Shown in pieces: positions 1 to 37,328 of a stretch of 37,328 nucleotides of DNA. How positions within the stretch are numbered: the stretch's first letter is position 1; every line of letters begins with the position of its first letter. Source of the stretch: a virus (Duplodnaviria; Caudoviricetes); the IMG/VR virus record IMGVR_UViG_3300014208_000418, positions 1 through 37,328 of that record; one strand, written 5' to 3'. The notes under the pieces were generated by a model that worked only from the letters and a program-made list of their open reading frames with translations, made no database searches and had not been told where the DNA came from. Position numbers and translations under genes: made by a program.

Positions 1-231
1 CACGAATGCCACAGGGATCTCTTTGATGCCCTCCAATTTGGCCGCTACGACGCGCTGATGCCCTCCCACGATGATATTCTCGCGTCCCGGGTGTATATTC
101 ACCACGATCGGCTCCAAAAGGCCTAATTCGCGTATACTGCGACGCAGCTTATCCAGCGCCTCCTTTTTTATGCTCCGGGGATTGTATTCTGCCGGGACCA
201 CAGAATCGATGGGAACGATCTTGAATTTCAT
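1..231 (-). CDS. ParB/Sulfiredoxin N-terminal domain protein (3' truncated by window)
   Basis: Hand translation from ATG 231: MKFKIVPIDSVVPAEYNPRSIKKEALDKLRRSIRELGLLEPIVVN...IIVGGHQRVVAAK; NPR, G-x-x-x-PI and GHQR motifs of ParBc; ATGA overlap with the upstream stop; not in the ORF track. Confidence 0.88.
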   Translation of the reverse strand, partial: MKFKIVPIDSVVPAEYNPRSIKKEALDKLRRSIRELGLLEPIVVNIHPGRENIIVGGHQRVVAAKLEGIKEIPVAFV

Positions 232-581
232 ATTTTTTTTGTGATAAATTGTGCGAAGTCACGCAGCTCTGCGGCGCTCTGTTGCATCTCGATCATGTGC
301 TGCGCCGATTCCATTCCTTTTTTGTTGAGATTCTCGCGCGCCGTCTGCATTGCTTTCAGATCACGCTCATCTCGTTGTCTTTTTTCCCTGCCCTCTTTTG
401 TGTGATCGCTGGCAGCCGCACTGATACGTTCCTGCAGTTCCAAAATTCCTTTGTCTTGCTGTCCGACTTTTGTATTGAAATCGTTCGCTATATCGGCAAA
501 GAACGCTGCCCGGCAGGACAGATCTGCCGCCTGTCGCATCGTCTTGATCACCAGCATCCACTTGAACAGTTTTTTGAACAT
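228..581 (-). CDS. Hypothetical coiled-coil protein (117 aa)
   Basis: Heptad-like helical composition, tightly packed between neighbours. Confidence 0.7.
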   Translation of the reverse strand: MFKKLFKWMLVIKTMRQAADLSCRAAFFADIANDFNTKVGQQDKGILELQERISAAASDHTKEGREKRQRDERDLKAMQTARENLNKKGMESAQHMIEMQQSAAELRDFAQFITKKI

Positions 582-583
582 GA

Positions 584-769
584 TTATTTTTTAATGATAC
601 GCTTTTCGATTTTTGGCCGGTGCCACCATCTTTTTTTCTCCGGGGTAGCCGCTGCGCCCTCTCCGGATATCCCTGTTGCTCCCACACAGTTCGGGCACGC
701 CCACAGATTCTTTTCTCTGTCTGTGCACTCCATCTCGGCACAGCATTCCGGACATATTGGTTTTATCAT
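584..769 (-). CDS. Small zinc-ribbon protein (61 aa)
   Basis: CPEC...WACPNC plus a basic tail; ATGA overlap with the VRR-NUC stop. Confidence 0.75.
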   Translation of the reverse strand: MIKPICPECCAEMECTDREKNLWACPNCVGATGISGEGAAATPEKKRWWHRPKIEKRIIKK

Positions 770-1122
770 AGGATCTTTTGTACCTCATCAATGCTACCAA
801 CCACGTAATACTCGCCGCCGGCCGCTTTCAAATTCTGCTCGAATTCTTTCTGTTCTTTGCTTTGGTATGTTTTCGCGCTATTCCCGCACTGTGGTTTCTT
901 CACCTCAAGCCCGATGTATTTCCCATCCTTGACCACAATGATATCGGGTAATCCCCGCGGCGTAAATTTCGGAAGCCGCCGAAATTGTTTGTTGCCGAAC
1001 CTATCGTTGAACACCGGCGGGATGTTGTTGTTGCGGTAAAAAAATAACTTCTTCATCTGCAGATAATGGCAGATGGTCGCCGATATGTCGCTCTCTTTGG
1101 GATTCAAAAATGATTCGTTCAT
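766..1122 (-). CDS. VRR-NUC domain nuclease / Holliday-junction resolvase-like (118 aa)
   Basis: Start MNESF at 1122 (overlaps upstream stop); KESDI...GLPDII...GLEVK...QSKEQKEF...GGEYYVV pattern. Confidence 0.88.
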   Translation of the reverse strand: MNESFLNPKESDISATICHYLQMKKLFFYRNNNIPPVFNDRFGNKQFRRLPKFTPRGLPDIIVVKDGKYIGLEVKKPQCGNSAKTYQSKEQKEFEQNLKAAGGEYYVVGSIDEVQKIL

Positions 1123-1307
1123 ACCTGTGGACACGTTGATGCGGGGATCGATAATAAATACACGACCATCCACTTGATCGCGCAGATCAGTAACAGGATG
1201 AACGCGACGCAGACCATCGTATACAGCACGACCACGACGGCAAGCAAGATCCTGTGCCACACACTCAACGGCTCATCGCCGTTGTATCCGTCCTCATAGC
1301 TTTGCAT
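1119..1307 (-). CDS. Small membrane protein (62 aa)
   Basis: Start MQSYED at 1307; long hydrophobic stretch ILLAVVVVLYTMVCVAFILLLICAIKWMVVYLL. Confidence 0.65.
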   Translation of the reverse strand: MQSYEDGYNGDEPLSVWHRILLAVVVVLYTMVCVAFILLLICAIKWMVVYLLSIPASTCPQV

Positions 1308-2160
1308 GTGATATTTGATCAATGATATTTTTATACTCCTCGACCGATCGCTCGGTGCGATAGAGATCCTCAACCTCTTTTCGCCGGGCCGCCGCCTCTT
1401 TCGTCCGCTCGTCCGGATCCATGAACCGTTCAAGATCCTCGCTATCTTTCGCAACCGGCATGCCAAGCGCCCACGCGATATATGTTTTGTTGTTGCTCTT
1501 GAATTGGTATTTGCCCGATTCGATCCGGGGATTCAGAACCATATCGCCATTGTAGCACAATTCTTCGGCAAAAGATTCCTGATCGTATTTGATGTTCTTG
1601 AGATTCTCCATGATCCACGCATCATCGATCCCTTGCACGTTTTGGTTCGTGATATATGGCAGATCCGAGATGATCGTCAGCTTCAACCCGAGCCGCTTGA
1701 GCGATGAAAGACACTGATCGAGCACTTTGTGATTCCCATGATAGCCGTACCACACCACACTGCGCGCGCGGCCCTCATGCTTTTTGTTGAACGGATGCAC
1801 CGACAGATCCACCCGGTCCGGGACAAAGAACACCGGCTTGTCGGTCATGGTCTTTACAAAATCAACCAGCCGCTCGCTACTGCATGTCACTGCGTCGCAC
1901 AGTTCGATGCATTCCTTCACCGGCTTTCCATCGATCCAGTCCGGATCACACAGATCCAGTATCTTGATGCCCTTGAACAATTTCATGTGCTCGACAAAAA
2001 AGGCCTTTTGGTATATGACCACATCGTACGCTTGGCCGATCTTGAACAGCTCCGCTTCCGGCCAGTATTTCAAAAGCCACGTTCCCCGGATACGGCTCGA
2101 CCCCACGCTGTCCGGCGTTCTTGTTTCGTACACCTCCATCGTTAAAATTCCGATCTTCAT
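1294..2160 (-). CDS. Putative GT-B fold glycosyltransferase-like protein (288 aa)
   Basis: MKIGIL start, SSRIRG, YDVVIYQK, ILDLCD, CDAVTCSS, VVWYGYHGN, KSNNK...AWALGMPV resemble phage GT4-like proteins; operon context. Confidence 0.7.
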   Translation of the reverse strand: MKIGILTMEVYETRTPDSVGSSRIRGTWLLKYWPEAELFKIGQAYDVVIYQKAFFVEHMKLFKGIKILDLCDPDWIDGKPVKECIELCDAVTCSSERLVDFVKTMTDKPVFFVPDRVDLSVHPFNKKHEGRARSVVWYGYHGNHKVLDQCLSSLKRLGLKLTIISDLPYITNQNVQGIDDAWIMENLKNIKYDQESFAEELCYNGDMVLNPRIESGKYQFKSNNKTYIAWALGMPVAKDSEDLERFMDPDERTKEAAARRKEVEDLYRTERSVEEYKNIIDQISHAKL

Positions 2161-2174
2161 GTGTGTGATATAAA

Positions 2175-3569
2175 TTATTTTTTATTTTCTGCGATCACGC
2201 GTTCGAGCAGCGCTCGCCACTCCGACTGAAAGCGGCTCATGTGGAAATGCTCACGCGCCGTTTTTTTGCCTTCTTGTCCGATCTCCACGCACTTGCCATA
2301 AAAGCCGTTGATCAGTCCGGTCAAAAGATCCGCGACAACTGCCGGATTGTTCGGAACAAAAAATCCATTCTTTCCGTGCTCAATGAAGCGATCGGTGTCT
2401 TGGTTATTCAGCGTCACTACACACGACCCGGAAAGCATCGCCTCCGTTCTCGATCTCGGCATCGGGCTTTCCAGCGTAGGGTTAAAATAGATCAGCGATC
2501 TTCCGATGAAATCCCTGTACGCGTCAAACCCTCCTCCCTCGCCGTTGAATTTTACATCGACGCTGATCCACGCGTGCGGGATCCCGCGCTCTTTCAGTTT
2601 TTCTTTCACATCATACAAGAGCGCCCGGTTGTAGTATCTCTCCAACCCCGCCGGCGACAACGACGTGATCACTCTCGGCTCTTTCGGCAGATCGAACCAT
2701 TCGTCCGGATCAAGGCCGTGGATAATCACGTTCACCTCCCGGCCGATATCACCCCACATCTCCTTCGCCCGGTTACTGTTGACGACAACGTAGTTATTCC
2801 CCAAAAGCATCTTCATCTTCATCTTCAAAAAATCATCCGTGAACATCTCGGGCCAGTACGGCGTACCGTGGTTGATAACGATCTTCGGTATGTCGGTGAT
2901 CACCGCGTTCAGCTCACGGTACAGTTTGCTTTTGCCGAACGAATCATCAATACACTGCTGATCTATATTTAGAATTGCGACATCGTATTTCCCCGGCTCA
3001 TACTGTGGCACTTCAAATACATTAGCGGGAAGCGGGCGATACACGCCCCATTTCCGGATAGGATTCACCACCATATAAAATTCTGCATGCGGGATGCTTC
3101 TGAATAATTGATACTGGTGCGAAATGTGCCAAGCAACACAGAAAATTCGTATCGGACGGCCCAATAGCTTCTTCCATGCATTATGTTGCAGATAGTGGGT
3201 GCTCGCACTCTCATGCGTCAGATTTTCAATTCTATTGTCGCTCGGATCACCATTGAGATGATGTATAACGCTTTCTGTCGGCAGCGTTTTTCTGCAATGC
3301 TTCTCAAAATTTATGCGATGTTGATATACATATCCGGCCGGATCAGCATGTGGGTGTTGTGGCTCAAAAACTTTCACATAGCCACCTGCGTTTTCGTGCA
3401 CCCCACCATTCCAGTTCGGATTCCCATCGCCATCTATGCATGCCTGATAGCATGCATGAGAACAGTATTTTTTTCCGCGGCCCTCATAGAACCTTTTGCA
3501 ATTTTCATTATCGCAATATCGACGAACCCTCGACCACGGACCCCCCAAAATTTCCCCTTTTTTTGGCAT
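2175..3569 (-). CDS. HNH endonuclease fused to GT4-like glycosyltransferase (464 aa)
   Basis: N-terminus: CxxxxC...YCSxxC, NPNWNGG, HPHA..GYVYQHR, VIHHLNGDPSDNRIENL (HNH_3 type). From about residue 140: IRIFCVAWH, INHGTP, IIHGLDPDEW, YFNPTLESPMPRSRTEAMLSG, FIEHGKNGF (GT-B). Confidence 0.85.
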   Translation of the reverse strand: MPKKGEILGGPWSRVRRYCDNENCKRFYEGRGKKYCSHACYQACIDGDGNPNWNGGVHENAGGYVKVFEPQHPHADPAGYVYQHRINFEKHCRKTLPTESVIHHLNGDPSDNRIENLTHESASTHYLQHNAWKKLLGRPIRIFCVAWHISHQYQLFRSIPHAEFYMVVNPIRKWGVYRPLPANVFEVPQYEPGKYDVAILNIDQQCIDDSFGKSKLYRELNAVITDIPKIVINHGTPYWPEMFTDDFLKMKMKMLLGNNYVVVNSNRAKEMWGDIGREVNVIIHGLDPDEWFDLPKEPRVITSLSPAGLERYYNRALLYDVKEKLKERGIPHAWISVDVKFNGEGGGFDAYRDFIGRSLIYFNPTLESPMPRSRTEAMLSGSCVVTLNNQDTDRFIEHGKNGFFVPNNPAVVADLLTGLINGFYGKCVEIGQEGKKTAREHFHMSRFQSEWRALLERVIAENKK

Positions 3570-3570
3570 A

Positions 3571-4020
3571 TTATTTGCTCGGGCTTAATTGTGCAAAAAT
3601 AACACGACCTTCCGGATCCTTCGGATCATCTTCCAGCCGCAGGATGATCCAGTGCTTGAAACCATAGTCCGCATTGCGCGGCCGCTCCCCGGTCAGATAC
3701 TTGAACGTGCCCTTGCACCAAAACGAAACGTGCGTGATGTCCTGTATCGCAAGGGCGAAAGACTTCTCCGCATTCGGCACCGTCAGCTCCATGACGCCGT
3801 TGCTTTTCAGCACCCGCCAGCACTCATTGAAAAGATCGCGCCAGTATTTCCGCTCGACGTGCTCGAAAAAATTATGTGCCTCGATGAAAGAAACCGATCC
3901 GTCCGGGAACGGCAGTTTGTCTTTTTTCGCGTCCCATACTTTATTCCATCCGAAATCTTGGATGTCCAACCCGACAAACCCCTCTTTTTTTGTTCTTCCG
4001 CAACCGATTGAAATTTGCAT
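3571..4020 (-). CDS. Class I SAM-dependent methyltransferase (Methyltransf_11-like, 149 aa)
   Basis: ISIGCG motif I, GLDI, LPFPDGSV, HNFFEHV, NECWRVLKSNG, TVP. Confidence 0.9.
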   Translation of the reverse strand: MQISIGCGRTKKEGFVGLDIQDFGWNKVWDAKKDKLPFPDGSVSFIEAHNFFEHVERKYWRDLFNECWRVLKSNGVMELTVPNAEKSFALAIQDITHVSFWCKGTFKYLTGERPRNADYGFKHWIILRLEDDPKDPEGRVIFAQLSPSK

Positions 4021-4075
4021 ATACAGCGTTATTTTTACTTTTTTGGTAACTTTGTACCCATAAGCCCCAAAACCT

Positions 4076-4316
4076 CCGTATAGGTCAATTTAATGCTGAT
4101 GAATGGGGTGTTCTGTGCCACACCGCCGGCAGACACTATTGAAAACAAACGGCCGACGCAATTTGTTGGTGCCTGTTTTCATAATGCCCCCTGCCGACGG
4201 CGTATAGCACACACCGGATGATCGACCCTGCGGCCGGTCATTGTTCTGCCGATAGCAGCACTCAACTACTTGTGCGGGTTTACCCCGCTTCGCAAAATGC
4301 CCCACGAACAGACCAG
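4076..4316 (-). ncRNA. Candidate structured RNA (long G-U-rich rod plus multi-stem domain), family unrecognised
   Basis: 310-nt gap in an otherwise coupled operon; manual pairing 4076-4089/4221-4233, 4107-4132/4191-4215, 4133-4150/4171-4187, 4234-4246/4306-4316 and a GCGGG-GUAAA-CCCGC hairpin; mismatches become G-U pairs on the minus strand. Confidence 0.5.
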
Positions 4317-4331
4317 TGTTTATTTGTAAAA

Positions 4332-4919
4332 CTACTCGAGCGCCTTTTTGATAACAACCACGCCATGCGCGTATGGCGCGATCTCCGGAAAAGATGCAAA
4401 CTCGCCCTTGTGTGCCTGCATGAATCCCCACAGCGCGAACCCGACACCGAAATTCATGCACTTGTCTTTCTCGACGTAGCTGTAGTTTTCTTTGTGGAAC
4501 ACGTCGTCCACCATCAGCAAACCCCCCTTCCGCAACAGCGGCCATGAGTATTTCAGATCCTTCGATGCTCCGTCTTGGCCGTGATCAGCATCCACAAAGA
4601 TGAAATCGAAGTGCTCTTTGTAGGCATCCTCCCACCCGGGCAATATCTTCTGCGAATCTCCCTCGACACGCGTGAACCGACCCTCGAATCCTTCCGTGTG
4701 TTTTTTGAATTGCGGAAGTCCATATCCCCCGGTGATCTTGTCGATTGTGACGACGTGCCCTTTCGTCCACTCGATGCATGCCCTTGTGAACAATCCCCAT
4801 CCGCTGCCAACTTCAAGGATCTTGCCCGGCTGATGTTTGGACAGCAGCTTCTTATAAAATCCGAGCAGCTCTTGCTCGATCGGCATCAAACTTTTCAAAA
4901 ATTCTTCCCTATTGATCAT
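4332..4919 (-). CDS. Class I SAM-dependent O-methyltransferase-like (Methyltransf_24-like, 195 aa)
   Basis: ILEVGSGWG, VVTID, EGDSQKIL, FDFIFVDADH, LRKGGLLMVDD. Confidence 0.9.
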   Translation of the reverse strand: MINREEFLKSLMPIEQELLGFYKKLLSKHQPGKILEVGSGWGLFTRACIEWTKGHVVTIDKITGGYGLPQFKKHTEGFEGRFTRVEGDSQKILPGWEDAYKEHFDFIFVDADHGQDGASKDLKYSWPLLRKGGLLMVDDVFHKENYSYVEKDKCMNFGVGFALWGFMQAHKGEFASFPEIAPYAHGVVVIKKALE

Positions 4920-5443
4920 GTGTTTTTAATTTTATTTTTTGGTGTCATTTTTACATGAATGTCTTTGCGCGCGTTGACGACCAAATCGATGATCGTCCAT
5001 ACCTTGGAATAATAACCCTCCGCGTATTCCTCGTATTGGAAAAAATTCCATGTCCATTTGTCAAAGTATCTGATGTGGCTCGGTACGTATGCCTTTTCTG
5101 CATCCCTATGCGGCACGATCGCCCACAACTCGCCACCATGAGCCAACACGCGCCAACACTCATTCATCAGCCCGATCAGATCATCAATGTGTTCAAATAC
5201 ATGGCTGCAATAGATATGCGACGCTGAATTGTCCGGGAACGGCAATCCGTTTTCGATATCCCACAAAACCGGCTGTCCATAATCGATCATATCAACGCCG
5301 ATGTATCCCTCCTCGGCCGGCCGCCGGTGCTGCGGATCCCCGCAACCAATTTCAAGTTTTATTTTGCCGAACAAATGGCCGTATAGTTCCGGCGTCATCA
5401 ATGGCACTCTGCTTTCGATCCTGCGGATCCTTGATACGTTCAT
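4916..5443 (-). CDS. Class I SAM-dependent methyltransferase (Methyltransf_11-like, 175 aa)
   Basis: KLEIGCG, YIGVD, WDIENGLPFPDNS, SHVFEH, NECWRVL; paralog of 3571-4020. Confidence 0.9.
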   Translation of the reverse strand: MNVSRIRRIESRVPLMTPELYGHLFGKIKLEIGCGDPQHRRPAEEGYIGVDMIDYGQPVLWDIENGLPFPDNSASHIYCSHVFEHIDDLIGLMNECWRVLAHGGELWAIVPHRDAEKAYVPSHIRYFDKWTWNFFQYEEYAEGYYSKVWTIIDLVVNARKDIHVKMTPKNKIKNT

Positions 5444-5568
5444 ATATTTTTCAATAATGCTATAAGCGCAATGATCAAAGCGACAAACGACACCAAGAAA
5501 GATCCTCCGGTGAAGCGGGTATTTTTCTTCAATTCTATGATCAACCGTTCCGCTTGTTTTTCTGTCAT
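5440..5568 (-). CDS. Small single-TM protein (42 aa)
   Basis: MTEKQAE...FLVSFVALIIALIALLKNI; ATGA overlaps at both ends. Confidence 0.6.
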   Translation of the reverse strand: MTEKQAERLIIELKKNTRFTGGSFLVSFVALIIALIALLKNI

Positions 5569-7163
5569 TGTAGTCCCATCTTGTACAATTTTATCTTCGA
5601 CGCGATGATATCCTCTCGGTGCTTGCTCTTGCTGTGCGTGGTGATCAGCGGCGTGCACAACGCCTGCGGCACATACTCGAATTTGAACCCTTGCGACGCG
5701 AACCGCGCGGAGATCTCCTGCGTCATGCCGCCGTACCGATCGATGCGTTCGTTGAACATGCCGCCATCAATCAAAGACCTGCGCCACGTCGCGCTAAAAT
5801 TCTCAACGAAAGACTTGAACGCCCCCTTGCTCCCCCATACCCACACCTTTTTCGATTCATGCTGTTGCAGTGCTTTGACGAATGACCGGATCGCATCCGG
5901 ATGCATCTCCAAGCGATCATCGCAGAACAATACGATATCGCCGATTGCTTCGATGATCCCCATGTTCCGGGCTTTCGCAAGGCCATATATCCGCGGGTCG
6001 CTTGTGTTGAGCGTATTGATGTACCGGACAGGGAATGCGTATTTTTTCTGCATTTCGTACACGACACTGTAGGCCGTTTCATCCTGTGATCCGTCGTCAC
6101 ATATCACAACCTCGAAATTCTTATACGTTTGCTCTTTCAATTTGTGAATTGCCTGCACCAAGATCTCTGCCCGGTTGTATGTCGGTATGATCACACTCAC
6201 AATCGTATCCTTGAACAACACCCGTCGGAATAAAATGTCGTACTCCCGCGCCTGCACGTCCGGATGATACTGCCGGACCGTGCGCCATGCATTTTCGCGC
6301 AGCTCGTTGGAAATATCGTCGTTCTCCATAACCATCTTCAACGCCGCTTTCATATCCTCGATGTCGGTGTATTTCCCCTCCCGGAAAAACATATTCACCC
6401 CATGCTTCCCGCAATCGCGCGTCAACCCTATCTTGCGCGTGACAACCGGGATCCCCGATGCCATCGCTTCCAATATCGGCATGGTCCCGGATTCAGTCCC
6501 ATCATCGCTGTTCGCGCAGTACACGCGCGCGCGATGGTATACGTCGCCGATCTCATTGTCCGGAACGCTTTGTGCGAAGATGATCCCTGTCTTGTCCATC
6601 TCAACGTAATATCCCGCCTCCGAAACGCCGCCCACGACCATCAGCCGGTATCCCAATTCTCTGCACGCCTGCGCCAGCTCGCGCACGCCTTTGACCTTCT
6701 TGATCTGCCCGACGTACAGCACGATCTTTTCTTTTGTCAGCTCCGGGATGAAGCGCAGGTTTTTGAATTCGCACGCATGCCGGATCAATGTCGGTTTCAG
6801 CCCCTTCATTTCGAGCTGCTTCTTTTGCCAGCCGTTTTTCACGACAATATGATCCCATTTTTCTTTTTCCCACTCCCACTCGCCGACGACATTGTGTTCG
6901 TTGTGATGCGTTAGTATCGTGGGGATCTCCCGCGTTTCGGGGAACAGCTCGCGCATCTTCATCGCCGACTTCCAGTATTGCGCATCGATCAGATCCACGC
7001 CCTCTTTCAATTCTTTACGAATTTTCTCGATCTGCTCTGCCTCCGGGCGCTTCGGATGCAACGATACCTGCGTGATATTCAAATGCGGCAAGCGCGCCGT
7101 GTTCATCGATGCCAAGCGATCGATTGCGCTGCCGGGCTTATCCGTGATCGTCAGAATTTTCAT
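5565..7163 (-). CDS. Bifunctional glycosyltransferase, GT4 (GT-B) + GT2 (GT-A) fusion (532 aa)
   Basis: N-terminus LYVGQIKKVKG, ESGTMPILEAMASGIPVV (GT4 EX7E); C-terminus VSVIIPTYNR, EVVICDDGS, ARNMGI, LFCDD (GT2). Confidence 0.93.
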   Translation of the reverse strand: MKILTITDKPGSAIDRLASMNTARLPHLNITQVSLHPKRPEAEQIEKIRKELKEGVDLIDAQYWKSAMKMRELFPETREIPTILTHHNEHNVVGEWEWEKEKWDHIVVKNGWQKKQLEMKGLKPTLIRHACEFKNLRFIPELTKEKIVLYVGQIKKVKGVRELAQACRELGYRLMVVGGVSEAGYYVEMDKTGIIFAQSVPDNEIGDVYHRARVYCANSDDGTESGTMPILEAMASGIPVVTRKIGLTRDCGKHGVNMFFREGKYTDIEDMKAALKMVMENDDISNELRENAWRTVRQYHPDVQAREYDILFRRVLFKDTIVSVIIPTYNRAEILVQAIHKLKEQTYKNFEVVICDDGSQDETAYSVVYEMQKKYAFPVRYINTLNTSDPRIYGLAKARNMGIIEAIGDIVLFCDDRLEMHPDAIRSFVKALQQHESKKVWVWGSKGAFKSFVENFSATWRRSLIDGGMFNERIDRYGGMTQEISARFASQGFKFEYVPQALCTPLITTHSKSKHREDIIASKIKLYKMGLQ

Positions 7164-8056
7164 ATTTTATTCCACAATAAATATCCAAACTTGTCATGGT
7201 CGATGTCGCGCACTCTTTCCCGGATATGCCTCGGGTGCTGTTGCCACTCGAATGTCTTGTTGCATTTTTTGAGCCGCCCTGTGACCAGTGTGATGTAGTC
7301 ACGCAATGCGCTCTCCGGAGTGATGTCTTTCAGCGCTTTGCCGTGGTATCCATGCCCCCAAAATTTCGCATGGCTCCGGTCGAAACGATACAGCAGTTCC
7401 GTTGCTCGTTCCAGCGTCTTGAACGAATAGTCATAATTCCACACATGCACGCCCATGCGCTGATGCAGATTTTCGGGCACCGCAACCCCCTCCGGGATCT
7501 CATGCGCCGCGCCCGGGTATCTCATCCAACTTTTCCCATCCCATAGGATCGGCTGGCACAGATCGGTATATTTCGCTTTGTCCTTGCCATACCATATCGG
7601 GTACTCCATGTTCAGCGCGGTCAAGATATTCCCCTTTTCGTATGCCCGGCTCACTTGAAAGAATTGCAGCTTCTCGAATGCTCCGATCGCTTTTTTCTTC
7701 GCTTTCAATTCGCGCAGTTTCGCCTTCACCACGCCGGCATCCTGTTCATGGATGAAATAATCAGCATCGAATTTGATCACCCAGTCCGCGTTCAGCTCCC
7801 TTGCTTTGACCAGTCCGGCGTTCAAATGTCGCGCCAGCTCGTCGTAGGTCCATTCCGGTTGCGGCCAATCGAGATACTCAAAATGCAGCGGCTTATCGAA
7901 CCGCGCCTTCATCTGATCCGCAAGATCATACGTTCCGGTATCTCCGCACACCACAACCGCCTCGTCGCAGATCTCAAGCATCTGCCCGATGCATTCTTTC
8001 CACGGATCCTGCCTGTACTCCGGATCAGTGACCATTGTGATGCCGATGATCTTCAT
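7160..8056 (-). CDS. GT2-like (GT-A) glycosyltransferase (298 aa)
   Basis: ICDEAVVV, DTGT, ARHLNAGL, DWVIKFDADYFI (DXD motif). Confidence 0.8.
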   Translation of the reverse strand: MKIIGITMVTDPEYRQDPWKECIGQMLEICDEAVVVCGDTGTYDLADQMKARFDKPLHFEYLDWPQPEWTYDELARHLNAGLVKARELNADWVIKFDADYFIHEQDAGVVKAKLRELKAKKKAIGAFEKLQFFQVSRAYEKGNILTALNMEYPIWYGKDKAKYTDLCQPILWDGKSWMRYPGAAHEIPEGVAVPENLHQRMGVHVWNYDYSFKTLERATELLYRFDRSHAKFWGHGYHGKALKDITPESALRDYITLVTGRLKKCNKTFEWQQHPRHIRERVRDIDHDKFGYLLWNKI

Positions 8057-8186
8057 GTGTTTGTTTGTTATGTGGTTGATAGAATTCCGGCTACCGGCAC
8101 GTTGCTCGTTCCATGTTTTGATCCTTCTTCAATGCGCATCTCCAAAGGATCTCATCACTTCACTCACAGCGCTGCGTCGTACACCG

Positions 8187-8444
8187 CTACGCGTGCACGA
8201 TGTCGTGCGGGTCATGATCGCCGCTGCCGGCGGCCGGAAGTCTGTCGGCCACCTCTTTGAATACCGATGTTTCGGTTCTCTTTTTTCTCGGAAGATCGAT
8301 GCCGCTCTTTCGCGCGTAATGCGCCCACCGGGATATCGTAGGAAGATTCACGTCAAAATGATCGGCCAATTCCTGCCGGGTCATTGTGGTCCAGTGCTCG
8401 ACCAAAAACTGCACTGCTTCGATCGTTACCTTTTTGTCGCTCAT
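8187..8444 (-). CDS. Small helix-turn-helix protein (85 aa)
   Basis: MTRQELADHFDVNLPTISRWA HTH pattern; ATGA overlap with the upstream stop. Confidence 0.75.
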   Translation of the reverse strand: MSDKKVTIEAVQFLVEHWTTMTRQELADHFDVNLPTISRWAHYARKSGIDLPRKKRTETSVFKEVADRLPAAGSGDHDPHDIVHA

Positions 8445-9025
8445 GCTTTTCTTGCTTTAATCATATACCCTGTCACGCCGTGATCGATATCTCGGGCCGC
8501 TCTCATGCCATCGGCCGCGTACATCGTTTTCAACAGCTCCGGATTCTTGTGATACCGGTATTTTATTTCATCAATCACAAACCCCGCATTTTGCAGCAAG
8601 CGTATTGCCCCGGCCTCCGTATACCTCAAGCAATCGAACCCCACCGGATTGTGTCTTGGGTATACCAAGGGAAATGTAATGTATAGAGTATCTTTTTTAT
8701 CCAACAGAAAATTCAAATTTTTCAAAGCAGTCAACGGATCATACACATACTCCATAACCTCCAAACAAAAAATGACGTCGTGTCTTTCCGTGGACGCCTG
8801 TTGCGCGGGAACATTCGCCGGAAACGCTATATTGATATCACAAAGAAAATCCGCTTTTTGTTTTGGTTCCTCGTTGTGGTTGTCGAGTATCGCATACTCT
8901 CGCACCTCCCAGCTTTTCGTCCTGCCCTTCACCGGATTCGCAGCGCCGCCAACATCAAGAACGCGATCCGCTTTCACATCGATCGTCTTTAGCCAATCCT
9001 CAAGCTGTGTCCTATAATAGCTCAT
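8441..9025 (-). CDS. Class I SAM-dependent methyltransferase (194 aa)
   Basis: Start MSYYR at 9025; VLDVGG, HDVIFCLEVMEYVYDP, YITFPLVYPRH, DCLRYT. Confidence 0.88.
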   Translation of the reverse strand: MSYYRTQLEDWLKTIDVKADRVLDVGGAANPVKGRTKSWEVREYAILDNHNEEPKQKADFLCDINIAFPANVPAQQASTERHDVIFCLEVMEYVYDPLTALKNLNFLLDKKDTLYITFPLVYPRHNPVGFDCLRYTEAGAIRLLQNAGFVIDEIKYRYHKNPELLKTMYAADGMRAARDIDHGVTGYMIKARKA

Positions 9026-9186
9026 TTGTTTTTGAACCAGTGAATTGCTTTGCCGAAGCCATAACCGATACAGATGCTCATGATAATAATATACCCCATC
9101 AGCTCCCACCGATCGATAACGACAACAGTTTCGTTGAGCGGAGCACTGCACCTTGCCACTGTTGCACCAACAACAAGCATCATCAT
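9022..9186 (-). CDS. Small membrane protein (54 aa)
   Basis: MMMLVVGATV...LMGYIIIMSICIGYGFGKAIHWF; overlaps at both ends. Confidence 0.55.
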   Translation of the reverse strand: MMMLVVGATVARCSAPLNETVVVIDRWELMGYIIIMSICIGYGFGKAIHWFKNK

Positions 9187-10040
9187 AAAGTCTTTTTTAT
9201 TTCGTTGATATATTCCGCGGTCATACTGCTCGCCCGCAATTTCCACGGTTCATCCATCGCCGCCCCCATGATCTCTTTGTTGCCGCCGGTGAAGTTATGC
9301 TGCACCACCCCGGCCGGATTGCACAGCAGATACTCGATCAGCGTATTACTGCATGCATCATTGAAATACGGCAATTTCAGAAAGGACGCCGATCGATAGT
9401 ACCGCGCGAGATCCTCCGGGTTGTTCATGATCCCAAGATACCGGAACCGCTCACCCATGAAAAAATCAAATTTGTATTCCACCTGCTCCGGTGAAAAATT
9501 GCCGATGATCCACAGATGCGCCTCCGGTCTTTCTCTGTGCACCATGATGTAATCATACCAAGCCCGGTGCCACTCTTTCGTTTCGTCCCGGTTGTATTGC
9601 ACGTATAGATACTGCGGATACCCCTCGCGCTCAACCTTTTCGCCGTCCGGGTTGAACATTTCCTCATCCGCTCCGTTCAAGATCACCGGGCCGTCATGCT
9701 TTACGAATGGCATGATGTAGTCTTTCGCCCACTGCGACTGGTAGATCACCAGATCAGCCATCTGCGCGAAATCATACAAGCGCGATGTTCCAGTGTTTCT
9801 GTTGCGGCTGTTGCGCGGAATGTTATCGATCCGGAATACGATCTTCTTTCCTGCGTTTTTTATGTTCTGCACGTAATCACGCTCAACCATTGTCGCTCCG
9901 GATATAAGCACCGCATCCGCATCTTCCATCCGCTGCACGATATCCACCCCCTGCTTCTGCGCATATTTTGTGAATGTCCTGCGCCACGTAAAGCCGCCGC
10001 CCAAAGTCTGTTTCGATTGTGTTGGTATGAATATCTTCAT
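9183..10040 (-). CDS. GT4-like glycosyltransferase (285 aa)
   Basis: Start MKIFIP at 10040; GGGFTW, ADLVIYQSQW, VILNGAD..MF, YRSA...LPYFNDACSNTLIE. Confidence 0.88.
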   Translation of the reverse strand: MKIFIPTQSKQTLGGGFTWRRTFTKYAQKQGVDIVQRMEDADAVLISGATMVERDYVQNIKNAGKKIVFRIDNIPRNSRNRNTGTSRLYDFAQMADLVIYQSQWAKDYIMPFVKHDGPVILNGADEEMFNPDGEKVEREGYPQYLYVQYNRDETKEWHRAWYDYIMVHRERPEAHLWIIGNFSPEQVEYKFDFFMGERFRYLGIMNNPEDLARYYRSASFLKLPYFNDACSNTLIEYLLCNPAGVVQHNFTGGNKEIMGAAMDEPWKLRASSMTAEYINEIKKTL

Positions 10041-10663
10041 GCAACCTGCTCTTTCAATTTTTTCAAAAACCCCTTGAACATATTCCATTGCCCGGCGCGG
10101 TCCAATTCCCCTGCATGGCCCCACAAATAGAACATGCCGCCCTTCTTGATTGCGTGGTCAAGATAAAAGTCTGCCATACCAAGCCATGTGCGGCCGTCAT
10201 ATTCTTTCCGGACGTCGAACATATGGATCGTTGTCGGCATTCTGAATTGATCCGGCGCTTCGATCTTGAGCACATGCGTGATCCTCGCATCTTCGTACCC
10301 GGCCGCTTTGACGATCTCAACAACAACGTCATTGAATCTCCCGCGCGGATAGGCGAACGACGTGCACGGCTTCCCGGTGATCTTCTCTATCTGCGACTTA
10401 CATATCGATACCTCCCCGCTGCACTGCTCCGCTGTCAACGCCTTGAGATCCTTCGGATGCGTCATGGTATGCCCTCCGATCTCAAACCCGAGCGCCGACA
10501 ATTCTTTGATCTGTTGCTGCGCCTCGAATGACGCTGTTTCTATAAAGAACATCCCCGGCAATCCTGCTTCGAGCAATATCTTTGCCGCGCGCATATTGTT
10601 CGGATGATAGTCATCGAACGCAATGACGCATCGCGCGTTATTTTTTAGCTGGATCGGTTTCAT
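10037..10663 (-). CDS. Polysaccharide deacetylase (NodB / CE4 family, 208 aa)
   Basis: Start MKPIQ at 10663; IAFDD, FEIGGHTMTH, FAYPRG, WGH motifs. Confidence 0.92.
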   Translation of the reverse strand: MKPIQLKNNARCVIAFDDYHPNNMRAAKILLEAGLPGMFFIETASFEAQQQIKELSALGFEIGGHTMTHPKDLKALTAEQCSGEVSICKSQIEKITGKPCTSFAYPRGRFNDVVVEIVKAAGYEDARITHVLKIEAPDQFRMPTTIHMFDVRKEYDGRTWLGMADFYLDHAIKKGGMFYLWGHAGELDRAGQWNMFKGFLKKLKEQVA

Positions 10664-10973
10664 CTTCAAGATTGAATTCTGCCCGCAGATGCTTCGCAAG
10701 CGTTTCGCACGCACCGATGAGATCTGCCTGCGACAACAGCACCTTGTAGGTGATCTCAAACCACGCGTCCTTACAATCCATGCACTCCCAAAACGTGCCG
10801 ACGATCTGCTCTATCCTCTTGTGCTGGCACAGCTTCTCCTCGGTCCTCACGGTCGTTGCTTTTGCGACCTGCCCGGTCTTTTCGTCGCGGATAACGATCT
10901 CTTTCACCCTGTTCGTGAACAACTTCAAAAACATGATGCGGGCTTTGTTGTAGTATAGACGGATTGTTTCCAT
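10638..10973 (-). CDS. Hypothetical protein with CxH...CxxC (111 aa)
   Basis: LCQH...WECMDC; A/C-rich leader. Confidence 0.7.
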   Translation of the reverse strand: METIRLYYNKARIMFLKLFTNRVKEIVIRDEKTGQVAKATTVRTEEKLCQHKRIEQIVGTFWECMDCKDAWFEITYKVLLSQADLIGACETLAKHLRAEFNLEDETDPAKK

Positions 10974-10998
10974 TGTGGTGTTTTAATAATACTCTCAT

Positions 10999-11031
10999 GT
11001 GGGGTCCCGGGGTCGATTCCGGGACGCCTCA
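10999..11031. other. GC-rich intergenic stem-loop
   Basis: gtggggtcccgg-ggtcgatt-ccgggacgcctcac inverted repeat; no U-tract on the minus strand. Confidence 0.6.
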
Positions 11032-11039
11032 CGAAAGCG

Positions 11040-11177
11040 CTATTGCTCCCCTGCCTCGTTCTCTTGCGCAGCTTCCTCCGCGCCTCCATTCTCTCCGGTT
11101 TCCTCTGCAGGCGGTGTCGTTGTTTCCTCAACGCCTTCACCAGCGGCCGCCGGATCTTTTTCTTCTTCTGTGCACAT
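11040..11177 (-). CDS. Highly acidic low-complexity peptide (45 aa)
   Basis: MCTEEEKDPAAAGEGVEETTTPPAEETGENGGAEEAAQENEAGEQ; ATG 11 nt after the epimerase stop. Confidence 0.6.
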   Translation of the reverse strand: MCTEEEKDPAAAGEGVEETTTPPAEETGENGGAEEAAQENEAGEQ

Positions 11178-11188
11178 GAATATCTTTG

Positions 11189-12151
11189 TTAATGATATTT
11201 GACAACTTCGCTGATCGGACGCTCTTTTGCCTTCTGCAACCAATCCATCAGATCTGTTTTCGGCGTCCAGTACAACAGATCTCCGGCTTTGTGTATCGAT
11301 GCTCTTGTTTCCTGCGCTTCCCCGATCCTTGCCTCTGCCGGTATACGCGGATGCTCCGGGTCGATCGCATTCAGAATATCGTTGATGCTGTAATTCTTCC
11401 CGGTGCCGATATTGAACGCATGATACCCTTTCAGCCGCGCTTTCATCATGCACGGCTGCATCTGTAGCGCGGCGGCGATATTCGCTTCAACCACATCGGC
11501 GACATACGTGAAATCCCTCCGCTGTTCTCCATCGCCAACAACCGTGAACGGCTTCCCCTCCGCTTTTTGTTTCAAGAAGATACCGATCGCCGTGGCATAT
11601 GCCCCTTCGGACAACTGGCTTTCGCCGTATACGTTGAAATACCGCAGCGCCGTTACGTTCAAGCCATACAGCGCCGAGAATATCGAAAGATATTGCTCAT
11701 TGATCCACTTCTGCAACGCATAGGGATTTTTCGGTGCTTTCGCATCGTCCTCCATCGCGGGCAGATTAAGCGCCTGCCCATAGATGCTGCTCGAAGATGA
11801 ATACACGACCGGGATCCCCCACTTGCGCGCATAATCGAAGATGGCAAGCGACACGTTCACGTTCGCATCATGATACCCAAGCGGATCAGAAATGCTCGGC
11901 TGTATCCTCGGCAATGCGGCAAGATGAAAGATCACATCGGGCGGTGATGCACATTCACCCACGATCTTCTCGATGTTCCGTGCGTCATTGAGATCAAAAC
12001 TGAATCCGGGCCGCCCGGCGAATTCTTTGATCCTGTCGGCATAACCGGTCGACAGATTATCGATTCCGATCACCTCATGCCCGCGCTCGAGCAATGCACG
12101 CGTCAGATGCGATCCAATGAACCCCGCAAATCCTGTGACAACTGTTTTCAT
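11189..12151 (-). CDS. NAD-dependent nucleotide-sugar epimerase/dehydratase (extended SDR, 320 aa)
   Basis: VTGFAGFIG, DNLSTG, FHLAA, YSSSSSIYG, PYALQK (YxxxK), LRYFNVYG, GDGEQRRDFTYV, FNIGTG. Confidence 0.96.
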   Translation of the reverse strand: MKTVVTGFAGFIGSHLTRALLERGHEVIGIDNLSTGYADRIKEFAGRPGFSFDLNDARNIEKIVGECASPPDVIFHLAALPRIQPSISDPLGYHDANVNVSLAIFDYARKWGIPVVYSSSSSIYGQALNLPAMEDDAKAPKNPYALQKWINEQYLSIFSALYGLNVTALRYFNVYGESQLSEGAYATAIGIFLKQKAEGKPFTVVGDGEQRRDFTYVADVVEANIAAALQMQPCMMKARLKGYHAFNIGTGKNYSINDILNAIDPEHPRIPAEARIGEAQETRASIHKAGDLLYWTPKTDLMDWLQKAKERPISEVVKYH

Positions 12152-12567
12152 ATTTTTCCAAGTATGCGTTTCACTGGTGTTGCGCTGATTCCCATCTGCT
12201 TGGTTATCTGTACAACATTCATGCCTTCGTTGGCATAGTGACGAATTTTGTTTTCGATCTCGGGTGTGATCTCCGTACGCTTTCGGTACGTCCTTTTCCC
12301 CCCTGTCGGTTCTTCCGGCCCATCATCACCATCCGATAACAACGCCTTTGCCCGGGCTTTTGCCATCGCTTTTTTTGCTGCCTCTGTTGCTCCGGGATTG
12401 TGTGTTCTCACCTTTCCGTCAACATCCAGTTTTTCCTGCCCGGCAACATCGCTACCGGTCCACACTCTGATGTCGGTGATTCTTGGCAAGATCAAGATGC
12501 TGTTATCCTCGGTATCGATGCTGATGAGATTCCGTGTCCTCGGGTCAAGATAGTAATCTTTTGCCAT
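12148..12567 (-). CDS. Hypothetical protein with C-terminal HTH (139 aa)
   Basis: C-terminus ITPEIENKIRHYANEGMNVVQITKQMGISATPVKRIL. Confidence 0.72.
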   Translation of the reverse strand: MAKDYYLDPRTRNLISIDTEDNSILILPRITDIRVWTGSDVAGQEKLDVDGKVRTHNPGATEAAKKAMAKARAKALLSDGDDGPEEPTGGKRTYRKRTEITPEIENKIRHYANEGMNVVQITKQMGISATPVKRILGKI

Positions 12568-12568
12568 A

Positions 12569-12724
12569 TTATTTCTTCATCCAAATGAATGGTGTTGTTG
12601 CGATTACCGCACCGGCCAATGCGGCAAACAAAAGATGATGCTCCCCCACAGCCAGCACCAGCAACGCAACCACATTGACCACCGATGCTCCTGTCAGAAT
12701 GATCTCGTTGATGTATTTTTTCAT
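12569..12724 (-). CDS. Small two-TM membrane protein (51 aa)
   Basis: Hand translation MKKYINEIILTGASVVNVVALLVLAVGEHHLLFAALAGAVIATTPFIWMKK; ATGA overlap; below the ORF-track cutoff. Confidence 0.65.
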   Translation of the reverse strand: MKKYINEIILTGASVVNVVALLVLAVGEHHLLFAALAGAVIATTPFIWMKK

Positions 12725-13575
12725 GATCGTTTGTTCATGTCATTGAACCGGTCATTGCTCGCGTCCACCTCTGCGACCAGCCGCGGATCGTAACCGGCTT
12801 CCTGCGAGAATGCGACCAATGCCTTCACATCTTTCGGGAAACACTTGCCGCCATATCCCCGCTTGTCCGGGAACACTGCCGTGTGCATGCGCTCGATGCG
12901 GGTATCGAGCAAGAACAATTCCCGGAGCTGTTGATAGTCCACATCAAGCGCGTTGGCGATCTCCGCGATCTCGTTGAAAAACGTCACCTTCATCGCCCCC
13001 CACGAATTCACCGTGTACTTCATGAGCGCCGCCGTGCGCACATCGGTCTTTAGAAATCTGCAGTCGGTCCCGATCACCGGCAAAAAGAAGTCCCCGATGA
13101 TCTTCTCCGACGCTTCAACCGCCTCCGGGAACGATCCGAAGATCATAAAGCTGTGATATTTCATATCGGTCGGATGCGGATATTTCCAAAACGGCACGAA
13201 ATACTTTCCCTCTCCGATGAATTCCGGGCTGAAAACGATTTTCGCCGACTTCCCCGACTGACTGATAATGCTCTCCAAATCTTTCGGCGGCGTTGTGCTC
13301 TTGATCAGAATCAGCGGCGTATTGATCCATTTCAGCACCTCCTGCAAAATCGTCGTATTGCATGATCCATCCTCCCGGGACGGCGTAGGCACACACACGA
13401 TCGCAAGATCGCACGCATTCACATCTTCCTGCGTTGTGCCGAAAATCCTATTCCCTCCCTCGGCACGCTGTCCAAACTTCGGATCGAATACCGAAATAAA
13501 AAAACGATCGTCGTCAAAGAAACGCTCGATCGCCTGCCCCACGAAACCATGCCCCACGATTGCAATTTTTTTCAT
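12721..13575 (-). CDS. UDP-glucose/GDP-mannose 6-dehydrogenase family protein, short form (284 aa)
   Basis: Start MKKIAIVGHGFVG at 13575; VCVPTP, IKSTTPP, SPEF, KY..N...AMKVTFFNEI, GYGGKCFPKD (catalytic Cys); lacks the usual C-terminal UDP-binding domain. Confidence 0.93.
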   Translation of the reverse strand: MKKIAIVGHGFVGQAIERFFDDDRFFISVFDPKFGQRAEGGNRIFGTTQEDVNACDLAIVCVPTPSREDGSCNTTILQEVLKWINTPLILIKSTTPPKDLESIISQSGKSAKIVFSPEFIGEGKYFVPFWKYPHPTDMKYHSFMIFGSFPEAVEASEKIIGDFFLPVIGTDCRFLKTDVRTAALMKYTVNSWGAMKVTFFNEIAEIANALDVDYQQLRELFLLDTRIERMHTAVFPDKRGYGGKCFPKDVKALVAFSQEAGYDPRLVAEVDASNDRFNDMNKRS

Positions 13576-13607
13576 GTTAGTTTTTTTATTTTTTTCTCGA
13601 CCTTTCG

Positions 13608-13636
13608 AGTATACATCTTTTCGATATTCCTGTGAA
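13608..13636 (-). promoter_or_regulatory. Sigma70-type promoter for the glycan operon
   Basis: Minus strand TTCACA-N17-TATACT, 32 nt upstream of ATG 13575. Confidence 0.65.
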
Positions 13637-13656
13637 TGTTCTCCGTTCGATTTTTC

Positions 13657-13931
13657 TGTGGAAAACTTTTGCGCGCCGAATATAAATATATACATGCATT
13701 CTCTTATATGAATTTCTTTATCTTTAGACAAAGGTTTATATAGATTATTATTATTAAGCATCGCCAAAACAGGCATTTTTCGATTATTAAAAACAAAAAA
13801 ACCGCTTTGCCTTGCGGTCTTTCTGCTTTCCCGTCCTGTGGATAACTACTGCTTAACTCTTTGGATAACGGTCTGATATCGCGTGGATGAGTAGTTTTAC
13901 TCCTTTGCCGATTGTACACACTTTTTCCACA
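13657..13931. promoter_or_regulatory. DnaA-box cluster flanking an AT-rich tract (possible origin or regulatory region)
   Basis: TTATCCACA (minus) 13837-13845, TTTTCCACA (minus) 13657-13665 and (plus) 13923-13931, TTATCCAAA (minus) 13860-13868; AT-rich 13680-13800. Confidence 0.55.
13790..13818 (-). terminator. Intrinsic terminator ending the early block
   Basis: ACCGC-aaggcaaa-GCGGT followed by TTTTTTGTTTTT on the minus strand. Confidence 0.7.
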
Positions 13932-14196
13932 GGTGCATTACGCTGCTATGATCCCGGTTGATGTACCTTCCGATCTCCGCGAAAGGAAGATCCATCTGCT
14001 CCCGGAACATCGCCACCGCGTACACCCGGGCGTGGACCATATTGCGCTTCCTGCATCGACCCTTGAGATCCCCAAGCGTGACGCCGAACATGGCGCACGC
14101 CTTCTCAAGAATGCCATCGATGTCGTTCTGCCGGCGTCCGAATTTCAATACGAACGAATCGGCTACGCTAACATCACCCTGTTGATTTTTATTCAT
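13897..14196 (-). CDS. Stand-alone DnaA C-terminal (domain IV) HTH protein (99 aa)
   Basis: ILEKACAMFGVTLGDLKGRCRKRNMVHAR...LPFAEIGRYINRDHSSVMH matches Bac_DnaA_C (R-x-R..AR, IG..RDHTTV); no AAA+ domain. Confidence 0.9.
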   Translation of the reverse strand: MNKNQQGDVSVADSFVLKFGRRQNDIDGILEKACAMFGVTLGDLKGRCRKRNMVHARVYAVAMFREQMDLPFAEIGRYINRDHSSVMHLWKKCVQSAKE

Positions 14197-14205
14197 GTTT
14201 GTTGT

Positions 14206-14904
14206 CTAAAATAATCTTTGTGGCTGTACCTCCGCGAATTCGACCCATATCTTCGGATCATACGCATAGAACACAGCCCGATAGTCACTCTTTGTCGGCT
14301 TCCCCCGGGCCATTGCAGTATCAACCCTCTCCGTGTACAGATGCACCGCTTCCGCAATCGTGATCATCTCCTCCGTCCTATCTATAATCTCGTTCCGGAA
14401 CACCTTCACCTTCTTCGGCACCGGGATCCCTTTGAGCGCAGCGAACCCCCTCTTGGTAATGACCCACCACCCGCTGCGCTTGTCGTTCTGCGCAATGAGG
14501 CCCAGCTTTGCACACTGCGTCATGCGCTTTTTGATGCTGGTCGCTACCGGCAAGCGGTCAATGTGTACCTTGTTCGCGTCGGCGAAGATTGTGCCCCTCC
14601 TTGATTCGCGCAATACCTCGCCCCCGATCGCAACAAGCAACGCCGCATCCAAGCAATCGAACGTATACCAGTACGCATTCATGCTGGCCCCGCAATTCCC
14701 GCACCGGCTTGTGTTGGCGAATATCTCCGGATACTTGTCTTTGACCGCCTTGATCGCGCATGCCTCCACGTATGCGCTCCCGCTTTCGTCAGATACAGGG
14801 AGCGATGTCGGCATGCCCATGCTATGCGCTACCCGGGCGGCCAACCGGATCATATCCATGATCCTTCCCTGCACCTGCTCATTCGATCTTGTTTTTTCGG
14901 TCAT
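14206..14904 (-). CDS. Hypothetical DNA-binding protein (CxxC + winged-helix-like, 232 aa)
   Basis: Start at 14904 by ATGA overlap; RCGNCG; KLGLI...GWWVITKRG wing-like motif. Confidence 0.7.
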   Translation of the reverse strand: MTEKTRSNEQVQGRIMDMIRLAARVAHSMGMPTSLPVSDESGSAYVEACAIKAVKDKYPEIFANTSRCGNCGASMNAYWYTFDCLDAALLVAIGGEVLRESRRGTIFADANKVHIDRLPVATSIKKRMTQCAKLGLIAQNDKRSGWWVITKRGFAALKGIPVPKKVKVFRNEIIDRTEEMITIAEAVHLYTERVDTAMARGKPTKSDYRAVFYAYDPKIWVEFAEVQPQRLF

Positions 14905-15332
14905 ACCAGTGCGCATTTTACTTTTTCAAAGATGCTTTTGTGCATTCGCCTGCGGTCCCATGATAGCTTCGTCAGATGCGCCAGCATGCTGATCGCAAAT
15001 TCCCGGGCCGCCGGATCTCTCCATTGCGCCGCCGTGAATGATGCGAATATCTGCGAGCGCATGGCTTCCGGTGTTTTTTGCCGCTCGACGGCACGGCACA
15101 GATCTCGTTCATCATCCGCGAGCCGTTCACACAAAAAGGCGTTTCTGTAAAGCTGGACCAACACTACGTCGCACTTCTCGAATTTTTCGGCGTAATCTGC
15201 GACCATTGATGCAATCGCTGCATGATCTCCCTTTTCGTATGCCGTGCGTATTGCAGTGAAAGCGTCCGTCAATGATCTCGCCTTTCTTTTTTTGTACTCC
15301 CGATATGCTTCCGTCGGGTTGCTGTGTAGCAT
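14901..15332 (-). CDS. Hypothetical helical protein (143 aa)
   Basis: Protein-like composition, A-rich leader, stop coupled to the next gene. Confidence 0.7.
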   Translation of the reverse strand: MLHSNPTEAYREYKKRKARSLTDAFTAIRTAYEKGDHAAIASMVADYAEKFEKCDVVLVQLYRNAFLCERLADDERDLCRAVERQKTPEAMRSQIFASFTAAQWRDPAAREFAISMLAHLTKLSWDRRRMHKSIFEKVKCALV

Positions 15333-15603
15333 GATATTTTGTTTTAAGGATATATTCCCACAATGCGGCCGGGCTTTTTACCTCCTGCGATTCGTTCACT
15401 TCGGCCAGCGCTGCCCGCGCCGCGTGTTCGCCGTAGATCTTGCACTTTCGCGCGATCCGGCCGAAGTTTTTACTGTCCCCGAGTGCGTCGGCAATGTCGT
15501 GCGCCAGCAGTTTTGTTCTTGATCCGTGTGTCCGCTGATACTTTCCGTCTTGCCGCGCCCGGAGCGCCTGCATGTACTCTTGAATGAACGTGTTGTCTGC
15601 CAT
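15127..15603 (-). CDS. Hypothetical protein, possibly replication-initiator C-terminal-like helical domain (158 aa)
   Basis: Start MADNT at 15603; LAHDIADALGD...AALAEV...VKSPAALWEYILK recalls the 'KxPxA' ends of phage replisome organisers; function is inference. Confidence 0.6.
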   Translation of the reverse strand: MADNTFIQEYMQALRARQDGKYQRTHGSRTKLLAHDIADALGDSKNFGRIARKCKIYGEHAARAALAEVNESQEVKSPAALWEYILKTKYHATQQPDGSISGVQKKKGEIIDGRFHCNTHGIRKGRSCSDCINGRRLRRKIREVRRSVGPALQKRLFV

Positions 15604-15677
15604 ATTTTTTCGCCGCGGGCCGATCCGGATGCACCGCAAGAAGCAGTGCCCGAATCAGCGGCGCATAGGGCGGCAGG

Positions 15678-16211
15678 TTATTTTCCATGATCCTTTCTCC
15701 ATTTGCGATACCATCTGTCGACCTGCTTGATGGGGATAGAGAAATTCATGTCTGTCGGCAGCGCGGCGATGATGTCACGCTTGAAATCTTGATACACTTC
15801 CTTTGATTTTTCTGTTCCGACTTCCGCAAACATCATGATCGCAAGGGCAAGCTGCGCCGGGCCGGATCCGTTGTACCCCCAACAAAAGCCGTCCGGTGAA
15901 TGGTTCCTCTCCGCAATGCTTGGTGCCGGATCGAGCCACAAGCCATCGTAGTAAACGTTTCGCGTGTTTTGGTATCCGACTATCAACCCGGGCTTTCCGG
16001 CCTCTCCCGGGGCAGTTTGGAACGCTCTGCCGCCAATTCTGCTGCCCTCGACCTTTTCTATACGCTTTGCTCCGTGGTTATGCCCCCCGCAATCGCACGT
16101 GCATTTTAGTTTTTTCGCCCGGGCACAGCGATTTTCCCATCCCTTGCTGCATCGATGCACAAGATCTCCGGTGATGCTGTGTTGTCCGACGATTCTTTTA
16201 TTTTTGTTCAT
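15678..16211 (-). CDS. Cys/His-rich domain + DUF6166-like protein (177 aa)
   Basis: Start MNKNK at 16211; C..RC..A...KCTCDCGGHNHG, then NHSPDGFCWGYNGSGPAQLALAI...YQDFK. Confidence 0.8.
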   Translation of the reverse strand: MNKNKRIVGQHSITGDLVHRCSKGWENRCARAKKLKCTCDCGGHNHGAKRIEKVEGSRIGGRAFQTAPGEAGKPGLIVGYQNTRNVYYDGLWLDPAPSIAERNHSPDGFCWGYNGSGPAQLALAIMMFAEVGTEKSKEVYQDFKRDIIAALPTDMNFSIPIKQVDRWYRKWRKDHGK

Positions 16212-16427
16212 GATCGCATTCTTTCTTAATGATTCCGGTGCCGTCACACTCCGGACATTCCACCTCGATGAAGCCGGAGCGGCCGCACTTCGTGCAGTTT
16301 CCCCTCGCCTCTTTTTCCCGGATCATATTCTCCGCGATACGCATCTCCGTAATAAGGCGGGAATTTCCGAACGCATTTTTTGGGGAATAGAGCTGCTCGA
16401 TCTTTTTTTCCTTTCTTCAACGCTCAT
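16198..16427 (-). CDS. DnaJ-type Zn-finger microprotein, apparently split by a frameshift at an A7 run (intact part 16198-16344)
   Basis: Coupled ATG 16427 gives MSVEERKK, then the -1 frame reads KIEQLYSPKN...CTKCGRSG...CPECDGTG...HEQK*. Confidence 0.55.
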
Positions 16428-16582
16428 GCCTTCTTCTCCTTCCTGTTGAACATGGCACGGTCACAAGCCGCCCTGTTCCTGCAATACCACAATTTTTTCC
16501 ACACGATCTCCTGCTGATAATACAGATCCTTTTTCGGCTTCAACCTATTACAGCGATGGCAAAATCTTTTTTCGGTGTTCAT
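16424..16582 (-). CDS. Small Cys4 Zn-finger protein (52 aa)
   Basis: Hand translation MNTEKRFCHRCNRLKPKKDL...WYCRNRAACDRAMFNRKEKKA; ATGA overlaps at both ends. Confidence 0.7.
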   Translation of the reverse strand: MNTEKRFCHRCNRLKPKKDLYYQQEIVWKKLWYCRNRAACDRAMFNRKEKKA

Positions 16583-18600
16583 AGAGAATACCCTTGAAAG
16601 CGTTTCAAGCCGCTGAATTTCGGATGCGCCACCAAGCCGTCGCCCTTGCCGAGTAATTTTTCGGCACCTGCTTGGTCAAGAATGATCCGGCTGTTGATCT
16701 CCGACGTTGTGACAAACGATACCTTCGTCGGAAAATTCGCCTTGATCAGCCCGGTGATCACTTTGGCTTCCGGGCGCTGCGTTGCGATGATCAGATGGAT
16801 CCCCGCTGCCCGGCCCATTTGCGCGATACGCACGAACATTGCCTCGATAGAAAGTGCTCCATCGTCCGGTTTGGATGCTCCCATCATCAGCTCGGCGAAT
16901 TCATCCACTACGCACACGATCTGCTTCATGCCGCCGTCCTTGTAATTTTTCATTCCCTTGCTCTTGAGAAGCGAGTATCTGTTCGTCATGACCGCGACAA
17001 GGTTCCGCAGCATCTCATACGCCTGTTGCGGATCGTATGCGATCTCGCTGGCGTGTTCGGCAAACTGCGACAATTCGATCTGCTTGGGATCGATCAGTTT
17101 CAGATCCACTCCACCTTGATCAACGATTGCCTTGATCGTGGTATTTAAGAACACCGACTTGCCGCTCCCGGAAGCGCCGGCAACAAGCATGTGCGGCATC
17201 TCATCAAGATGAAGCCGTATCACTTCTCCGCTTTGTGCCACTCCGATCGGAAGCCCCGATGCCTTGCCACCAATCGCGTGCTTTGTCAGCTCGACAAATG
17301 TCCGGTCTTTCTTGGGGATCTCTACGCCAACGAAGGTCGTGTCAGGAATAGGCGCTACGACGCGCACGCCGCTCATACCGAGCGCCTGCTCGATGTCTGC
17401 TGCATATCCGGTCAAAGAACTCATTTTGACGCCAATAGAGGGCGTAAAACGGTATTGTACGAACGCATTCCCCTCCACTTTGCTGTCATAGTGAAGGACA
17501 ATGCCGTGCTCCATCAGTTTCGTTGCGATCTTCTCTTGGTTTTCCATTTTTGAATAGTCAATGTTTTTGTACTCGACCAGCGACCTTTCGATTGCCTTTT
17601 CGAGCGACTTCATGTTGCGGACCGACGTGACCTTTTTCTTGAGAACGTCGGTGATGTTGTCCACCTTGAGCAATTTCTGCTGCTTCGCTTTTTCTTCCGG
17701 TTCATCAAGCCGGTGAATATACGCGATGATGCCGATCTCGTTGTCGAACATGGTATCGATGTTCGGCACGTATACCTGCTGTCCCATCAGCGCCCGCACC
17801 ACGTCGCCGTAGTACCGCAGATAAAAGTCAAAAAACAATTCGTTCTCGGCATAGATCACGTCATACGCCCGGGTCTGCTTGCTGCCGTCCTTGTTCTTCG
17901 TGTGCTTGGTTTCGACAAACCGCATCATGTACGGTTCCTCTCCCAGCTCCGCGAACAGCAGGGAATAATACTGCACCGCCTGAATGATCTTCCGGCCGTC
18001 GATCTTCTCCGGATCGGAGAATTTCCCACATGCCTTGTCGTCCTCGATGATCAGTCTGCCCTGCTCGTCCCGGTACACGCGGTCCAAGATTCCTTTCAGT
18101 TTCACCGGAAGCACAACTCTCTTTCCGCGCCATTCAACATCGACGAATTTTTCAATGAGCAATTCCGAAGCAACAACCTTCTCATCCTTTTTCAACTCCG
18201 GAATCCTTGCGTTATAGACAAAGGCGAATTTCTCAAGAATTGTCTGCCTGTCGGGGATCCCTGTGGTCCACTTCACGAATCCCTCCGGGTATTCCTCGAT
18301 CATCTTCATCCCCTCCTGCAATCCCGCAACAACGGCATCATTCTCGCATTTGAAAAAGATGTCTATCGCATAATGGAACGCCTTACCCAAAAGAAACGAT
18401 GCGCTGTAGGAAGAATCAATTACGTCCCGGTTGATATACTTGATCCGGAACATGAGCTGGTTCGTTGAGAAAAGACACATCGACGAATGGGAAAGATGAT
18501 CCACCGGAAAACTCTGATCCGTGGGCAATTCTTCCCTATGGGAGATCTTCGGCAGTTTGCGCGGTGATAATGTTGGCTTCATTTTCTTGGTTTTCGTCAT
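16579..18600 (-). CDS. PD-(D/E)XK (RecB/RecE-like) nuclease fused to FtsK/SpoIIIE ATPase (673 aa)
   Basis: N-terminus HLSHSS, LGKAFH, E, GILDRV, IIEDDK, QAVQY. C-terminus FtsK-alpha (VGVEIP), PHMLVAGASGSGKS (Walker A), LIDPK, VVDEFAELM (Walker B), GRAAGIHLIIATQRP, GAEKLLGKGD; no TM or gamma domain. Confidence 0.93.
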   Translation of the reverse strand: MTKTKKMKPTLSPRKLPKISHREELPTDQSFPVDHLSHSSMCLFSTNQLMFRIKYINRDVIDSSYSASFLLGKAFHYAIDIFFKCENDAVVAGLQEGMKMIEEYPEGFVKWTTGIPDRQTILEKFAFVYNARIPELKKDEKVVASELLIEKFVDVEWRGKRVVLPVKLKGILDRVYRDEQGRLIIEDDKACGKFSDPEKIDGRKIIQAVQYYSLLFAELGEEPYMMRFVETKHTKNKDGSKQTRAYDVIYAENELFFDFYLRYYGDVVRALMGQQVYVPNIDTMFDNEIGIIAYIHRLDEPEEKAKQQKLLKVDNITDVLKKKVTSVRNMKSLEKAIERSLVEYKNIDYSKMENQEKIATKLMEHGIVLHYDSKVEGNAFVQYRFTPSIGVKMSSLTGYAADIEQALGMSGVRVVAPIPDTTFVGVEIPKKDRTFVELTKHAIGGKASGLPIGVAQSGEVIRLHLDEMPHMLVAGASGSGKSVFLNTTIKAIVDQGGVDLKLIDPKQIELSQFAEHASEIAYDPQQAYEMLRNLVAVMTNRYSLLKSKGMKNYKDGGMKQIVCVVDEFAELMMGASKPDDGALSIEAMFVRIAQMGRAAGIHLIIATQRPEAKVITGLIKANFPTKVSFVTTSEINSRIILDQAGAEKLLGKGDGLVAHPKFSGLKRFQGYSL

Positions 18601-19399
18601 GCTTTTTTTCGCTTACTTTTTTTCCTTTGCCTTCGACTAACGCCCCCATCTTGATGCCGGTCGACAGCTCCTTCGCCTCTTTGATGCGGTCGCTCATCAC
18701 GCTGTCCTCATTGTCGTATGCGATCGCAAGGTTCAGCATTTCGTTCTTGGGAGCCAATTTCTGTGCTTGTTTCAGTGCTGTCTTTTTCCACATCCAACCC
18801 TCCGGATCGTTTTTCTCATTCCACGGACTAAAATCGGTCCCGAACGATTTGGAAAAGCGTTGCGCGAACGAAAGGATCTCGTCCTTACGCATGAATTTTT
18901 CGACCCGGCCGCCTTTCTGTGTGGTGATGATAGCATACGCCCCCATCGGTTCACCGCGCTCACTGCGCGACTTGTACGGATCTATCACATGCGTGATCGC
19001 TCCGTTCACGATCGAGAATTCATCGTTCTTGCGGACGATCTCCGCAACCACCGACTTTGCACCAGCCCCATAGAGCAACGTGACAAATCCTTGATACCCC
19101 ATTTGGAACTGTGCTATCTTGCATCCGGACTTCCCGTCTTTATATGGCAGCACATACGCTTCCCCGGACACAGCCGATGGCATAAAGCCAAATTGCGCCA
19201 TGATTATGAAGCTGTTGATCAGCGAATCCGGCGTACACTCCGAAAGACCGGGCGTGCGCTGGATGCTACTCACTACGCTCGACAGGAATTTCAACGCCTG
19301 CTTTTGATCGCCGAAAAAATTGACGATCTGCTTGTTGTACTCGTTCGCCAGCTTCATCTTGACATCATCGAGCACGACCAGTTTATTATTTTTCTCCAT
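18536..19399 (-). CDS. recT: RecT-family ssDNA annealing protein (287 aa)
   Basis: Start MEKNNK at 19399; LSECTPDSL, GEAYVLPY, AQFQMGYQG, GAYAI, SPW...MWKKTALK. Confidence 0.93.
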   Translation of the reverse strand: MEKNNKLVVLDDVKMKLANEYNKQIVNFFGDQKQALKFLSSVVSSIQRTPGLSECTPDSLINSFIIMAQFGFMPSAVSGEAYVLPYKDGKSGCKIAQFQMGYQGFVTLLYGAGAKSVVAEIVRKNDEFSIVNGAITHVIDPYKSRSERGEPMGAYAIITTQKGGRVEKFMRKDEILSFAQRFSKSFGTDFSPWNEKNDPEGWMWKKTALKQAQKLAPKNEMLNLAIAYDNEDSVMSDRIKEAKELSTGIKMGALVEGKGKKVSEKKHDENQENEANIITAQTAEDLP

Positions 19400-19673
19400 G
19401 CGATTTTTCTTGAATGATATTTTTTTCTGCCGAAACGATGAGATCCTCCGGGACGTTGCAATGGCACTCCTCTCCGTCACACGTTCCCATTTTGTCGTAG
19501 CACAGCGCCACCGGGTTCCCTTCGTTCTTCTTTTTCCATATCTGCAATGCCGTTGTAAGAGATGCATGCGGATGGCTGCAATTTCCCGCGGCTTTTAGAA
19601 CCTCCTCTTGAGATGCCTTGTACAAATCCCCATCGTATTTTTTCAGCAGGTCGTAGAATTTGTGATAACTCAT
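19386..19673 (-). CDS. Hypothetical Cys-containing protein (95 aa)
   Basis: Coupled at both ends; no recognisable family. Confidence 0.7.
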   Translation of the reverse strand: MSYHKFYDLLKKYDGDLYKASQEEVLKAAGNCSHPHASLTTALQIWKKKNEGNPVALCYDKMGTCDGEECHCNVPEDLIVSAEKNIIQEKSHGEK

Positions 19674-19795
19674 GATCGTTTCTTTTTACGCTTTGCCCAT
19701 CGCTTTTTTGCCATCATGACGAAATGATCTCTGCCGTATTTTTTAAGCACTGCCCGCCCGCCGGCATACCATATCCCCTCTTTCTTTTTTTTCAT
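19670..19795 (-). CDS. Very basic 41-aa peptide (KGG/stress-motif-like)
   Basis: Hand translation MKKKKEGIWYAGGRAVLKKYGRDHFVMMAKKRWAKRKKKRS; ATGA overlaps at both ends. Confidence 0.7.
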   Translation of the reverse strand: MKKKKEGIWYAGGRAVLKKYGRDHFVMMAKKRWAKRKKKRS

Positions 19796-20199
19796 ACCAA
19801 TTCCCCATCCACGATCTTGCCCGATGCGGTTTTAATTTTTACCGTCTTGACCTCGACCGATTCGCTGGTGAAAATTCGCTTGTTGACGTACTGCAGGGCG
19901 TAGGCGTTCTTCTTCACGGCTTCAAGACAGATGTCGGTGGTCTGCTCTTTGACGTACCGCAGGGCGTCGCCATCGTTCTTCACGGCTTCAAGACAGATGT
20001 CGGTGGTCTGCTCTTTGACGTACTGCAGGGCGTCGCCATCGTTCTTCACGGCTTCAAGACAGATGTCGGTGGTCTGCTCTTTGACGTACCGCAGGGCGTA
20101 GGCGTTCTTCTTCACGGCTTCGGTTGCTTTTTTGCCGGAGTATTCGATGATGTCTGATTCATCTCCTCCAACTACTTCCAAAAATTGTTTTAGATTCAT
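19792..20199 (-). CDS. DUF4116-like repeat protein (135 aa)
   Basis: 22-aa repeats AVK(KNAY/NDGD)AL(R/Q)YVKEQTTDICLE. Confidence 0.85.
   Translation of the reverse strand: MNLKQFLEVVGGDESDIIEYSGKKATEAVKKNAYALRYVKEQTTDICLEAVKNDGDALQYVKEQTTDICLEAVKNDGDALRYVKEQTTDICLEAVKKNAYALQYVNKRIFTSESVEVKTVKIKTASGKIVDGELV
19883..20121. repeat. 66-bp tandem repeat, about 3.6 copies, in-frame
   Basis: ttcaagacagatgtcggtggtctgctctttgacgtac recurs at 19921, 19987 and 20053. Confidence 0.97.
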
Positions 20200-20213
20200 G
20201 TTTGTTTTTATTT

Positions 20214-20675
20214 TTAATAATACAATTCTGCATAGACGACCCCCTGCGACAAGAACCCAAGTGCGCGCGCGACGCCTTTGGACACATCGGCTTTTCGGCC
20301 GTAGTGCGCAAAGCCCCCTGTATCGGTAACGATAGCCGTCACCGATCTTCCGTTCGCGCGGATCTCAACTTCCGTGCCGCATGCTATCACTGGCCGCCCT
20401 TTTCGATCGACCGGGGCCGCGATCGTCAATGCATTCTCATCAAACCGTTTTCCGGTACACGCCATCAGCCGTTGTGGATGACAGCCGATGCATTCGCTTT
20501 CGGCTTCGCCATACCATGAGATATTTCCGGCTGCTGTCGGTCCCTTCTCCGGTTCGACCATTTTCTGTTCGCTCTCCTGTCGCGCTCCGGGCATGATGAT
20601 CATCGCCGGTTGCGCGAGTGCCACAGATCCCGCAAAGAATGCCGTGGCAAGAATTGCAAAAATAAAATGTTTCAT
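20214..20675 (-). CDS. Secreted RlpA-like double-psi beta-barrel (lytic transglycosylase-like) protein (153 aa)
   Basis: Signal peptide MKHFIFAILATAFFAGSVALA; ISWYG, MACTGKRFDENALTIA, GRSVTAIVTDTGGF, ADVSKG. Confidence 0.85.
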   Translation of the reverse strand: MKHFIFAILATAFFAGSVALAQPAMIIMPGARQESEQKMVEPEKGPTAAGNISWYGEAESECIGCHPQRLMACTGKRFDENALTIAAPVDRKGRPVIACGTEVEIRANGRSVTAIVTDTGGFAHYGRKADVSKGVARALGFLSQGVVYAELYY

Positions 20676-20681
20676 GCGTTC

Positions 20682-20737
20682 AGCATATTCCATTTTTTCC
20701 GATACTGCAAGCAGTATTGTTGATAACCTGTGGATAA
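20682..20737 (-). promoter_or_regulatory. Sigma70-type promoter of the early block with tandem DnaA boxes and a palindrome over -35
   Basis: TTGCAG-N17-TATGCT (20710-20682), ATG 6 nt further on; ATACTGC-aa-GCAGTAT palindrome 20702-20717; TTATCCACA 20729-20737 and TTATCAACA 20718-20726. Confidence 0.65.
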
Positions 20738-20755
20738 CTTTATACCATCACAGCC

Positions 20756-20796
20756 AAACAAAAAACCACGTGATGACAGCCACCACGTGGCTTTTT
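20756..20796 (-). terminator. Intrinsic terminator at the end of the late/lysis operon (possibly bidirectional)
   Basis: GCCACGTGGTGG-ctg-TCATCACGTGGT stem followed by TTTTTGTTT on minus; a T-run also follows on plus. Confidence 0.85.
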
Positions 20797-20810
20797 GTGT
20801 CCGTACTCTA

Positions 20811-21059
20811 TCAGTTTGTGCGCTTGGTCGAATCCATCTGTTTCAGAATGAACGTATAGAATGCTCCGGCGAATGTAAGGATCTGAAACACCGCGGGCCA
20901 ATATGCCGTCGAGCGGATCCAGTAATACAACGCCCCGCCCAAAAGCGAGAATATGATCACCGCAAGATACGTACCCAGCATATTCGGACCGAATGTCTTT
21001 TTGATCAACTGCACGACGATCGAAACAAGAACACCGAGCAAAACAAGTAATGCCTCCAT
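20811..21059 (-). CDS. Putative holin (82 aa, 3 TM)
   Basis: Hydrophobic helices, VQLIKK motif, directly after the endolysin. Confidence 0.8.
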   Translation of the reverse strand: MEALLVLLGVLVSIVVQLIKKTFGPNMLGTYLAVIIFSLLGGALYYWIRSTAYWPAVFQILTFAGAFYTFILKQMDSTKRTN

Positions 21060-21062
21060 GTT

Positions 21063-22352
21063 TTATTTTTTGATCTTAATGGTTACTGTGATGCGATCGC
21101 CTTCCGCTTTTGCGTCCACCGATTCGACGGCGATGGCTGCAGGCGCTTGCGGCACGACCGGCGGGGTTGTCGCTCCCACGCTCTTTGCCGCGGCGATCAC
21201 TTTTTCAATGATAGACTTGTCTGTTGCCGGACAATTCGCCCGGCGCGCACCGCCTATCTGATAATGCCCAATGATATGATCCCGGTCGATCGGGATATTC
21301 CAGCGCTTGCAAATATCAGCGACCAGTTTTCCGCTCGATGTGATCTGTTCCGCGGACCACACATCGCCGTGATATCCTTCGTGCTCAATGGCGATCGTGT
21401 ACTTGTTCGGATTTACTCCGGCGTGCAACAGCTTCCATGTCGGATCCTTCACGATGCCGGCATGCCACGCTTGATCCTCCTCCTTCACGTACTGATGCCC
21501 CTCGCCTTTTTTTCCTATTCCATAATGCGCGGATGCTTGGCTCGCCTTGTTTTTGAACCACGCGTCCGTTGATGCCAGAGATCCTTCCATGATATGAAGA
21601 ACGATCGCTTCCGGCCACCAACCGGCGCGCCCCTCCGCAAAATTCGGCGAACCGACCCATTTCATGCCCTCTGCTTGCGCTACAGCATCGGGAAATGCTG
21701 CTATTTGCCCCGGAGCGGGGCTTTTTGGCTGTTCGGGTACCGTTGACGCTTGAACACCATGAATCTGCCCGAAATAAGGCCGTAGCTTGTTTACGATCAC
21801 CACATAGGTCGCATCCGGCCGCGGATCATATATTCCGCTGAATTTGTGCACGTCGTCCTCGACCGGCGCTCCGTTCAACTTCGCAAGATAGTACCACGCA
21901 TGCAACAGCTCATGGATCACATATTCGCTCATGACCGTCGGCATAGCCGGCGGCACCGGCGAAAGTCCCATTTGGCACACCGTCATGCCCTCGATCAATA
22001 TCGATGTATGCACCGGGAACGTAGGACGCGACCCGGAGATCCCACCAAAATCGTGCAACAAAAAAACGATATCGAATTGCTCCTTGCGCTCGATCTCAAC
22101 CGCGTGCGCTTCGTTTGCGATCTCCGATTCTTCCACTACCACCGCGCCGATCGACGCATAGTCATATCCTGTCATGCTCGGCGTGGTCTTGCTGTGTAGC
22201 GCGCCTTTCGCATCAGCAAATGATGCCTCGATCGTTATGTCCTGCCCCGCTGTTTTTTGTAGCCACGCAACGGCATCTTTTGCGATCTGTTCTGCCACCG
22301 CCCGGCTGTATGCCGGAGTGAATTTTTGGAGAAAAAGGATCTTTTGTTTCAT
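21063..22352 (-). CDS. Endolysin: HExxH zincin-like domain + N-acetylmuramoyl-L-alanine amidase (Amidase_2) (429 aa)
   Basis: YVIHELLHAW; then SPNF, IVLHIMEG, SAHYGI, AWHAG, NKYTIAIEHEG, IIGHYQI, NCP. Confidence 0.9.
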   Translation of the reverse strand: MKQKILFLQKFTPAYSRAVAEQIAKDAVAWLQKTAGQDITIEASFADAKGALHSKTTPSMTGYDYASIGAVVVEESEIANEAHAVEIERKEQFDIVFLLHDFGGISGSRPTFPVHTSILIEGMTVCQMGLSPVPPAMPTVMSEYVIHELLHAWYYLAKLNGAPVEDDVHKFSGIYDPRPDATYVVIVNKLRPYFGQIHGVQASTVPEQPKSPAPGQIAAFPDAVAQAEGMKWVGSPNFAEGRAGWWPEAIVLHIMEGSLASTDAWFKNKASQASAHYGIGKKGEGHQYVKEEDQAWHAGIVKDPTWKLLHAGVNPNKYTIAIEHEGYHGDVWSAEQITSSGKLVADICKRWNIPIDRDHIIGHYQIGGARRANCPATDKSIIEKVIAAAKSVGATTPPVVPQAPAAIAVESVDAKAEGDRITVTIKIKK

Positions 22353-22353
22353 A

Positions 22354-22596
22354 TCATTTTTTGAATTGCCTTAATTCCAGCGTGCCACGGATCCATTCGA
22401 TGTTAGTTCTTATGTCTTGGAGCTGCACGCGAATTTCGTTGATTGCTTCGAGCCGCTTCGTTTCTCGTTCCTCCATCGCATATATTTTAGAAGCACCATA
22501 TCCAACAATGACAAGAAAGATTCCCATCGCCCACACAAACACCTGCCAGCTAACATTATCTTTTTGAAATTTTTTGTCGTCGTGAAGGTGTGTCAT
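22354..22596 (-). CDS. Single-TM coiled-coil lysis-associated protein (XhlA/holin-like, 80 aa)
   Basis: One TM followed by an amphipathic coil, upstream of the endolysin. Confidence 0.65.
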   Translation of the reverse strand: MTHLHDDKKFQKDNVSWQVFVWAMGIFLVIVGYGASKIYAMEERETKRLEAINEIRVQLQDIRTNIEWIRGTLELRQFKK

Positions 22597-22883
22597 GTTT
22601 GTGGATCCACCGGCTTAATTTTAGCGATCTCATCATCGAATTTTTTGCCTTTTTTCCAGCCGGCCTTTTTCATGATCGCTTTGAATTCTTCATTCGATCT
22701 CTTGTTGTTGGCTTCCTTTTCAAAGCGCTCAAAAAGTTCCTGCACGGTGCCATGCGTCTTTTGGCATTCATCACAGCGGACATCTTCAATGTCGGCATCC
22801 TCGAATTTTTTCCAGTCCGGCAATTCGATCTCGCCTGTCTTTGTTCCGCAGAATCTGCACAATAGATCGTGAATTTTTAGCAT
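22593..22883 (-). CDS. Zn-binding protein downstream of tail fibre (96 aa), possible fibre chaperone
   Basis: Start MLKIHD at 22883; CRFC...CDEC. Confidence 0.7.
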   Translation of the reverse strand: MLKIHDLLCRFCGTKTGEIELPDWKKFEDADIEDVRCDECQKTHGTVQELFERFEKEANNKRSNEEFKAIMKKAGWKKGKKFDDEIAKIKPVDPQT

Positions 22884-22893
22884 GATTTTTTTG

Positions 22894-24399
22894 TTAAACG
22901 ATATATAGATTTTGGAATACGAACCCTCCCTGCGTTGCTCCCGCAGCGCCCCCTGCACCGCCGCCGGCACCATACGCCGCACCGCCACCGCCGCCGGCAC
23001 CGGATCCACCTGCTCCATTATTGCCAAGCCCGCCGGCACCCCAATATGATGCCCCGCCACCGCCGCCCCACGATGCGTTTCCGTAATTTGCACAATTTCC
23101 TCCGGCACCTCCCGGGCTGCTGATGGTTCCTGCAACCGATGTCGCCGTGTTATAGACGATCACACACATACCAGCGCCACCACCACCGCCACCGGATCCG
23201 TTCGCCGCACAGTTTGCTCCGATCGTTCCGGCAACAGATATCGTCCCGGTGAAATTGATGTCGCCTTGACATTCGATATATAATCCTCCCCCTCCACGGC
23301 TTCCCGCTCCTCCTGTTGCTCCTGCCGATCCACCGCCGGCACCACCGCCGCCGGATGTCAGCTCAACTCGTTTGAAAATTGCCGTTGCCGCCTGTGTGAC
23401 TATGAAATCATTCTGTGTGAATTGCGTGCCCCCGGTGCTACCAGCGCCAATCGACGTGCCTTTCAAACCACCCTTCGATGCTGTAGTAACGTGCGTATTC
23501 ACACGAAAAGGTATTTGCCCATCACTTCCGTTTGTATCCACGCCACCATTACCGCCGGCCGCACCCATTCCGACTGTAGTGATCGGCGTTGTTGCTGTTA
23601 GCGTGACATTTCCTTGCGAAAGTATGCAGACAATGGTTCCTGTCGTGGCCGGATTGTTGAATGCAAGAGATCCGGTGCTGGTGATCGATATCGAAGTGTA
23701 GTTTTTTACCAAAACATTCGCCGATGCGGCACTCACTGTTGTTGTTCCGCTCGATATTGAAAGCGCCCCATCCGAACCGGTGCCGCCGAATTTTGCCCCA
23801 ACGAATGCCACGCCGTTTTTGTAGTATTGCGTTGCATAAACATTCGCCACTTGGTAGCTCGCGCTTCCGATATCGTCCGTGTTATCCGCTGTTGGTAGGA
23901 AATCTCCATTGAATGCGACCTTGCTGATATCGATCGCGGCGGCGGCCGCTATTTGCGCATTGACAATGCTTTGTGCAAACCCAATGCCTCGGATGTCGTT
24001 TGAAATATACCCCTGCCCGGCGGTATCGGTATCTCGTATCGTTGTCTGCCCCACGCGGTTGTATACCTCGCACAGCACCATCACCCCTGCAGGATATGCC
24101 GGCGCTGATGGCGATCCGGCTTCTGCCCCTGCGGTGCGCGCAAGCGTTCCACTGCTGTTGATCGTCAGAAGATCGATGCGCGGATTCGTCACCGGTGCCG
24201 TGAACGTCGGAGAATTGCCTCCCGCATAGATCACCCGCGTCGCTCCGATATAAAACACGCCCGGCTCGACATAGAGCGTCAGATCCGGCGTGCTCTGCTC
24301 ATGCGCCAAAAGATACGATGCCCTGTATGCATCCTTGCGCAAATTATTGTATTGTGTTGCCAGCGCTGTATCGCCGGCCGCGACGGCTGATGATCTCAT
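22894..24399 (-). CDS. Tail fibre / receptor-binding protein with glycine-rich C-terminus (501 aa)
   Basis: Position after the tail tip; NPRIDL anchor-like segment; FGGTGSDG then GGGGG-rich repeats. Confidence 0.85.
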   Translation of the reverse strand: MRSSAVAAGDTALATQYNNLRKDAYRASYLLAHEQSTPDLTLYVEPGVFYIGATRVIYAGGNSPTFTAPVTNPRIDLLTINSSGTLARTAGAEAGSPSAPAYPAGVMVLCEVYNRVGQTTIRDTDTAGQGYISNDIRGIGFAQSIVNAQIAAAAAIDISKVAFNGDFLPTADNTDDIGSASYQVANVYATQYYKNGVAFVGAKFGGTGSDGALSISSGTTTVSAASANVLVKNYTSISITSTGSLAFNNPATTGTIVCILSQGNVTLTATTPITTVGMGAAGGNGGVDTNGSDGQIPFRVNTHVTTASKGGLKGTSIGAGSTGGTQFTQNDFIVTQAATAIFKRVELTSGGGGAGGGSAGATGGAGSRGGGGLYIECQGDINFTGTISVAGTIGANCAANGSGGGGGGAGMCVIVYNTATSVAGTISSPGGAGGNCANYGNASWGGGGGASYWGAGGLGNNGAGGSGAGGGGGAAYGAGGGAGGAAGATQGGFVFQNLYIV

Positions 24400-24405
24400 A
24401 TTTTT

Positions 24406-24996
24406 CTAAAGAATTGTAAATTGGCTATCGATGGTCAATGTTTTCAAAGCGGTCTTGTTCACGGCCGATGCAAATTTCACGTGGTTGTTTATCCTTCCGG
24501 AATTGGCGCTCGCGGTGCCATCGATGAAAGAAGCAAACTCGTTCAAATCGCTGTTGGTCAGATCTGTCGTCGCATAAAAGAAAGACACGACGATGATTCC
24601 GCTTGCCACATCCGCATCGTCGGTGTCGGCCACTGTTTTCCGGTACACCTCAGCTCCAAGCTGCGTATCGTTTTCTGTCGGTGTCGTGGTCGATGTTCCC
24701 AGCGCTCCGTAATTTATGATACCGGTGTACGTGATATCGCCGGCAAGCCGCCGCGCGACGCATTCGCGGCCGCGTAAGCATACGACGTTGTGGACCAACT
24801 GTTGCCGCAACCCGAATTTTTGATGAAGCTGCGAAAGCAAAAATCGGTATTCCGCGCTGTCGTGCTGTCCCTTTATCAGCTCGACGATCCTATTCTGCAG
24901 CCGCTCGGCCGCCGGTGTTTTTATTTCGCACTCAAAGATCCGATGAAGGCCATCGACTGCGAATTGTGATTGTTGTTGTATTTTTATATTGTCCAT
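24406..24996 (-). CDS. Tail tip / fibre-attachment protein (196 aa)
   Basis: Start MDNIK at 24996; HNVV...GR, YGALGTSTTTPTENDTQLGAEVYRK collar-like motif. Confidence 0.75.
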   Translation of the reverse strand: MDNIKIQQQSQFAVDGLHRIFECEIKTPAAERLQNRIVELIKGQHDSAEYRFLLSQLHQKFGLRQQLVHNVVCLRGRECVARRLAGDITYTGIINYGALGTSTTTPTENDTQLGAEVYRKTVADTDDADVASGIIVVSFFYATTDLTNSDLNEFASFIDGTASANSGRINNHVKFASAVNKTALKTLTIDSQFTIL

Positions 24997-25000
24997 AGTT

Positions 25001-26434
25001 TTAGCTCCATTCTCCGAGATTCCACTTGAATGCGTCCCCATGCGGACCCCACCGGTACGGCGGCGTGAACATCGAATATGTGACCGCCTCGCTGATCGTG
25101 ATGTTATCTTCCGATGTTTCGACTTCATCCAGCACCTCATCCTCGCTCACGGAGATCTCTTTGTCTTTTTCGGTCAGCAGTTTTTGCAAAAGCTGGATCA
25201 TGTCGAATGTCCGGGTACTCATCAGCCCGACGCGATGGATCAAATTGCCTTGATTCCCGAACGGCTCGATCTCGATGCGGTTGATAATGTATGCCGCATT
25301 GACCCCGCGCAGATCGCTCTGTACGGTGATCCGTTGCCCCACACGCAGCGTCGTTTGATATGTTTTGAATTCTCCCTCCGATACTGTCGCCGCATACGCA
25401 AGGATCTCCGCGCGCGCCCTCTGCCGGGCCGCCGCTTTGCTCTTGATGCTTTTATCAATGATCTTGTATTCGTATATCCCATCTGTGCCCTCGGTCGCGC
25501 TGAACGCCGCGATGCTCGATGCCGATCTGTATTTCACGATCACCGGGATCCACGGATGCCCGGACCATTGCACAACTGTGTTCACGCTCGGCTTTTTATC
25601 TTCGCGGAATTTCAGCAGCTTCTCTTGGAAATTATACAGCGCATCGTAACTGCCCGGATCGTCAATATAATCGATCCCGATGCTTTTCTGCTGTCCGGAT
25701 GTCGTCACCGCAAGATCGCTGAATTTGTACCCGGTATTGAAAATATGCGTCTGTCCGTCGGCAACGATCGATGCGGTGAACGGATCCGCTTCGTACTCGC
25801 CGCCGCGCACATAGATCGTGTTGCGTACCGGCGTGATGTCTTTCCGGATGATCAGCGAATCGTATATGTATTTCCCCCCGGTATCCGATAGCGCGAACGG
25901 CGCTGCGTTGTCGGTCTTTGCGAAAAAGTGAATGTCTTTGTTGTAGTCAATGTACCAGTCATAGTTCACCATCTCCGCGAGCTGTTTGATGCACTGGCTT
26001 ACCTGCTCGTAATTGAAAGAGATCTTTTGTATAGTCACCGGAGCATCCACGTTTGCGATCGTGATGCTCGCGTGCATATATTTTGTCCGGATGTCGGCGA
26101 TGATCGCGTTGATCGTTTGGTTCGTGTATGATTCCACTACCAAGCGCTGATCAAGATCCCTCGTATAATCTATGCAGGAGATCCGGTACTCCACCAGCTC
26201 CAGCTTGTCGTACGATTCTTCCACTCGGACGATCCTTCCGGCGAATATCCGCGTGCCATCGCCTGTGATGATCGTTTCTTCTCCCACTGTCGGCGTGTAG
26301 GTTCTGCTCCCGAATTTTTTGATTGAAAAGTACGCGGTATCCGGCTCACGCGTCAGTATTGAGCTGATGCGCAGCGTTTCCGGCATCACAAGCCGTGTTC
26401 TGTCTGTTCCTGCTATTGTTATCACTAATGTCAT
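25001..26434 (-). CDS. Baseplate hub / Tal-like tail protein (477 aa)
   Basis: Directly after the TMP; beta-rich; IFAGRI, YDWYIDYNKDIHFF, RNTIYVRG, LRVGQRI. Confidence 0.8.
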   Translation of the reverse strand: MTLVITIAGTDRTRLVMPETLRISSILTREPDTAYFSIKKFGSRTYTPTVGEETIITGDGTRIFAGRIVRVEESYDKLELVEYRISCIDYTRDLDQRLVVESYTNQTINAIIADIRTKYMHASITIANVDAPVTIQKISFNYEQVSQCIKQLAEMVNYDWYIDYNKDIHFFAKTDNAAPFALSDTGGKYIYDSLIIRKDITPVRNTIYVRGGEYEADPFTASIVADGQTHIFNTGYKFSDLAVTTSGQQKSIGIDYIDDPGSYDALYNFQEKLLKFREDKKPSVNTVVQWSGHPWIPVIVKYRSASSIAAFSATEGTDGIYEYKIIDKSIKSKAAARQRARAEILAYAATVSEGEFKTYQTTLRVGQRITVQSDLRGVNAAYIINRIEIEPFGNQGNLIHRVGLMSTRTFDMIQLLQKLLTEKDKEISVSEDEVLDEVETSEDNITISEAVTYSMFTPPYRWGPHGDAFKWNLGEWS

Positions 26435-26442
26435 GATTCATA

Positions 26443-27828
26443 TTAAAAACGTACGCCCATCCGGAGCCGTCCCATAATTGCATCCCCGACCCTCTGCGCC
26501 AGATCCTCGATATCGGTATCACGCGAAATGGTGTTGCCTGTGACATATACGTTCACGCTCGGCATCGATCCTCCCGCGCTCATGCCTCCCGCCGGCGTGA
26601 TCCTTTCACCGCCGTGGACCAGTGCAAGCTGCGGCTGTCCGATATATCCCGGCACTACGCCGCCGGTAGCGAAACCGAGCATGCTTTTTCCGAATTCGTA
26701 TGCACCGCTCACGGTACTGCCGACCGACGATGCTGCCGACTTCAATTTGTCGATAACAGCGAACACCGGATTCAGCTTGTTCATGATCCAGTCAACACCC
26801 TCCTGAAAAATGATCTTGATGCCCTGCCATGTTTCCGAAAGAAATTTTGTGATGGCATTCCACACGCTTCGTGTTTTTTCTGCGATGAGATCCCAGTGTT
26901 TGACGATCCACATGATGCCGGCGACAAGCCCTCCGATGATCGCGCCTCCAATGATGAACGGAGCAAGCGCTACCGCGGCCGCGACAAAAGACGCTATCGC
27001 CGCATACACGGCCGGGACCAATGCCCCAATGATCGCGCCGGCGACAATGTATAGAACCTCCTTGTGCTCTCCGAGAAAACGGATCACCACTTTCGTCTGC
27101 TCGATCCATTTTGGCAATGTTTCTTCAATGAATGGCGTCAGCTTCAAAAGCATCTCCGTTAATACCGGAATAAATTCGTTGCCGACAACCTCCATGAAAT
27201 TGCCCCACGTTTGGGTCAATATCTTTGTCTGCCCCTGAAATGTTTTTGAGAATGCCTCTGCTTGGCCGCCAACAGCTTTTTGCAGTTCTTCCAGCGCTTC
27301 AAGCGGCGTGGCTGCGTCTTTGATAGAGATACCGTACTGCATCAGCGCTCGTCCCTGCCCGGATAACGCAAGCGACACCAATTTGCTCGCCTCGCCAAGT
27401 TCGATATTTTTTGCGCGCGCAAGGTCCGCGGAAAGGCGGCCGAGTGTCATTGCCTGATCAACATCTTTCGTCCGCTGGAACAACAGCGCCATGCTCCGCG
27501 CCGCTTCTTCATCGTCAAAACCGAGTTTGGTGAACGCCTGCGACGCTTCGATTATTTTGCCCCGGACATCTCCGGTGCTTCCTCCGACAGCTTTCAACGT
27601 CGCATCCATCGCCGCCATCTGTGCTTCTGCTTCCGATGCTGCCTTCACCGCGAGCGCTCCGAACCCTGCAATGGCAACGCCGGCGGCACCAAGTCCGACG
27701 GCAAAACCTTTGGATGCTCCCTCGGCGTCTTTCAAGGATGCATTGACCGCTTTCGATATGCGGTCCATCTCCTTGCTCGCCTTATCAACCGCCTCGACGA
27801 CAATTTTGACGTAATTTTCTGCTGCCAT
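26443..27828 (-). CDS. Tape measure protein (461 aa)
   Basis: Ala-rich helical protein after the chaperone; AVDKAS start, TM-like segment, W-spaced repeats, FATGGVVPG...LVHGGE C-terminus. Confidence 0.92.
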   Translation of the reverse strand: MAAENYVKIVVEAVDKASKEMDRISKAVNASLKDAEGASKGFAVGLGAAGVAIAGFGALAVKAASEAEAQMAAMDATLKAVGGSTGDVRGKIIEASQAFTKLGFDDEEAARSMALLFQRTKDVDQAMTLGRLSADLARAKNIELGEASKLVSLALSGQGRALMQYGISIKDAATPLEALEELQKAVGGQAEAFSKTFQGQTKILTQTWGNFMEVVGNEFIPVLTEMLLKLTPFIEETLPKWIEQTKVVIRFLGEHKEVLYIVAGAIIGALVPAVYAAIASFVAAAVALAPFIIGGAIIGGLVAGIMWIVKHWDLIAEKTRSVWNAITKFLSETWQGIKIIFQEGVDWIMNKLNPVFAVIDKLKSAASSVGSTVSGAYEFGKSMLGFATGGVVPGYIGQPQLALVHGGERITPAGGMSAGGSMPSVNVYVTGNTISRDTDIEDLAQRVGDAIMGRLRMGVRF

Positions 27829-27832
27829 ATTT

Positions 27833-28317
27833 TTATCTCATCGCCTTGTCGCGCTCTCGCTCCATAGCACGCTCCCGGCGATTTATTTCCTCCACCAACT
27901 GCTGAATGAATTCCCACCGCTGATTCAAAAAATCATCTTCAGTCCAGCGCATCTCGATGCACAGCGCGATCTTTAGCTCCTCGAACCTTCCTTGTTTGGT
28001 TGTGTTGGTGCCAAAAAACTTGCGCCTCCTTTCAACTGCTTCACGATCTCCATTGCATCATCCACTTCCAGCTTGCTAATGTTCTCCTCGTTGATCGGAA
28101 GGATCTCTCCTTTTTCGTCGGTCAAATTCCATGCAACGATGATCACCGACAGGATCGGAACGAATTGCTTTTTTGCGCTGTCCTCGTTATAGCAACCCTT
28201 CTCCATAAGCAACTGAACGTCTTTTGCAAGGATCGAATTGCGCACAGTCACTTTCGATCCGGGAATGCCCGGCAATTCAAGTTCGATAGTTCTATTTTCG
28301 TATTTTAATTCCGGCAT
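27833..28317 (-). CDS. Tail assembly chaperone gpG (27973-28317) and -1 frameshift product gpGT (to 27833)
   Basis: Slippery T-TTT-TTG at 28018-28012; the -1 frame continues FGTNTTKQGRFEELKIALCIEMRWTEDDFLNQRWEFIQQL...AMR* and ends 4 nt before the TMP. Confidence 0.85.
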
Positions 28318-28330
28318 GTTTTTATGGTGT

Positions 28331-28358
28331 CCGGAGCGGCCCGGTCAGGCCGCTCCGG
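28331..28358. other. Perfect 11-bp GC hairpin after the tail tube gene
   Basis: CCGGAGCGGCC-cggtca-GGCCGCTCCGG; no U-tract on minus, so more likely an mRNA stabiliser than a terminator. Confidence 0.75.
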
Positions 28359-28366
28359 GTCAGTTA

Positions 28367-29338
28367 CTAATAAGATGCTGTTTCGTTCACCACGAATGTC
28401 GCGGTGCCGATCAGCTTGGTATTCGCCACGTCATACAACGCGGTAAATTGGATCTCCTGCGACGTGATCTCGTCCAGCGGATGCGACGGCTCCCAATCGT
28501 GGAAGTCAACTACCGGAAGATCTATCTGAATCGTCGGATTCGTTGTTCCGATCGTAACGCCGGAATTCGCCAGCGTGATGCGCAGTGCTTTCTTGGTGCC
28601 ATTGAGCATGTAGTCCCGATAGGTTCGGTCCTCATGCGTCAGCTTGAGCGTTCCCGAGATGGTGAATTTCCTATTGAGAATATCCACCGGATCCACCGTG
28701 CCAAGCGCCGGTTCGCGCACCACGTTCTTTGCGATGCGGATCCTCAATTCCTGCACGTTGATCTTGGCGGCCGCGTCGAGCGATGATTCATCAGCGGCGA
28801 CCTTCACCGTCAAATGCCGCCCGCTGAATTTATTCTGCGCGGTGTACGATGGCGTTTGCGCGGTGAAATCTTTGTGTGCCTTTGCGATGAAGCCAAATGT
28901 TGCCTTCACGATCTCATCCGGCACAACGCGGAGATCGAAGCTGTTCACCATCGCCATGCGGTACACCAGCGTTCCCACCGGATCCCGGAGCCACAATGAA
29001 AGCGATGTCTGTTGCACGCTGTTCTGCAGGGTCAACGTGTGCTTGTACGCACTATTGAACGATGCGGATGTCAGCGTTCCAAACAGCGCATAGAACAGAA
29101 GCCCGGTGATCTTGTCCTGCAATTCAACTTCCAGCTCGCCCTCGGCCCACCGCTGCGCGACAAGCGCATCGTCGCCCCCGGCGAGTACGCCGTAATTGCC
29201 ATCGAACCGTGCTTTGATCGCCCGGTCCTCGACGGCGAAGTTCACTTTCGGCACCCAAAACGTCGGGACAACCTGCGTCCCGCGCGTTGCCTCTTTAGCG
29301 ATCCCGACCTCCTGTTGCCTTCCGATAAATTTACTCAT
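28367..29338 (-). CDS. Major tail tube protein (323 aa)
   Basis: VGIAKEATRG start, YKHT, ISGTLKL; position between terminator protein and chaperone. Confidence 0.88.
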   Translation of the reverse strand: MSKFIGRQQEVGIAKEATRGTQVVPTFWVPKVNFAVEDRAIKARFDGNYGVLAGGDDALVAQRWAEGELEVELQDKITGLLFYALFGTLTSASFNSAYKHTLTLQNSVQQTSLSLWLRDPVGTLVYRMAMVNSFDLRVVPDEIVKATFGFIAKAHKDFTAQTPSYTAQNKFSGRHLTVKVAADESSLDAAAKINVQELRIRIAKNVVREPALGTVDPVDILNRKFTISGTLKLTHEDRTYRDYMLNGTKKALRITLANSGVTIGTTNPTIQIDLPVVDFHDWEPSHPLDEITSQEIQFTALYDVANTKLIGTATFVVNETASY

Positions 29339-29373
29339 AAGTTTGTTTTTTGGCCTTTGGCCTTAATGATTTT

Positions 29374-29799
29374 TTATGTCAAAGAAAAATCTTTTGTCAC
29401 TCTGACGGTCAGCTCTGCGATGCGGAATTCTTTCTCGCGGTTTATATATCCGAATTGCCAGTCCACCGGCTCGATCTTCTGCACGTTCCCGGAAAGATAC
29501 TCATCGTTATCGAATGCATTCACCAAAGAATCGACCGCCGCTTGCATGGCAGTTTCCGTCGCTGCACTACCACGGCTTTTTCGTTCATATAAGAGCCGGA
29601 CCGAAAAGACATACTCTCTGCGATTTTCTCCGGTCGTTGCCCTGCTGTTTTCGCCGGAAGCGGGTATGATCATGGCCGCAGGATCCTGCACCAACAAATC
29701 GATCTCCGGCTCGTACTCAAAAACACTCGCCGCCTCAAAGTCCGTTTCTGCCACGATGATCGTTTTCAAAAGCGCTGAAATTGTTGCTGTCTGCCCCAT
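29374..29799 (-). CDS. Tail terminator / completion protein (141 aa)
   Basis: Size, position and acidic alpha/beta pattern. Confidence 0.7.
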   Translation of the reverse strand: MGQTATISALLKTIIVAETDFEAASVFEYEPEIDLLVQDPAAMIIPASGENSRATTGENRREYVFSVRLLYERKSRGSAATETAMQAAVDSLVNAFDNDEYLSGNVQKIEPVDWQFGYINREKEFRIAELTVRVTKDFSLT

Positions 29800-29800
29800 G

Positions 29801-30166
29801 TTATATTCCGCTCAATGCTTGTTTCCAAATTCCTTCCAGCTTACTCTCCGCGCGCTTTATCCCTTCGACAAGGAATGGCCGCGGCCGCATAGTTTTGTTT
29901 CCTTCGTGCACATATATCCCATAAAAAACGTCCGGATATAGCGTTGCCTTGAATTTGCTCATTTCTTTGACCGTAGTCCTGCTCCGGAGCAATCCTGTGC
30001 GTATCGCGCGCGTCCATCCTGTCGTCAGTGCATCCTTGCTGGCCGCCTCAAGAGCGAATGCGCTTGCTCTGATCGCCTCCCCGATCATGGTCCCGATCCT
30101 TCCGGGCATCTTTTGAAATGCAGCGCGCAATCGGTCGGCATTTTCAATTTTTATTTCGAGCTGCAT
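29801..30166 (-). CDS. HK97 gp10-like tail completion protein (121 aa)
   Basis: IRTGLLRS, YGIYVHEG..TMRPRPFL. Confidence 0.88.
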   Translation of the reverse strand: MQLEIKIENADRLRAAFQKMPGRIGTMIGEAIRASAFALEAASKDALTTGWTRAIRTGLLRSRTTVKEMSKFKATLYPDVFYGIYVHEGNKTMRPRPFLVEGIKRAESKLEGIWKQALSGI

Positions 30167-30167
30167 A

Positions 30168-30473
30168 TTATGACGCTTTGTTCAACAATAATTCTTGATA
30201 AGGATACGCTCCGAATTCCCGGGTAGTGACCTCCGAAACCATGTATACAACCCCATTCCTATCTTGGCATCGATCGCCCTTTTGCACGGTGATGTTCGAT
30301 TCGATGTAGGCGATATATGTCTTGCCGAACACTCCGACATCAACCTGTCCGCGATCGCGCCCAAGCGGCTGAATGTCAGCTTCCGCTGTTGCCGTTGCGA
30401 CATAATTACGGATGTTCCCGCTGGTCGTCTTGAGCCGGGATATTTTGAGCATATTGTCATGAAATTGGCGCAT
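30168..30473 (-). CDS. Head closure (stopper) protein (101 aa)
   Basis: ADIQP, VQKGDR...YMV; position after the adaptor. Confidence 0.78.
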   Translation of the reverse strand: MRQFHDNMLKISRLKTTSGNIRNYVATATAEADIQPLGRDRGQVDVGVFGKTYIAYIESNITVQKGDRCQDRNGVVYMVSEVTTREFGAYPYQELLLNKAS

Positions 30474-30476
30474 ATT

Positions 30477-31100
30477 TTAGAACACATACCTTTTATATTT
30501 TGCCAACAGCTCTTTGACCTCCGGATCCTTCATCATCACCCCCTTCATGGTCACGGACATATCGCCCTGCGACGTGCTGCTGAACCCTTCCGATCTGCGC
30601 GTGTTGAACATTGCCGATACCAGCTTCAAACATACATATTCGAGATCCTCCGGGAGCGTATGTAGTGATATATCGTTCTCATTATCGAAATCCACCTTGT
30701 ATCCGGCCGTATAGATGGCCCGATATTTTTTTCCAACATCCGAGAATTTGCCGATCAGATTTTGCACCCGGCCGTCCTCATACCACCGGTACTCATCATC
30801 GGCGTCATACGCATACCAACTGTCCACGTTGTCGTTTGCCGCCCGGTACGAGAATGAAGCAACCGCAGTGACCGGATAATTTTTCAGCGTCAGCTCCGCG
30901 GTCCCCTTGCCATCGAGATATTCGGTATGGGATTGCGACAACAGGTTCCTTCCGGTATGTTGTTCGATCATCCGGGTCGCGTGGTTGATCGCCATGATCA
31001 GCATGCCGTCATAGGTATCCGAAAAAGGACCGAACCACGTCTTTGCTCTTGCAAGCGTGGTCAGTCCCTTCCGCGCTGTATTGTTCAAAATTGTTGGCAT
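30477..31100 (-). CDS. Head-tail adaptor (gp6/gp15-like, 207 aa)
   Basis: LTTLARAK, IEQHTGR, YPV, YTAGY, LPEDLEYVCL, LLAKYKR. Confidence 0.9.
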   Translation of the reverse strand: MPTILNNTARKGLTTLARAKTWFGPFSDTYDGMLIMAINHATRMIEQHTGRNLLSQSHTEYLDGKGTAELTLKNYPVTAVASFSYRAANDNVDSWYAYDADDEYRWYEDGRVQNLIGKFSDVGKKYRAIYTAGYKVDFDNENDISLHTLPEDLEYVCLKLVSAMFNTRRSEGFSSTSQGDMSVTMKGVMMKDPEVKELLAKYKRYVF

Positions 31101-31122
31101 ATCTTTTTTTGTTCGTTTGATC

Positions 31123-31174
31123 CCCGGTGCGTTGATGCCGTGGTCGGTTCGGCAACAGCATCAGCGCACGCGGG
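31123..31174. other. Long imperfect hairpin after the major capsid gene
   Basis: gtgcgttgatgccgtggtcg-gtt-cggcaacagcatcagcgcac, about a 20-bp stem. Confidence 0.7.
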
Positions 31175-31202
31175 CATAAAGCGAGCACTCACCGATCGAT
31201 TT

Positions 31203-32450
31203 TTAATCGATGCCGGCGTTGGTAAGTGTGCGGAATGCGTTTGTCAGTGCAACCTTGCCATCAATACGTTCAGTCACTTTGATGGCAACCTGATGCTTCT
31301 CGAAGGTGCCAGCACCTTCGGTCGTCGATTCAACGGAGATCTGCTCACGATCGAACAGATAATACTGCTTGAGATCTGCGAAGATCAGCGTATCAAGCGG
31401 CACATCGTTCTGTTCGTGCAGCTTATATCCGACCAATGTCGGGGGATCACCAGCTTCAAGACCGGCCCGGAGCAAGAATTGTCCGGTCGTGGTGTCTTGA
31501 ATAGCGGAGATCGCGCCCAGCGAAGTAGAATTGACGAGCCATCGTGCACTTCTGCGGTATGCCTGTCCCAGTTTGTACGGCAACTTTTTGATGTTCGGCG
31601 CGAGATTCGCGTCGACATTTGCGTTGTCGATACCGGTCAAGGTTTCCTGCAAGATGCCTTTTGGCTGTCCGGATCCGGACCCATTGATGATCACCCGATC
31701 TTCCTCCCTGCCGATGGCCTCGATGAACAGCCGTGTTATGAGCTGAACAATTCCGATGGCGCTATCAGCAACAAGTTCGCGTGACGTATAGAGCAGCGTG
31801 TTCAAACGGCTGATCGAATAGGTCAACGTGCCGAATCGAGCGGTTGTGGTCGAGATCGACGTGTTCTCCGAACCCCACGACGTTTTCACGCCGGAGGCAA
31901 GCGTCGGAAGTTCGCCGCTGTTGGATCCCACCGGGATCACAGTGACAAGATTCCGAAGGATCGGTTCGTCTTGTAAATCTTCAACCAACTGCGCGCGGAA
32001 TTCGGTAGGAGTAAGATATCCACCTGCGCCGTCAGTGCCCTCTGCGAGTGCCTTGACGACTTTCAGATGTTCGGGATCCTTGTCGATCGCAAACGCAACA
32101 AGGTGCTTGAAAAAGTAAGCGACTTTCGCTTTCTTCAAAAAGTCCTCCTGCTTCGCCACCGGCAAAGCATCGTGCGTCTTTGTGTCGACTTCGTTGAGAA
32201 TGGATTTTGTGAATGCGATCTTGTCGCCAAAATTCGCATCTTTAGGAACGATCCCCGCTTCCGGGGCCTTTCCGAAACCCATCTCTTTCAACGTCGCTTT
32301 GGTGCGTTCCTCAACGACAGCGCCAACATTGTCGAGCAATGATTTAAGCGCGTCTGCTTGATTCATCTCCACCAACTGCGAACCGTCAACAGGACAGAAT
32401 CCTTTGTCCTCTGCGGAATGGTTGCACTTTTCACATTTGAATTTTTTCAT
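31203..32450 (-). CDS. HK97-fold major capsid protein (415 aa)
   Basis: Start MKKFKC at 32450; KALAEGTDGAGGYLTPTEF, SRELVADS, INGSGSGQPKGIL, IFADLKQY, ERIDGKV. Confidence 0.96.
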   Translation of the reverse strand: MKKFKCEKCNHSAEDKGFCPVDGSQLVEMNQADALKSLLDNVGAVVEERTKATLKEMGFGKAPEAGIVPKDANFGDKIAFTKSILNEVDTKTHDALPVAKQEDFLKKAKVAYFFKHLVAFAIDKDPEHLKVVKALAEGTDGAGGYLTPTEFRAQLVEDLQDEPILRNLVTVIPVGSNSGELPTLASGVKTSWGSENTSISTTTARFGTLTYSISRLNTLLYTSRELVADSAIGIVQLITRLFIEAIGREEDRVIINGSGSGQPKGILQETLTGIDNANVDANLAPNIKKLPYKLGQAYRRSARWLVNSTSLGAISAIQDTTTGQFLLRAGLEAGDPPTLVGYKLHEQNDVPLDTLIFADLKQYYLFDREQISVESTTEGAGTFEKHQVAIKVTERIDGKVALTNAFRTLTNAGID

Positions 32451-32478
32451 GTGAAAATTTTCCTTAATGATGTTGTGG

Positions 32479-33372
32479 TTATTCGCCGCGGGCAGTTCGC
32501 TCTGCGGCCTTATAGGCATGCAGTGCGATGCCGACGTGGCGATCCACTATTTGCAGCAGACGTTTCGTGTCGCCCTTGATAAAGGCGGCCATTACTTCGT
32601 CGCTTGGAACGACCTTTTCCGATCCCGAACGATCGGAACCATCGGTACCGGCTTTTCCGGCGATGGATTTTTCAACTTGTTCGATCTTCTCGCGCAGCTC
32701 CCTGATCTGCTCATCAACCGCCTTCCCATCCTCTTTTGCTTTCTTCGGCTGGCACGTCATAGTGCCGTCGTCGTCCGGATGCATCTCTCCCATCGTTCCG
32801 TCCTCCATCTCACACTCGTCACCTTCTTCCGGAACCTTGATGTTTTCTGTGATCTCCTTTTTCAGATCATCGCTGATGTTCATCCCGCGCATCAAAACGG
32901 TCGCCCGGGGATTCGCCGGCACCGGCACCGCGGATATCTCAAGCAACTCTGCCTTGTCGTATACGAGAACAGTTTTGCCGGCGCGATCTTCAAAGTGCCA
33001 CTCCCGGGGAATAAAGCCGACGCTGAACGCATTCAAAAATCCGTCGCGGTATAGCTCGAAGATCTCTTTTGCGAATGCGGATATCTTTGTGGCGAATTCC
33101 GCTTTGAAAGTGACCCTGTTCCCATCCCGCTGTAACTCCAGCGCTTTAGCCACCGGCGGCACGTCGTATTTGTGCGCCCACGGAATAACCGGATTTTTCA
33201 AAAAGTTCGTGAAGTCCCACCCATCGGAGTTGATCACTTCACCATCCCGGTCAATGCCGGAATCTGTCGCAACGGCAAGGGACAAAATCCCCTCTGCGTC
33301 ACCCGCCTTCTCGATCTTCTCGATGATGGCCTTGAAAAATGTTTTTTCCTGCTTGACCTCTCTTTTTTTCAT
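32479..33372 (-). CDS. HK97-family prohead protease (297 aa)
   Basis: DRDGEVI, KNPVIPWAH, AFSVGFIP, ELLEISAVPVPANP. Confidence 0.95.
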   Translation of the reverse strand: MKKREVKQEKTFFKAIIEKIEKAGDAEGILSLAVATDSGIDRDGEVINSDGWDFTNFLKNPVIPWAHKYDVPPVAKALELQRDGNRVTFKAEFATKISAFAKEIFELYRDGFLNAFSVGFIPREWHFEDRAGKTVLVYDKAELLEISAVPVPANPRATVLMRGMNISDDLKKEITENIKVPEEGDECEMEDGTMGEMHPDDDGTMTCQPKKAKEDGKAVDEQIRELREKIEQVEKSIAGKAGTDGSDRSGSEKVVPSDEVMAAFIKGDTKRLLQIVDRHVGIALHAYKAAERTARGE

Positions 33373-33398
33373 GTGTTTGTCTTAATTTTTTATTTGAT

Positions 33399-33503
33399 AT
33401 GCGCTTGAGTGGACGCTTGATATCCTGCACTCGGCTTTTGCGGCCGCTCGCCGCATGGCCGGAACCGGTGTGATGCAGGAATCAAACGGCCGCTCCAGCG
33501 CAT
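33399..33503 (-). ncRNA. Candidate structured RNA element between portal-MuF and protease
   Basis: About 30-bp imperfect outer stem (33399-33429 with 33474-33503) enclosing nested CGGC/GCCG and TGCGGC/GCCGCA stems. Confidence 0.5.
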
Positions 33504-35707
33504 CATTTTGGATTGTCAAACTTCGTTATCGGGACCATCGTACATCTGCAATTCGGATGCCTCGGCGGCGCTCCGATATTCTCGAATGTTATTTTGTACT
33601 GATTGCCGTCAGAACCGACCTGCGTTTGATTGATATCAAAAAATGTTTCAGACAAGGCGATCACGTTCCCATTGAGCGGCGCACATATCGGGCATACGCG
33701 CTCGTCCTCCGCGGTGAACCATTGCTTGCCGACAACCACGCCGGATTGCTTGTATGCCTCGACCGCAGTATAGTTTGCTGCCTTCAATACCTCTGTCCGG
33801 GCGATCTTGGTTGCGCGGGCAGTATCAGCATCAGCAAACACCTTCTTGATATTCCGGGCGATGTCCGGAATGCCCAACCCATCTTTTACGCCATCAGCAA
33901 GAACCTTGCGCAACTCTCTGCGCGTCACCCTGTTCATCAGCCGGATCCCGCGGACCGCATCCACCCTGAAAAAGTAACGCATCTGTTCCGTGGTCGTATT
34001 GAAAACATTCTCATCTGCGCCGACGCTATCGAGTGAATCATCGCCGATGTCCTGCGCGAGCTGGCGCAATATCGGCATCAGAACATTCACCGACAATCCC
34101 ACTTCCTTCGACACCTCAAAAAGCACACTGTCAATGTCGCCCGGATTCAGCGCTTTCTGTGTTGCATTCAACCGCGCGATCGTTTCCTTCTCCTGCCGGG
34201 CGAATATCTTGTGCAATTCAACTTTGTACCGATCCTCCCACCGGTCCGTCTTTTGGATCAGCGACTTCCACATCTGCACCTTCTGATCCTCTGAGAGCCG
34301 CGACTGCGGGATCGCTTCTTTCTGCTTGGTGCCGGCGCTGTATTGCGCAAGCGCGTTCATCAGTTCGTACTTCACTCCCTTTGCGATATTCTCTGCGATC
34401 TTGTTCCGAAGCGTCGGCGGCGGCACGTCCACTTTCGGCTTCTTGCTCACCGGATGCGTGATCCTCTTTGCATCCTCATCTATTTCGGGATTGCCTTCTT
34501 CCATCAACGGCATCATTCCGACCGGAACATAAAAATTGTCCAGCCCGACCGCTTCATCCAATCCTTCTGCCGCGCGGATCTCGTTCGGGGTCATTGCGCC
34601 GATCGCAAACATGCCCTTGTATTTTTCTATCTTTGCCGCTTGGTCCTGTGGTGTCGGATCATCGAAATCAAAAAATAACTTGTCGCCATCTTTATATTTC
34701 GGCAGTAAAAATTCGTTGAGCGTGTTGCGGATCTTCTCCATCAGCGGCTTCACCGTCCTTTTGCTGAACACATAATCGGTCGCCTCGGCATTTGATACGG
34801 TCACATCCTCGGTCATACCAAGCACCGTTTTCGGCGTCTTGAACAATGCGAGAATTTTATCCCGGCTGAATTTCTGCCCCTCAAGATACTCCATATCCCG
34901 CTGGCTCAAAACGAACGGATGCGCTTTCAGCCCTCCATGCAGGATCGCCATCTTGTGCGCCTTGTCCTTGCCTCCGTATTCAGCGAACCAGTCAGCGCGC
35001 AGGCGTTTTATCTGATCATCCGAGAATGTTTCCTCCGATTCCAGCACGATCGATGGCGTCGCACTATTCTCGAAAAAGTTCCGATTGAAACTCTCGGCGA
35101 AATTGTCAGCATCGATCGTCAGCGCCGCGGCACTCAAAACGGAAAGCCCCCTGTACGCATCAACCGGGTTAAATTCTTTGAAATGGACTATGTCCTCCCG
35201 GGAGATCGGCATATCTTTCACGCCGGGGATCCGGTATACATACCCGGACAGATGGTTTTCCGGATCGGTCGCTATCGTCACCCAGTCCGGACGCAGTACC
35301 CATATCTGAATGATGTCGCTGTTCGGCCGATCGCCCGCGCGCATAAGATACCAAAATGCCTCACCGGCGAGATCTTTGTACGATTGCGTGTACTCGAACA
35401 ACTCTTGCTGTGTCATGAATTCGTTCACTCCGCGCAAAAGTGAAAGCACGTTGTGGTCCTTCACCTCCTCCGCTTCATCCTCGCTGATCCTCCGGTACAG
35501 CCGCAGCTTGATCCGGCTCACGTCCTGCGCTCTCGCGCGCACGCACGCGTACACCCATGACGTGTACGATGCGAGATAGTCACCGGTCTTTCTGTGCGGT
35601 GTCGCCGGGATATGGTAATACCCAAGACCGGACACAGCCACGCCGCTTTTTTTTGCGTAGCCGAATGCATCCAAAAGACGCGTGATGATAGTTTTCTTTT
35701 TTGCCAT
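33503..35707 (-). CDS. HK97-type portal protein fused to MuF (SPP1 gp7-like) minor head domain (734 aa)
   Basis: Start MAKKK at 35707; WVYACV, GEAFW, LRPDWV, IVHFK, FFENSATPS, MTPNEIR; C-terminus IARTE, KQWFTAEDERVCPIC, PPRHPNCRC. Confidence 0.95.
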   Translation of the reverse strand: MAKKKTIITRLLDAFGYAKKSGVAVSGLGYYHIPATPHRKTGDYLASYTSWVYACVRARAQDVSRIKLRLYRRISEDEAEEVKDHNVLSLLRGVNEFMTQQELFEYTQSYKDLAGEAFWYLMRAGDRPNSDIIQIWVLRPDWVTIATDPENHLSGYVYRIPGVKDMPISREDIVHFKEFNPVDAYRGLSVLSAAALTIDADNFAESFNRNFFENSATPSIVLESEETFSDDQIKRLRADWFAEYGGKDKAHKMAILHGGLKAHPFVLSQRDMEYLEGQKFSRDKILALFKTPKTVLGMTEDVTVSNAEATDYVFSKRTVKPLMEKIRNTLNEFLLPKYKDGDKLFFDFDDPTPQDQAAKIEKYKGMFAIGAMTPNEIRAAEGLDEAVGLDNFYVPVGMMPLMEEGNPEIDEDAKRITHPVSKKPKVDVPPPTLRNKIAENIAKGVKYELMNALAQYSAGTKQKEAIPQSRLSEDQKVQMWKSLIQKTDRWEDRYKVELHKIFARQEKETIARLNATQKALNPGDIDSVLFEVSKEVGLSVNVLMPILRQLAQDIGDDSLDSVGADENVFNTTTEQMRYFFRVDAVRGIRLMNRVTRRELRKVLADGVKDGLGIPDIARNIKKVFADADTARATKIARTEVLKAANYTAVEAYKQSGVVVGKQWFTAEDERVCPICAPLNGNVIALSETFFDINQTQVGSDGNQYKITFENIGAPPRHPNCRCTMVPITKFDNPK

Positions 35708-35713
35708 GAGTAT

Positions 35714-35743
35714 AAAAAAATGAGCCAGCATATCGCTGGCTCA
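35714..35743 (-). terminator. Terminator-like hairpin immediately upstream of the portal start
   Basis: TGAGCCAGC-gatat-GCTGGCTCA (perfect 9 bp) plus T7, 6 nt before ATG 35707. Confidence 0.75.
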
Positions 35744-35793
35744 CGTGGTCCGCTTTGTGCGGCACAATGGCCGCTAAAATGTGTTGAAAAACA

Positions 35794-36021
35794 CTATTGA
35801 TCTTGTGGCTTAATAATAACACGCTCTCGCGCCTCGGTCAAAAGACGCTTGTGGATAACCGTGAATGTCGCCTGTATGCGCACGAATGAGCCACAATAGG
35901 GACACTTCATCGTGAACGTAGTGCCTTCCGCAATTGCTGTCTGCGTCAGTATAGGCCGCTGGCATGCGGTACTCGGGCAGTGCAGTGTACTTGTCAAGCG
36001 TCCTTTGTTGTTGTTCTCCAT
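35794..36021 (-). CDS. Small Cys4 zinc-ribbon protein (Mu Com-like, 75 aa)
   Basis: Start MENNNK at 36021; LHCPSTACQRPIL...MKCPYCG. Confidence 0.75.
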   Translation of the reverse strand: MENNNKGRLTSTLHCPSTACQRPILTQTAIAEGTTFTMKCPYCGSFVRIQATFTVIHKRLLTEARERVIIKPQDQ

Positions 36022-36025
36022 AAAT

Positions 36026-37328
36026 TTATCCGATGCCGGGCGCATGCTTCTTCCAGTCCACGCGGCCGAATTCGCACAGCGCCCAACTGTCGGGATGATC
36101 GTCATGAAATGGTTTATTGTTCTCATCCGAGCCATCCGGGTGATGCACGGACAGATATTGCCCTTTGTATTCCTGCTGCAGATCCAGCATTTCTTTCCGG
36201 AAGTGTTGCGCCGCCTTTTCGTTCGCCGGTATCACTTTAGTGTCCGGCAACAGCACCATGACATTCTTGATCGATTGCTTGAGTATCTTGTACATGGCAT
36301 CCTTGCTCTCCATCGAGAATTTCACCCGCAGGATCGCGCGCGATCCCCACTTTCCACGCCGCACGAATTTATCCGGCATGAAATCACCCTGCCCGGTACT
36401 GTCGATCGCAATGCGCCGGATGCTGTCATACGAATCGAGCACCTTCACGATGATGTCGTACTGGTCCTCATAATTGTCGCCCTGTATCTCGAACCGATAG
36501 CAGAATTGCACTTTGCCCTCGATCTCCGGATGATCACGCTCGATCGTCACCACGGTCCGGTCCACGATCTTGGCAACATCGATCCCCACATAACAATTCG
36601 GCGCTGGCTTCGTTCCCTTCTTCGGATTTTTCGGATCCACCGGGATCGGTTTGTTTTCCATGATATATCCGCGGCCCTTTTCGATCATGGCATCGAGCTG
36701 CGGTTCGCTGGTAAAGTTCCCGGCTCCGATCACCCACTTGAGCAGAAATTGCGTGCTGATGTATTCGCTCACCTCTTTCAGCGCATCATCATCGCTGGCC
36801 TGCAAAGCGGCAAGGATTTTCACCGGATCAAGCCCCTCCTCGCGCATCTCATGCTCGACATACCGGCGGTACAACAGATGCTTCGGATCCCCCGAATCAC
36901 GGAATGCCTGTTCGCGCTCTTGAAACACCCGCGGCAGTTCAATCTTCAAAAGACGCTTGCCGCTTTCCACCTTGCTCTTGAAAAGACAGTTCCGGTATCC
37001 GGCGGTCCCGATATACACGCGCGGCGCATTCGTTGACGCGCCCATCGGGAACACCATATTTTTCAACCGCTTGTCGTCGACATTCTGCGCCTCCTCGATG
37101 ATGATCAAGTCCAGCGTTTTAGATTCTGCCTGTCCCTTGTTTACCGGGAAGATATATACCTCTCCGAGATACTCTCCTTTTTTGGTGTAAAGCCGTACCG
37201 TCCTACTGTTCCACCGCTTCGGAAAACGCAATGCACCCTCGCCCTCGATATTCGTTGCAAAGCCAAGATCCTTGATCTGCGCGAATTGATTCTTGAGCCG
37301 GTCAAAGTCCGTGGTTGCCTGTTCGCGC
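36026..37328 (-). CDS. Terminase large subunit (5' truncated by window)
   Basis: Frame open to the edge (REQATTDFDRLK...); LDLIIIEEAQ Walker B, YIGTA, YVGIDVAK..DRTV RNase-H-like nuclease, HDDHPDSWAL. Confidence 0.93.
   Translation of the reverse strand, partial: REQATTDFDRLKNQFAQIKDLGFATNIEGEGALRFPKRWNSRTVRLYTKKGEYLGEVYIFPVNKGQAESKTLDLIIIEEAQNVDDKRLKNMVFPMGASTNAPRVYIGTAGYRNCLFKSKVESGKRLLKIELPRVFQEREQAFRDSGDPKHLLYRRYVEHEMREEGLDPVKILAALQASDDDALKEVSEYISTQFLLKWVIGAGNFTSEPQLDAMIEKGRGYIMENKPIPVDPKNPKKGTKPAPNCYVGIDVAKIVDRTVVTIERDHPEIEGKVQFCYRFEIQGDNYEDQYDIIVKVLDSYDSIRRIAIDSTGQGDFMPDKFVRRGKWGSRAILRVKFSMESKDAMYKILKQSIKNVMVLLPDTKVIPANEKAAQHFRKEMLDLQQEYKGQYLSVHHPDGSDENNKPFHDDHPDSWALCEFGRVDWKKHAPGIG

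What the first reader, a model, noticed from the sequence alone, without database searches (positions are those of the whole stretch)
16579..19399. RecT paired with a nuclease-FtsK fusion: a possible motor-driven RecET recombination system
Seen: in the slot where a RecE/Exo partner normally sits next to recT is one 673-aa ORF with an N-terminal PD-(D/E)XK nuclease (GILD...IEDDK...QAVQY), a helical linker and a complete FtsK alpha/beta motor, with no membrane anchor or KOPS-reading gamma domain. It overlaps recT by 65 nt. Established: RecE and lambda Exo are ATP-independent; FtsK/HerA rings translocate dsDNA, and HerA drives the NurA nuclease. Inference: a single-chain hexameric translocase-nuclease that resects ends and hands ssDNA to RecT, which could support recombination-dependent replication in a phage with no visible helicase or polymerase. 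I do not know a characterised example of this architecture.
Basis: partly seen in the sequence, partly recalled or inferred. Interest (0 to 1): 0.82.

Follow-up and report, generated by a model that had tools for sequence, protein, structure and literature searches.

The report
Phage recombination nuclease with FtsK motor
This phage, like many uncultured relatives, follows its DNA-annealing gene recT with one protein that joins a RecE-like DNA-cutting domain to an FtsK-type DNA pump, which likely makes it an ATP-powered version of the classic phage recombination pair, a design not found in the papers searched.

Summary
Observation confirmed. ORF 16579-18600(-) is a PD-(D/E)XK nuclease (fold closest to AdnA and RecE) joined by a helical linker to an FtsK alpha/beta motor without gamma domain. 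It overlaps recT by 65 nt. All 120 best homologues carry the motor, and catalytic residues of both domains are invariant or nearly so. A RecT-family gene lies upstream in 54 of 54 related phage contigs. None of 43 records has a YqaJ or DUF3799 exonuclease. In five close RecT relatives an ordinary exonuclease holds the same slot, and the RecT tail changes with the partner. FtsK moves DNA from beta to alpha, toward the nuclease. Best reading (0.6): motor-fed end resection with hand-off to RecT; no activity was tested. Motor-less relatives of the nuclease are common, so ATP dependence is open. Recombination-dependent replication is not supported: 24 of 44 records carry a DnaD/O-like initiator. 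No cultured phage or paper with this architecture was found, but prophages of Rhodopseudomonas palustris and Parabacteroides carry it. This scan noted the same system four times before on other DNA.

The parts
18536..19399 (-). recT, RecT/Red-beta family annealase, 287 aa
   Evidence: Pfam RecT E 2.9e-29; phrog_148 E 1.2e-48; TIGR00616 101.6 bits, cut-off 52.65; M1 nearly invariant in 35 aligned relatives
18638..18655 (-). RecT tail motif (residues 249-254, consensus L-K-M-G-N-L), predicted docking site for the fusion protein; lies outside the gene overlap
   Evidence: Pattern matched in 43 of 53 partners (one match misplaced), background 14 of 345; codons vary synonymously; absent in 5 close RecTs paired with an ordinary exonuclease
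16579..18600 (-). nuclease-FtsK fusion gene, 673 aa
17716..18519 (-). RecE/RecB-class PD-(D/E)XK nuclease domain (about residues 28-295; H76, E146, D173, D187, K189, Q207)
   Evidence: PDDEXK_1; model pLDDT 86.7, pTM 0.84; VIA-align AdnA Z 15.0 (rmsd 3.6, 217 aligned), RecE 3h4r Z 14.5 (3.5, 197), 3l0a Z 14.5 (3.4, 201); residues invariant or 34 of 36
17548..17715 (-). helical linker (about residues 296-351)
   Evidence: Helices predicted, pLDDT under 50 at 327-345; span 300-354 is 53-54 residues in 33 of 36 sequences
17314..17547 (-). FtsK alpha domain (352-429)
   Evidence: PF17854 E 2.5e-13
16582..17268 (-). FtsK beta RecA-fold ATPase (about 445-673): Walker A at 17155-17178, Walker B D566/E567, arginine finger R597, DNA loops R609/K620/R638; no gamma domain

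Best explanation
The gene pair is a phage exonuclease-annealase recombination module in which the exonuclease is fused to an FtsK motor, and the motor likely forms an ATP-driven ring that feeds DNA ends to the nuclease, which would leave single-stranded tails for RecT to anneal. Shown here: the architecture, intact active sites in both domains, strict linkage to annealase genes, and exchange with ordinary exonucleases in the same gene slot. From the literature: FtsK rings move dsDNA from the beta to the alpha face, the side on which the nuclease is attached. Inferred: hexamer formation; loading without KOPS, probably at free ends because gamma is missing; 5'-3' polarity by analogy with RecE; and docking of RecT through its short tail motif.
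For: Fusion conserved in 120 of 120 best homologues and 120 of 120 listed long hits of the nuclease-only profile (189 hits). Nuclease residues H76, E146, D173, D187, K189 are 36 of 36 and Q207 34 of 36; Walker A, Walker B and R597 are 35 of 35 with sequence. Nearest folds are resection nucleases AdnA and RecE. A RecT-family gene is upstream in 54 of 54 contigs, directly adjacent in 50. In a more distant set 45 of 47 loci have one, and the other 2 are cut. The Parabacteroides-type clade pairs with unrelated annealase folds: RecT-like 11, ERF 3, Sak4-like AAA_24 3 of 80 loci. YqaJ and DUF3799 were found in 0 of 43 records. Reciprocal scan: of the 57 closest RecT loci 51 have the fusion-family gene downstream, 5 an ordinary exonuclease and 1 is cut. 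All 40 fused motors form one side of a branch (support 100) against 44 other FtsKs. DNA moves beta to alpha (PMC7321959), and NurA binds the N-terminal HAS face of HerA (PMC3326311).
Against: No activity was measured. Motor-less relatives with the same catalytic residues are common: 58 standalone-or-truncated against 67 fused among the best 150 representatives. They interleave with fused forms on the nuclease tree (14 label changes, at least 6 forced), and three sit near RecT, Sak4-like or ERF genes, so this nuclease fold does not need a covalent motor. RecE is a tetramer and lambda Exo a trimer (PMC11611040), which does not match a six-fold motor. The relative placement of the domains is unresolved (pTM 0.51). 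The R661-equivalent DNA contact is R or K in only 21 of 39 fused motors against 20 of 20 chromosomal FtsKs. In 63 of 80 Parabacteroides-type loci the upstream gene (phrog_3657, 59; unassigned, 4) could not be shown to be an annealase. The tail motif is clade-limited: 0 of 23, 2 of 11 and 0 of 9 in the three partner groups of the third set.
Confidence: 0.6

Rival explanations
1. The nuclease is a self-sufficient RecE-type exonuclease. The attached motor does a linked but separate job at the same DNA end, such as stripping bound proteins, protecting ends from host nucleases or moving junctions, so resection would be ATP-independent or only stimulated by ATP.
For: Motor-less family members lie beside annealases. 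Low-confidence linker stretch and pTM 0.51. Symmetry mismatch with RecE and Exo rings.
Against: Single origin of the fused motor. All 27 rows of the window's clade are fused. Linker length is nearly fixed. Motor polarity points DNA at the nuclease.
Confidence: 0.22
2. The fusion is a processive DNA-destroying translocase aimed at host or competing DNA (nucleotide scavenging, superinfection exclusion), like HerA-nuclease defence complexes, and only shares an early operon with recT.
For: HerA/FtsK-nuclease pairs act in defence (HerA-DUF4297 9e-7-range fold hit 8ziq at E 2.2e-7; PMC11291478 in search listing). The motor hits PADLOC SspH, mad8 and HerA models.
Against: The PADLOC hits cover the ATPase only, and the nuclease domain has none. 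The gene swaps with YqaJ/RecE-like exonucleases in the recT slot, and the RecT tail swaps with it. It stays with several unrelated annealase folds.
Confidence: 0.09
3. The motor stands in for a replicative helicase or drives recombination-dependent replication or genome segregation in phages that lack their own replisome.
For: DnaB_C in 0 of 43 records. The window has no hit to the initiator profile. The module sits next to replication genes.
Against: A DnaD/O-like initiator is present in 24 of 44 records (16 of them were used to build the profile), with an IstB/DnaC-like loader seen in L013. This is the lambda O/P pattern of recruiting host DnaB (established knowledge). FtsK is a dsDNA translocase and here lacks the KOPS reader and the membrane anchor.
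Confidence: 0.09

Closest known systems
RecE-RecT, lambda Exo-Red beta and YqaJ/DUF3799-RecT exonuclease-annealase pairs
   Same: RecT-family annealase next to a PD-(D/E)XK nuclease of RecE-like fold (Z 14.5 to 3h4r); same gene slot, exchangeable with ordinary exonucleases; partner-specific annealase C-terminus.
   Different: The nuclease is fused to an intact FtsK ATPase. Known pairs have no motor: PMC8093625 passages list YqaJ, DUF3799, SSB, SMC and uncharacterized AAA ATPases as recT neighbours, with 0 mentions of FtsK; PMC11611040 has 0 mentions.
HerA-NurA end-resection complex
   Same: FtsK/HerA-superfamily ring coupled to a nuclease on its N-terminal face (PMC3326311 passages).
   Different: Two proteins. 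NurA is a different (RNase H-like, recalled) dimeric nuclease bound through a HAS barrel. Here the motor is FtsK proper with an alpha domain (36-38% identity to P. aeruginosa FtsK, 14% to HerA), single-chain, and linked to an annealase, not Mre11-Rad50 and RecA/RadA.
AdnAB, AddAB, RecBCD, Dna2 and UvrD-Cas4-like helicase-nucleases
   Same: RecB-family nuclease covalently joined to a motor; the AdnA nuclease is the top structural match (Z 15.0).
   Different: Their motors are SF1 or SF2 single-strand helicases. PMC5704561 passages report PF12705 fusions or links to SF1 and SF2 helicases, with 0 mentions of FtsK or HerA.
Chromosomal FtsK/SpoIIIE and stand-alone phage FtsK-like proteins (mycobacteriophage Omega group, Bacillus phages)
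   Same: Alpha/beta motor, Walker motifs, arginine finger and loop II contacts.
   Different: No membrane anchor or gamma domain; separate branch; relaxed loop I. In cultured phages 0 of 400 matching records cover 80% of the query.

Membership tests
Exonuclease-annealase (RecET/Red-type) module | RecT/Red-beta family annealase gene | tested here: met
Exonuclease-annealase (RecET/Red-type) module | Adjacent PD-(D/E)XK nuclease of lambda-Exo/RecE fold with intact active site | tested here: met
Exonuclease-annealase (RecET/Red-type) module | Conserved linkage, and no other exonuclease of the usual families in the genome | tested here: met
   54 of 54 contigs linked; YqaJ and DUF3799 0 of 43; other exonuclease families not searched
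Exonuclease-annealase (RecET/Red-type) module | Motor-free exonuclease (no ATPase domain) | tested here: not met
   Intact FtsK ATPase fused
Exonuclease-annealase (RecET/Red-type) module | Processive 5'-3' digestion and physical nuclease-annealase binding | not testable with these tools
   Activity needs bench work; the complex prediction could not be run; only tail co-variation is in hand
FtsK/SpoIIIE chromosome translocase | Alpha and beta motor domains with Walker A/B, arginine finger and DNA loop II | tested here: met
FtsK/SpoIIIE chromosome translocase | C-terminal gamma (KOPS/XerD) domain | tested here: not met
   Chain ends 4 residues after the last motor motif; chromosomal FtsKs have 99-173 residues beyond the motor match
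FtsK/SpoIIIE chromosome translocase | N-terminal membrane anchor | tested here: not met
   N-terminus is a soluble nuclease fold
FtsK/SpoIIIE chromosome translocase | Hexameric dsDNA translocation | not testable with these tools
   Inferred from conserved interface and finger residues only
HerA-NurA | HerA with HAS barrel and a separate NurA nuclease | tested here: not met
   Motor is FtsK-type with alpha domain; nuclease is RecB/RecE-class; HerA models score 14-16 bits against a cut-off of 800
AdnAB/AddAB/RecB helicase-nucleases | RecB-family nuclease domain | tested here: met
AdnAB/AddAB/RecB helicase-nucleases | SF1 (UvrD-like) helicase motor | tested here: not met
   Motor is FtsK

The most novel reading that the evidence does not exclude
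A distinct class of DNA-end resection machine: a single-chain, obligately ATP-coupled FtsK ring that loads at ends without KOPS, pumps DNA into its own RecE-like nucleases, and recruits whichever annealase the phage carries (RecT, Bet, ERF, Sak4-like or the unassigned phrog_3657) through a short transplantable tail. It would be the phage counterpart of HerA-NurA and RecBCD, arisen once and spread among phages of Patescibacteria, Bacteroidota and Alphaproteobacteria.
Probability: 0.4. Interest if true: 0.85.

Novelty: new variant of a known kind. Interest (0 to 1): 0.7.

Why it matters
Textbook phage recombination pairs use passive, motor-free exonucleases, and motor-driven resection is a property of cellular machines (RecBCD, AddAB, AdnAB, HerA-NurA). 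A widespread phage family that puts an FtsK motor in the exonuclease slot would be a new way to start single-strand annealing and a new use of FtsK. It offers a direct test of whether a dsDNA pump can drive resection in one chain. Databases label these proteins 'DNA translocase FtsK', which hides the nuclease. Copies in prophages of cultured Rhodopseudomonas palustris and Parabacteroides make it testable and are candidate recombineering systems. The gene slot also points to phrog_3657 as a possible unrecognised annealase family.

Tried and rejected
Assembly chimera or chance read-through: rejected. Split form, with nuclease and FtsK as neighbouring genes: not seen in 66 viral lone-FtsK loci. 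The apparent splits in L067 and L268 close under TGA=Gly; L373 remains frameshifted in the motor. The scans of genome contigs and metagenome contigs were swamped by ordinary FtsK and gave no fusion locus among the 80 kept in each, so they say nothing about prophage frequency. The A3 stand-alone subfamily gave no viral locus. The 278-aa members of the Parabacteroides cluster looked like truncated nucleases but are the upstream partner protein. phrog_3657 could not be assigned: Pfam and NCBIfam blank, Atlas nearest named clusters Rad52_Rad22 0.77 and RecT 0.75, leads only, hhalign to RecT negative. The window ORF 15127-15597 gave only sub-0.9 Atlas hits, Rep C-terminal domains at 0.75-0.76. The complex prediction of fusion with RecT tail was never run because the queue was full, so there is no verdict on binding. 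A Xer/dif role was rejected because gamma is missing and only 4 of 43 records have a tyrosine recombinase hit. Nine literature searches listed no paper on this architecture. Subscription papers are largely outside the library, and supplements were not read; the gene-context sheet of PMC8093625 may bear on the claim. The 2004 comparative survey of the FtsK-HerA superfamily (recalled, not seen) should be checked for this fusion.
Full report
Setting. The window is a whole IMG/VR virus record of 37,328 bases, linear, rated 72% complete. It encodes terminase, portal, HK97-type capsid, tail tube, tape measure, amidase and a large glycosylation cluster. Relatives are mostly 30-45 kb phage contigs. 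The host is unknown. Patescibacteria are likely: several named homologues come from Patescibacteria MAGs, relative L067 reads TGA as Gly at the invariant G273, and ten window genes show no obvious Shine-Dalgarno motif by eye. One member of the same clade, however, is a provirus of Rhodopseudomonas palustris.

The observation. ORF 16579-18600(-) has PDDEXK_1 at 35-251, FtsK_alpha at 352-429 and FtsK_SpoIIIE. recT (18536-19399, 287 aa) overlaps it by 65 nt. The 120 best homologues are 43-70% identical apart from the window's own entry; all carry both FtsK Pfam domains and 115 also PF12705. A nuclease-only profile found 189 long proteins, and the 120 listed all carry the FtsK domains. No cultured phage record covers 80% of the query or of a distant homologue (0 of 400; 0 of 274).

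Both halves look active. In 36 aligned sequences H76, E146, D173, D187 and K189 are invariant and Q207 is 34 of 36. Walker A, D566/E567, R597 and Q608 are invariant in the 35 with sequence there. The nuclease model (pLDDT 86.7, pTM 0.84) matches the AdnA nuclease (Z 15.0), E. coli RecE (14.5) and 3l0a (14.5), which are tied. The full model matches P. aeruginosa FtsK best (E 1.5e-28), but the domains are not placed relative to each other (pTM 0.51). Passages of PMC7321959 give the FtsK DNA contacts and the beta-to-alpha direction of DNA movement. The window keeps the R620, R632, G640, K643 and R661 equivalents. K657 is Glu here, but it is Lys in only 2 of 20 chromosomal FtsKs. Across the family loop II is kept (39 of 40) while the R661 site is R or K in 21 of 39, against 20 of 20 chromosomal. 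That may mean a looser grip on one strand; this is speculation.

Linkage. Of 37 IMG/VR loci with the full fusion, 31 had a RecT hit by phmmer. Four had a Bet-like RecT above the Pfam cut-off and one a weaker RecT-like gene. The last was cut, and its other contig end showed RecT (L250). Seventeen further contigs all had one. That gives 54 of 54, of which 50 are directly adjacent. The other 41 loci were motor-only matches and were set aside, then reused as controls. In a more distant set 45 of 47 loci have a RecT-like gene within three ORFs upstream, the other two are cut, and a few contigs overlap the first set. In the Parabacteroides-type clade (80 loci, many near-identical) the upstream gene is phrog_3657 in 59, RecT-like in 11, ERF in 3, Sak4-like AAA_24 in 3 and unassigned in 4 (representatives of each cluster were scanned, not all members). 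phrog_3657 could not be shown to be an annealase. Forty-three whole records have no YqaJ, DUF3799 or DnaB_C hit.

Reciprocal control. Among the 57 closest RecT loci, 51 have the fusion-family gene downstream (3 cut before the motor). Five have an ordinary exonuclease: three by PHROG hits, two by motif under table 25. One is cut. None of the 22 more distant RecT loci has the fusion, and most neighbours tested are RecE/YqaJ-type exonucleases. The fusion therefore occupies the exonuclease slot.

Tail. An earlier scan note (e1-5909404) suggested a partner-specific tail, and I tested it. An L-K-M-G-N-L-like pattern matches 43 of 53 partners in the window's set, including 6 of 7 Bet-type proteins only about 25-30% identical to the RecT type. 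The background is 14 of 345, one match is misplaced, codons vary synonymously, and the motif lies outside the overlap. The five close RecTs with ordinary exonucleases lack it and carry other C-termini. In the Parabacteroides-type clade 38 of 39 distinct partners from six clusters end in [LM][PL], background 4 of 549. The third set shows neither motif, so tails are clade-specific, not universal. Binding itself is untested.

Origin. Forty fused motors form one side of a branch (support 100, FastTree) against 20 chromosomal and 24 lone viral FtsKs, consistent with one origin if the root lies among the latter. The nuclease profile hits 923 representatives at 50% clustering. The best 150 include 67 fused, 58 stand-alone or truncated, 14 other and 11 fragments. 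Fused and unfused forms interleave on the nuclease tree, though the window's clade of 27 rows is all fused; some unfused rows may be contig truncations. Of six stand-alone viral loci, three lie near RecT, Sak4-like or ERF genes and three gave no assignment. So the fusion most likely arose from an ordinary annealase-partner nuclease that gained a motor, and some lineages lost it again.

Mechanism. The nuclease is attached before the alpha domain, the face toward which FtsK moves DNA. A ring loaded at a DNA end would push DNA into the nuclease, as HerA is modelled to do with NurA on its N-terminal HAS face (PMC3326311 passages). One strand would be degraded, and RecT, held by its tail, would coat and anneal the other. 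I put this at 0.6. The main rival (0.22) is an ATP-independent RecE-type nuclease with a motor doing an accessory job. Bulk DNA destruction (0.09) and a replication role (0.09) fit less well. For the latter, 24 of 44 records carry a DnaD/O-like initiator, 16 of them by construction, while the window does not.

Literature. Nine searches listed no description of this architecture. I saw keyword passages only, not whole texts or supplements, of PMC8093625, PMC5704561, PMC3326311, PMC7321959, PMC13059738, PMC11611040, PMC10853773 and 10.1101/2020.10.07.330464; PMC11291478 was seen as a listing only. Four earlier scan notes describe the same system on other DNA. They are not independent evidence, and their count of over a thousand relatives was not reproduced here.

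Verdict. A real, conserved and apparently undescribed motorised variant of the phage exonuclease-annealase pair. It works like RecET combined with HerA-NurA, but it is a member of neither FtsK proper, HerA-NurA nor AdnAB. Interest 0.7.

Noticed in passing
window 1294-13776 (-): Large glycosylation cluster: several glycosyltransferases, an NAD-dependent epimerase, UDP-glucose dehydrogenase, methyltransferases and a polysaccharide deacetylase. Relatives carry other glycosyltransferase, LicD and cytidylyltransferase genes.
   Followed up: no
window 2175-3569 (-): One ORF has an HNH_3 hit at 82-117 and a glycosyltransferase group 1 hit at 338-435: a possible mobile insertion or fusion.
   Followed up: no
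window 13897-14196 (-): Stand-alone DnaA C-terminal helix-turn-helix (E 5.7e-16); its cluster occurs in 7 of 38 loci, often right after the fusion gene.
   Followed up: partly
window 14206-14916 (-): Unassigned 236-aa protein conserved in 12 of 38 loci near the module; only weak PHROG hits.
   Followed up: partly
window 15127-15597 (-): 156-aa ORF with weak Atlas resemblance (0.75-0.76) to Rep C-terminal domains; a possible divergent initiator piece.
   Followed up: partly
window 19792-20199 (-): DUF4116 repeat protein with near-identical tandem units upstream of recT.
   Followed up: no
window 33503-35731 (-): Portal fused to a Mu gpF-like head morphogenesis domain.
   Followed up: no
P0147 (984 aa): Fusion homologue with an insertion of about 290 residues inside Walker A, with Cys start and His-Asn end, which looks like an intein by eye (motif recalled).
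   Followed up: no
L067, L292, L496, L500, L268: Reading frames open under table 25 (TGA=Gly), which suggests Gracilibacteria or Absconditabacteria hosts; L268 rests on a single TGA.
   Followed up: partly
L298-L376, gene upstream of the fusion (for example L307:4168-5001): phrog_3657 (59 loci) and a second unassigned family (L358, L359, L369, L375) occupy the annealase slot and share the C-terminal tail: candidate unrecognised annealases.
   Followed up: partly
G018:145-681, G021:97-645: Two proviral records of the clade have a tyrosine recombinase at the very edge of the record; whether it is host XerC/D or a phage integrase was not checked.
   Followed up: no
window 15470-15688 (-): Small 72-aa ORF with an HPD motif reminiscent of J-domains (by eye); it overlaps other ORFs and may not be a gene.
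   Followed up: no
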